64,000 bases of DNA. Source: Octopus bimaculoides. Lineage: Eukaryota. Position numbers and translations under genes: made by a program. The DNA is taken from contig NC_068983.1 of assembly GCF_001194135.2 (NCBI RefSeq), positions 23,220,412 through 23,284,411 on the forward strand, written 5' to 3'. The notes beneath the pieces were generated by a model. It made no database searches, was not told the DNA's origin, and worked only from the letters and a program-made list of their open reading frames with translations. Position 1 is the stretch's first letter, and each line of letters starts with the position of its first letter. Below are positions 1 to 64,000 of this stretch, in pieces.

Positions 1-1634
1 CTGTTATACAAATATTCTTGGTTTTAGAAATCTTCAGACAGTATACAGTATTTTACATAGACACCTGTTAGTCAAACACCTTGCTTATGAAATATGGAAT
101 AGAACTATCTCGCTGACTATTTTACATTTGTCTGTCTTATTGGTGTGCTCTAGGACCAACTTGGATGTCTCCCAACTTTCTGTTATTCCTTTTATTAATA
201 ACTACCTACCAATCTCATCTCCAACACTATTCTTCAAAAGTGACATACTTGATATGAACTGCACTGATTGTATTCCAGTTCCACATCTTTTTGCTTTTAA
301 AATATTTCTAGTACTGAATTAGACAGCTTCTTGAGATTTTTCACAGTATTTTCATGATTTTCTATGCTTTACACGAGGTTACCCTATGCTTGTTTGCATG
401 CTGTATAATTTTTGTGATGTATACTTTGATTATTCTTTCTGTATAATCTAGTTAACCTTTGATCCATTATCTGTATTTTCTTGGTCTCCAAGTTTTCCCA
501 ACTGGAGTCTTATATTTATTCATAAAGGGTTTCAACCTTCTCACTGAATACCAAGGATGAACTTTTGTTCATCATTATTACATTGTATTTATTATAAATC
601 TTTTTACTTCCGTTCACTCACTTTTGCCCATTCTTGTATTCCTCTCCTTTCAGTAGAATCACTTGCATTTCCATCAATTCTCATAATCAGTCTATCTCTT
701 CGATTTCCATTTGACTTGGATTGTTCATGTTCTACTATTATGTTTTCATACAGCCTTAGAAGCCTGATATGTTACACATATTTTCTTTTCATATAAAGAA
801 AAAGCTTTTCAAAGATATATAATCTCTTTTACAGCATCCTAATTAAAAGCTCTTCATCCAAGGGAAATCACTGCTAGAATGGTGTAAAGTCTCGTCATTA
901 ACCAAGTTTTGAAAATAGTGCATTTTAGCTTTTCTTGTTCTTTGGCTACTATCCAAATCTTTTGTTTTTCTCATGGTTGGCAAATATTTTTTTTCCAGTT
1001 ATTCTATTTTGATGTCCACTTGTTGATTCCTACGCAACTTCCACAGATCATCTTTTTTGGCAGTCTTTTATCTTTCATCAACTCCCTACTCAAAATCTTA
1101 GCAAGCTTTAGCTTATTTTAATATGCTCAGTATTGTCAATTTTCAGTTTTATGTTAACTTCTTTAATTCATAACTATTACTTGTATTTATAACTTTACTG
1201 TATGGCAATAAAGAAAAACAAACTTTGGTACATTAAAACTACATTTTTTGTTTGAGACTTGAACTCTGAACTTTATTCGGTTGATCTTTTGGATGAAGAA
1301 TTCTCTTTTCAACATATACGATCAGTCTTTAAATTTTCTTTTCCCATTCATTCTATCTGCCACCACTTCTAGTAATGCAGCTTTTCAGATATTGTGTAAT
1401 TAAAACAATTCTTTATTGCTGAATACTGTGGCATCAATGGGTAAATTACTAAAATAAAAACAAAAAGGAAATTTTTCATCTTGTATTTTTACTTCATATT
1501 TCATGATGGAAATAAATGAATTTATATGTTCTGATTCCTGTAAGAGTTTGTATTTGGCTTCTTGTGTATCTTTTGTTTGATCATGCAAATTACTCATTAA
1601 TGTAAAAGTAATTGAAAATTGTTTGAGTAATATA

Positions 1635-2508
1635 CAAGGCGGTAGGTATCAAAAGGTTCCCGAACTAGTTATGTTTAATAAAAAATAGCTTATTTACCTA
1701 AGTTTTACCATCATCTTCTTTGAAGTGGTCACCTTGTGCAGCAATATACTGGTTCCAGCATTCCTGCCACTTTTGGAATCTGGACTGGAAGTTGTTTTTC
1801 ATAAGCAAGTCGAGGACCTTCTGCAAATTGTTCGGAGCTCTACAATGGTGTTAAAACAGCAACCTTTGAGCTGCATTTCCATCTTCGAGAAGAGATGGAA
1901 GTCCGCAGGTGCTTAATCTGGCGAATAGGGTGGTGCAGAAGTAAGTCATACCATGTTGTTTTTTGTTGAGAAACTCATTAAGGAGAGCTTGGTGATGGTG
2001 CATTGTCATCATGAAGAATTCTTTGCGTTCCACAGATCTGGTTGCTTTCACTGAATGTCCTCCCTCAAACGCGTCAAAATGTTACAGTAGAACTCTTGAT
2101 TGATGGTCTGGCCCTGGGGGGCGAATTCTTGATGCACAATACCACATTTCTGGCAGGTCTTCCAGGGACGTTCTTCTGATTTTGAAGCACTTGTACCACT
2201 CAAAACATTGCATACGACCCATTTCCTTGCCACCATAAGCTTGCTGAAACATGCTCAATGTCTCTAGCAGACTTCCCCAGTTTAATGCAAAATTTTATGT
2301 TGGCTCTTTGTTCCTGTCCATGACAAAATCGTAGACTACAGCATACACTTGATCATAAATTTCACAACTTGTGAAGTAAACACAGCAATGTCATTAAGCA
2401 CATTGCCTAATGAAGGTCACTGCTAGCTTTCATTGCACATGCAGTGGTGTGCTGCCATCTGTTGGCATGCAACAGAGCTAGTCTGGGAACTTTTTGATAC
2501 CACCTTTA
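1635..2508 (-). mobile_element. Mariner (Tc1/mariner) element, internally deleted, non-autonomous
   Basis: Degenerate TIRs (GGTATCAAAAGGTTCCCGAACTAG left, CTAGTCTGGGAACTTTTTGATACC right) after TA. - strand remnants: HTH1 (LSMFQQAYGG...CFEWYKCFK), GIVHQEFAPQGQTINQEFY, HHDNAP and PYSPD*APADFHLF. Confidence 0.9.
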
Positions 2509-2827
2509 TTCAGTTGAACTCAACAAAATTTGGTTGGTTAGTTTCATCAGACATGAATTAATGTCAGTTTAGAAGTAGATACCACTATCTAATTTCTGAC
2601 TTGAAAATATCTACAATTAGCAAATCTATCCTGCACACTGGATTGCAGTTTTCCTATATTCTTGATTGGTTACTCGTTTTTGTTTTCACAGTGTCTGTTG
2701 ACAGCCTCCACTTTCCACCTGTAAGGTTCAACACCACATGTCTTGCAGTTTTGTATTTTCTGTTCTCTAGTTGGTGTCCATCTGAACACTGTTTTTTCAT
2801 ATTGATGATTTGACTGCTGCAGGCTGT

Positions 2828-3066
2828 CATCATCATCATCATCATCATCATCATCGTTTAACGTCCGCTTTCCATGCTAGCATGGGTTGGACGATTTGAC
2901 TGAGGACTGGTGAAACCGGATGGCAACACCAGGCTCCAATCTGATTTGGCAGAGTTTCTACAGCTGGATGCCCTTCCTAACGCCAACCACTCAGAGAGTG
3001 TAGTGGGTGCTTTTATGTGTCACCCACACAAAGGCCAGTCAGGCAGTACTGGCAACGGCCACGCTC
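2828..3066 (-). mobile_element. Young RTE 3'-end copy, inserted into an older decayed LINE fragment (about 2600-3290)
   Basis: (CAT)n-CGTTTAACGTCCGCTTTCCATGCTAGCATGGG tail, near-identical to 24729-24920. The flanks join into HIDRMKNAI...KTVFRWTP-like remnants. Confidence 0.9.
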
Positions 3067-3877
3067 CCAATTGCATTCTTCATTCTATCAATGTGTCTTA
3101 GAGTCTTCATGATGATGTTCTTATTACTTCTTTGTTTCTGATGTGATTGTGGTACAAATGCCTCAGAACATTCTTGTCCAACTTTTTGGTGACTTTCCAG
3201 TCTTTTCTTGCATTTTGTTTGGATATAGGACTGTTGGTTGTATGATGTTATTGTACTGGCAGATCTAAATGCTAGTGTCCATGGGCCCAATTTTGTATGA
3301 TCTTTTTTTTTTTTTTAAATCCTTCAAACTTTAATCAGTTGTAAAGGCTGCAGATAAAAATAAACTGAATTTTGAATTTGATAACTGAAAATACCAAACC
3401 AACAAAAATCATAAATTTATCACTCGACACTTTTATACAATAGAACATGTATTTCTAGTTGTGCATATTTCTGGAAATAGTAACATTTTCGGAATATTTC
3501 ATTTGTCTGTAATGATTTCATTCAGCATGACATCAAAACTGATTTGGATTGCTTTCATCTGCTGCTTCTTTTCAGTCATTCAGGTCTGACAAATGTGTTA
3601 CTGACTGGGTTGCACATGAGAATTTTGAGTGTAGTTATTGCAAAATCTGACAAAGATTTGGAAAAAAAAAAAAAGTTCAGGGTTTGTCAAAAGTCCTGAA
3701 GGTGACCATATCCATGATTAAGCTATGAGTTGTTGCAGGAAACCATAAGTGTCCAAGAGCAGTATGATAATGTAATATTGCTTGATTAGTTGGAATTAAG
3801 TGAACTGGAGTCCTATGTATTTAACTGTTCCGACATAACTATTCAGACTATAGACAACTTTCAAGTTTGATAATAGA

Positions 3878-3936
3878 CGTCCAACCCATGCTAGCATGGA
3901 AAGCGGACGTTAAACGATGATGATGATGATGATGAT
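3878..3936 (+). mobile_element. Very short RTE 3'-end copy
   Basis: CGTCCAACCCATGCTAGCATGGAAAGCGGACGTTAAACGATGATGAT... Confidence 0.9.
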
Positions 3937-4420
3937 TGTATTGTATTGTAACGGAAAGAAAATCAAAATTTCTCTGATGGGTCATGGTAGAAGTTGAATT
4001 CAATTAACTTGAGAAGTATTTTTCAAAGAGTGGGGAGGGGAAAATTGCCATGCTTATCAAAATTAAGATTGCTTTAGACTTTTTTTAACACTACAGTGAA
4101 AAATGAATTATATGGATATAAAGTCTATTTTGTCTTCTCATTAATAAGGATGGGAGACAAAAACTTCACTGATATTTTGTTGGGAGTGGGTGTGTGGATG
4201 CTGGTATTTGTCAAAATGAGAACCACTGAATAAGATAATTTGAGTTAGATTTTAAAGATGCAACCCATGTTTTTCTTTGAGTTTTGATCCAAGATGAAAT
4301 TTTTTAATCAGAATTCATCAGTAAGGTAAACCAAAAACTGCCTGGTATGGATCATATTCACTCCAAAATTATCCAATTCATGATATTCTAGTATTACTGT
4401 GGGAGAAATAATTGTGCAAA

Positions 4421-4760
4421 TCATCATCATCATCATCATCGTTTAACGTCTGCTTTCCATGCTAGCATGGGTTGGACGATTTTACTGAGGACTGGTGAAC
4501 CGGATGGCTACACCAGGCTCCAATCTGATTTGGCAGAGTTTCTACAGCTGGATGCCCTTCTTAACGCCAACCACTCCGAGAGTGTAGAGGGTGCTTTTAC
4601 GTGCCACCGGCATGAAGGCCAGTCAGGTGGTACTGGTAATGGCCACGCTCAAAATGGTGTATTTTACGTGCCACCTGCACTGGCACGATCTCGCTTGAAT
4701 GTCTTTACACATGCCACCGGCACAAGTGCCAGGAAGGCATCGCTGGGCACAGGTGCGGCG
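4421..4760 (-). mobile_element. RTE 3'-end copy
   Basis: Same tail and 3' UTR modules as 24729-25038. Confidence 0.9.
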
Positions 4761-5955
4761 ACATTTGAAATTCATAATGTCAGATTTTGGGTCAGAAATT
4801 CTGAAAATTTAACTGTCAAAATGAGAGTTTTTAGGCAATTGCTATAATTTCCTTTTTTTTTTTTTTTTTTTTTTTCAGACACAAAAATGTTTTGAATATG
4901 AAGATATATATTTTTTGTTTTTGTTTTTGGCAAGGAAGATATTGCATTGTTTTTCCCCCAGTGGATTTATAGTGGGGTGAATTCATAGCTCTGGGAATTT
5001 AAAGCATATAGTTTGAGAAAATTTTGCAGGTTTATTAAAATTCTGAAACCTCAAAAGGTGTTGATATAAGAACAGTTAGAAAAGATAGTATGTCAGTTGG
5101 CATGTGAAGATACATATGTTGATAAAATCTTCTAACAACACAATTATTTAAATCTGTCAAGGAAGAGCTGAGCAGTGTGAGTGCTGAAAGGGATGTTGCA
5201 AAGTTCAGTCACCATGCAAGTTGTTGCAAAATTTGGTAACAAGAACTTGAAAGGGGGGAAAAAAATTAGAAACAACATGGCTTCATTGAAATCATCATTA
5301 TTTCTTAATTATCTCACAATGAAAATTTATAAATTATTAGCACAAGGTGGCAAAGAGCAAGTAAAAGTTACAAGAAAAACACAAAACAAATGCATGAAGT
5401 AAAGAAAGTGTATTTCTACATTACTAAGCTCTTACAAACTTGTAAATTATATGGTAGTCCATGTACAACCACAAATGAATATCCTCTTAACTAAAGTGAA
5501 ATTAGTGGGAAAATTGTGAAGACAGAACTGTTGTACAGCTGAAACATTTGCCAAGTTGAAAGAAGAGAACCACTTGAACTTTTCCAGATGATAAAGATCT
5601 ATGAAGTAATGCTGGAGAATTTGTTTGTGCTTAATTAACAGTGATGCAAAAATAGCTTCAATATCATCTTCTATTCTTGAGTTACCACAAATGAAGAAGT
5701 GTCAAAAATAATCCTGCATTCTACATCATCTGTGAAAGTCACAACAAAAACTTAAAACTTGTACCACTAAAGTTAGTGTTAGAAGAAAAAAAGCATGTAA
5801 AGTTGTTACTTGGTCATGTCACGCTAACAGCTGAATGATGTCAATTTCTTCATTGAGCATCTACATAATTTTCTTAAGAAAGCACACCCAAGTTTTGGAT
5901 ATATCTAACTTCTGATGTTTGTTTCTGGTGATTAAATCTTCCCTATAACATTTTT

Positions 5956-6140
5956 GGCGGGTGACACGTAAAAGCACCCACTACACTCTCTGAGTGGTTG
6001 GCATTAGGAAGGGCATCCAGCTGTAGAAACTCTGCCAAATTAGATTGGAGCCTGGTGTAGCCATCCGGTTGCACCAGTCCTCAGTCAAATCGTCCAACCC
6101 ATGCTAGCATGGAAAGCGGACGTTAAACGATGATGATGAC
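5956..6140 (+). mobile_element. RTE 3'-end copy
   Basis: GGGTGACACGTAAAAGCACCC...GGACGTTAAACGATGATGATGAC. Confidence 0.9.
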
Positions 6141-7338
6141 GAAACTAATATTGAGGATTGCGTTCTATGCCTTGACCCAAGCATAGAACAAGGCTTGCCT
6201 CTTTGAGCTGGGAAATGAATGGAATGCCTGGTGTGTTTCTTGTTGTGGCTACCCCCTCCTAAAAAAACTGAGAATAGGCCTGGATATATATATATAAAAA
6301 AAACTTCTTGTGTAACTTCTGCTAGAACAGATAAGAGATTTGACTGATTTATTAATAATACTTAAAAATTGTTAGATCTTTATATTGTTTGCCAATGAAG
6401 AAACAGATAAATGTTACTGTCAACAAAGTTTAGGTTTAGTATGAAATACCAAACCATTTTTGGTTTGCCTGCTGATGAATTTTGATAGTAAACATTTTTC
6501 TTTGGTATTATTGTCTTTGGTTAAAACTTATCCGAGAAACATGGGTTGAACAAGATCTGGAAGATGAACTCATAGGTGACCTTGACTAACTTAGCAATAA
6601 AATTTGTCAAAATATATTGTATGAGAGGAAACCCAGATACAAGGGGTTTGTAAGATTTGAGAATATCAGTATGGGCTGTTGGTGCTAATTTACAAGAAAG
6701 GTTGAATGTAGCTCAGTGATGTCTGCATTTATATAAACATGTAAGATGCTGATTAAGTATATTGTAAATAATGTTTACAATGGCCTAGAATAAGGGAAGA
6801 TTTTACTGAAGCAGTCTGGGTGGGCATAAAACTAACATTTGTAATGATAAAGAAACTTGCTTAGAATGACCGTGTACAGCAGACTCATCTCTAGANNNNN
6901 NNNNNAGTTTTATAGAAGCTTCTTCTGAAATTCCTACATTGTTTTTCACACATAGTGTAGATTGAACTATGTAAGATGCTGGAGAAAGAAACAGCTATTT
7001 CTTGAATACATATCAATACATACATCTAAAGCAAATTTTTTTCAGGGGCCCTTAAAATACTATTGTAGAACCTCAGTTTACTATTTTGTGGAACCTCAGT
7101 TTACTATTTTGTGGACCCCCAAAAATCTTATATGGACCCTGGTTGAGAACCATTGCTATAAAAGAATGGATACTAAAATGAGGATTGTGACCATAGTGAA
7201 TTCAGAATCGATATACTTTTTGAAACTTTGATGTTTTAGAATATTATTTGAGGAATTTGTCAACAGTTTTTGTTATATTTTTTTACTGAATGTAGCACAA
7301 ATTTTGAAATTGTAAAGATTTGATTATATATATATATA

Positions 7339-7699
7339 TGAGTGGTTGGCGTTAGGAAGGGCATCCAGCTGTAGAAACTCTGCCAGTAGAAACCGTTGCC
7401 AGTACCGCCTGACTGGCCTTGTAGGGTTTTCGAGCGAGATCGTTGCCAGTGCCCCTGGACTGGCTCTTGTGCGGGTGGCACATAAAAGACACCATTTCGA
7501 GCGTGGCCGTTTTCGTGCGGGTGACACGTAAAAGCACCTACTACACTCTCTGAGTGGTTGGTGTTAGGAAGGGCATCCAGCTGTAGAAACTCTGCCAAAT
7601 TAGATTGGAGCCTGGTGTTGCCATCCGGTTTCACCAGTCCTCAGTCAAATCGTCCAACCCATGCTAGCATGGAAAGCGGACGTTAAACGATGATGATGA
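7339..7699 (+). mobile_element. RTE 3'-end copy with a duplicated internal block
   Basis: GAGTGGTTGG(C/T)GTTAGGAAGGGCATCCAGCTGTAGAAACTCTGCCA occurs at 7339 and 7551. Confidence 0.88.
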
Positions 7700-8026
7700 C
7701 TATATATATCNNNNNNNNNNNNNNNNNNNNNNNNNNNNNNNNNNNNNNNNNNNNNNNNNNNNNNNNNNNNNNNNNNNNNNNNNNNNNNNNNNNNNNNNNN
7801 NNNNNNNNNNNNNNNNNNNNNNNNNNNNNNNNNNNNNNNNNNNNNNNNNNNNNNNNNNNNNNNNNNNNNNNNNNNNNNNNNNNNNNNNNNNNNNNNNNNN
7901 NNNNNNNNNNNNNNNNNNNNNNNNNNNNNNNNNNNNNNNNNNNNNNNNNNNNNNNNNNNNNNNNNNNNNNNNNNNNNNNNNNNNNNNNNNNNNNNNNNNN
8001 NNNNNNNNNNNNNNNNNNNNNNNNNN

Positions 8027-8340
8027 TTTATGTGCCACCCGCACAAGAGCCAGTCCAGGGGCACTGGCAACGATCTCGCTCGAAAACCCTACAAGGCCAG
8101 TCAGGCGGTACTGGCAACGGTCACGCTCAGGATGGTACATCTTATGTGCCACCCGCACAAGAGCCAGTCCAGGGGCCCTGGCAACGATCTCACTTGCATT
8201 GCCGGGTCTTCTCACGCACAGCACATTTCCAAAGGTCTTGGTCAGTAGTCATCGCCTCGGTGAGGCCCAATGTTCGAAGGTCTTACCTCACCACCTCAGC
8301 CCAGGTCTTCCTGGGCCTACCTCTTCCACGGGTTCCCTCA
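8027..8340 (-). mobile_element. RTE 3' fragment including the ORF2 C-terminus
   Basis: - strand [32 protein letters not shown] plus 3' UTR modules; the tail runs into the N gap. Confidence 0.88.
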
Positions 8341-8440
8341 TATATATATATATATACATACACACACACACAGTCGTACACAGTCATATGCTTACAAATA
8401 TTGTGTATATATGTAATAAAACAATATATACACAAGTACT

Positions 8441-8833
8441 CTCTTTTACTTGTTTCAGTCATTTGACTGTGACCATGCTGGAGCACCCCCTTTAGTCAAG
8501 TAAATCGACCCCAGGACTTATTCTTTGGATGCCTAGTGCTTATTCTATCCTTCTCTTTTGCCGAACCGCTAAGTTACGGGGACGTAAACTCACCACCATT
8601 GGTTGTCAAGTGATGTTGGGGGACAAACACAGGCACACATACACAGACATACATATATATATATATACATATATACGACAGGTTTCTTTCAGTTTCCATC
8701 TACCAAATCCACTCACAAGGCTTTGGTCGGCCCGAGGTTATAGTAGAAGACACTTACCCAAGGTGCCACGCAGTGGGAATGAACCCGGAACCATGTGGTT
8801 GGTAAGCAAGCTACTTACCACACAGCCACTCCT
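8441..8833 (-). mobile_element. tRNA-headed SINE family B (other copies 47337-47697, 54703-55105; fragments 36410-36490, 59087-59270, 59510-59600)
   Basis: - strand head GGAGTGGCTGTGTGGTAAG...GGTTCCGGGTTCA with A/B-box-like motifs, a CACCTTGGGCAAGTGTCTT block, a central (AT/AC)n run and a ...GACTGAAACAAGTAAAAGAG tail. Confidence 0.85.
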
Positions 8834-11800
8834 ACATTTCTCATATATATATCTGTACATAAACAGTGTACAAAGAAACTGAAGCACATATACCTGTGTA
8901 CATAGTTATATACAACATGCTTAAGCATATCCTTGCATGAACTTAAAGAAGACATACAGACATATTTATATATAAAGAGAGAAATACATGTCTATGTATG
9001 CGTGCATACATAAGTACCATTCTCATTCAACTTCCACTTCTCCGTGCTTGCATGGGTCAGCCAATTTGTTGAGGCAAATTTTTTACAGCCAGATGCCCTA
9101 CCTGTTGCTAACCTTCACCTGTTTCTAAGAAGGTAATTTTTCCTTTGGCCAGACATTTTCTTTTCTCAGAAGACTGGAAATGAACAACATTGCTTTGTAT
9201 GATGATGATGCTTTTTTGTATACATCGCGTGATGTCAAGACAAAGGTACACATACACACACATACATGATGGGCTTCTTTCAGTTTCCATCTTCAAAATC
9301 CACTCACAAGGCTTTGGTTGGCATATGTATATATTGAAAAATTTTCTAAAAATTGTCACTTCATCAAAGTCTTCATTCTATGAGAAAATGCAAAATTAAT
9401 TCCAAACAAAGTGAATAAACTTGAATGCTAAAGGATTAAATAAAAATATGCACAATATCATCTGATGGGTAACTTGAAAAATTATAGTATAAGTTTCCAT
9501 TAGTGAGAGCATGTAAAGGATATTGAGAGTGTAAGACAGCATATAATATATGATGATTTAGCTGTTCCTGTAATACATGCAGTCTTCCTGTCTCCTACTG
9601 TAACAGATGGTATCACAGACATAGAGATTTGCACACACTCATGTGTACATATATGTGCGTGTGTATACATGCACACACACACATCATTGAAAGTTTGAAT
9701 ATTGGTTTGAAAATGAAAAACTATATTTTTTTTAAAATCTGGGTCTTTTCTATTGGTTTTTTTGCTAAATCATTAATAGGATCGTAAACCAACAGCAGCT
9801 GTCAGGTGGTGATTGATATACACATACACACACAGTAGACATGCATTTCCTTACAGTTTCTGTTGACTAAAGTCACAAGTTATCGGTTGATTCAGGACAT
9901 TAGTACAAAGCACTTGTTTCAAGGGACTGCACAATGAGACTGAACCTGAAACTACGTTGGTGTGAAGTGAATTTCCCAACTACATAGCCATTCCTGTGTT
10001 TGTTCTCTTAACCACACAGCTATGTCTGTGTCTATGTACTCTATTAACTTAGGAGGCTTCCTTGTTACTTCAACTATGTGGTCATTTAACTTCAAAGAAA
10101 TACCAGTGAAGTCTTTCAAATTTTAGTTGTTTTGATAAAGAAAGAACTCATCAAATCACTAATTCTTAAAGTGACAAATATCAAACTCCTCAAAAAGAAA
10201 ATATTAATGAAGTTTTTTTGTGTCCTTTCTCTTAGTGAGAACATAAAATAGTTTGCAACCATATAATCGTTTTTTCTTTGCCCTAGTTTTGGACATTTCA
10301 AATATTTAAAAATCATCTAATTTTATTAACTATAGCAATTTGTCTATCCTCCACTTCAATCCTTAGCAACTTCCTTCAGAGAATATTGTATTAGATAATA
10401 TAGTCTGAGATGCAGTGTCTTTTTAAAAAAAACAGGATAGTCATGACTGGAATGCTTCAATCATAGGTTAGCTTGATCAAGGCTGACCTTGTGTTAAATA
10501 ACAACAGTTTTAGAAAGTTCTGAATTTCCTGTCTTTCCTTTAACCCTTTAGTATTCAGATTACTCTATCAAATTTATGGCTTATTCATTTACATTATTTT
10601 GCATTTATCATGCATTATCTCGTAGCTTTGAAATTTTAGTGTTGTGATTGCTTATTTTTAAAATGGCATTGCAGGTAGGTGTGAGTGGCTAAACAAGCAA
10701 GTGGACTATTTAGGTCAGATATAACTGGTTTAAATGCTTAAGGTTTAGTTTTACATAGCTTGACTTTTCTGAACTCAAGCCATTGATTAGATTGATATAA
10801 TGCATTCTATGTAAACATTGCTTTCTTCCCTATTTCTGTCTAATCATTCCATTACCTTAGAACCCTCAACTCTGCTAAATCATGCATGTATCACGATTTT
10901 CCAGTATCTGTGCAAAAAATTGGTTCTGATTTTTGATATGACTGCTGAAAATTTAGAGCTCATATTCATAATTGTTATAGTTTATATTTATCATCATTAC
11001 TGAAGATTAAAATTGATATGTAAAAGAAAAATAACATTTGTTTTTCAGTAAATGAATATTTCCATAACTGTTTTTGGAGTAAATATTTATATTCTCTATG
11101 TAACATAAATATAATAAATCTTATTTACTAAATTTCATCATCTTGTAATTTTGCTCTGCCCTTTCAACATTGTTAGAAGAAAAAAAGTTTTGTAATTAAT
11201 TTCTTTTGGCTCACAAAGCAGAATTTGTGGTAGCAGTAAAAATATTTTGAACTATTTAGGTTTGTCCTGAAACTTTGCATGGTGATGCAAATAAGTGTAC
11301 CCTTTCTACACATTTTTGGTTTTTACCAGTATGAGAAAATCATTTTGTTGGAAATGGTACAAAAGATGGGTTATACATGAATGGGTAATATGGGAAGTTT
11401 CAAATTGACTCAACTTGGAATGGTTAAAATGCTGAACTTACAACAGAAAATGCTGTATAGAAATGCAGATTTTGCAAATTATTTTTGGATATGTTGGGCT
11501 GTTGCCAGCAAGTTCATCAACTTAATGGGTTAAAGGTTAATATTTTTAGTATTTTATAGCTTGTTCATTACGTGGATACCCNNNNNNNNNNNNNNNNNNN
11601 NNNNNNNNNNNAAAGCACATGTACTATGCTGATGAATAAGTAGTACACAATTTCTGACATTGGAGTAGTATTTTACACTTTTTTCAAGTCTACAACTGCT
11701 GAAGTATTTTTTTTTTTTAGCACAAAGAAAAATATGAAAACAAAGAGAAAAATATAATTTTTCATATGGCCACAATAGTCGCATTTATTTCCCTGTGCCA

Positions 11801-12359
11801 CCCTAGCTTTGGAAGGTTATCAGTTACATGATGTATGTCTCTTCCAAAAACATATAGTTGAATGGTCTTTGCTTTCTATTAAGATGCAGAAGTTTCTAAT
11901 ACATAACATCAGATGTCGTCTGGAGCTCAGCATAGTAGCAGTGACCAGTAAACGAGTACAGATGAGTAGCATGGGTCCATAAATCTTCCTTTGGTCTTGT
12001 TCTGACACCTGTTTTTAAACCCTCAAGGTCAAAGCTGCTGCTTCTCCATTGAGAAGAATACTCTCTACATACAACCTAAAGAATTAGTTTTTGGATAGGT
12101 TATTTAAGAGAACTTCAGTACGTTGCTCATGCTATTTAAAGTTGGAATCTATTTAGAAGAGATAAAATTTCATCAGGGAACTTAAAATGGGTAAAAAAAA
12201 TATCCAACTCAATTTGATTTGTTTGCTTATCTCAAATGCAATACATTTGATCAAATATTGTCCTAAAAAAATGATATAATTATTACTAGATGTAATGAAA
12301 TAATTTTTATATCAGATTTGAAAACTAGCCTTTTCTTTCTTTTTTCTTTTTCTATTTAG

Positions 12360-12512
12360 TTCAAAGAACTTGTATCAAAGAAATTCAATGCTCCTGAAGA
12401 ACAGCTCTGCCTCATTTTTGCTGGAAAAATCTTAAAGGATGCTGACACATTAAGCCAGCATGGAATACATGATGGTTTAACTGTTCATCTAGTTATCAAA
12501 TCCGCTAATAGA
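12360..12512 (+). CDS. UBQLN: Ubiquilin exon: UBL domain
   Basis: tttctatttag|TTC...AGA|gtaagt; [51 protein letters not shown]; phase 0/0. Confidence 0.96.
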
Positions 12513-15500
12513 GTAAGTAACTTTTATGTTATATTGCTATTAATGATTGCCTGTCTGCTATGCTATTCAAACAGATAATGAACCAAAACTTTAGCTCCAT
12601 TTACTTACGATTGGTAACGTGAGTGATCCAACTTAAAGTTGTCTCAAATGTATATTAATACAAGCTTTATAAATGACAGAACATGCTTACTTCCTGGGCA
12701 TGAAGATTTTTAAGACATTTGCTAATAAACACCCTATACACAAATGAGATAGCTTCCTCATGGCTTCTCATTCTGTTAGAAGTAACAGCAGCCTAATCCC
12801 CTCATTACATATAACCTTAAAAGTTGTATATTAATCCTTTAGTATTCAAACCAGCCATATCAGGCCTGTATATTCTACCTGTTCTATGTTCAAACAGGCC
12901 AGATTCAGCCTCTCACACACACTACACAATGTCATTCTAAAAATAAACAATCACATCATCAAAATCTCAAAGCTACTAGAATATGCATGATTAATTCAAA
13001 ACAATTTGAATCAATAAGCATTACACTTGGCTGAATAGTCTGAGTGCTAAAAGGTCAAACAATGTAGTCCTAGTAGGACAAAGTGGTAAGAAAAGATCTA
13101 CAAATGTTGAGACTCAAAGAAAGGATGACAGAGGACTGAGACTCCTGACAGTTTGCTGTGCTTGGAAAGACATGTCAAGCTAAGTAAAAGTGTAGTTGCT
13201 CTTGCATACAGGCTCATCTGCAACCCTCTACAGCTGAGCATCCCTAGTCTTGCTGGCTCGTAAGTGCTAGTGCCATGTAAAAAGCACCCAGTACACTTTG
13301 TAAAGTGGTTGGTGTTAGGAAAGGCATCCAGCCATAGAAACCAGGCCAAAATAGACGGAGCTTGAACAGCCCTTCAACTGGCCAGCTGTCAAACCATCCA
13401 TGGAAAATGTTAAATGATGATGGAAAAAAAAATTTTAATTCAAGATGGTGGTCTAGAACTGAACAAGAAATAAACTGAAATAAAAGAAAATGAGCAGGTT
13501 TTTTTTTAAGTAAGATATGAATACATTCAACATACAGGGAACTAAATTAGTAAATTAGTAATAGCAAAAGGTAATTAATTTCATTCCATAAATATGTGGA
13601 AAAATTGTACTTTGGTGAAAAGTGATATTTTGTGTTTTATATATTTTTTATTGGTTTGGTCTGGAGGCAAAGTCTGTGCCCATGGTCTTTATAGACCATC
13701 TGAAATAGGTGAAATTGACATAATGTTCTTGAACAGTTACAAATCAATGACTGCAAGGGAAAATGTGTAGGATAGGAGTTTCAAAGGCATTCTAGGGATG
13801 TGGTGAATTCAAGAGGAGTGGCATGAGGTGAGTCTAGAGTGCCTATGTGGGTGTAGCAAGAGACCAACTATGATGCAAATCAGTCTCAGCAAATGAATAG
13901 GCTTTCACCACATGAATACTGTTTAGAAAACTACCATCAAAAAGAACCCTTTCCTTTCTTTTCTCCACTTAAACCATAACAAAGAACCAAAACAGTCTGC
14001 TGCTGTGTAAGGAGTAAGTTAGTTTGCAGGTGTGCATCATCTGCAGGTCACATAATGGTTATGCATGAATAGCATGTATTTAGTAGGTGTTGATTTTCTC
14101 CAAGCATTTTTCACCAAACCTCTTAGAAAGTACTATAATCAGTTGCTGTGTTTCTTGTTTTGAAGGAGTTTTGCAGGTTTTTTTGTTTTTATCTTACCAG
14201 TTGTGTATTTTCACCACAAGGAACACTGTAGAGAAAGCTTATTTAACAAACTTATTTCTATCTTCTCTAATTTGTGTGTGGTTTCCCAAAAGCTCAGTAA
14301 TATTTATAGTATGGCTGTGATCATTCCATTTGTTTTTGTGACTCTTCCTTTTCAGTTTCACAACTGCTGGCCTCATAAATATTAATATCTCTATTATCTC
14401 CTGGGTTCTATGCGATCAATTGTACTGTAGCATAGCTACAGTCCAAAGTGTAAACTGATAAAATTAGAAAATCTCCATGCCATCTAAATATATAAATCAG
14501 TAAAATAGGATTTTATAAAGGTGGGGTACAATCACGAGAGATTTTCTGGTTGGTTGTCAGGCAAGCATTTTTCTTGTTCATCCTATTTTGTTATCAGAGT
14601 GCAATAACATTTTAGCTGACATATCTCATAAGAGCTTAACCCTTTCGTTACTGTATTTATTCTGAGATGCTCTGTGTTTCTTTCAGTTACTTTAAATATA
14701 ACAAAGAATTTAGTAAAACAACTTAGCTATCATTAAGCTAGTGTTAGCAATATAAATTGTGACCAAGGTTTGGTGGAAGATTATAATTCGAAACTTATGA
14801 AAACAAGACATTTGTACCCAAAGCCAGAGCCGGTTTCAGCTGGGTTGGTAATGAAAGGGTTAAGGAGTTAATGACTTGTTTTATAGTATTGTAAACAATG
14901 TGATGTAACTTCCTTTCACACCTGTACTATTATTTCAAGATGATTGGTTATTGTCATCATTATCAAGGTTTTTGTGTTTGCCTCTCCCTGCTAGCATAGC
15001 TAGGATAGCAGTTCTGAGATAATGTTTTACAACCAAATATACTTCCTGGTGCCAATCTTTTTTTTTTTGTCACTTACAATTTGCAGAAATAAAGTGTACC
15101 AAATTTTGTAACTAAGATACACAGGCTTTAATTTAAATCTATAAGTAGTCTAAATTTAAAGATTACAAACTGATTTGTCATCTCACTTTAACAGTATTAT
15201 TAAGTAGCTGATAGTTTAGTTTGAGTTGATCTTCATTTAGTCGGTATCAGTGGGATCTGAAAAGTGTCAGGTTGAGTTTGCTGACTAACCAGTGGTTTGA
15301 TTAGTATATACAGTTTATCCAACAGCTAACCACTACATGCTACCTTTTAAAATACTTTGTGAATCAGGAGAACAAAATAGTTAGTCAAAGAAAAAGATAT
15401 TAAACAAAAGGCAAGTGAAATTTAATGGACAGGTAAAATAAAGGATTCAGGTATAGTAAATTCTGTTGGGTTACTTAAAGTACATTGCTATTGGTTCCAA

Positions 15501-18500
15501 AGTACAAAGTTGGCATTTTTAACAAAGTAAAGTACCAGGAAGTGGAGGCTGTCAGAATTGCTGTTTCATTTTGAAAGCTGACCAAAACATCATGAACTGG
15601 TGTTGGCACAATATCTTCTTCAGGAAGTAGTGATAAGGTGCTACATATCTGGGTTAGCAGTTGATGGCACTAAATTTTTAAATGCTGACCCTACTGGTGC
15701 ATGATTTTTAGTTATTTTTTAAAAATCTGTCTTTCAAACTAAGCTGTTTTATGTATTTTGAATTTTCTTTGATTAGTTTATCCTTCAAAATCTAAACATC
15801 CCTTTTTCTTGGTCATCTATTAAACTGCATTGCCCTCGCATCTTTACTTATCAGCTAAATTAACTTAGGAACTCTTTCTTATTTTCAACACTGCTTTCAT
15901 CTCCACCATCTTCTTTTTCATAATTTTCATGGCCTTACACATCTCCACGTTTTCTGAGTTGGTTATAATAAGCAGCTTCTACTTTAAATCTATTTTGCAA
16001 CATCATGTCCTCCATCCTTGAAGCAAGATCCTTAGCAGATGGATTAGTAAGGTCATAGGTGAAAGTGGTTCATGTATATAATCTGTTTTATTTTTGAAAC
16101 TCTAAACTCTCTAAAGTCATTTGTAGTGTCCTCATCAGATATAAACTCAAGCATTAAATTTAGCCACAGTTTATACTATCCATTTTTCAGTATGGATACT
16201 TCTACAGATTTCCAAGCATTGGCAATGCAATAAACCACAGCTTTCACATATCTTCCATATTATTGTTACTTTGGGGAAGAGTCGTAATTAATAAAGCTTA
16301 GAAACACACCAGTTGTTGTTTGTCTATATTTCTCCCTTTTTTTTTTCTCCTAAAGCAGTTGCTTATGTTCCCCCAAAATATTTTTCAGTATATCAACCTG
16401 TAGCCTTCCCATTGATTGTATATTTTTAAAAGCCTGGTTTTGCTATTGTTACATTTCTAGAGTAACCTTGTAAGCAAATGACACTAGCATTTATTGGTTT
16501 ACTTTGTTCCCAACTGTTGCTAGCACTGATATCATTTTTTTGACTTATTTTATCCTTACTCTTGTATTATTGTGGTGGATGGCTGTCATTAGTGGAGAGG
16601 AGGTGTTGTTACACCACTTGTTCTTTATATTAAGCTTGTGATGGTGGAGGGTCTGTTTCCTGTATTTGTATAGCTTCTCTAATCTGTTGTAAGGTTGAGT
16701 GTTCTGGATATGCTGGTATATTGATAGTGTGAATACTTGTTGTACTCTCTTCAGTTTTCTGCATTCTTTTCATGTAGGCTGAGTGATGTCTCCCATGTAG
16801 GTTATAGTGGTGTCCCTATAATGCCTCTTCATGCATGCCATATAGAGTACATAACAATTATAGGTTTGCTGTTGGTCAGAGCAATGTATTTTCTTGGTAG
16901 AACTTGATGGATTTGCCTATTTTTTTCTTCTACTTTGATTTTCTGCTTTGTATCAAGCAATTTGTTCCTAAATTTGCAGTCTTGTTCGCCCCTGGGTATA
17001 GTATTTATGAACGTCACAGGTTGGAATTTGTTTTCGCCATACCAGGAGTTTTTCTTTCCAGTCTTTTCCAGGATTTGTTTTGGTACATGAGTACACTCTA
17101 TTAGCAGTGTTGCTTGTGATTGTTTCATTTCCTTTATGTACTCGTGTCCAATCTTGTTGGTTGTATCCAGAGAATTGTGACTCTTATAATAATATTCCTT
17201 AAGAAATTCTTGTACTGATTTGCCAGAATTAAATGCACTCAGCAGGTACCTCATAAACCAGGAGCAATACTAAGAAATAAGAGAATGTAATATAACATTG
17301 TCCTGCAGTTGAACTAATTATGTACAGTTAGATGATAGGAAGAGACCAAAATCTTCCCCAATACAAGGCAATTTCATCGACATTGTAGACTGGATCCAGA
17401 TTTAATTTTTCATCAGAAACTAACTTTGCAAACTTGTCAACAAATGCAACAGCTTCTTTGTATAGAGAATGCTTTTTGCCTAACACCACACAGTACTTTA
17501 AGGCATGTCATTGTTTGAAACAGTTAAGCTAAACTTCATTACATTAACACTTGTAATCTAGTCTTTGGTCTTCATGAAAAACTATAGCTTGTTCTTTCAA
17601 TAAATTCCTACACTACTTAACATCTTCACCTGTGCAGAGCTTAAACCACATTATCAGTACTTCATCCAGTTCTCAACATTTCCTATTTTTCATTGTTTTC
17701 CTTATACATCTTTTTTCTTTCTCTTTGTCATACGCAATGTTCTCACAGAACCACCATTGAGTTTTTGAGGAGTTCAAATATATATGTCATGGAACCATGG
17801 CTGGAGTTAAATGTGAGCAGGTTATATGTGCAAAATAATAAGAATGGCTTGTCAGTATTTACAAGTTTGCACCAAAAACATATTACAACCAACACTACCA
17901 AAATAGTAGTGGCAGATTGGTGTGCTGGATTGGAAAATTAAGTTCAGATTAATGATGGAACTGGATTATCAGTGGTTGGATTAGTGAGAGTTGACTGTAT
18001 TTGGAAAAGGAGGAAGGAGTCCTGCCTTTTACCAGACAATGACAAGTTTCTCTAAACACTGTTCAAATAGCAGTGAATTTTTCATATTAAGTGCTGAAAA
18101 TGTAGTGCTTGAACAGAAAGAAACCAAAATACTTTTGTATAATTACTTAAATTAAATAGATGAAATATTTGCTGTAATTTAAGATGAAAAGGAATCTAAT
18201 TCACCAACAGTATATTGGTAAATACTAAATTAAATCAAAAATATTTCAGATGTGTATTAATATTTAGCTGAAAAAGACAATGGAGGTTGTTGGAACAGTA
18301 ACATACTAAATTGAATGCCTTATATTATCTAATTCAATTCCTAACTATTCTGAATTCAGAATTAGCAAGTTTATTTTCTAGATTTATACATCCTACCTCT
18401 TTAATAAATAGTTTTGTAATCATTCAAAAGAGACAGATACATCTTTTTTTAAAAAATGGTGTTTGCTAATTGTTGTTAATTTCTATTGTTGGTAGTTTTT

Positions 18501-21023
18501 AAAAGTTTTGATTGCCAAATGTGAGAGTCGTATTTGAATTGTAGTTAACTGACAAAACTACTGTGTATCATACTAAGTCTTGTACTGTCTGGTATATTGG
18601 ATAAAAGTATTGGAACCCTACATGCAAGGTTTGAGTTAAATTATACACGTACATGCACTTGAGCACAAGCACACATACATGGCATTGATGAGGGATGAAG
18701 ACAGCTTTTTTAAAATGTATTCTACTAAATATAAACACATTAGAAATGGGCTTGAAGAAGTATCAGCATTGCACACAGTGTGAATCGTGTTAGAAAATAA
18801 TTGCTATAAGTTGGTAATTCATTGAAACTAGACTTGGGTGTAAAACTTTAGTGTCACCTTCATAAATCTCTGTTTTGGATTAGAAAAAAAAAAAAAAAAT
18901 TTTGTAAGAGCTTTCAAATTCTGCCCCAAGCTGACTTGTGTAAATATACACGCCTATTCTACATTGTGTTTATGGATGAAATGCTTATAAAATGTTCAGT
19001 TCTTTTAATTATGTAATCAAAAGCTAAATAGTCTACAAATATATCAAATGAAACTATTTGACTTCCGCTTCACTGATTACTGAATTTAAGACATTATCTG
19101 CTCGAATTCTTCAAAATATATTGTGAAAGGATGGCTTGTGGCAGGTTTTCATATACCAAGAATGTATGAAAACTGGCAAAAGGAAAATTTATGTAAACTT
19201 GTCAAACAGTTTAGAAAACTGTTAAATCATGTTTAATGATATATGATTAAAGTGAATGTTAAAATGATGATAATTTCTATTTTTGTCTTTTAATTTTATT
19301 ACATTTTTGTTTTTAAATTTTAGGCTACTGCTGGTAACACTGGAGGAACCAATAGCAGTAACACTTGTCCAGCAGGAGCAGGAGGTACCAGTACAAGGCC
19401 AAGCAACAATACAAGCAGTGCTAGTGCTAATATCGGAGCCACTCCTTTTGGATTAGGAGGCTTAGGAGGTTTGGCTGGTCTTGGCAATTTAGGAATGGGG
19501 TCTGCAAATTTTATGGAAATGCAACAGAGAATGCAAAGAGAGGTGTGTATCTGTTGATGTTTTTCATTAGAAAAAAAAAGGACTTTATAAGCAACAAACT
19601 TTTGTGTATAATGATTTAATCATCTAAATGATTATTATTAATTATCTGTGATGCATGCTAATTAACTAATAGGTTTGTAATGTGGGATTGAAAGTTGCAT
19701 GAAGGACACCTTGTTGATCCTAGTTGAGCATCAAATGCTTTGGATATGTTACTTAATTGTAAATGCTTTCTGAAAAGAATATGAACTAATTTTTGAGAGT
19801 AAATGATGATGGTTGTGTGGTGATGGGCAGAAATGAATGCATGAAAGTAGCGAGTAATTTAGGTGATAATTTGTCATTGAGAAACAATCTTTTTATTTGA
19901 TTGAAGAAAAGGTTTTAGAAAGACAATGGGATTTAGGAATTGAAAAGGATAAATTGTAAAGTTAAGCAGAAATTTGAATAATAGTCTTGGTTAAGAAAGG
20001 AAGAAGTAGACTTTCCATAAGTCTTTTCAGAGACACTGAAGATTGTGTATTATAGAGATTGGGTTGCCCATGTTCAGTCCACTACAGGACAAAAGCCTCA
20101 GCATGTTCTCTCTACTACAGAATGGCTTGAGATCTTACTGGTTAGTGAGATAATGTGCTGGAATAAATTATATAGCATTGTTATGCTAGCAATGAAGTAA
20201 AGTCACTGCTTTTCATTAAAACCAAAAAGAAAGACATAAACAGTTATAAGTGATTATTTAAGTGGAACAGAGAGGGCCTGCTTTTAGTTGATCCCCACTG
20301 GTTGATCATTGGAAAGCTACAAGGCATCCCATCAGAAACATTAAGTTTCTCTAAAGAAAGTAAATATTGGTTTGTTCGCTGGGTTTACCAACTAATATAA
20401 TTTAGGTATCACCACTGTTAGTAATTTTCTCTTAATGCTGTCTGTGCTTATTTTGTTTTTCGTTTTTATAATAAATTATTTAGTAGGATATTCATAAAAT
20501 GAAATGCAAATTTTGTTTTAGGTTTTAACTGATTGCTGTATGTTTATGGTATCCTTTTTTTCTGTTGCATATATTTACAGTTAATGCAGAATCCCGAGAT
20601 GTTTCGTTCCATGATGGAAAACCCATTTGTTCAACAGATGATGTCTAACCCTGACATTATGCGGCGCTTAATCACCAGTAATCCTCAAATGAGAGAGCTT
20701 ATGGAAGTAAGCATTCTTTCTCAATTATACAACATTGTAGAGACTTTATAACAATCGTTCTGAATACATTCTAAAACATTGTTTTTATTCTCTTTAATAG
20801 TAAAGAGAACAACAAATTATATGTATACATATATATATATATCCTCATCGAAACAAAGAGAGAGAGAGAGGAAGAAAGATCAGAGTTAGGCTGGTCGAAA
20901 ACAGAACACGAGATGGAATTATTTTGGTGGGGAATATAGGGTAACATAATTGAAATAGGTGGATAATGAGATAGAATTGGGCACCGTGAAGCAGCAAAAA
21001 CTCAGGCTATATATATATGTATG

Positions 21024-21062
<39 letters not shown>

Positions 21063-24000
21063 ATTCATAGAGGATTTATGATAGTGGATTTTTTTTGTAT
21101 TGTCAGTGTGGAATACAAAAAGAGACATAAATCTATATATCTTTTCCTTGGTTTTTATCTGAGGATGTCAGTCTATTATAGCTTGTATTCTCCATTGATC
21201 TAGTACATATTCTTCACTGCTAGGTAAATCTAAGGCACATTGAATAAAATATTTACTCAGAAACATAAAATGCTTACAGCAGATTTGAACTTATTAAATG
21301 TAGGTAGTTCAGTGCCATACACATTTAACTATTTTTGCCCTACTTACTCATTTACAAAATAAATTGAATGCATTTTTGTGGTACTAGTGTTAGAAGTTGT
21401 CAGATCCTGAATGCACATCCATTATCCACTTTGCAGAGTGTACTGGATACATATTGTTGTGTCACCAGTACTAAAGATGTTGTCATGTCCTCAACCCAGT
21501 TATATCTTTACTTGTCCATCAACCACTTCTTCAGAAGATGTATTGGATGTACTTTATCATAGTACTAGCACTCGGTCTCTATTCATTCAGGGCGCCATGA
21601 GCAATTGATCAAATAGAGAGAGTGATTACAGAAGAACTGTAGGGAGAGACAATGCTAGAGGAATGTAAGAAGTAAAAGAAGAATTTAATGTGTTAGATAG
21701 TAGCAGCATTGGGTGAATGGCAGTTACATGGTCACAGATAGAGGAGAAAACAAGTGATGAATAATCAGTGTTAAGAAAGTGAGGTAGATGTCAGTAAAGA
21801 ATGATCTGGTGGGAAGGGGTGGCACTAATAAATACATTACAATAGGAAGATTGAGATGTTTTTCACCAGAGAAAATTTTAGTTTTCTCTAGTGAAAAATT
21901 GATGTACAACAGTGTTATCTTACTGTTAATATAATTTTTCTAAAGTAAAAATAGGAATATGAAGATTTGGTACATACAATTAAAAACTTATTAATCTTAT
22001 AACTTATTAATCTTATAAAGTTTTGTGTTTTATGGAGAACAAATAGACATTTGCTATTTTTTTTTCTTTTTTCAGAGAAATCCTGAAATAACACACATGT
22101 TGAATAACCCTGAATTGATGAGACAGGTATGAGCTTCCAGATTCTTGTATTTGATATTGTGAAAAAGGTTTTCACTATTTCCATTTCCAAGCATCTTCAC
22201 TATTTTACATTTGTTTCTTTCTATTCCCGCATGGATTGTGCAAATATTTTGTAGCACAATCTCCTTCAAGAACTACAACTTCTTGAGATCAGTTTCAACA
22301 CCTTTTCTGTGTCTTGGTTTTCTTTTTCTGCAGATTCCTTCAATTTGGACACTGGGCACTTCTCTATCAAACTATTATCTTCTCTATATATACCATATGT
22401 CCATACCAGTGTAGTCTTCTCTCTTGCACACATCAAAATCTCTTATACACCTAGTTTTCTCTCAACTCATTTGTGCTATCATTCTTGCACATTATGCATC
22501 CACTGGAGCATGCTTGCTTCATTTGATTCCAGACTTTGTAGACAATCATTTTGTTGCCAGATGTAAATACTCTCTGAATTTTTTAAATCCTCTTCTTTGG
22601 CTACTATGCTTTTAGAAACACACCTTTGCTGCAAAGTAGATCATCTAAATAATAGAAGCTATTAACTCCTATCAAACTGTCAAAGCATTTGAAAGAATTT
22701 TTTGTTTATGGATGTTCTTAATGCTGACTACTGTGCATCTGTTACATAATGAAGACTTGCTTCTCTATCAACCTGCATGGAGTTTCTACCTATTTTATTT
22801 TTATATATTGAAAATGGGCACATTCCCAATGGCTGTAGCATTTTGCTTTCTTTTCTACTAAATAAAACTTTAGTGCTGGCTAGCCTCTTAATTGCAGGTT
22901 TTGCTTTCATATATGGAATTCCTTGAATCTTCAAGAGATCCAACTATGAGAACTAAGTCATCAGTATACAGGTGTTCTCACAGACAGTTGGTCTTAAAAC
23001 TCCCCCTCTACTCATTACCTGGAGAAGTACTGGACTTAGCCCTGATAGACACCTACCTGTGCACTATATTGCATAATATTTCCATGTCTGTTTCTCCTAG
23101 CATTAATGAAGTTTGCCTCTCAGACCATACACACTTCACCCCAACCATATTTTGATTCATAAAAACCTGCTACTTTGCAATCCAAAACATCTTGTACCTC
23201 TGATCCTTTCATCACAGAACTTTGGCAAAACTGTAACTCTATACTCCTGTATTTGCTATGTATACCTGGCACCTTGATTTTGTACTTTGCTCCTGAACTT
23301 TCTTCCTGTTATTCTGGATCTGTCTCTTACTTTTGATGGCTCTTTCTACTGTACCATTCCACCACTGTCACCTGTCTGGCTGGAGTTTGCTCTATCCATG
23401 AACCTGGTCTGTAGATCACAGAAGGTTGTCTTGTTGACACCCCCAATATCTTCTGTTATATGTGGTTAGCTCTGTCTCCTTCTGTAGTACTTCTTTGTAC
23501 CTACATCCGTTGGAGGGTCTCTGATGCAAATGGTCAGGTCATTTGCATCACAAAACTTCAAAAGCATTTGTTCCTTTTTCATTCCTCTTACAATATCCAT
23601 AGCCTTCCATGTACATTAGTTAGAATATCCATCATTGTGTTACCTGACATTGCCATAAAAGTGAACAGCTATGATAATAAAGCTTCTATTATTTGTTGTC
23701 AAAGTCTGCAAGAGAATCTCATTAGAACAGTTCTTTTGCTCATCTGTCTTAATTGTAGTACTTACCTAGAAATCATTGTTGCTGTTATGTAGTTTATGAC
23801 TTGTCCGAACTCAATTGTTCTGTCACTTACTCTGACTGCTTCAGTTATTTATCCATCACTCTGACAACAACATGCCTATTCTTCCCAACTCAGTATTGTT
23901 ACCCACCTAGAGGACGTTAAGAGAGTTGATGCTATCATTTGATGGTAGCTGAAGAATCTTCGCTCATGGTCAGATGTCCCTACCAAACCATTCCATTTCT

Positions 24001-27000
24001 GTGTGCATCACTAACATAAGTGTTTGTCCTGTACATGTAATTAAGGTTTTTTTATTGTATTTATGACTGTCATTATTTTGGAGTGGCTTATTTGAACAGT
24101 AAAAAGAAAATCGTTTATGACATTACATGGTTGACTTTTTTTTTTATTTCATAACAATGAAATTCCTGTTCAGCTTCATTTTTTTTTCCCAGTTATTTTT
24201 ACTGTGATGAATGTTTTTATCTTCAGACATTAGAGCTTGCAAGGAACCCAGCCATGTTGCAAGAGCTTATGAGAACTCAAGATCGAGCTATGAGTAATTT
24301 GGAAGTAAGTAGTTTCCATTTTATGACTAAATTTATTCAGGACTCTCCCCACTCCAATTTTGTATGCACCAATAAGTAGCTCTGAATAACTGATTTTAGG
24401 GTGAGATTTGAAATTTTCAAATGAGTCATCAATAGTCATTTGAAGAAAGAAAAACCCCCAAAATATAAAATACATAGCAAACAGCAAATTTAATGCCAAT
24501 TTTGAAGAAATGATAAAGCTATTTGACATACTGATGAAATAGTCATACCTCATAATACTCTTGATTGTTAAAATTATCAGTTGACAGCAAATTAGTTACA
24601 TTATATAATGGGGAAGGGCAATGAAGATTGTGATGTTGATGCCTTTTCCAAGAGGTTTGGTGGTACAAGTATGACTAAATTTAATTAGGATTTTTTTTTC
24701 CATAATTGTTTTTATAAGCACCAAGAAATCATCATCATCATCATCATCATCGTTTAACGTCCGCTTTCCATGCTAGCATGGGTTGGACGATTTGACTGAG
24801 GACTGGTGAAACTGGATGGCAACACCAGGCTCCAGTCTAATTTGGCAGAGTTTCTACAGCTGGATGCCCTTCCTAACGCCAACCACTCAGAGAGTGTAGT
24901 GGGTGCTTTTACGTGTCACCCGCATGAAAACGGCCACGCTCGAAATGGTGTCTTTTATGTGCCACCCGCACAAGCCAGTCCAGGGGCACTGGCAACGATC
25001 TCGCTCGAAAATCCTACGGGAGCCAGTCAGGCGGTACTNNNNNNNNNNNNNNNNNNNNNNNNNNNNNNNNNNNNNNNNNNNNNNNNNNNNNNNNNNNNNN
25101 NNNNNNNNNNNNNNNNNNNNNNNNNNNNNNNNNNNNNNNNNNNNNNNNNNNNNNNNNNNNNNNNNNNNNNNNNNNNNNNNNNNNNNNNNNNNNNNNNNNN
25201 NNNNNNNNNNNNNNNNNNNNNNNNNNNNNNNNNNNNNNNNNNNNNNNNNNNNNNNNNNNNNNNNNNNNNNNNNNNNNNNNNNNNNNNNNNNNNNNNNNNN
25301 NNNNNNNNNNNNNNNNNNNNNNNNNNNNNNNNNNNNNNNNNNNNNNNNNCTAATGTTCAGCTTTTCTCTCAAGATACTTACACTCTGACGGGTATTCACA
25401 TTGACATTACACATCCAACGGAGCATACTGGCTTCATTCCTTGCGAGCTTACGTATGTCCTCAGCAGTTACAGCCCATGTTTCACTGCCATATAGCATGG
25501 CTGTTCGTACGCATGCGTCATACAGTCTGCCTTTTACTCTGAGTGAGAGTCCCTTTGTCGCCAGCAGGGGTAAGAGCTCTCTAAACTTTGCCCAGGCTAT
25601 TCTTATTCTAGCAGCTACACTTTCAGCGCACCCACCCCCACTACTAACTTGGTCGCCCAGATAGCGGAAGCTATCGACTACCTCTAGTTTTTCACCCTGG
25701 AATGAGATAGCAGCGACGGATAATTGACTTTGATAGGAATTGTAATTAAAACCAAATACGGAGAGTTGGCACATTGTCAGATGTTTTATTTTATACTGTG
25801 TACATCTTATAGAGTTTCTAACTATGCCTTTTCTACAGATCGAGCAGGGCCATCTACCTGAAGGGGTTTGTGTTTTGTCCACCTTCCTACTTATTAGGAC
25901 TTTGGTTTTAGCTAGGTTTACTCTAAGGCCCTTCAATTCTAGTCCTTGCTTCCACACCTGAAATTTCTCCTTTAGTTCTGATAGTGACTCAGCAATTAGA
26001 GCAAGGTCATCAGCATAGAGGAGTTCCCAGGGGCATCCTGTCTTGAATTCCTGTGTTATTGCCTGGAGTACTATGATAACTAGGAGGGGGTTGAGGACAG
26101 AACCTTGGTGGACCCCAACCTCTACCCGGAATTCTTCACTGTACTCGTTTTCAACCCTCACCTGATAGCGTCTCTGTACATGGCTTGCACAGCTCTCACT
26201 AACCATTCTTCTATCCCTAGTTTCCTCATTGACCACCAGATAAGGGATCAGGGGACCCTGTCAAAGGCTTTCTCCATGTCAACGAAAGCCAGGTACAGCA
26301 GTTTATCTTTGGCTAGGTATTTGTCCTGCAGCTGTTTTACCAGAAATATAGCATCAGTGGTGCTTTTCCCTGTCTGAACCCAAACTGCATCTCATCTAAA
26401 CTGACTCTCTCCCTAATTAGTTGGGCTATGACCCTCTCCGTGGCTTTCATTACCTGATCTAACAACTTGATACTTCTGTAAAACCGATTCCTTATGGGAT
26501 TTCTCAATCAAATTGCCTGCGACCCATTTCAGCCAAACGTTTACCAATTGCAACGGATTTCGCTCAAATTTGTGCGTGAAAAAAAATAATTTAGTTGTAT
26601 TTTTGTATTGTATAATATAAGAAATGGTCAGTGCAAGTTAGTGTAGCATTTATTATTATCAGATATTTTTAGCTAAATTTTGTTAATCTAATTGTTCTAT
26701 TAACTTGGTTTTCTTCTTTTTTAAAGAGTATTCCAGGAGGTTTTAATGCTCTGCAGCGAATGTACCGTGATATCCAAGAGCCTATGATGAATGCTGCACA
26801 GGAAGGGTTTGGCTCTAACCCATTTGTCTCTTTGGTATCTAACTCTAGTGGTAAGTTAATATCAATAAAAAAAAAAAACATTTTTTTTTTTTACTTTATC
26901 ATGTGCTACTAATACTGGTATGATATAAGGCAGCGAGCTGGCAGAATCATAAGCACACTGGGCAAAATGCTTAGTTGCATTTCATCCACCTGTACATTCC

Positions 27001-30000
27001 GAGTTCAATTTCCACCGAGGTCGACTTCACCATTCAGTCTTTCTGGGGTCGGTAAAATAAGTACCACTCGAGCATGGGTCGATGTAATCAACTTGGCTTC
27101 CCCCAGAATTGCTGGCCTACTGCCAAAATTTGAAACCAATATTAGTCTGTGAGATTCTCCCCTTCCCTTGCATTCCCCCCACCCTGGCCAAAAGAAAAAA
27201 AAGCATCAGAACATTAAGAAATTCGTATGTGGAAACTGATAAATGAACAAAAATAAGATGTGAAATGATCTTTATATGCTCAGGGTTTTAAGTATTATGG
27301 AATATTGGAGATCTTGTGTGACAGGCAAGATAAATATAACAATGTAACTGGCATACTGACACTTTATGCCAACCCTTTTTGAGAGATTAGAGCAGTGGTT
27401 CTCAACCGGGGTTCATACAAGCAAAGTACTAAATTGGGGACTCTCAGTAATATATTAAGGGTCCATTAAAAAATTTCGCTTTAGATGTATTTATTGCAAG
27501 AAACAGCTAGGTTTCGTTCTCTAATGTTTTATACATAGTTCACCTTAATACAAGTGAATGTATGAAAAACAGAATAAGAATTTTGAATGAAGTATCTATA
27601 AAACTAATTTTTCAACATCGAATAGCTATGGGGGTCCACTAGAGTAAAATAGTAATCAAAGGGGACTATAGCTAAAAAAAAAAAAAATGGTTGAGTACCA
27701 CTGGGTTAGAGGGTGCCTGATTGCTTTGTTGCAAAAGCTAACATGGTTGCTTGACTTATAACGAATGTTTTGTTGTTCTTGGAAAATCTGTTGTAACTCA
27801 AATGCATAATCTAACAGCACTTATCTAATTGATTCTTTGATTATTGCCACCCACAAATACAATATATTAAATCTCCTTATGAGCATTTTCAGAATAGTTT
27901 TCCCTCTCACAAATGCAGTTCTACCTTTTATTCCAATTGGCAAATTGGTGTAGTTGTTAGAGCATGGGACAAAATCCCTTGAGGTATTTATTCAGCTCTC
28001 TGCTAAGATCACTTTTGACTTTAATCCTCTCTGGGTTGATAAAATAAAGATATCACTTCAGGATGGTAAATTGGATGTCTTTAGAATATTCTACTCTGTT
28101 GAAAATATTCAGACTGGGTCTAAAGTTTGAGAACATACTCCTTTCTTCTCATTTTCAGAAACTCTAAAAAAAAAAAAAAATTAACGGTCATGAGCACTAC
28201 CTTTCCCTCCCTGACTAAGTAAAAAGGAAAAGAACAAAGAAAAAATCATCTTTCTTTTTAAATGCATTATTACTTCTGACTGTTACCTGTATAAAGAATA
28301 CACATTACGATTTTCTACTTTACTACCCATTAAATCTAAACAAGTGAAATTTCATATAATTGTTTTCTCTAAACTTAGCAAATAAAACATGTGATCCTAT
28401 TCTGTATACTTCCTTGTGAGCATTCTTTACACCACATAAAAAAAAAACTGATTCTTCATTTGCCCCCAATTTATAAATATGGGTTAAACATGGTTAGTGC
28501 TCTTAACATATACTGGAAATTAACAATTAGAATAAACTATATTTCATTAACTATTATGTTGTGTGTGTGTGTAATTGAAAATTAATTAGCTGACAGAATT
28601 TTTGCATCTGTGGAATTTAAGATAGCCAGTATTTTATCATTGTTCTCAGTATCAATATTTCACTAAGAAAAATGTTCTAGTTTTGGCAGAGAGTAGAAGC
28701 ATGAAACTCTTTGTGTTGATTTTGTTTCATTAAAAATACAATGACAGTGATTTAACTTTATATACTTACTAATTACAATGCTTTGTATTTCTGTATATTC
28801 AGGAGGGAGCAACCAAAACAACGAGCAGGTTGGGAGGGAAAATAACGACCCCTTGCCAAATCCTTGGACCCCTAAACCAGCAGGTGGTAGTGGGTCTACT
28901 ACTGGAGGAGGGAGTGGTCCTACTCAAACTGACAGCACTAGTGGGGACTCATCAACACCCTTGGCTGGTGGACCTTTTGGTAAGCATTCATTGACAGTTG
29001 TTAGTTAAAAAGCAATGGAATCTTTCAATTTATGGTTGTCTTTATCCTGTGTTATTTTTCTGGTAATAATTATATTTGCTTTACATCCATTTCTCCTGAG
29101 TTAGCATAAGTTACATCAGGACTTATTTGAGATTGTTTGTCTCCAACCCTTATGCTTCAAGTAAGATTTTTTGGTCTTCATAAGTGCAGAACAGTTGGTT
29201 GTAATGTCAACAAGAAATGGAAGCCCCTTATCACTCATGATGGGTTTTCGTACGGCTTGTGTCTGCCAGTTCCACTCACAAGGCATTGGTCAACCAGGGA
29301 CTATAGTAGACACTTAACCAGGGTGCCATGTAATTGGATTGAATCCATAGTGATGTGGTTGTAAAGTGAACTTCTGAACTGCACTGCCACAACTGTCTTT
29401 GGGTAAGAAGATCTCGTTTTTGAGCAAAATAATCTAATATGAACAAAGTATTTATCAGCACAACTAGCTTTTTATGATTTGTGCTGTCTTTGGTTTCCTG
29501 CAAACAAATGAAATGATGAGGTCAGCTTTTCTGAAAATATGTATCATATTTTTAATTGAACATTTTAAAACTCTTGGGGGAATTTAAATTAACGAAAAAT
29601 TAAGAATTCTACTGAAATAGTCATTTGGTTTTAGGAATAATTAATTTTTTTCTTTAAAGATAATAAATCGTAGATTTTCATCTTTTTTAATGATCTGGCT
29701 TTGTATTGTTTATGTCCGTTTAAATGTTTTGTAATATATAAAGATGTTTAATGAAAAACGTATCAAGTACAGGCTTGCCTGTATGGTTATGGAGTTTGCT
29801 TTGTTACCATGTGGTTTTGAGTGCTATCTCACTGTGAGGTACCTTGGTCAAATGTCTTCTGTCTTCTCAGGCCAACCAATGCCTTGTTAGTAAAATTGAG
29901 AGGCAGAAAATGTACAGATGATTAACGTGTGTGCACATGTCTGTATTTGCATGCTTATGTGTGTGTATCAGTGTGAATGCACATATTCTACAGCTACATT

Positions 30001-33000
30001 AAGAAAACAGCAGTAATGTTTACATTCTCCATCAACAAATGAATCCACTGATTCTGCACTTATGAAGACAAGGGGAATAATAATAATAATTCCCTTCCTT
30101 GAAAAACAGCTAAGGGTTAGTAACTGGTCCAATTCATGCTAGGATGGAGAAAAAAAATACCCAGCATAACAGTGAATGAGTAGATTCATAAACTGAAATA
30201 CAGCAAATATAAATAAACGAATTTATTTTATAACTTCAAATTGTAACAAAAACTACTATTTTACCCTTTACAAATAAATGTGTTTCTAGTATTCTTCTAA
30301 TTATTGAGAATTTTACTGTAAATTTGTCTCATGTTTTCTTAATTTCCCCTTTGAGTTTAAAAATCCAGTCAGTTATGTGTGTTGGGAAATGATTATTAAG
30401 GCTGCATTACATTTCTGATGGCAACTGTCCTTACATTGAGTGAACTTACTTTCACTGAGTGTTTCAATAGTAAAGAAGGAAGGATATTTTTTTATCACAA
30501 AATAATTTGAAGACTTTGTTAACAGTAAGGCACACAAACTATTTGTGGAACTTTTGTGTTCCAACTTACATTAATTTAATTTAATGTGTCTGTTGTACAC
30601 TTCTAACCAGTTATAAAATAACTTGATATGAGCTTTATTTGCAGTTTATACTTTTCATGTTTGTTAACACTTCTCTAATTACAAATTCTTGTCTTTCCCC
30701 CATACACTGTCACTCACTTTCATGCACACATTCTTAGACTTGCTCGTTCCCATGTGTGCCTACCCACTCACTCACCTGCACAACCATCCATCGTTTAACA
30801 TCCATTTTCCATGATGGCATGGGTTGGACATTTATACATATATATCCACACACACACATTTGTTGGATTGAATTCATTTGAAGTAAATTTATTTCTAGTT
30901 TGAATTTCTTAATTTCAATACAGGTATGTTTAATACGCCTGGTATGCAGAGTTTGCTAACACAAATGACACAGAATCCACAACTGATCCAGAATATGTTG
31001 CAAGCTCCATACATTCAAACTATGATGCAAACCATGTCCAGTAATCCTGATATGGCTCAGCAGGTATTTACTGATTTTTTTATTTTATTTTTTTTTTTTT
31101 TCTATATCATTCATGCTTAAAATAATTCTGCTTTCATGAATTTCATATTTATTTCATCATCTGTTATTGATACATAAAAATTGTCTCCTTCAACTTTTGC
31201 AAAAGTTTGTCATTCTTGATGGTTCATTTCAAGTTTCAGAAAATACCATAATGACAAACAGTTCTTTGCTGTAAGTAGCAAGAGAACTAAGTGATGTATG
31301 CTATGTTTGTTACATGCTAAGCTCATTATCCTCTCATACATACTATTTGATATTACTAACAGCATTTTAGACTAGCATTATAATCCTATCCTCCATCTCA
31401 TTGAATTGATTCCGATTACTTAGTTTCCATACTGGATTCTGTTCATTTCTTTTTAATTTCATGAATAATAATAATTCAGAAATTTGCTTGAACACCATAT
31501 CTCCTATTCCCATCTTTTCAGTTTATCATTTTAATAATCTACACTCAAAACTGTTGCTAAGAGTTTTGAAAATAAGTATTTATGGTTTTAGTAAGTGTCT
31601 TGTTAAATTCTTCAGACATATTTAAGAAATTAATATTACTGTTTTTGGTAGGAAAATTAAAATAGTGTGATAGTTTTGTAATTAAAAACGTTTTACTTTA
31701 TATTTTTATGTAAAGTAGTTCTAAGTACCAAGTCCCACTCAATTTTAAACAGTACTGACCGTGCTTGTGAATTCTGAGAACTAGTGAGGCAAAGAAGGGT
31801 AATGAACCTGTTTTCACTAATTGAGAAATACTTTTATATATTTCTCAAGGAGTGTAATACCCATAGAATTTTGTTTACATATTTCAGTGTATCTTATTAC
31901 ATGAACTACAATGGTTTTAAGGTCTTTGACATGCTTACTATATTCCTTGATCAATAATAATTTGACATATTTTAACTGTAAAGTCTTTTCTAACTATATC
32001 AGGTAGTCATTAAGTCTACAGTTAGTATCACTATAGTAACTCTTGAGAATTCTAGTTATTATAGCAAGTCAGAAATGCAATAGTAAGTTTTTGAGTCTAG
32101 TTCTTTATTTAAATTTTTTTTTATTTAGCTAGATTTAGAATAGATTGGAAAAAGTTTAGGGAACTATTGTCTCTGTTGGTAACAAAAGATTTTGCTTAAC
32201 AATGATGATAGCTCTGTAGAGTTTCAGGAATGGGAGCAATACCATTTCTTCTGCTTCCTCCAATCCATCCCCTTTACACTTAATCTCTTTCTGAGTTAGA
32301 AATCCTTATTTTGAGTTTGATGAAGTTCACCAAGTTATATGTTTACTTTTTAATCTAGTTCAGAATCTCAGAGTCCTGATATTAAATACTGCCATTGTTA
32401 ATTTTGTTTTACATCAGTTTGCATTGTTGAAATGATTACACTTATTCTCACTATAAACTGACAATACTGAATATGAAAAGATATGAATAAGGAGTATGTT
32501 ACCTAAGCCTTCTTAATTCAGTGCATGAGAATTTTTATAAACTGATGACAGTAATCAATGATGATTATATTATTATTATTATGATAATAATAATTACTGT
32601 TATTTCAGATTTTAGGTAATAATCCATTATTTGCTGCCAACCCCCAATTTCAAGATATATTTAACCAGTATCTTCCTACCATGATGAATCAGGTATATAT
32701 CTTGTCTTTTCCCCAAATCTTCTGTAAATAAATATTGAATATTTATTTATATTTATTAATTTTTGCTTAGATTTTTATAAAAATGTACATTAGTATATCT
32801 ACAAAAACCAGCTTTTCATTAAGCTGTTGAAGCCGCTACAAGTATTTGTGCATCTCGTTAATGACTGCCTAAATGTGTAAATAGCTTTTTTTTTTTTCTC
32901 TTGTTGATTTTTAGTAAATGTTGTAGAGCAGAAATTTGTTGCAAACAGGCCATGCAGATTATCCAGTTTTGAAACTTGGTTGTAGATCTTTACTTTGTCT

Positions 33001-36000
33001 CAATAATGCTTTTTAAGGCACGGACATCCTAATATTTTGTCATTTGAAAATCTTCCTAGTGTAGCTGATATGATAATCATTTTAAGTCCTTTTAGAAAAT
33101 AGATGTTTTTATAAGATCATGTTCGACCGTTTATGACATATGTATCTAATTTAATTGGTTTCAGTAGGGTACAAAGAAACCAACTATAAGACTAGTCAGT
33201 GATTTGTTTCCTGTCTTTGGATACTGTTATTTCTCTGGCCAAATCACTTAACTTCGAAATTGTCGAGTCCACTTGACTGTAAATAACTATTATGGGGTAA
33301 AATCAATTCACTACTGAAAGGTGTGACAGAAATGAAGATTGAGTAAAGTCTAAAAGCACCACTTTCTGATAGCTGTCATCACAAAGTATTGTGTGCTAAC
33401 CCAGAAATTATGTTAAAGTATTGTTGGATGTCACCTCTCTTCTGAATAGAATGTTTATCATAGGCTTTGCTTTTGTTGGGGGAAGATTTAAGGCTATATA
33501 ACCCCACCCCAGTTACCACCATGATATCTGCTTACAGTTTGGTGGACATGTCTTTAATAGTTTTTTTACTTTATAAAAGAATCAAACTATTTTCTCTTAA
33601 CCCTTAAAATGCTGCACCACAAATAGCCATCAGTGTCATGGGGTCCTGAACTGTAGGTAACCGCAATTCAGAAAATGTTGTTTTGCACTGAAAAATGAAA
33701 ACTAAGCAAGAAACAAAGTTTAGGCTCTTTTAGGAAGTACTTTGTCAAAAGACTTTCTGTTAGCACCATGTATGTTTGTACCTGTGTTTATTCAGTGAAT
33801 TTCTCTAAGGATTTTTTTCTTTCTTTTTTCATCATTCTCTTCTTTGATTTTTTTTAACATCATGGTTGGTAGAAATAATATATTTCTAAATCTCTCAGAG
33901 AGATTTATGCAGTAGCAGCACAATAAAGTGATAGTATGTTGTCAACTTAATGTGACAGTCCCATAAAAGGGAAGAATGCTACTGTTATTTAGCCCTAGGA
34001 AACACTGTTTCCTGTTGGACTTGATACATTTCCTGTGTCCTTTTTATGGGACTGTCACATTAAGTTGACAACATATTCTCACTTTATCGTGCTGCTACTG
34101 CATAAATCTCTCTCAGAGATTTAGAAATAATTTTCAAAAATCAGTGAATGTATTTCACTTGAAATATATATATTTTCAAAGGCAGATGGGCATCGACAGC
34201 TAACAAGCCATGCTACTCCAGAGCAATGACTCTGAAACTTAGTCTCTGGATGCTGGCTTTGCTGGGTGGAGGTGCTTATCTCTACTTTGAAAACATACGG
34301 ATACAGGAAATGTGTCAAGTTCAACAGGAAACAGTGTTTTCTAGGGCTAAGTAACAGTAGCATTCTTCCCTTTTTATGGGACTGTCACATTAAGTTGACA
34401 ACATACGATCGCTTTATCATGGTCGGAATATCCAAGTTGCAAATTAGAATTTAGTGTTATTATCTATTAACTCTTTTGATACCAACCTGCCTGAGATTGC
34501 TTCTAAATCAATGATACCAACTTCCTGTTTTAAAGCAATCTAAATTAACAGCTTATCTCAAAATTTTATGCTAATTTATGTTCCTGATCACCAAAATAAT
34601 GAGTTATTTTCAAAATTAATTGAAACAAAGGCAGTGTATTTCAGCAGAAAGATAACAAAAGAGTTAATGATATTAATGATTTATTTATTTATTATTTAAT
34701 GATTTAATTAGAGAATGAGAGTTTAAACTTAGAGAAAATAATAGATTTCATTGTCATTGTGATATTGGGATTTATTGATTATGAACAGAAGTGGAGTGAT
34801 TGTATCAATGCTTTCCATAGTGATCTGGGTCCTACAAAATCCTTCAACTTTGAAGCATAGCCTTTTGAGTTGTTTCTTCAACTTCTTCCTGAAAGATTTT
34901 TTGCCAGGATTAAGAGCACAAGATATGCACATTAACTAAGCAACATCACTTTCATTACATAAATGGAGGAGATTAAGTTATATCTCTGAATGCTTTTGCT
35001 AATAGTTGTGCAACTTCCAAATTAAAGATTGCTAGAGCACAAATTCAGCTCTGAGACAGGAATTGATATCATGTAAATGTGAAAATACATACCTGTAATC
35101 AAATTACATATATTCAAACTTACAACTTACCTGGGTAGGTAACAATGAAATCACGACGGGTAAAATAGCATTTCACATCATACACCAACAATCATTACAT
35201 GTTATCACCAAGTTTCATCGAAATTCATGCAAATGTTGTATTTTTATGATTTTTATTCTGGAATAACTGCATATTTCTGAAAATATTTAGTTTCTGACAA
35301 GATTGGGAGATTTACCGAGAAAAAGCAGTACAATAATTAAAAAGTTAAAATAAAATTTATTTTATTAATTTCTTTTACAGTTGCAGAACCCACAGATGCA
35401 AACCCTCATAAGTAACCCACGGGCTTTAGAAGCTATAATGCAGATCCAGCAGTCCTTGCAACAGTTACAGAATGAAGCTCCTGGACTTTTTCCAGGGTAT
35501 GCATTTGCTTTCTTAACTAAAGCAAGATATTTAAGCTTGCTTTTTTTTTTGTTTTGTTTTTAATCTCATTTTCTATTTGTTGGAGATAAAACGAAATAGA
35601 AAAATTTCTCCAAATTTTTTTGTTATAAGTAATTTCTAGGTGGTCAGCTGGTAGTGATCGTTAGCATGCCAGGCCAAATGCTTAGCAGCATTTTATCCAT
35701 TTTTATGTCCTGAATCCAAATTCTGGGGTTGATAAAATAAGTACCAGTCAAGTACTGGGGTTGATGTAATTGACTTACCCTTCAAAAACTGCTGACCCTG
35801 TACCAACATTTGAAACATTATTATAAGCAATCTCTCAATTTCTTTTTTTAAAGAAATACTTAAAATCATATTTGTAGAGCCTGGACAACTCTCCAGCTAG
35901 CCAGCTTTTGCCAAACCATCCAACCCATGTCAGCATGGAAAATGGATGTTAAATGATGATGATTTGTAGAAACTAAAGAAGGAATTATCCATCTGTGACT

Positions 36001-39000
36001 GATTTCAAAATATTACAAATGATTGTAAAGAATCCACTTATTATAACAGTAAATCGATCTCCGTTAGCTATGGAAATAAGTATTCCAGTTGTCCTGTCAG
36101 TTGAACTGTGTACTTATTGAATTATAATGCAAGTGGTTGAATATTCAACAGACAGTTGTACTTCTAATGTAATTTTCAAGCAGAGTCAACATGATACAAT
36201 GTGTCACAAGGTTGACCTTTTGAATTACTGGTACAGTCCAGCATGCATGCTGCCAAAGTTTTCATCTACCCAACTTCACTCACAAGGCTATGGGTAAAAG
36301 ATATTTTCCTTAGATGCTATACTGTTGGGTCAAACTCTGGACCTTATGATTTTGAAGCAAACTATTATACCACCTGGCTGTAACTCCTTACCTACATAAA
36401 ACACCACAATATCTAGGTGCCATGCAGTGGGACTGAATCCTGAACCATGTGGTTGGGAAGCAAGCTTTTTACCACACAGCCATGCCTGTACCTATACTGA
36501 AACTTTTTTTAATGTTTCCATTGAAAATATATTGATTTTATTTTTTTCTTACAGTTTAACTGGTCTTTCAATTCCTACTACCAGTAATACAAGCACTGGT
36601 AGTACTGATTCTACTACAACCACAGCCTCCTCCACCGCCTCCACTACCACCACCACTACTTCTACAGAAGCCACCAACACATCCGCTACTGCTGGCTCTG
36701 CGGTGAATTCATCTGACAAGCCGGCTACGACTGCTGGTGAGAACACCTCCTCCTCTCCCGCCACCACAACTTCTACCACATCATCTACTACTCCTAATGT
36801 AACTGGTGGCACCAATACCACAGCCAGCGGGGACTCTAACCCTCTCGGTGGTAATACCAGTGCTGATGCATTCAGTAATTTGATGGCCCAAATGGTACAG
36901 ATGATGGCCAGTGGTCAAATGGGAAGTAATCCAATGACTAGTGGTTTACTCGGCACAGGACAAATGGTAGGTGTTCTATATTTTATTTCTTGGAGTGATC
37001 TTGAGTGTTGTGTGTTAATTGTTGGCATTACCCATAATTACCTCCCTTTCATTGACATTATATGCATACATGGCTATATTTTATAATGTATATATGCTTT
37101 GCAGCCATGTAATTTTGGGTTCTTCCTGCTGTGCAACATTATGCGGCTCAGAACCTTTTTCCCTTTATTTACCGTATGTGGTCTCAGACCCATCATGAAG
37201 CAATGTATGTAGATGACATTCCATGTCCCAATCCATAGGTTCCAGCCTGTCTTGGTTTTAAAATGTGGACAGTGCTATGCATCCATGAGCCCACATCTGA
37301 CTTACATGGGCATATTGGTGCAGGGTTGATCCTAACCTAGACGCCAATCCCAGTTGGGGAATTGCAAAAGGCACTGGAACCTGCCAGACTTCAGCTGAGC
37401 AAGCCCAAGAGGCACATGAATATGATCAAGATGAAAGGCAAAGTTGACCTTGATGGAATTTGAACTCAGAACGTAAAGGGAGACGAAATACTACTAAGTA
37501 TTTCGCTTGGCGTGCTAACGTTTCTGCCAGCTCACTGCCTTAAGAGACCACTTTATTGCAAGCATTCAGACTAGGTCTCTTGTCTGCAAACAAAAACTCT
37601 ACTTCCCTTCTCACCAAACTTGGAGGCCTTGAGAAAGAACATAGAAACTGCTCATCCTTCTCTGACTCAGCATCATCATTTAGCATCTGCTTTCTATGCT
37701 GACATGGGTTAGATAGTTTGACAGAAACTGGTAAGCTGAAGAGCTGCACCAAGTTCCAGTCTGATTTGGCATGGTTTCTACAGCTGGATGTCCTTCCTAA
37801 TGCCAACCACTCCAAGAGTGCTTTTTATGTGCCACCAGCACAAGTGCCAGTTACATAATACTGGCATTGGCTACAACTACAAATTTACTTGCTAAGTCTT
37901 CTCAAGCATGGCATATTACCAAAAGTCTCGGTCATTTGTCATCGCCTCCGTGAGGCCCAATGTTTGAAGGGTGCTTTTCGCATGCCACCGACACAAGTGC
38001 CAGTTACATGACACCAGCATCAGCCATGATTACGATTTCACTTAAAAAACCACCTCATCTCATCTAGGTCGTCCCATAGGATGCCCCTTTTTTAGGGTTT
38101 TCGGTTGTGCATGTTATAGGAGTCACAGGGCGCTGTTCCATGTGGTCCTGCAGTTTCCATCTTACCGAACAAAACTTTCTCATTCACTGCCATATCCTGC
38201 CTTCCTTTATCTTGTTCATTCTTGCTTTTTTTTTTACAATTTTTTTTCTTTTGTTACATTTTATATATCTCTTTTTCTAGGTTCAACCTCCTGATCAGCG
38301 CTTTGGACCTCAATTGGAACAGCTTGCAGCAATGGGATTTGTGGATCGAGAAGCTAATATTAGAGGTAGTGTTTCTAAGTGTACTTCTGATAGTTTTGTT
38401 GCAAAAAGTATATATCTACATGACTTTAGTTTTGGTTCTGAAATTTCTAGATGGTTAACTAAATTTGAAGCTTAATGTAAATCTAAGTTAACCTAGTTTT
38501 CCAAATTCAAATACCAGTGTGGATTTGATCCCTTCATTTATTATTTAAACTTAATTTGTATTTATATTGATTTTTCTTGACTAAATGGCACAGTGTTTAT
38601 TTTTCAATCAGTTTGATATCAAGATCATTGAGCAAGTTCACTAGTCAGCATATTGCCATTTATCCAAGTTTTTCATTGTCTACTCTGTAAGGTGTCACAT
38701 TCTGAGACCTTATCTCAATTTGATGATAGTGGGTGGGAATTGCTCTTAAGCAAATGAATACATAGATATGATTCTGTATTTTTTCTTTGAGTGGTTGGCA
38801 TTAGGAAGAGCATCCAGCTGTTGGAACTCTGCCAAATCAGATTGGAGCCTGGTGTTGCCATCCGGTTTCACCAGTCCTCAGTCAAATCGTCCAACCCATG
38901 CTAGCATGGAAAGCGGACGTTAAACGATGATGATGACGATGATAAGGACAATGGCAAAGCAGAGATTTTAGTAAGGCCAGACATGTTACACTAGTTGAGT

Positions 39001-39254
39001 TGCTTCTGCTTTTCCTTCGTTCAGCTTCATCAGAAAGGGTGTGGGTCTATAGTTTGGGTATACATCAGTATAGCTGGAGATCAGTTATATTGATTATAAC
39101 CTCCCCTCTCATAGTTTTGTTAGTATTAGATATCGTTGTTTGTTTTTGTTGGTTGATGTTTGATATTCTTTTTTTTTTTTTTTTTCCATCAGCTTTGACT
39201 GCTACCCTGGGTGATGTGAATGCTGCCATTGACAGGCTTTTACAACAGAGATGA
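12360..39254 (+). CDS. UBQLN: Ubiquilin (Dsk2/UBQLN family), 13 coding exons in window, 5'-incomplete
   Basis: Hand-spliced exons 12360-12512, 19324-19542, 20581-20706, 22076-22126, 24227-24304, 26727-26850, 28803-28979, 30924-31063, 32609-32692, 35381-35496, 36555-36966, 38281-38365 and 39193-39254 join in frame (1827 nt) with AG/GT at every boundary. Product has a UBL domain ([12 protein letters not shown]), NP/MQ-rich STI1 repeats and a C-terminal UBA domain. Confidence 0.96.
14640..14859. mobile_element. TTAA-flanked (piggyBac-type) MITE; related copy 34471-34663
   Basis: TTAA|CCCTTTCGTTAC...GTAATGAAAGGG|TTAA; the second copy reads TTAA|CTCTTTTG...CAAAAGAG|TTAA. Confidence 0.8.
15500..17997 (-). 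mobile_element. Tigger/pogo-type transposon remnant, interrupted
   Basis: - strand begins TA|CAGTCAACTCTCACTAATCC at 17997. Decayed CENP-B HTH ([11 protein letters not shown]...[11 protein letters not shown]), FKQ*HAL...[27 protein letters not shown] (about 17360-17530) and [15 protein letters not shown]...KLW (about 16160-16255). Left boundary is approximate. Confidence 0.75.
16560..17260 (-). mobile_element. Penelope-like GIY-YIG endonuclease fragment nested in the Tigger remnant
   Basis: Frameshifted - strand motifs IVMYSI..., [13 protein letters not shown] (about 16770-16800) and [11 protein letters not shown]...LNIKNKW resemble the GIY-YIG C-terminus of PLE proteins. Heavily decayed. 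Confidence 0.55.
19324..19542 (+). CDS. UBQLN: Ubiquilin exon: G/S/T linker and GLGGLGGL motif
   Basis: ttttag|GCT...GAG|gtgtgt; ATAGNTGG...[33 protein letters not shown]; phase 0/0. Confidence 0.93.
20581..20706 (+). CDS. UBQLN: Ubiquilin exon: STI1 repeat
   Basis: tttacag|TTA...GAA|gtaagc; [42 protein letters not shown]. Confidence 0.96.
22076..22126 (+). CDS. UBQLN: Ubiquilin 51-nt exon: STI1 repeat
   Basis: ttttttcag|AGA...CAG|gtatga; [17 protein letters not shown]. Confidence 0.95.
22240..23920 (-). mobile_element. Old RTE LINE remnant (APE endonuclease part and ORF2 C-terminus, RT core missing)
   Basis: Decayed - strand motifs VRVSDR and [12 protein letters not shown] (about 23520-23560), and ASMLQWM...ELREKLGV...[10 protein letters not shown] (about 22380-22520). 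Confidence 0.6.
24227..24304 (+). CDS. UBQLN: Ubiquilin exon
   Basis: tatcttcag|ACA...GAA|gtaagt; [26 protein letters not shown]. Confidence 0.96.
24729..26480 (-). mobile_element. RTE-clade LINE, 5'-truncated, with RT domain, 3' UTR and (GAT)n tail (N gap 25039-25350 inside)
   Basis: [36 protein letters not shown] and [16 protein letters not shown] motifs; an in-frame TGA and frameshifts near the 5' end; co-oriented 3' tail at 24729-25038. Confidence 0.95.
26727..26850 (+). CDS. UBQLN: Ubiquilin exon
   Basis: ttttttaaag|AGT...AGTG|gtaagt; [41 protein letters not shown]; phase 0/1. Confidence 0.96.
26929..27140 (+). mobile_element. tRNA-headed SINE family C (other copies about 35640-35820, 37441-37540, 50101-50320, 53272-53595, 60675-60890)
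   Basis: GGCAGCGAGCTGGCAGAATC...GAGTTCAATTTCC...GGGGTCGGTAAAATAAGTACC...CCAAAATTTGAAACC, dispersed in both orientations. Confidence 0.82.
27393..27703. mobile_element. hAT-type MITE
   Basis: TIRs CAGTGGTTCTCAACC / GGTTGAGTACCACTG; 8-bp TSD GATTAGAG / GGTTAGAG (7 of 8 match). A related right end is at 7141-7155. Confidence 0.85.
28803..28979 (+). CDS. UBQLN: Ubiquilin exon: ENxDPLPNPW motif
   Basis: tatattcag|GA...TTTG|gtaagc; [29 protein letters not shown]...GGPF; phase 1/1. Confidence 0.93.
30924..31063 (+). CDS. UBQLN: Ubiquilin exon: STI1 repeat
   Basis: caatacag|GT...CAG|gtattt; [47 protein letters not shown]; phase 1/0. Confidence 0.96.
32609..32692 (+). CDS. UBQLN: Ubiquilin 84-nt exon
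   Basis: tatttcag|ATT...CAG|gtatat; [28 protein letters not shown]; phase 0/0. Confidence 0.94.
33870..34415 (-). mobile_element. Second, diverged copy of the same element family (about 330-bp unit), partly inverted, 11-bp TSD
   Basis: Shares blocks such as TTTCTAAATCTCTCAGAGAGATTTATGCAGT and TGTCAACTTAATGTGACAGTCCCAT with 55536-56378; orientation flips near 34040; 330-bp period (34051/34381); flanked by ATCATGGTTGG 33859-69 and ATCATGGTCGG 34416-26. Confidence 0.8.
34217..34250 (+). pseudogene. Hammerhead ribozyme family 1 relic lacking the CUGAUGA core
   Basis: TCCAGA gcaatgactct GAAAC ttaGTC TCTGGA. Stem I and the GAAAC/GTC side align to 56114-56156, but about 10 nt including the core are deleted. 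Confidence 0.65.
35381..35496 (+). CDS. UBQLN: Ubiquilin exon: last STI1 repeat
   Basis: cttttacag|TTG...CCAGG|gtatgc; [38 protein letters not shown]; phase 0/2. Confidence 0.96.
36555..36966 (+). CDS. UBQLN: Ubiquilin exon: long Thr/Ser-rich linker and UBA-adjacent helix
   Basis: ttcttacag|T...ATG|gtaggt; [23 protein letters not shown]...[20 protein letters not shown]...GQM; phase 2/0 fits both neighbouring exons. Confidence 0.88.
37671..38045 (-). mobile_element. Diverged RTE 3'-end copy
   Basis: (CAT)n tail and TTTCTACAGCTGGATGTCCTTCCTAATGCCAACCACTC block. Confidence 0.8.
38281..38365 (+). CDS. UBQLN: Ubiquilin exon: UBA N-terminal half
   Basis: tttttctag|GTT...AGAG|gtagtg; [28 protein letters not shown]; phase 0/1. 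Confidence 0.96.
38789..38942 (+). mobile_element. Young RTE 3'-end copy in the last ubiquilin intron
   Basis: Near-identical to 5987-6140. Confidence 0.9.
39193..39254 (+). CDS. UBQLN: Ubiquilin last coding exon: UBA C-terminal half
   Basis: ttccatcag|CT...TGA; [20 protein letters not shown]. Confidence 0.96.
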
Positions 39255-40290
39255 AGAGCAACAACATAAACTTCACCACCACTGCCACCACTACCACCGT
39301 CTCTCCATCTTTTGTTGTTGGTTAATTTAACTTTTCCAAATTCCAGAAAATTTTAAATTAAAAAAAAAAAAAGGACTACTAATTAAAAGAAACTCAATTC
39401 ATCCGCAACTACTACTACTACTACTCCTACTATTATTAATAATACTCTTACTTCTACTACTTCTACAGCAAAAACAAAGAAGGGTTGTTACTNNNNNNNN
39501 NNNNNNNNNNNNNNNNNNNNNNNNNNNNNNNNNNNNNNNNNNNNNNNNNNNNNNNNNNNNNNNNNNNNNNNNNNNNNNNNNNNNNNNNNNNNNNNNNNNN
39601 NNNNNNNNNNNNNNNNNNNNNNNNNNNNNNNNNNNNNNNNNNNNNNNNNNNNNNNNNNNNNNNNNNNNNNNNNNNNNNNNNNNNNNNNNNNNNNNNNNNN
39701 NNNNNNNNNNNNNNNNNNNNNNNNNNNNNNNNNNNNNNNNNNNNNNNNNNNNNNNNNNNNNNNNNNNNNNNNNNNNNNNNNNNNNNNNNNNNNNNNNNNN
39801 NNNNNNNNNNNNNNNNNNNNNNNNNNNNNNNNNNNNNNNNNNNNNNNNNNNNNNNNNNNNNNNNNNNNNNNNNNNNNNNNNNNNNNNNNNNNNNNNNNNN
39901 NNNNNNNNNNNNNNNNNNNNNNNNNNNNNNNNNNNNNNNNNNNNNNNNNNNNNNNNNNNNNNNNNNNNNNNNNNNNNNNNNNNNNNNNNNNNNNNNNNNN
40001 NNNNNNNNNNNNNNNNNNNNNNNNNNNNNNNNNNNNNNNNNNNNNNNNNNNNNNNNNNNNNNNNNNNNNNNNNNNNNNNNNNNNNNNNNNNNNNNNNNNN
40101 NNNNNNNNNNNNNNNNNNNNNNNNNNNNNNNNNNNNNNNNNNNNNNNNNNNNNNNNNNNNNNNNNNNNNNNNNNNNNNNNNNNNNNNNNNNNNNNNNNNN
40201 NNNNNNNNNNNNNNNNNNNNNNNNNNNNNNNNNNNNNNNNNNNNNNNNNNNNNNNNNNNNNNNNNNNNNNNNNNNNNNNNNNNNNNTTTA

Positions 40291-40323
<33 letters not shown>

Positions 40324-43300
40324 TCCTCCTTTCTCTCTTCTCCCTTAAATTCTAACGAATTTCTTATTTTAATCGTCTGCTCTTTCATTAACAGGCTAAT
40401 GACAAAAAAAAGATCGGTTTGTTCTCTCTCCCTCTCCCAATATATTGATGCAACCTCTATTCAATGGTTTATCATTGGTCTGCTAGCTTGACAGATAATT
40501 AGTTGCTTATGCTTTACCTTATTTCCTCTTACACTAATAGTGTGTGACTCCCCCAAAAGAATTTTATAGCCAGCTCTTTTGAGAGACATCGACAGGTGGT
40601 TATCTTGAAGAATGCTTTTTTTTTTTTTTTTAAACCTCCCCCCACCTAAATCAATCAAATCTGTCCGCTATTTCTTAGAAAACAAATATTTAATAATTAG
40701 ATCTGAAGGAAGTTTAAGGTGTCTTAGATTCTTATCAGAATCTGTATAGTCCTTGGGTATTTCCCTGTGATATATATATACTATACTGCAAATATGAACA
40801 TTTACATCATATTTTTAAACACACACATGCAAACATACATTCACACAGCTGGACATGGACGTGAACTCTTATTATTGAATCATATTCTTTTATATTACAG
40901 GAATACTTTCTTTAAGATCAGTCTTATTAAAAAAAAACAATTCTAATGGAGAAAAGAAAAACTGGATAAAATGACAGCTGATTTTATAAAAGAAGAAAAA
41001 TTTCAAAAATAAAGCTATGGGACTCCTGCCTTGGACAAGTTTCTACTCCTTTTTAATTTGCAGAAAATTGCATTAGCTTTGAACTGGAGCAATAAAATAT
41101 ATTAAATCTTATAAAAACTTAGAAGATTAGTTGAAAACATATTTATGCAATCAAACATCATTAGCAGAAGAATACACAGTATTAAAATAAAAGAAACCCA
41201 GATAAATAATTGCCATCATAACCACTTGGGTCAAGAAACTAGAAATATTCCTTTGGTAATTTTTTTTTTTTTTTTTTTTTTTTGTAATTTGTTTTATTTG
41301 TATTTTTCCATTTTTCTTTGAACTGATGAAGGAAAAGAACTTTGATGGTGGCAGTGATGGATTTGGTGAGGTTTGGATATGTTAGGTTTTGTTGACCAAA
41401 CCATTGACTTTTTGAGTACTGTAAATTGAGAACATCATAGATCCAGTATTCAAAAGGTTAAAACGAGAAAGATGAAGATTAAAAAAAACAAAAAACAAAG
41501 GTATTTGCAAGGGTCTCAGGTCTTGTGTGTAATCAATATATAAACACCATTACTGTTTACCTGATACATTGCTCTTTTCCCTGTTCCATATTTTCCCAAC
41601 CAGATTGAGAAAAAAAATACCAATGAAAGGAGATTAAAAGAAAGAATGCTTTGAGGNNNNNNNNNNNNNNNNNNNNNNNNNNNNNNNNNNNNNNNNNNNN
41701 NNNNNNNNNNNNNNNNNNNNNNNNNNNNNNNNNNNNNNNNNNNNNNNNNTTTTGTGGGGGTTAATCAGGATTGTTTTGGAAATTGCTTTTTGTGTTAAGT
41801 ACAAAGTTTCAAATTGGAGTGTTTTAGTTCTTGTAGAATTAGCATATTTGGGCTTGGAGTTGAAATGGGAACGTGAGAAGAAGAAGAAAAAAAAAAACTA
41901 AAGAAAAGAGAGAGAAAAATGAACAAGCCACATAGAGAAATGATGCTGTGGTTCTTCAGAGTTAGAAGAAACAATGACTGAAAGGGGTTTGAACATGTTT
42001 TCTCAGTCATTGCAAAGTATCTTTTTAAAATGTTTTGACCTTTAAACTCTATTACAGCCAATCCTTCCCATGTAAAAACAGTCTTTGATTCTCTATACCT
42101 GACTACTATTGTTATCCATTCTAATTACTACTGTAATAATAATTATCATTATTGCTACTTTTAGTACAAATTGTACAAGACCATCTCTGCCAGCCAAATA
42201 GTGATACATGAGCAATTTACTTGAGAAGCCAACAATTGTAATAAACAATTAAGCAAGGTAGCCTCAGTTGTTAACTCTTTACTAGAGATATGTGCCTGCT
42301 TTTTGTTGTCTGTCTTGTCTGTTACATTTGGTAAGATGGACACACACTTGACTGACTCGGTTTATTATCATTTAAAATTCTTTGTATTGTATGCATATTT
42401 TTCTTTTAATATTAGTTTGTTTAATAATTCACAATTGATTTGGCATTGTGTTTTGTTATTTTATGAAGTATGCTTAAAATTTTTTTTTTTTTCCCCCTTT
42501 CACATTGTCATTTATTAAATGAGTATTAGGTAACTGCATGAAGTGGTAAGTTTTGGACAATCAGTGGCCCACTTAAATTTGCACTTCTTTATACATTTTT
42601 GAAATGTTAACATTGTATTACAGGTTTGAATGATTTCACTTCAAATAGATGAAAAATAACACCATATAACAATGGATTAGTAATTCTGGAAATTTTAGCA
42701 TCTACATCTTTATCTCCAAAGATTCTTTAGTAGCAACAGGTGCTATCAAAGACAGAGATGCTGACATGTTTTACTGTAATGTGTTTAACAAATTAATGTT
42801 CTCCATTTGTCAAGACTGTTACTGCTCTTAATTTACTGATGAGCTGACTAACTGTAAGTTAACCTCTATCATCATCATTGTGTCAAGCAAGTGTTGAATG
42901 GAAATGTGTAATCCAGAATTACCAGGATCTAGCTGGAACATGAATGGGAACTGCAAAGAATTACCAGTATTTTCTGTTAATTATAATATTGATTTCTCTA
43001 TCTTTAATTATTATGATTTATTTATTTGTGGTACAAAACGTTGCAAAATTATCTGGTAATAATATCCTTGTTTTGTTTCTAGCACTTTTTGAACAGTGTC
43101 AGAGTTATCTTTGTACAATAACAACAGTTATGCTTTTGCTGTGGGTTACTGCCCATGGTCTCCAGTGCTGTATGACCTAAATTGACATCAAGATACAGCA
43201 AAATTCAAGGATCTGGTATGTGTAAATCATTTCTAGAAGCTGTTTGGCAATATTTTTCTCTGAAATTTATTTGATTCTTGGATGTAACTGAGGACAGTGA

Positions 43301-43441
43301 TCAAAGATTCAACAACCAACTTTGGAAAGAAATTTAAAGTTCAACCTGGCTGGTTATGTGAAGACATTGAATTGCTGTTATGCAATAAAAACAAAGCGAT
43401 CAGCATATTGGTAGGCTAAAAGTAATATATATCATATTACT

Positions 43442-44270
43442 TCATCATCATTTAACATTCATCCATGCTGTTATGGGTTGGACGGTTTGACCTGAGCTGG
43501 TAAGCTGGGCAGCTGCACCAGACTTGGTTTCTACAGTTTGATACCCTTCCTAATGTCAACCACTTTACAGAGTGTGCTGGGTGCTTTTATGTGGCACGAC
43601 ACAGTTGCTTTATACGTGGAGTCACACAGGTTCTTTTATGTGGCACCACCACAAGTGTAAGACACCACCAGAAGGATAAGTCTTAACACTTCTGTTGTGG
43701 AGTACAAGTCTTCTTGAGTATGGCAAGGCACCAGACATCTGAGTCCCGTGTCATCTCACCTGAAAGGTTCAGCTTTCTGAGGTCATTCTTCAGTACTTCA
43801 TCCCTTGTCTTCCTGGATCTCCCACTTCCATGTGTTTCGTCCACTTTGAGAATTCGGCACTTCTTTATGGAGCTGTTGGCACCCATCCACATCACATAAC
43901 CAAACCAGTGCAGTCTTGCCTCTTGCACACAGCAACTAATTCCTCTTATGCCTAACTTCTCTCTCAGAACACTAGCACTCTGTCAAACATGTACGCTTAC
44001 GTTACACATCCAGTGGAGCATACTAGCCTCCTTCCTTTCTAACCTTTACATGTCTTCTGCATTCATGGCCCATGTCTCACTGTCATGTAGATTTACTGTC
44101 CATATACATGCATCATAAAATCTTTCATGGCCAACAGAGGTAACAGCTCTCTGAATTCCCTCCATCCTATTATTCTAGCTATCACACTCTTCATGCATCC
44201 TCCTCCACTACTAATTTGGTCCCTAGGTAACAGAAATTTTCTCCTGCGTCTAATGAGCCACCAGGGCATT
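43442..44270 (-). mobile_element. Older RTE LINE 3' fragment with (TGA)n tail
   Basis: FCYLGDQISSGGGC...[19 protein letters not shown] and GRSRKTRDEVLKNDLRKL, followed by the degenerate RTE 3' UTR. Confidence 0.85.
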
Positions 44271-45340
44271 TGAGAGAATCAATTTCCCGTGTCTCTTAAA
44301 GTTTTTATGGATCCTCTGCATCTTCCACATATGAAAACTATCTTTTCTGATAACCTTTTTATCAATCCACTGCATGTCTCGTATGTCCATAGCTTACACT
44401 GTATGGAGTTCCTGCCTACATCTCTCCTACAAATCAAACAGGTCCCACACCTTTCCTACAAATCAAACGGGGCCACTTACCTGAGTGGGGTTGGGTCATA
44501 TTTGTATTGTCGTTCTGGTTAATACTGAACTTCTGCCTAAAAGATTTAGGAATGCATTGGTGTTGTGCAAGCTATCCTGAGTGGCTGGAGAGATAATTAC
44601 TGTTCTGCTTACAGCCAAGCACAAGTGTGTTTGTTTTGTTAGATTGGTAGCAGTATAAAGGACACAAGTTTGGAGCAGGCTTATGACACCTTTTGCCAAC
44701 TCAAATGAGACAACCCCAACTAGCTTTACAGCACTGCAGCAATGATGAGAGTGCACAACAGCGTGTTTCTTACTGGAAAAGCATTTTTTCTTGATTCCAG
44801 AAGATTTTAGAATTCTCAATATCTATATAACCGTACAGGTAAAATATGATGAGAAACATGTTTAGGGCTCGCAGAGAGTTCGTGTAGATTCAACCACAGT
44901 CTAGAAGTAAACATGATCTTTACATGAATTATGAGAGAAAAGCATGAGCTACTGTTTGTGGCTTTTATAAATTTTACAAAGGCTTTTATATATGACTTTA
45001 CCCTCTAGCTACATTCTTTGGTTGCTTTGAAATTTTGTGTATCTTTGGAATCCCACTGCTTCATGTACAAGTTAAAGTCCGTATTAAAACAAAAGATTTT
45101 TGTAGTTTTCTCAGGTTGTGGTCTAGCTCCTACTCTGTTCTCCTTCGTATATAAATAGTTAAGTTTCTTGGCTAGTTTTCTGTATTCTATGCATCCCATT
45201 GGACATGCTGAAGAAGGAATCTTCAAAGTCATATAACCATATGAATGAGACATGGACTCTGCAACCTGTATTACAGGCTACCTGTTTTAGATGAACAACA
45301 ACAATTCTGTATTGTTGACGTGATAAAATGCACCCGTCAA

Positions 45341-45697
45341 GGCGCAATGGCCCAGTGGTTAGGGCAGCGGACTCGCGGTCATAGGATCGCGGTTTCGATT
45401 CCCAGACCGGGCATTGTGAGTGTTTATTGAGCGAAAAGCACCTAAAGCTCCACGAGGCTCCGGCAGGGGATGGTGGCAAACCCTTCTGTACTCTTTCACC
45501 ACAACTTTCTCTCACTCTTACTTCCTGTTTCTGTTGTGCCTGTGTCACGCTCAATATCCCCGAGAACTACATTAAGGGTACACGTGTCTGTGGAGTGCTC
45601 AGCCACTTGCACGTTAATTTTACAAGCAGGCTGTTCCGTTGATCGGATCAACTGGAACCCTCGACGTCGTAAGCGACGGAGTGCCAACAACAACAAC
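45341..45697 (+). mobile_element. tRNA-headed SINE family D with (CAA)n tail
   Basis: A box TGGCCCAGTGG and B box GTTTCGATTCC; AATGCACCC repeated on both flanks (45327-35, 45700-08); lacks 29 nt present in the 49549 copy. Confidence 0.88.
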
Positions 45698-48686
45698 AGA
45701 ATGCACCCAGTCCACATTGTAAGACATGACTACAAAGTTGGCCAGTTTTCTCTCTTGTGTGTGTCAGAAGATGCAACCTATAACAATTAATTTAAAATAG
45801 TATTTTTTTCCTCTATTCCAGGACTTGGTGTGGAATGAAATTGAAAGATGCAAGTGTGAGATTATGTATGTTATTTCTAAAGATTGTAGAAAATACTGTG
45901 ATGTTAGATCTCTGGAAGTTGGATGAAATGCTAAAAAATGTGACAAATGATTAATATAAGATGAATGTCAATATAATATGCACCAGACCCATGCTAACCT
46001 ATGTTAGCATGGAGAAACCAATTAAAACACTGCATGATGATAATTGTGGTGGTGGTGGTGGTATAGATATCAGCTTTTTATAATTTTCAACCAACAACCA
46101 TCATATTAATGATACATTTTTTTATTGTCACTTACAACTTCAAATATTTGTAGCTATACCAATTATATTCAAGTTTTACAATAATATATGGCTACTATAG
46201 CCCTCTTACATAGTCTGTACATTGCTATTAGAGCTACTCTTCATTACAAAACTTTTAGTTATAATCAATGCAATATTCTAGGATTGTCCAAAGATCAAGT
46301 ATGTTGTAGTTTTCAAATTGGCAGTGAGAGCATTGAATCAAATACCATTTGGTATTTATTTCAGTTTCTTGCATTCTAAGTTCAAATTATGCTGAGACTG
46401 ATTTACTTTTTCATCTTTTCAGGATCAGTAAATAAAGTGCTAGTGTGGATTGGTGGCCTGATGGAATTGTTAGAGAACTGGACAAGATACCTTGCTGTAT
46501 TTGTTCTTGCTCTTTGTGTCCTGATTTCAAATCATATTAGGGCCTTACATGGGTGGTCGAGTTAATTAATTGTCCAGCACTTACTTTAACATCATCTGCT
46601 TTTTTCAGTGCCTTTTGCAAAGTCCACTCTCTTGTAAGCATTTGGACTGTGAAATTAGACCATGAAGGCCTTTTCATCAGTTTCAGATGAGGATTGAATC
46701 AACTGGTTTTACTGTCTTTACACTTTGTCTCTCCACCTGTCTGGTACCTAAGTAGTTATTTTCAAGATGTCAACTTTGTACCAGCAAATGACTTGTGTCT
46801 GCCGTAATTTAGTTTACCTTTTAATAAGTTTTTTTTTTCTACTACATCTTTGGGAGGGGAGATAAGTGATTCTTAATAACCTGTAAAGACAGTTAAACCA
46901 AGAGGTCCAATGTTCATCTGAAGCTATTGAAAATGTCTTCATAGGCTTAAGAGACTAAATGCATATGAATACGACTTGTGTATATTTATTTATTCATTTA
47001 TTCATTCATTCATAGCACATACTGTATCGGTCTTCTAGTATTATATTTAACAATGTGAAGGTAGTTGATTGGCAGAAACATTAGAGCATCAGATAAAATG
47101 TACCACAGAATTTGTTCCAAGTTCAAATCCTTCAAAGGACAGTTTTACCTGTCACCCTTCTGCAGTTGATTAAATAAAGCACAAATCAATTACTGAGGCT
47201 GATTTAATCATCTAACCGATTCACACTAAATTTGCTGGCATGGGTTGGACAGTTTGATAGGATCCAATTGTCTGTTTTGGCATGGTTTCTATGGCTGGAT
47301 GCCCTTTTAAACACCAAATATATATATATATATATATATTCTTTTGTCCTTTTACTTGTTTCAGTCATTTGATTGCTGCCATACTGGAGCACCACCTTAA
47401 AGACTGTTTTAGTTGAAATCTACCCCAGGACTTATTCTTTGTAAGCATAGTACTTATTCTATTGGTTTCTTCTGCTGAGATGCTAGGGATGAAAACATTC
47501 CAACACTAGTTGTTAAGTGGCAATGGGGGGACAAACACACGTATATATACAACAGGCTTCTTTCAGTTTCCGTCTACCAAATTCACTCACAAGGCTTTGG
47601 TCGACTTGAAACTATAGTAAAGGACACTTGCCCAGTGTGCCACGCAGTGAAGCTGAACCCGGAACCATATGGTTGGGAAACAAGCTTCTTAACACACTTG
47701 ATGTCTAAAACTTTTATTGCATAAATTTCTTAGTTTTCTAAATTTTCTTGTATAAATTTCTCTTAATTTTAAAAATAGGTAGTTACTTTTCAGACACCCT
47801 GCATTTCATAAAATGCATGTAGGAGTGGTTGCAGATTTTTATATTTTAAAAAAGTTAAAAAAAATATTTCATACAAACATTACTATAATTTGAAGATGAA
47901 TGAAGCAAATTAATAATTAAATTTACTGGTTTCCTTAAAATTTTATTCCAGTCATTAAAGTAATTTTTATAGGTCTAGTTTGGTAAAGGAGTTCTGTCCA
48001 TCGCTATCACAGGCCTTCTATGAAAGTAACATAAGCACAATCCCTCTTCAAATAATTAAGGATTATGTTCTAGTGTCTAAATACTAATAGCAAAATTGTT
48101 AAACTACAGTAATTATAGTCTTTTGTTATCTGTGTTCAAATACTACTGAAGTTCACTTTGCCTTTCATTCTGGGGTAAATAAAATAAAGCACCTGTCAGG
48201 TACTGGATTTGATTTATATCCTTATGATGTTTCTGTTTGTGTGAATGAATTATAGATGAAAATGATGATCAGTTAGATTTATTCATGATTAGTTTTAGCA
48301 TGTTTCTATTCCAAATTATTGTAAAGTTTCTATTGACTGGTACTTTAACTTTTGTTGAGTAAACGGTCAGGCAAAACTTAGACCTGATCAACATGAAATT
48401 TTGACTCGGCTCTTTGTAGTGAGCCCTCCCAAAATAACAACCTCTATCTAACATCTATTTCTAATTATATCTCCTATATAATTTATATATTCCCTCTTCT
48501 TTGTTAAAGTAGCACAATTAATAAATGAATAATTTTTATTGATTCATATTTTCTTTCTCAGTATCATCTTTAACAGAATTGACAGCTCAATTCTCTATAT
48601 TCCCTGATTTTTGTTTGCAAAATGTCTTAAGATGGGTATTTTCCAATGTTAACCCTTGAAATTTTCAAATGAACACCAATCACAAA

Positions 48687-48942
48687 TCAGTTTTGTTTCT
48701 TCATGTTTTTGTTCTGCTTGTAAGACAAAACAGCTGTTCGCTTTAACAAATTATTTCGAACTAAATCAGATGACCATCCATTGACTACGTGAGAGTTATC
48801 AACCCCTGATTCACTGTCACTCTCCACACTTGTGTCAACACCTTCATCTTTGTGGTCATCCTCTGTGCTAATGTCCATCTTGCGAACAATGAGTCGAAGA
48901 AGTTCATAGTGTTTGTTTATGCTGTTTGTTATATCACGCAAT
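48687..48942 (-). CDS. TRPA1: TRPA1-like last coding exon: coiled coil and tail
   Basis: ccttccag|A TTG CGT...TGA; RLRDITNSINKHYELLRLIVRKMDISTEDDHKDEGV...MKKQN*. Confidence 0.92.
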
Positions 48943-51199
48943 CTGGAAGGAAAATACAAAACTGTGATAAAAGAGGGGAAAATTATTTGATATTCGACAA
49001 TCACAATGTGTGAATTACACACACAATCAGCATTCTATGATGAAAAAAAACTCCTTGAATTTCTTATAGACTAACTTCATTTTTAATTTTAATGAAATGT
49101 TTCTCTTCATGGTATATCTAATTAACAAGTTACAGGTTAAATCATGTTGAAAATTTCTAAAAGGAAAGAAATAATGCTATACATGGCTACCACCAACTAG
49201 AAACTCTAATAACTTCATAGATAAATAAAATAAAAAAATTAAATAAACTCTGCATTTTCGTGATCCTAAATTTCTAATTCCATTTCATGTTGCAACGAGG
49301 TAGTTACCTCCCTTCAGCATTTATATATATATATATATAAAGTCTCTTTTCACATTAAGATATAAAAAAAAAAAAAAAATTGGCATGGCAAGATTTGAAC
49401 TCAAAACCTAAAGAGCCACAAGGAATATTGCAAAGCATTTTTTCCAGTATTCTAATGATTCTGTCTATTCACTGCCTTAAAATTTTGAGGAGAGGGAGTT
49501 TGTTGGTATCATCAACTCCATTTACTTGATTGTTACTTTATAATAGTGGAGGCGCAATGGCCTAGTGGTTAAGGCAGCGGACTCACAATCATAGGATTGT
49601 GGTTTCGATTCCCTGGCCAGGCGTTGTGAGTGTTTATTGAGCGAAAACACCTAAAGTTCCACGAGGTTCTGGCAGGGGATGGTGGCAAACCCTGCTGTAC
49701 TCTTCCACCACAAATTTCTCTCACTCTTTCTTCCTGTTCCTGTTGTGCCTGTAATTCAAAGGGTCAGCCTTGTCACACTGTGTCACGCTGAATATCCCCG
49801 AGAACTACATTAAGGGTACACGTGTCTGTGGAGTGCTCAGCCACTTGCACGTTAATTTCACGAGCAGGCTGTTCCGTTGATCAGATCAACTGGAACCCTC
49901 AACATCGTAAGCGACAGAGTGCCAACAACAACAACAACTTTATAATATTGACCTCAAAATAGTGACTTTGATAGAATTTGAATTCAGAGTGTAGAGAGCT
50001 GAAAGAAATATAGCAAATCTTTTTGTCAATTGTTCCAGTAATTTTTACCAGACAAGCATCCTGTCTTCTATAATCTTAATAATATTACAGTTATATTACA
50101 AAGCAGTGAGCTGGCAGAATTATTACTCCACCAGGTAAAATGCTTTACAGCATTTTGTCTGTCTTTATGTTCTGAGTTCAAAGTCTGCTGAGGTTGACTC
50201 TGCCTTTTGTCCCTTTTGAGTTTGAGAAAATAAGTACCAGTTGAGCACTGGGGTCAATGTAATCAATTTATATACTCCCTTCAAAATTGTTAGCCTTGTG
50301 CCAAAATTTGAAACCAGTTTTACAATTACATTACCTTTTCTTTTGTTGGTGCATTTCATCATAAAGGTAAGCATTCTGTGCAATTGAACGGCCCAAACTA
50401 GCTAATTTAGCATCCAATTGCCCTGCATCTGCGTCTTCATTTACAATTTTCTACAAGAAATAAAGAAAATTATTAATGTTTTCTTACCAGTTCAACTATT
50501 CAAATATTATTACTGAAATCTTCAAAACCAAAAATTAAAAAAACAAACAAAAAAAAACACCTTTTCCTCTTCCCAAGCTTTGTGTTGTTTAATCCTCTAG
50601 CATTTAAACTGGCCATATCTGGTTCAAATTGGACAGATCTGATCTCTCACACCTACCATACAATAACATTCTAAAAATAAACAATCACATCCTCAAAATC
50701 TCATAGCTATGAGACAACGCATGACTAATTCAAAACAATGTGAATGACTAAGTATTACATTTGACAATAATTCTGAATACTACAGGGTTAAGGAAGCTAT
50801 TGCCGCTTTCTTGTATTAGTATTGTAACTGTAATAGAAAAGGTAGAGCATTTGAAATTATCCTTAAATAATTGTGGAACCAGGACCAGGTCACCCAAATC
50901 CATGTAAATGGAAGACAGAACCTTAAACCTATTGTGTGTGAGCTTGTGGTCCTCCAAAAATTTCTCGGTTTGGGTTGTGACATTGTTGCCATTTCCCCTG
51001 TGAATGAATCATCTGTTGTCCTGTTGTCTTTATATGTTTTAAAACATGTGGTATAAGATATCCCTTAATTGAAAAACAAGAGATAGTAGCAAGGAGGGCA
51101 TCTGGTTGTAAAACAATTCCTTAATATATTCATTTAAGTCATGCCAGCATAAAAAACCTGTAAAGATGAACAAATACTCCTCCACATATACATACATGC

Positions 51200-51237
<38 letters not shown>

Positions 51238-52313
51238 TTATGTTAAACTGTCATGTCCAAATTTGTCCAATTGTGTTTTATTTTCAGTATTTATTTTTGC
51301 TTGCAACAGCTAGTTCTTTTGGTCAAACTATCATATCTCCAGCTGCTTCGACAGTTTTGGTATGGAATGGTGAAACTATTTTTTTTGTTTGTTTTCTGAA
51401 AAAGCAACATTTTGGACTTACAACACTTTTGCATAATAGCNNNNNNNNNNNNNNNNNNNNNNNNNNNNNNNNNNNNNNNNNNNNNNNNNNNNNNNNNNNN
51501 NNNNNNNNNNNNNNNNNNNNNNNNNNNNNNNNNNNNNNNNATATATATATATATATATATATGGCAAATTGCTGTGCTTGAGATGACATCAAGCTAAGTG
51601 AAATCATGGACATGGCCTAGTGCTGGTGATATGTGAATGGCATCCGTGCTGGTGAAAGACAATCTGTACACTGTGGAGTGGTTGGCATTAGGAAGGGTAT
51701 CCAGCAATAGAAACCAAGCCACAACAGACTGGGACCTGGTGCAGGTCTCTGGCTTATCTCCTGTCAAACCATCTAAGCCATAGCAGCTTGGAAAATGGAT
51801 GTTAAATGATGATATATATTTGTACCTATGTTCCCAGGTGGCAGGCTTGATAATTGTTGAGAGATTTCTTTCTACATGAAACCATTGATAGCCTTGTTAA
51901 CCCACAAATATATATGTATGCCTTTCTTTGATGCTGAACTGCTGATGAAATTGGAGGGACACCAGTGTGTTGAGCATTTATTTTTCTAGACCTAATAGAG
52001 CCCATCGCTCTCCTGGTCTGATAATAGTTAAATTCTTTCAGAAATTGAGAAAGACAAAAACAGGTAAGTAGAAAAGAAAAATGAGTGAGAGAAAGAGAAG
52101 AATCTACCCCCAGTACAGGATTGGTACTTTAGTGTTGCCAAAAGGATGAAAAGCAAAACTGACCTGGGCAGGGTTTGAACTTGGTGTGCAGTGTTGGAAC
52201 AAAAATTTCTCCAATGCTCTAATAACACTGCCAATTGGCTGCCTTACATCATACAAAACCCCCAACACACACACAAACATGCATACATATACACACACAC
52301 CAACATATATAAT

Positions 52314-52348
<35 letters not shown>

Positions 52349-55300
52349 GGTGCGATGGGTAAATTGTCACTTTTATATTTTTAATTTCGTGCATGTGCAT
52401 TGTTTTTGATTTTGTTGACTGCACAGTATTGTAGGGTCAGTTGGGCACCATCTGTGAGAAAAACAGCACCATGATGCAACTCATTCTACCAGAAATTTGG
52501 AAACGTGCTGTACTGCTTGGCATTCAGAGTGGAAGCTCCAGTACGAACATTTCAGAGTGTTTGGGTGTCAGTCTGAGGACATGTGCTGAGAGTGATAAAA
52601 ATCAAGCATCCAGTCAACATCATGGTGTTTGGAGTGATCACTAGTGATGGCAATGTTATGCCTCCCTCTTGCCACATGGCCTCAGACTCAACAGGAAGAC
52701 CTACATGAAGTGCTTGAAGGAGGTAGTGTTGCCCTGGGTCAAGAGGGTGGCTGATGGAAGACTCTATATCTGGCAACAAGACTCAGCACCATGCTACACA
52801 AGCAGGAGAACCTAGTCATGGCTGTCAGACAATTTCTGCGATCATATCAGCCTTAACATCTGGCCACCTAACTCCCCAGACTGCAACTTCCTTGAATATT
52901 ATGTGCAGTTGAGCGAGAGACCAACAAAACTCCTTGTAGCACCACAGATGAACTGAAGGCAAGGATTATGGTATCATTCACCAACTTAAACAAGGAGACC
53001 ATCCAGAAGAGCTGCAGGAGATTCTGAAGTTACCTGGAGGTCATGGTTGAAACCAATGGTGATTTTATTGAATAAATTTACTCTTTAGTATTTCAAGATA
53101 TTTTTATGTAATTTTGGTATATATATATATACCAAATGTTAAAATGAGATGTCAGTGTTATTTTCATTTTTGCATACTTTAGATGACAGTTTATTCACTG
53201 CACCCTGTGTATGTATATATATATATATATATTTATATAAAATATTCTTTTCTACTCTAGGCACAAGGCCTGAAATTTTGGGGGACGGGACAGTCGATTA
53301 AATCTACCCAGTATGCAACTGGTACTTAATTTATCAACCCCGAATGGATGGAAGGCAAAGTCGACCTCAGTGGAATTTGAATTCTGGACATAAAGACAGA
53401 ACAAATATCATAAACATAAAGGGGACAGACAAAGGGATTAAGTCGATTACATCGATCCCAGTGCGTAACTGGTATTTAATTTATCGACCCCGAACGGATG
53501 AAAGGCAAAGTCGACCTCGGCGGAATTTGAACTCAGAATGTGACGGCAGACGAAATACTGCTAAGCATTTCGCCCGGCATGCTAACGTTTCTGCCTTAAT
53601 ATATAAAATATATTAATGACTGATAAGTGACGAAGAGTTCGTGATTTGTTTTCTGTTCGTCTGTGTATTTAGTATATGTTCTTTTTTTTATTTAATACAC
53701 GTTTTTTTAAAATTATGTATACATATATATATATATATACAGGTATGTCATATTTTCCGTTTGTTTTCTTCTTGTTATTTANNNNNNNNNNNNNNNNNNN
53801 NNNNNNNNNNNNNNNNNNNNNNNNNNNNNNNNNNNNNNNNNNNNNNNNNNNNNNNNNNNNNNNNNNNNNNNNNNNNNNNNNNNNNNNNNNNNNNNNNNNN
53901 NNNNNNNNNNNNNNNNNNNNNNNNNNNNNNNNNNNNNNNNNNNNNNNNNNNNNNNNNNNNNNNNNNNNNNNNNNNNNNNNNNNNNNNNNNNNNNNNNNNN
54001 NNNNNNNNNNNNNNNNNNNNNNNNNNNNNNNNNNNNNNNNNNNNNNNNNNNNNNNNNNNNNNNNNNNNNNNNNNNNNNNNNNNNNNNNNNNNNNNNNNNN
54101 NNNNNNNNNNNNNNNNNNNNNNNNNNNNNNNNNNNNNNNNNNNNNNNNNNNNNNNNNNNNNNNNNNNNNNNNNNNNNNNNNNNNNCACGCTCGAAATGGT
54201 GTCTTTTATGTGCCACCCGCACAAGCCAGTCCAGGGGCACTGGCAACGATCTCGCTCGAAAATCCTACAGGAGCCAGTCAGGCGGTACTGGCAACGGCCA
54301 CGCTCAAAATGGTGCATCTCATGTGCCACCCGCACAAGAACCAGTCCAGGGGCACTGGCAACGATCTTACTTGGCTTGCCGGGTCTTCTCATCATGCATT
54401 ATATAAAATATCTTGAATTCAAGAATCCACATGCATTCTGTAGAATAAATTAACTGGAAGTAACTAATACAGCAATGAAGTGCCTCAGAGACTGGTGTGA
54501 AGAAGGGAAGAATTTATCTTCAGAGCAGAGACCTGGTCCAGATATTTGCATTAGAGTGAACTCTGCTGAAGTTTCTCACCAGGATAGTGTTAAAGTGGGC
54601 AATAGTTATTGTGAACAATTTGCTTTACAGTGTATCAGACAAGCTTCTGCACTGTTACTATTAATCTAATTTCAGTCACAAGTCTTTGATAGAAGCCTTT
54701 ACTCTCTTTAACTTGTTTCAGTCATTTGACTGTGGCCATGCTGGAGTACTGCCTTTAGTCGAGCAAATCAACCCCGGGACTTACTCTTTGTAAGCCTAGT
54801 ACTTATTCTATCGGTCTCTTTTGCCGAACCGCTAAGTGACGGGGACATAAACACACCAGCATCGATTGTCAAGCAATGCTAGGGGGACAAACACAGACAC
54901 ACAAGCATACACACACACACACACACATATATATACATATATACGACAGGCTTCTTTCAGTTTCCGCCTACCAAATCCACTCACAAGACTATGGCCAGCC
55001 CGAGGCTATAGTAGAAGACACTTGCCCAAGATGCCACGCAGTGGGACTGCACCCGGAACCATGTGGTTGGTAAGCAAGCTACTTACCACACAGCCACTCC
55101 TGCGCTTTTGTTCAAATTTATATGCTGTGGATTTGAAAACACAATCGTATGACTGCAGCATGAGCTTGTTAACTGCACAGTCATATGTGTCTGAGAATAC
55201 TATAAATGTGAAAGGAAACTTACCAGTCTGTTGGGATAGATGCGGTAAATCATTTTATTGACTTTCTGGATAAATCTGCGAGGTAGTTTGCTTTCCAAAT

Positions 55301-58300
55301 CGGCATGTAATTCTACCTGTAAAATGGATTTTAAAATATTCAAGTAAATAAAGGATTAACCATATGGAACATTATAACAAAAGATATGTGACTTTGAAAA
55401 TAATTTAGACTTAAAAGGTTTTAAATAATAATTGTTGTGTAGGTATGAGTGAATAAATGAATGTTTGAACCAAACGAGATTTCTGTTTACACATTAAAGT
55501 ATAATTAATTCCATTATAAGAATACAAAGTATTCTAGAAAAAGTAGTTGTATGCTGTCAACTTAATGTGACAGTCCCATGAAGGGAATAATACTACTGCT
55601 ATTTAGCCCTAGGAAGCAGCACTGCTTCCTGTCGGCCTTGACACATTTCCTGTGTCCTTATGTTTACAAGAGGGAGACAAGCACCTCCACTTAGCTAAGC
55701 CTACATCCAGAGACATGTTTCTGTGTCTTTGCTTGTCATCAGTCTAGAGTAGCAATGGCCTGCTAGTTGGAGATGCTTGTGAAGCTCTTGTAAACATATA
55801 ATAATTCTAGTGACACATATTCACTGATTTCAAAAATAGAAATGATACATTTCTAAATCTCTCAGAGAGATTTATGCAGTAGTGATGCGATAAAGTTGTT
55901 GTATGCTGTCAACTTAATGTGACAATCCCATGAAAGGAATAATACTACTGCTATTTAGCCCTAGGAAGCAGCACCACTTCCACTGCATAAATCTCTCTGA
56001 AAGATTTAGAAATGTATTATTTCTATTTTTGAAATCAGTGAATGTGTTTCACTAGAATTATTATATGTTTACAAGAGCTTGACACGCATCTCCAACTAGC
56101 AGGCCATTGCTACTCCAGACTGATGATGAGCAAAGACTCAGAAACATGTCTCTGGATGCAGGTTTAGCAAAGTGGAGGTGCTTGTCTTCCCCTTGTAAAC
56201 ACAAGGACATAGGAAATGTGTCAAGGCCGACAGGAAGCGGTGCTGCTTTCTAGAGCTAAACAGCAGTAGTATTATTCCCTTCATGGGACTGTCACATTAA
56301 GTTGATAGCATACAACTACTTTATTGCATCATGACTGCATAAATCTGTCTGAGAGATTTAGAAATGTATTATTTCTATAAAGTATTCTCGCTTCGCTCTA
56401 AAATACATTTTGTAGTGGGGATGTGTGGCAGAAGTTGTAAGTTATAATTATCTTAGAGCACAGCTAGAAATAATTTGTACATTGTAATTCTATTTATATA
56501 AGTGTATGTGTGTGTTTGTGTGCATAGTTCTAGTCTTCCTGTAGCACTCTGTGTATGTTTATGTGTAATGTATATGAGAGAGGAGAGTGGGAAGGTAGAT
56601 ACATTAAGAGACCAAATGAGGCATAAAAATGTACCGTTGAAAGACAGAAAAATAGATCAGTTAGTGCGAGTGTATATTTATGAGTAAAGAAGGGAGTTGT
56701 AGAAATAAAAAAATAATATTACTAGTGAAAAAGCATATAAGAGAAAAAGGTATATTTGGGGAGAGAGAAAGCTTTAGGTAATATAATATCAATAAATTCA
56801 CTTAACCTGGATTTTGGTGAAAACAAAAATTTATCTCAAAATATTTTGGTTAGATAAAACACCTGATATTTAGTAGACATACACACAAACTCACACATAA
56901 ACATAAAGAAGAGAAAGAGTCTAACATCAATTTGTTTACATTCGACTGAACAGACCTATATTTATAAACCCCCCACCTGTGATTATTCTCTCTCAAGATG
57001 GTTGTAAGATTTGAGGTACATTTGGTTGTTATTTCAAAGCAGTTCAACGACCATGTAGAGACTCTATCATTGATTCAGTTTGTACTCTGTTGTATCCAGT
57101 GATACATCATTTGGTTCTGAGAGAACAAATGTATGCAACAGCTTTCATGCTTATTTTATGATTCAGAAACATTGCTACAGCATGTGTTGACCAGTGCAGT
57201 TCTTGAGTTTTCCCCCACTTTTGGGTCCTAAAGTCTGTACAGGCTTATATAGGTGACCCAAAAGTGCTGCCCTCATAAAAGCATCAACTGGGGTGGACAG
57301 ACCTTTTGTGTACCACCTAGCTAAATTACTGCAAGGATTTTATCGTTCTTCTTAATTGGTTAAGAATATTTATTGTGTTAGAAGGCTCAGTTGTGTTTAT
57401 GACATGCATACCTCTCCCAGAAGCATTTAGTGTGTAAGTGAAGTGAAATAACATCAACTGGGACTTAGACTAGATCACAGCAGTGTTTACTTCTTACTCT
57501 GTACTTATGACGTGTTTTCAGGAAGAAAAAGGTAATTATAACATACATGCTTCTCCTTAGAGCATTTACTATGTAAGTGAAATAAATGTTAGCCAAAAGA
57601 CATGGCTGTCACGTGTGAGTATGGGCTGCTTTCTCTGACTGTTTTCAGTGCCCATTTAGCCATGAGTAAACATTAGTTTGCCTCCTGGCACTACCCATCC
57701 TTGATTTAGCAGAACAATGAGGATGTAACAGTTGAAAGGAAAGAGGGCTGTACTAGCCCTAGCTGGGGCTCATTTTCAGCTGAGTAAACCGGAACAGCAT
57801 GAAATGAAGTGCATTTGTTCTCAAAAACATAATTTGTTGGCTGGTTGAACCTACACCTTAAGATCACGTAACCAACTCACTTAAACACATGGTTTGATGT
57901 TCACTTCTAATTCTATGGGTTATAATCCATTCAGTCATAAAGATATCACTGAAGACTTCATTGTCATCGTTATGCAGGGTAAGTCAGCATGGCAGAGGGA
58001 TCAACCTTCTCCAAACTGTACTCACAAGAGAAGTTCAACTCAGTGCTGAGAGTTAATGAAATTCTTATCAATTTTATAGACCTTAAAGGGGTAAGTTGCT
58101 CCTACACAACAGAATATATTTACAACCTTGTGCACTGGGTTAGTTAAGAGTTTTGGTTATATACAAATCATGGCTGTTGTTGTTTAAGCTCCAGCCCAGC
58201 CCTAATTGAGTATATCTATAATGAAAGGCATTGTAATTGTTATATACTCACTTCTACCCAAAACTTGTATATTTACTAACTAACTGGCGCTTTGTTGGTT

Positions 58301-61300
58301 ATGGTGATGAAGGCTCCAGCTGGTCTGATTAACAGAACAGCCTGCTCTTGAAATTAACATGCAAATGGCTGAGCACTCCACAGACAAATGTACCCTTAAT
58401 GTAGTTCTTAGGGAGATTCAGCATGACACAGAGTGTGACAAGAGATGGCTGGCTATTTGGAATACAGGTACTACTCACTTTTGTCAGCTGTATTGACTGA
58501 AGCAATGTGAAAGTATTTTGTTCAAGGACGTGTCGCTGGGAATTGATCTCATGTCCTTATGATCATAAGCTGAATACCCTGACTACTAAGCCATGTGCCT
58601 TCACTATTCATATATTTAGGTTTATATCATGCAATGTGATCATCTTTTTTAAGATGGTAGGATGTGACATGAAGGAAATTTGGTTGCTAGGCTTGCTTGT
58701 CAGTTCAATAGTGAGAGAATATTAACTGCTAGCAACTTAATCATCTAATGACTTGTGTCCCCACTCATGGTGACTTGTTGTGTACCATTAGCAATATCTA
58801 TAAAGTGCCACTTCGTAATCAATCATACTCCATTCCTCCATTACCAAACTGAAGCTTTGTGCCTATGTCAGAAAACAATATCTACCTGCATTGTCAATCT
58901 TTTTAATCGAGCATCTCTGATGACAGCATCAATATTGCCAACAGCCAGACCGATCTGAAAACGCAAAAGAAAAAATGATATTAAAAAGAAAGGGGTCCCT
59001 TATCTGCTTTCCATACTCTTGTACCCCTTTTATTACCATATTTGTGATGAAATATACTGCTTTTGTTGCAATTAATTTTGAAAATAATCTTTTACTTGTT
59101 TCAGTCATTAATCTGCAGCTATACTGGGGCACTGCCTAGAAGAATTTTTTAGTTGAATGGATTGACTCAAGTACTTATTTTTTTAAAGCTTGGTACTCAT
59201 TTTATCAGTTTCCTTTGCCAAACTGCTAAGTTATAGGGATGTAAACATACCAACACCAGCTGTCAAGTGGTGATGGTGAACAGACACCGGCAGAAAGACT
59301 CACACATATATCTTTTTCAGTTTTGTTGTGTGGACGCCCCCAGGCAATAAGTAGGCTTGTCCAATACGTATAAATAGTGGACATGACAGCTAGACGGAAA
59401 GCGTTGTGTAGAGTGAGCTGGGGCCATCGGTAGACTAGACATAGAGTTCTGTAGTGTCAAGTCGTTGGAAGTGAGAGTTGAGTAGAGGTCATCCGCACAT
59501 GCAATATAACAAGTTTCCATCTACCAAATCCATTCACAAGGCTTTGGTCGGCTCCAGAAACCATGTGGACGGGAAGCAAACTTACCACACAACCACTCAC
59601 GCACTTATATGACCACTCCAGTGCCTATAATGAAGAATTTCGTAAAATAACTCAGTCATTATTAAGTTGAAGTTTGAACGTAAACTAACATGAAATTTTG
59701 ATGGAAGGTTTTAATTTAAATCACTTCAGAAAAGCCAATTTGTATCATAAAACTAAATCTTGCGTAGGTTGGTATCAAAAGGGTTGATTTTTAAACTGAA
59801 GATATATGTGTGTGTGTATCATGGTTTAAGGTTTAATATTACTGTCTCTTCTATCCTTGTGCCAAAATTTGAAACCAATATTACTTTCATTGCTCTCTTA
59901 CTTTTGTCTGCAAGGTACTGGTTAGGTCACTTAAATCTGTCAACCTTGGCACCTAACCAGTACTGGAACATGACAAAGTGCTGAAAAACAAACTTTAACC
60001 CTTTAGCATTCAGATCATTCTCTCAAATGTAATGCATAATATTCACATAGTTTTGAATTAAGCATGCATTATCTTATAGCTTCAAGATTTCAATGATGAG
60101 ATTGTTTATTTTCGCAATGTCATAATTGGGTAGATGTGAGAGGCCAAATCTAGCTGGTTTCAACATAAAACAAGTAGAATATAGAAAGAAAACTTTAAAG
60201 TCAGCTTGTTTTATTTTTGAAGAGAGAAGAAGAGAGAGAGAAATGCTATATCTACTTAATGAGAAATACTATAGGAGCCATCTAACAAATATTGTTAAAA
60301 AGATCAATGTTTCAACAAAATATGCATTGAATTTATAACGGGGATGAAGATATTTTTTAAATAAATATATAGTTAGTTAAGAAGAAGAAATGTATTTACC
60401 AGCAAATTCATAAGCATGATGGGTGTGAATAACATGAACATGGCCAACATTAGAATACTGACATTGCCGAAATGTAATGTGTATGGATCATCATCTGTAA
60501 ATGGCTCATTGAAATTATCCATAAACTCTGGTTCCAGAATCATCATTCCAACTCTTAAGATAGACAAGGCTGGACTACGGTGAGCATGGGATTCCTATAA
60601 AAGAAATAATTGTTTTTACTTATATAAATCAAACCCCTTAATGTGTCAGCATCATTATTATTATTATCATTAATGTGGTGAGCTGGCAGAATCATTAGCA
60701 TGCCAGACAAAATGCTTAGCAGCATTTCATCTGTCCTTATGTTCTGAGTTCAAATTCTGTCAAGGTTGACTTTGCCTTTCATCCTTTCAAGATCAATATA
60801 TTAAGTACCAGTGAAACACTGGGGTCGATATAATTGACTAACCCTCCTCCCCTAAAATTTCAGGTCTTGTACCTTTAGCAGAAAGGATTATTATTATTAT
60901 TATTATTATTATTATTGGCATATACGCCCATTACCCATTTTGTCATCTTCGATCTCATTGTTTGTTTATATCTGATGTTTCAGATATGAAACATCATAAC
61001 AATGCTGACTATAATTTCTATAGAAAATCTGTAGAGATAACTTTAACACATGATTTAAGTGCTAACACAGCAGTACGCAGTATTGACATATAAAAATGTT
61101 TAATATACTTTGTAGCATATTATGGTTGCATAATGCAATACTGTGTGCTAAAAAGTCATTAATATTTACATACCAGCTTCCAGGAATGTGTTCAATATGT
61201 AAATTGGTATATCCAATAACATTACACCACTGTATTTAGTGGCTAATTAAGCAATGAGTTCGTCAATGATTAATGGGTTAGATGGGTGCTGAGGAAGGAG

Positions 61301-61483
61301 CAAAAACTCCTGAAATATGGCATATACGCCCATTAATCATTTTCCCATCTTTTTCATCTTTTCCATCTTTAATCTCATTGACACAATAGTACATGATATT
61401 GATTTATAAAAATGTTTGATATACTTTGTCTTTGTAGCATATTATGGTTACATAACAAAATACCATATGCCTAAAAGTTGTTA

Positions 61484-61536
<53 letters not shown>

Positions 61537-62594
61537 CATCATTATTATTATTCAGTGAGAGAGAAGTGCATGCCATCAAAGTGTCACTGGGGTAAAATAT
61601 ATGAAGCCCAGTATACCCATCATGACTAACCGTCTGCTAAGGGTACACCAGGCACATGCATCACAACCATATGTGTGCAACATGGTGATCTCATATCAAG
61701 ATAAATAGTGCATGACCTTGCAGGTGGGACCCAGTTAGAATTTTCTTCAGGTCAAGTAACCTATCCCGCTCAAAAGGTCCTTGAATAAGGGTTGTTTAAG
61801 GATGTTGAACGAAACACCCATGTTTCCAGAGGTGAATTATTCAAACTCCAAAGAATTCCTCTCAACACATGGCTTTGATGCTCTCGCACTACTTCTGCTC
61901 ATGATCAGAGATGCACATATCGTCAACCACTAAGGGTCATGCTCAACTGGTTAAGGTCAAACAACTGACAAGAAAATCTGTGGTATTGAGCAGAATATTT
62001 GCTGTAACCCATCTTTTATACCAATACAAAACAATGTACATGATAACACTTTCAATCAGTTAAGATCAGAAGCCATGAGAACCAGTGCCTGGTGCTGCAT
62101 CAGGGCATTTATGATTATTATTATTATTATTATATTTGGTAGTTTCAGGCTAATTTCTACTGCATCACCTGCTACGCCACCGTGTTGAGGTCAACTCATT
62201 CAACTAAAAATTGTTCAAGGTGGTGCCCCAGTCCGATGATTGAAACAAATAAAAGATATCAGAAGAAATACCACTTAGCATTTTGTCCAACACTCAAATG
62301 ATTCTGCCAGCTCGTTGCCTTAATTATAAAAACAACAACTTCCATGCTATAATATTTAAGCTTAATAATCCAATGCAGAAGGACAATAATATACGAAGAC
62401 TGTATGTATTAAAAAAACAAAAAAAGTTATGATATAACAAATTGTTAAGGATTCACTGATTTACCTCTTTTGCCATGACAACGTAGAAACCCATACCAAA
62501 GGCAATGAAAAGAATACTGTAGATACATATTGCCTGGATTAAAGTTCTCAGCACTTCAAGACACATGACCACGTGAAGACCAAAGATCTCAATC
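48687..62594 (-). CDS. TRPA1: TRPA1-like ion channel, 3' part (S4-S5 linker to C-terminus); upstream exons lie beyond the window end
   Basis: Six in-phase GT-AG exons on the - strand: 62594-62465, 60594-60400, 58954-58886, 55316-55224, 50450-50335 and 48942-48687. The spliced peptide has TRPA hallmarks PIMLMNLLIGLAVG, LKRLTMQVELHxxLExKLP, YPN and the LLRLIVRKMDISTEDD coiled coil. A small extra exon between 55224 and 50450 cannot be excluded because two N gaps lie there. Confidence 0.9.
49548..49938 (+). mobile_element. tRNA-headed SINE family D, nested in an old family C copy
   Basis: Colinear with 45341-45697; TSD ACTTTATAATA at 49535-45 and 49937-47. Confidence 0.9.
50335..50450 (-). CDS. 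TRPA1: TRPA1-like exon: pre-coiled-coil region
   Basis: tttcttgtag|AAA...AAAAG|gtaatg; KIVNEDADAGQLDAKLASLGRSIAQNAYLYDEMHQQKK; phase 0/2 matches the last exon. Confidence 0.85.
50593..50787. mobile_element. Second TTAA-type MITE family (other copies about 10540-10745, 12834-13055, 59996-60160)
   Basis: Shared internal block CATTCTAAAAATAAACAATCACATC...AAAATCTCA.AGCTA; ends resemble TTAA-CCCTTTAG / CTAAAGGG-TTAA. Confidence 0.7.
52346..53207 (+). mobile_element. maT-like (37-residue catalytic spacing) Tc1/mariner element, internally deleted
   Basis: TIRs CAGGGTGC...GCACCCTG starting in a (TA)n run. Remnants HPVNIMVFGVITSDG and WQQDSAPCYTSRRT*...IWPPNSPDCNFLEYY; 37 codons separate D (52780-82) and E (52894-96). 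Confidence 0.88.
54186..54390 (-). mobile_element. RTE 3' UTR modules next to an N gap
   Basis: Near-identical to 24935-25038 and 8027-8200. Confidence 0.88.
54703..55105 (-). mobile_element. tRNA-headed SINE family B, full length
   Basis: Colinear with 8441-8833. Confidence 0.88.
55224..55316 (-). CDS. TRPA1: TRPA1-like exon
   Basis: cattttacag|GTA...CTG|gtaagt; VELHADLESKLPRRFIQKVNKMIYRIYPNRL. Confidence 0.92.
55706..55748 (-). ncRNA. Hammerhead ribozyme family 1, degenerate stem II
   Basis: - strand reads TCTAGA CTGATGA caagcaaagacaca GAAACATGTC TCTGGA. Core and stem I are kept but stem II cannot pair. Confidence 0.65.
56107..56170 (+). ncRNA. Type I minimal hammerhead ribozyme (family 1, canonical core)
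   Basis: Stem I TCCAGA 56114-19 / TCTGGA 56151-56; core CTGATGA 56120-26; stem II TGAG/CTCA with loop CAAAGA; GAAA 56141-44; palindromic stem III ACATGT; GTC cleavage site after 56150; distal stem TTGCTA 56107-12 / TAGCAA 56165-70. Confidence 0.85.
58290..58610 (-). mobile_element. Old SINE sharing the family D central block but with a different head
   Basis: Reverse complement of AAGGGTACA...GTCTGTGGAGTGCTCAGCCA...GCAGGCTGTTC at about 58340-58400. Confidence 0.6.
58886..58954 (-). CDS. TRPA1: TRPA1-like exon: S6 end and TRP-like helix
   Basis: gttttcag|ATC...CAG|gtagat; IGLAVGNIDAVIRDARLKRLTMQ. Confidence 0.94.
60400..60594 (-). CDS. TRPA1: TRPA1-like exon: pore helices, filter and S6
   Basis: cttttatag|GAA...CTG|gtaaat; ESHAHRSPALSILRVGMMILEPEFMDNFNEPFTDDDPYTLHFGNVSILMLAMFMLFTPIMLMNLL. 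Confidence 0.93.
60916..61481 (+). mobile_element. Hammerhead-bearing partial tandem (about 402-bp unit), family 2
   Basis: GGCATATACGCCCATTA recurs at 60917 and 61319; ATAAAAATGTTT...TTTGTAGCATATTATGGTT recurs at about 61090 and 61406; the hammerhead spans the unit junction; both ends are bounded by (ATT)n. Confidence 0.7.
61265..61341 (+). ncRNA. Type I hammerhead ribozyme (family 2, canonical core)
   Basis: Stem I ATGGGTG 61282-88 / CGCCCAT 61327-33; core CTGAGGA 61289-95; stem II AGGAG/CTCCT with loop CAAAAA; GAAA 61312-15; near-palindromic stem III ATATG-G-CATAT; ATA cleavage site after 61326; distal stem ATGATTA 61266-72 / TAATCAT 61334-40. Confidence 0.82.
61553..62110. repeat. Interspersed repeat bounded by (ATT)n tracts, probably a LINE 3' UTR
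   Basis: GC-richer 560-bp block between long (ATT)n runs, with no ORF. Family assignment is from recollection only. Confidence 0.4.
62465..62594 (-). CDS. TRPA1: TRPA1-like exon: S4-S5 linker and S5
   Basis: gttttag|G ATT GAG...GAG|gtaa on the - strand; IEIFGLHVVMCLEVLRTLIQAICIYSILFIAFGMGFYVVMAKE. Confidence 0.92.
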
Positions 62595-62619
62595 CTAAAA
62601 CAAAGGAGGAAGTTAGAAT

Positions 62620-62924
62620 GTCATCATCATCATCATCATCATCATTATAATCACCATCACCACCACAATCATCATTGTCAACGTTGTCCTTGTCGCTATT
62701 GTCATCATCTTCCTCAAAGAAAGTGTCGTCATCTTCCACCTCCTCCTCCCCTCACCACCACCATCCCCACCACCACCATCATTGTCTTCGTTAATATTGT
62801 CATTGTTATTGTCATCGTCATTACCCTCATAGAAATTGTTGTCCCACTCCTCCTCTTCCTCCTCTTCCTCTTCCTCCTCTTCCTCTTCCTCCTCCTCTTC
62901 CTCCTCTTCCTCCTCTTCCCCTCT

Positions 62925-62965
<41 letters not shown>

Positions 62966-63180
62966 CTCCTCTTCCTCTTCCTCCTCCTCTTCCTCCTCTT
63001 CCTCCTCCTCCCCCTCTTCCTCCTCCTCCTTTTCATCATTATCACCACCACCATCATTATCATTATCTTTGCCATCAGATCATCACCATCATTGTCCTTG
63101 TCATCGTCATTGTGATCAACATCATCATCTTCATTGTCGTCATTATCATCCTCTTTTTTATCATCATTTTCCCCCTCCTT
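62620..63180. repeat. Compound trinucleotide low-complexity tract (TCA/CCA/CCT/CTT)
   Basis: Directly visible; intronic in the TRPA gene. Confidence 0.95.
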
Positions 63181-63458
63181 TGCCTTCTCATGCAAAGGAA
63201 AAAAAATTTGAGGTAAAAAGTAAAACAAAGATATCTACTATAATAATACTCTTGTGTTTTTCTCTGTCGCAACATACGAATGAGAAAGGAAGCGGTGATA
63301 GATGAATAAGGAAGGAAGGAAGGGGTGATGGCAAACTTGGTAGAGGGATGATGGAAATTCTACAGTGACAATAAAAAAAAAATCAAAACTATGTTTGAAC
63401 TTTGTGTGAGTATATGTGCATGTATATAAAAGGGAGGTATGTGAATGTGTGTGTGTGC

Positions 63459-63690
63459 AATGGAAGTTGGATGGTAAACATTCAATGCTGAAAAGGAAAA
63501 TCATACAGCGTTTCAACTCTTTGTGTGTGGTGTGTGTCTGTAATGGAAGTGGGATGGTGAACATTCAATGCTGAACAGGAAAATCATACAGTGTTTCAAC
63601 TCTTTGTGTGTGTGTGTGTGTAATGGAAGTGGGATGGTGAACATTCAATGCTGAAAAGGAAAATCATACAGCGTTTCAACTCTGTGTGTG
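63459..63690. repeat. Three-copy minisatellite of about 80 bp
   Basis: AATGGAAGT.GGATGGT.AACATTCAATGCTGAA.AGGAAAATCATACAG.GTTTCAACTCT at 63459, 63542 and 63622, separated by (GT)n. Confidence 0.92.
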
Positions 63691-63844
63691 TACAAGGGAA
63701 GTATGTGAACCAGTGTTCTTTCAGTAACAAATGATGATCAATGTTACATCTCAAAAGACAACCACTGGATAACATTGACAAGTGTATTAATTTGATTTAC
63801 CATCCATATTCTATTTTGTCCTTATTTATATATAAAATACAACA

Positions 63845-63957
63845 ATCAGATTGGAGCCTGGTGTAGTCATCCGGTTTCATCAGTCCTCAGTCAAATCGTC
63901 CAACCCATGCTAGCATGGAAAGCGGACATTAAACGATGATGATGATGATGATGATGA
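63845..63957 (+). mobile_element. RTE 3'-end copy
   Basis: GATTGGAGCCTGGTG...GGACATTAAACGATGATGAT... Confidence 0.9.
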
Positions 63958-64000
63958 ATTAGGCGTCATATTTTATGGCACGGGGCCAGCTAGTATATAT

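What the first reader, a model, noticed from the sequence alone, without database searches (positions are those of the whole stretch)
56107..56170. Canonical minimal type I hammerhead ribozyme inside a 352-bp tandem unit in a TRPA1-like intron
Seen: TCCAGA-CTGATGA-TGAG/CAAAGA/CTCA-GAAA-CATGTC-TCTGGA gives a 6-bp stem I, the full CUGAUGA/GAAA core, a 4-bp stem II and a GUC site (cut after 56150). A distal TTGCTA/TAGCAA stem lies beyond an internal loop. Stem III is only the palindrome ACATGT. Established: minimal type I hammerheads with a palindromic stem III act as dimers and occur in Penelope pseudo-LTRs and in metazoan retrozymes, short tandem units that yield circular RNAs. Inference: this is a retrozyme/PLE-derived family in a cephalopod. 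I do not know whether it has been described.
Basis: partly seen in the sequence, partly recalled or inferred. Interest (0 to 1): 0.9.

Follow-up and report, generated by a model that had tools for sequence, protein, structure and literature searches.

The report
Hammerhead ribozyme in retrozyme-type mobile element
The motif is a real hammerhead self-cleaving RNA carried by a short, non-coding, many-thousand-copy retroelement of a known kind (animal "retrozyme", copied by Penelope-like machinery) that landed once in an intron of a TRPA1-like gene.

Summary
The hammerhead is at the stated coordinates: stem I 56114-19/56151-56, CUGAUGA, a 4-bp stem II, GAAA, the ACAUGU palindrome, and GUC with the cut after 56150. 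My descriptor gives 0.001 hits per shuffled window.

Raw genomic reads show several thousand copies. The core is invariant. Three double changes keep pairing: two in stem I, and ACAUGU to ACUAGU in the palindrome that forms helix III only in a dimer.

The "352-bp tandem unit" is only partly right. The 843-bp insert (55536-56378) has two head-to-head arms of 1.13 and 1.26 units of a 352-nt period. It is flanked by a 10-bp target duplication. One related species has the empty site and two have the insert.

Each arm ends at one of two family-wide 3' ends, 56 nt apart. Inverted arms, partial tandems and an optional tail are the published footprint of Penelope-like insertion, so this is a non-autonomous non-LTR retrozyme.

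Caveats:
- Rfam gives only a sub-threshold HH9 match (26.4 bits against a gathering score of 52).
- Most copies have a C·A mismatch at the base of stem II.
- The minus-strand copy is decayed.
- Cleavage and circles are untested.
- The organism could not be named.

It is a new member of a known kind, of moderate interest. A second, unrelated hammerhead candidate lies at 61281-61334.

The parts
56114..56156 (+). Hammerhead ribozyme motif of the right arm. Stem I 56114-19/56151-56, core CUGAUGA 56120-26, stem II 56127-30/56137-40, loop II CAAAGA 56131-36, GAAA 56141-44, helix III/palindrome ACAUGU 56144-49, cleavage triplet GUC 56148-50. Predicted cut between 56150 and 56151.
   Evidence: Sequence. 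Descriptor hit against 0.001 expected per window. Sub-threshold Rfam HH9 match over the full model. Core invariant and stems covarying in about 4300 genomic reads.
56066..56201 (+). Long imperfect hairpin that closes the hammerhead. It includes the UAC bulge 56111-13 and distal pairings (TTGCTA/TAGCAA or GGCC/GGUU).
   Evidence: Inverted repeat I5. Minimum free energy -53.4 kcal/mol, z -5.07, with stems I and II formed in the predicted fold.
55706..55748 (-). Second hammerhead copy, in the left arm and sense to the host gene. The core, GAAA, GUC and stem I (one G.U) are kept. Stem II is destroyed (CAAG/CACA, only 1 of 4 pairs).
   Evidence: found only with stem II relaxed to 1/4. Its two stem II changes are private to this copy: family reads carry the other base at 55724 (95%) and 55734 (about 70%).
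55982..56377 (+). Right arm: 44 nt of unit end followed by one full 352-nt unit (56026-56377). It ends at family terminus T2.
   Evidence: Direct repeat D2, spacing 352. Genomic reads leave the family sequence at 56025 and 56377 into unrelated AT-rich DNA.
55541..55981 (-). Left arm: 145 nt of unit end followed by 297 nt of the next unit, in inverted orientation. It ends at family terminus T1. Positions 55536-55540 are a few unassigned bases next to the target duplication.
   Evidence: D1 and I1/I2. T1 seen as contig ends at 55540/55541 in three other species, and as read ends at the equivalent 56321 in this species.
56322..56377 (+). Optional 56-nt 'tail' between the two alternative 3' termini T1 (56321) and T2 (56377).
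   Evidence: About 530 reads stop at each terminus in two DNA runs. Compare the Penelope 'tail' between two reverse-transcription start sites (PMC11167929).
55526..55535 (.). Left copy of the 10-bp target site duplication AAAGTATTCT.
   Evidence: Sequence. A contig from organism E joins 55536 to 56390, skipping 853 nt, which equals the 843-nt element plus 10 nt.
56379..56388 (.). Right copy of the target site duplication AAAGTATTCT.
   Evidence: Same as above.
55317..58885 (-). Host intron of a TRPA1-like gene. The upstream exon is about 58954-58886 (IGLAVGNIDAVIRDARLKRLTMQ). The downstream exon starts at 55316 (VELHADLESKLPRRF...). The 3' splice site AG at 55318-55317 lies 219 nt from the element.
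   Evidence: Open frames. The concatenated exons match TRPA1 structures at E 5e-29.

Best explanation
The 843-bp block 55536-56378 is one insertion of a short (352-nt unit, 40% GC), non-coding retroelement that carries a type I hammerhead ribozyme. It is an animal 'non-LTR retrozyme', that is, a non-autonomous passenger of Penelope-like elements. Shown here: the motif is a structurally constrained hammerhead across a family of several thousand copies. The family has two fixed 3' ends (T1, T2) 56 nt apart and frequent head-to-tail junctions. This block arrived in one event with a 10-bp target duplication, after one related species had split off. Inferred life cycle: multimeric transcripts pair two hammerheads through the ACAUGU palindrome, forming a 6-bp intermolecular helix III, and cut after GUC. 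The 352-nt monomers are probably circularised by a host tRNA ligase. A Penelope-type reverse transcriptase/endonuclease nicks both strands of an AT-rich target. It starts DNA synthesis at internal sites of the RNA (T2 on one strand, T1 on the other) and copies more than one unit length from a circular or multimeric template. The two cDNAs meet head to head at 55981|55982. The copy at 56114-56156 still has all the elements of an active ribozyme. The minus-strand copy has lost stem II. Neither has a known role for the host gene.
For: Motif and chance. Family size: genomic depth is about 2300 per run over the hammerhead, against about 0.3-1 on the flanks. Thousands of copies are also present in four other species. 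Constraint (about 4300 reads): CUGAUGA, GAAA and GUC vary by at most 3%, and the 3% is at the free position N7. C15-G55 becomes U-A (45%/42%). A19-U51 becomes G-C (46%/42%). A46,U47 becomes U46,A47 (16.5%/17%), which keeps the palindrome. The other frequent changes are in loop II and at 10.1/11.1. The same pattern is seen in RNA reads. Rfam HH9 aligns full length and matches the UAC bulge and the 6-nt loop II. The hammerhead stems form in the minimum-free-energy fold of a stable hairpin. Insertion: target duplication; empty site in organism E, filled site in B and D. Termini T1/T2 and head-to-tail junctions. Literature: canonical metazoan architecture and action as dimers (PMC4209133, PMC7229834); retrozyme definition (150-450 bp units, low GC, target duplications longer than 4 bp; PMC7229834); Penelope tandem/inverted insertions and tail (PMC8557442); two internal start sites, nicking and extension of both strands, ATT/AT-rich targets (PMC11167929); retrozymes as Penelope derivatives (bioRxiv 10.64898/2026.07.22.740005).
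Against: No Rfam family reaches its gathering score. 72% of genomic copies have C at 10.1 opposite A at 11.1, so the conserved G10.1-C11.1 pair is absent and stem II is effectively 3 bp. This copy's U-A pair looks like CpG decay rather than selection. The compensatory changes are inferred from matching frequencies, not from linked sites in single molecules. RNA-seq shows no pile-up of ends or drop in depth at 56150|56151, and gives no evidence that can tell circles from tandem transcripts. Reads from this very locus are almost absent. The tail is 56 nt, not the published 30-40. No autonomous Penelope element sharing this sequence was found, because the genome could not be searched. Thermodynamic co-folding does not choose the ACAUGU duplex.
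Confidence: 0.8

Rival explanations
1. The 352-nt unit is not a separate non-autonomous family. It is the pseudo-LTR of an autonomous Penelope-like element, and this locus is a solo or partial pseudo-LTR remnant.
For: Penelope pseudo-LTRs carry hammerheads and form the same tandem/inverted structures (PMC4209133, PMC8557442). In RNA, many reads continue from the unit end into one fixed sequence, AAACATTTTTCTGATG.... Active Penelope families exist in octopus genomes (PMC13282606), if that is the host.
Against: In genomic DNA the reads leaving T1 and T2 run into unrelated sequence (consensus agreement 0.38-0.44) or into the start of another unit. They do not run into a common internal or coding sequence. 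The fixed RNA continuation has agreement near 1 and so looks like a single expressed locus. Both arms here were copied from unit-to-unit templates. The unit has no open frame longer than 56 codons.
Confidence: 0.1
2. The family is an ordinary short interspersed repeat. The hammerhead-like motif is a catalytically dead relic, conserved only because the copies are young.
For: Most sites of the segment vary by less than 3%, so low core variation alone proves little. There is a C.A mismatch at the base of stem II in most copies. The Rfam score is sub-threshold. There are no cleavage-site ends in RNA-seq.
Against: Six of the nine frequent variant sites inside the motif form three pairing-preserving doublets, including a palindrome-preserving one. 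None of the nine falls in the core. Reads from diverged subfamilies still match the hammerhead segment while the flanks 5' of 56109 have diverged (depth about 180 rising to about 1700). A mismatch at the base of helix II is tolerated in the axolotl retrozyme hammerhead that cleaves as a dimer (PMC7229834).
Confidence: 0.08
3. The block is a foldback or MITE-type DNA transposon: long terminal inverted repeats plus a target duplication.
For: 341-nt arms at 94% complementarity and a 10-bp flanking duplication.
Against: The two outer ends are not equivalent (T1 against T2). Each arm is more than one unit of a direct period. Genome-wide, copies end at T1 or T2 in single orientation, and 'opposite strand' junctions are rare.
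Confidence: 0.02

Closest known systems
Metazoan non-LTR retrozymes (Cervera and de la Pena 2020, PMC7229834; coral, mussel and axolotl families)
   Same: Type I hammerhead. Non-coding unit within 150-450 nt (here 352). GC below 45% (here 39.8%). Target duplication longer than 4 bp (here 10). Head-to-tail repeats in the genome. Thousands of copies. Family RNA present.
   Different: At this locus there are only 1.13 and 1.26 units per arm, and the arms are inverted. Unit-length linear or circular RNA and self-cleavage are not shown. Most copies have C.A instead of G-C at 10.1-11.1. The host taxon appears not to be covered in the papers I could search.
Amphibian satellite 2 / axolotl HHR_Amex1 and Amex2 hammerheads, which act as dimers
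   Same: Very short helix III with a palindromic loop, implying an intermolecular helix III. Unit size of about 330-350 nt. Amex2 also has a mismatch (U.U) at the base of helix II.
   Different: Sequence is unrelated. Here helix III is 2 bp plus a 2-nt loop. Dimer dependence is inferred only from the palindrome and its AU-to-UA covariation.
Penelope-like elements and their pseudo-LTR hammerheads (PMC4209133, PMC8557442, PMC11167929)
   Same: Partial tandem plus an inverted 5'-truncated copy. Two alternative 3' ends (an optional tail). AT-rich target containing ATT. Hammerhead located 170-230 nt upstream of the 3' ends.
   Different: No reverse transcriptase/GIY-YIG ORF. The hammerhead has the canonical architecture (helix I 6 bp, helix II 4 bp), not the Penelope min-HHR (helix II 7-8 bp, helix I 4-5 bp, extra base before 10.1). 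The tail is 56 nt rather than 30-40.
Rfam Hammerhead_HH9 (RF02275), a conserved amniote intronic type I hammerhead
   Same: Best-scoring Rfam model. Full-length alignment with the UAC bulge, 6-bp stem I, 4-bp stem II and a CAAANA loop.
   Different: 26.4 bits against a gathering score of 52. Helix III hairpin is missing. U-A instead of G-C at the base of stem II. This is a multicopy mobile element, not a single conserved locus.

Membership tests
Hammerhead ribozyme, canonical metazoan type I | Catalytic core C3 U4 G5 A6 N7 G8 A9 ... G12 A13 A14 and a U16.1-H17 cleavage site | tested here: met
   CUGAUGA, GAAA and GUC are present. They vary by at most 3% across about 4300 genomic reads, and only at N7.
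Hammerhead ribozyme, canonical metazoan type I | Open-ended helix I of about 6 bp supported by covariation | tested here: met
   UCCAGA/UCUGGA. C-G to U-A (45%/42%) and A-U to G-C (46%/42%). Linkage within single molecules was not observed directly.
Hammerhead ribozyme, canonical metazoan type I | Helix II of about 4 bp with a conserved G10.1-C11.1 base pair | tested here: not met
   This copy has U-A. 72% of genomic copies have C10.1 opposite A11.1 (88% A), leaving 3 bp, GAG/CUC.
Hammerhead ribozyme, canonical metazoan type I | Helix III of 1-2 bp capped by a 2-4 nt palindromic loop (dimer-forming) | tested here: met
   A-U and C-G plus loop AU, read as ACAUGU. The ACUAGU variant, in about 17% of copies, keeps the palindrome.
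Hammerhead ribozyme, canonical metazoan type I | Loop 1 / loop 2 tertiary contact nucleotides | tested here: inconclusive
   The UAC bulge (conserved in at least 97% of reads) and the 6-nt loop CAAAGA align to the HH9 consensus. There is no structural or functional test.
Hammerhead ribozyme, canonical metazoan type I | Score at or above the Rfam gathering threshold | tested here: not met
   No hit at gathering score. HH9 scores 26.4 bits against 52.
Hammerhead ribozyme, canonical metazoan type I | Site-specific self-cleavage | not testable with these tools
   RNA-seq shows no excess of ends at 56150|56151. That is not decisive for 5'-OH and cyclic-phosphate ends.
Non-LTR retrozyme | Short non-coding unit (150-450 nt), low GC, no LTR/PBS/PPT, no ORF | tested here: met
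   352 nt and 39.8% GC. Longest open frame is 56 codons. No tRNA-like part. PBS and PPT were not searched for specifically.
Non-LTR retrozyme | Occurs as head-to-tail repeats (dimers to multimers) | tested here: inconclusive
   At this locus there are only partial repeats (TRF negative). Genome-wide, about a fifth to a third of T2 ends continue into a new unit. Array lengths are unknown.
Non-LTR retrozyme | Retrotransposed: target site duplication longer than 4 bp | tested here: met
   10-bp duplication and an empty site in a related species.
Non-LTR retrozyme | Expressed as unit-length linear and circular RNA | not testable with these tools
   Family RNA reads exist. Short reads cannot separate circles from tandem transcripts.
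Penelope-like element (mobilisation footprint) | Partial tandem plus an adjacent inverted 5'-truncated copy | tested here: met
   Arms of 1.13 and 1.26 units, head to head, within one target duplication.
Penelope-like element (mobilisation footprint) | Two alternative 3' ends, i.e. an optional tail | tested here: met
   T1 at 56321 and T2 at 56377, each with about 530 read ends, and contig ends in three other species. The length is 56 nt against the published 30-40.
Penelope-like element (mobilisation footprint) | Reverse transcriptase plus GIY-YIG endonuclease ORF, or sequence identity to the pseudo-LTR of such an element in the same genome | not tested
   The unit has no ORF. The genome could not be searched. 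A protein search with an open frame of the unit found nothing.

The most novel reading that the evidence does not exclude
This dated, empty-site-verified insertion may be a natural footprint of the Penelope mechanism acting on a retrozyme RNA. Both target strands would prime synthesis, each from a different internal start site (T1, T2). Each would copy more than one unit length from a circular or multimeric template. In addition, a hammerhead whose majority form has a C.A pair at 10.1-11.1 could be a conditionally active (pH- or protein-assisted) ribozyme.
Probability: 0.3. Interest if true: 0.6.

Novelty: new member of a known kind. Interest (0 to 1): 0.4.

Why it matters
Self-cleaving hammerheads in animal genomes are now understood mainly as parts of retrozymes and Penelope-like elements, so one more family is expected rather than surprising.

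The locus is useful for two reasons. First, the insertion is clean and datable, because a related species keeps the empty site. Second, its anatomy matches what was seen in vitro for a Penelope enzyme: two internal start sites and extension from both nicked strands. That gives genomic support, outside vertebrates, for the proposal that retrozymes are Penelope passengers.

The insertion also puts a roughly 340-bp near-perfect inverted repeat 219 nt upstream of a 3' splice site of a TRPA1-like gene. This could form double-stranded RNA in the pre-mRNA, which is a testable side effect.

Tried and rejected
- Rfam at gathering score on the whole window and at E<=10 on 1.1 kb: no hammerhead. The only strong rows were microRNA-precursor models matching the long inverted repeat, which I rejected as hairpin artefacts.
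- Tandem Repeats Finder: nothing.
- Idea that stem II was ancestrally CGAG/CUCG and decayed at CpG on both sides: rejected. Position 56140 is A in 88% and never G at 2% or more. Only the 5' CpG (positions 27-28) fits decay.
Exons were found from open frames instead.
- Exact-pattern scans of the metagenome and viral collections for the family consensus: 0 hits.
- Protein search with an open frame across the hammerhead, hoping to pull family copies from assemblies: no hits.
- Protein searches with TRPA1-like and ubiquilin-like exons to name the organism: only distant named hits, sea cucumber at 46% and clam at 73%.
- Thermodynamic co-folding of two hammerhead segments: it prefers other intermolecular pairs, which is uninformative for a tertiary-structure ribozyme.
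- 'Goes back about 350' joints in DNA reads: rejected as evidence of arrays. They arise from the internal 93-nt repeat of the reference itself.
- tRNA-derived SINE: no tRNA-like part.
Full report

- Distal TTGCTA: 56107-12.
- Stem I: TCCAGA 56114-19 with TCTGGA 56151-56.
- Core: CTGATGA 56120-26.
- Stem II: TGAG 56127-30 with CTCA 56137-40, loop CAAAGA.
- GAAA: 56141-44.
- Palindrome ACATGT: 56144-49.
- GTC: 56148-50, so the predicted cut is after 56150.
- Distal TAGCAA: 56165-70.

I wrote a descriptor requiring 6/6 stem I pairs, CUGANGA, 4/4 stem II pairs, a 4-8 nt loop, GAAA, and U followed by H within 10 nt. It hits this site. It gave 1 hit in 1000 dinucleotide-preserving shuffles of the whole window, both strands. 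The motif is therefore far beyond chance for one window.

Rfam is weak support only.
- Nothing reached gathering score on the window.
- No hammerhead appeared at E<=10 on 55400-56500.
- When only 56095-56185 is searched, Hammerhead_HH9 (RF02275) aligns over its full 77 positions at 26.4 bits, against a gathering score of 52 (E 3.6e-5 for that small search).
- The alignment matches the UAC bulge 5' of stem I, stem I, the core, a 4-bp stem II and a 6-nt CAAANA loop. It loses score because the helix III hairpin is absent and the base pair of stem II is not G-C.

**2. What the surroundings really are**

There is no tandem array; Tandem Repeats Finder reports nothing. The repeat finder shows the following.
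- Direct repeats spaced 352 nt: 55537-55629 with 55889-55981, and 55982-56026 with 56334-56378.
- Inverted repeats: 55540-55880 against 55982-56322 (341 nt, 94%), and 55836-55981 against 56233-56378.

The block is therefore two arms that meet head to head at 55981|55982. The right arm (+, 55982-56377) is 44 nt of unit end plus one full unit (56026-56377). The left arm (-, 55981 down to 55541) is 145 nt of unit end plus 297 nt of the next unit.

Each arm carries one hammerhead. The left-arm copy (55706-55748, minus strand) keeps the core, GAAA, GUC and stem I. Its stem II reads CAAG/CACA, with 1 of 4 pairs. The descriptor finds it only when stem II is relaxed.

The block is flanked by AAAGTATTCT at 55526-35 and 56379-88.

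**3. One insertion event, verified by an empty site**

Contigs from runs of other species were laid on 55100-56800.
- Organism B (contigs 24 and 31) crosses both flank-element junctions.
- Organism D (contigs 9 and 15) does the same.
- Organism E has a contig that joins 55536 directly to 56390. It skips 853 nt, which is the 843-nt block plus one copy of the 10-bp duplication.

The whole inverted structure therefore arrived at once and created the duplication. It did so after E split from the lineage of A, B and D. Flank divergence between A and the others is about 3.5-4%. The two arms differ by 6%.

**4. The family**

Raw genomic reads of the same species (X44, X45; about 1.9 Gb read from each) give depth 0-1.2 on the unique flanks. 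Over the hammerhead they give about 2300 per run at 80% likeness or better. That means several thousand copies. Summed contig depths indicate thousands of copies in four other species as well.

Copy number is uneven along the unit.
- Highest: 56167-56300.
- Intermediate: the hammerhead.
- Lowest: 56026-56100.

Subfamilies therefore share the hammerhead and the roughly 170 nt downstream of it.

The unit is 352 nt and 39.8% GC. As a circle it folds to -96.8 kcal/mol (z -2.6). It has no tRNA-like part and no open frame above 56 codons. The hammerhead sits at the tip of a 136-nt hairpin with -53.4 kcal/mol and z -5.07, and stems I and II form in the minimum-energy fold.

**5. Structural constraint on the hammerhead**

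In about 4300 genomic reads the following sites show no variant at 2% or more, except T>A 3% at the free position N7 and G>A 2% at G8:
- CUGAUGA
- GAAA
- U and C of the GUC triplet

The frequent variants are these.
- 56115 C>T 45% with 56155 G>A 42% (C-G to U-A).
- 56119 A>G 46% with 56151 T>C 42% (A-U to G-C).
- 56146 A>T 16.5% with 56147 T>A 17%, turning ACAUGU into ACUAGU, which is still a palindrome.
- 56134 A>T 24%, in loop II.
- 56127 T>C 72%.
- 56140 A>T 12%.

Six of these nine sites thus form three pairing-preserving doublets, and none falls in the core. The palindrome-preserving doublet can only be explained by pairing between two molecules, since positions 46 and 47 are adjacent. This supports a dimeric helix III. 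RNA reads show the same pattern.

Two cautions apply. The tables give site frequencies, not linkage. The family is young enough that low variation alone is weak evidence.

One real departure from the canonical motif remains. Most copies have C10.1 opposite A11.1, so the conserved G10.1-C11.1 pair (PMC4209133) is absent. The U-A pair of this copy is most simply a CpG-to-TpG change. A mismatch at the base of helix II is known in the axolotl Amex2 retrozyme hammerhead, which still cleaves as a dimer (PMC7229834).

**6. Termini and mechanism**

In genomic reads of species A, about 530 reads leave the family sequence at 56321. Another 530 or so leave at 56377, running into unrelated AT-rich sequence (consensus agreement 0.38-0.44). 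The equivalent position 56025 behaves the same way.

About a fifth to a third of the reads reaching T2 continue into TTTTGAAATCAG..., the start of another unit.

Contigs of three other species end at the same two phases, 55540/41 and 55837 on the other strand. These independent contigs matter because X44 and X45 are proximity-ligation libraries with chimeric reads.

The family therefore has two alternative 3' ends 56 nt apart. At this locus the right arm ends at T2 and the left arm at T1.

The published footprint of Penelope-like elements has these features:
- partial tandems;
- an adjacent inverted 5'-truncated copy;
- an optional short tail (PMC8557442).

In vitro, a Penelope enzyme nicks and extends both strands. 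It prefers AT-rich/ATT sites and starts reverse transcription at two adjacent internal sites whose spacing is the tail (PMC11167929).

The simplest reading, which is inference, is that both nicked strands primed cDNA synthesis on unit-repeat RNA. Each cDNA ran for more than one unit (396 and 441 nt), so the template was a multimer or a circle. The two cDNAs were then joined in the middle.

Together with unit size, GC content, lack of coding capacity and a duplication longer than 4 bp, this matches the non-LTR retrozymes of Cervera and de la Pena (PMC7229834). It also matches the recent proposal that these are non-autonomous Penelope derivatives (bioRxiv 10.64898/2026.07.22.740005).

**7. Expression**

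Three RNA runs of species A give family reads at depth about 150 per 1.9 Gb over the hammerhead. Most are 90-95% like this copy, and 85% continue into other sequence, so they come from other loci. Flank depth is zero, so this locus is silent in those samples.

Single-locus joints appear with both mate orientations, so the libraries look unstranded. There is no excess of read ends and no dip at the cut site. This neither shows nor excludes cleavage.

Many RNA reads continue from the unit end into one fixed sequence, AAACATTTTTCTGATG..., with agreement up to 1.0. This is best read as one expressed locus.

**8. Host gene**

Open frames on the minus strand encode the following.

| Coordinates | Segment |
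|---|---|
| 62456-62620 | TRP channel S5 |
| 60376-60594 | pore and S6 |
| 58954-58886 | IGLAVGNID... |
| from 55316 down | VELHADLESKLPRRF... |
| about 48900 | coiled coil |

Joined together, four of these exons match TRPA1 structures at E 5e-29.

The element lies in the 3.6-kb intron 58885-55317, 219 nt from the 3' splice site. The intact hammerhead is antisense to the gene, and the sense-oriented copy is the decayed one. With so few cases this is only an anecdote. It does fit selection against active ribozymes in pre-mRNA, and the reported depletion of retrozymes from introns in frogs.

**9. Organism**

Run metadata are coded. Protein searches found only distant named relatives: sea cucumber TRPA1 at 46% and clam ubiquilin at 73%. 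'Cephalopod' is neither confirmed nor refuted.

In the searchable literature I found no paper that describes hammerheads or retrozymes in octopus or other cephalopods. Octopus genomes are reported to hold active Penelope families and hundreds of unclassified SINE families (PMC13282606).

**10. Verdict**

The feature is real and the mechanistic assignment is well supported. It is a new member of a known kind. Interest is moderate: no specialist would be surprised by the class, but the empty-site-verified, two-terminus, two-arm insertion is a neat natural footprint of the Penelope mechanism acting on a retrozyme.

Noticed in passing
window 61281-61334 (+), within 60916-61490: A second hammerhead candidate from a different sequence family. 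Stem I is GAUGGGUG/CGCCCAUU. The core is CUGAGGA. Stem II is AGGAG/CUCCU with loop CAAAAA, followed by GAAA. Helix III is AUAU[GGC]AUAU, with the cut after UA at 61326. It sits in a partial tandem of period about 316-322, bounded by (ATT)n on both sides, in the next intron of the same gene, and is again antisense. The strict descriptor gives 2 hits in the window against 1 in 1000 shuffles. There is no Rfam hit.
   Followed up: partly
window 55540-55880 paired with 55982-56322: The insertion creates a roughly 340-bp, 94% complementary inverted repeat inside the TRPA1-like pre-mRNA, 219 nt from a 3' splice site. This is a potential double-stranded RNA (editing or small-RNA) substrate. Rfam's microRNA-precursor models match it only as a generic long hairpin.
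   Followed up: no
window about 12360-37086 (+): Ubiquilin-like gene upstream of the TRPA1-like gene. Exons seen: UBL at 12360-12575, STI1-like at 20533-20748 and 36400-37083.
   Followed up: partly
window 24887-26236 (-): Non-LTR (LINE-type) reverse transcriptase fragment, interrupted by an assembly gap.
   Followed up: no
window 4467-4847, 7260-7634, 24806-25040, 54190-54400 and others: A repeat with a recurring open frame (...[29 protein letters not shown]...) occurs several times in both orientations, often next to runs of N.
   Followed up: no
window 56488-56531: A short TG-rich segment is also highly repeated in the genome: depth about 100-140 against about 1 on the flanks. In RNA it is joined to a family copy at another locus (joint 56515 to 55715).
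   Followed up: no
runs X44/X45 (not the window): Loose ends often read GGTTCGTCCATCGATCGATGGACGAACC, a palindromic linker. These 'genomic other' libraries are therefore proximity-ligation data with chimeric reads, and read-end evidence from them needs the independent contig support that one search gives.
   Followed up: partly
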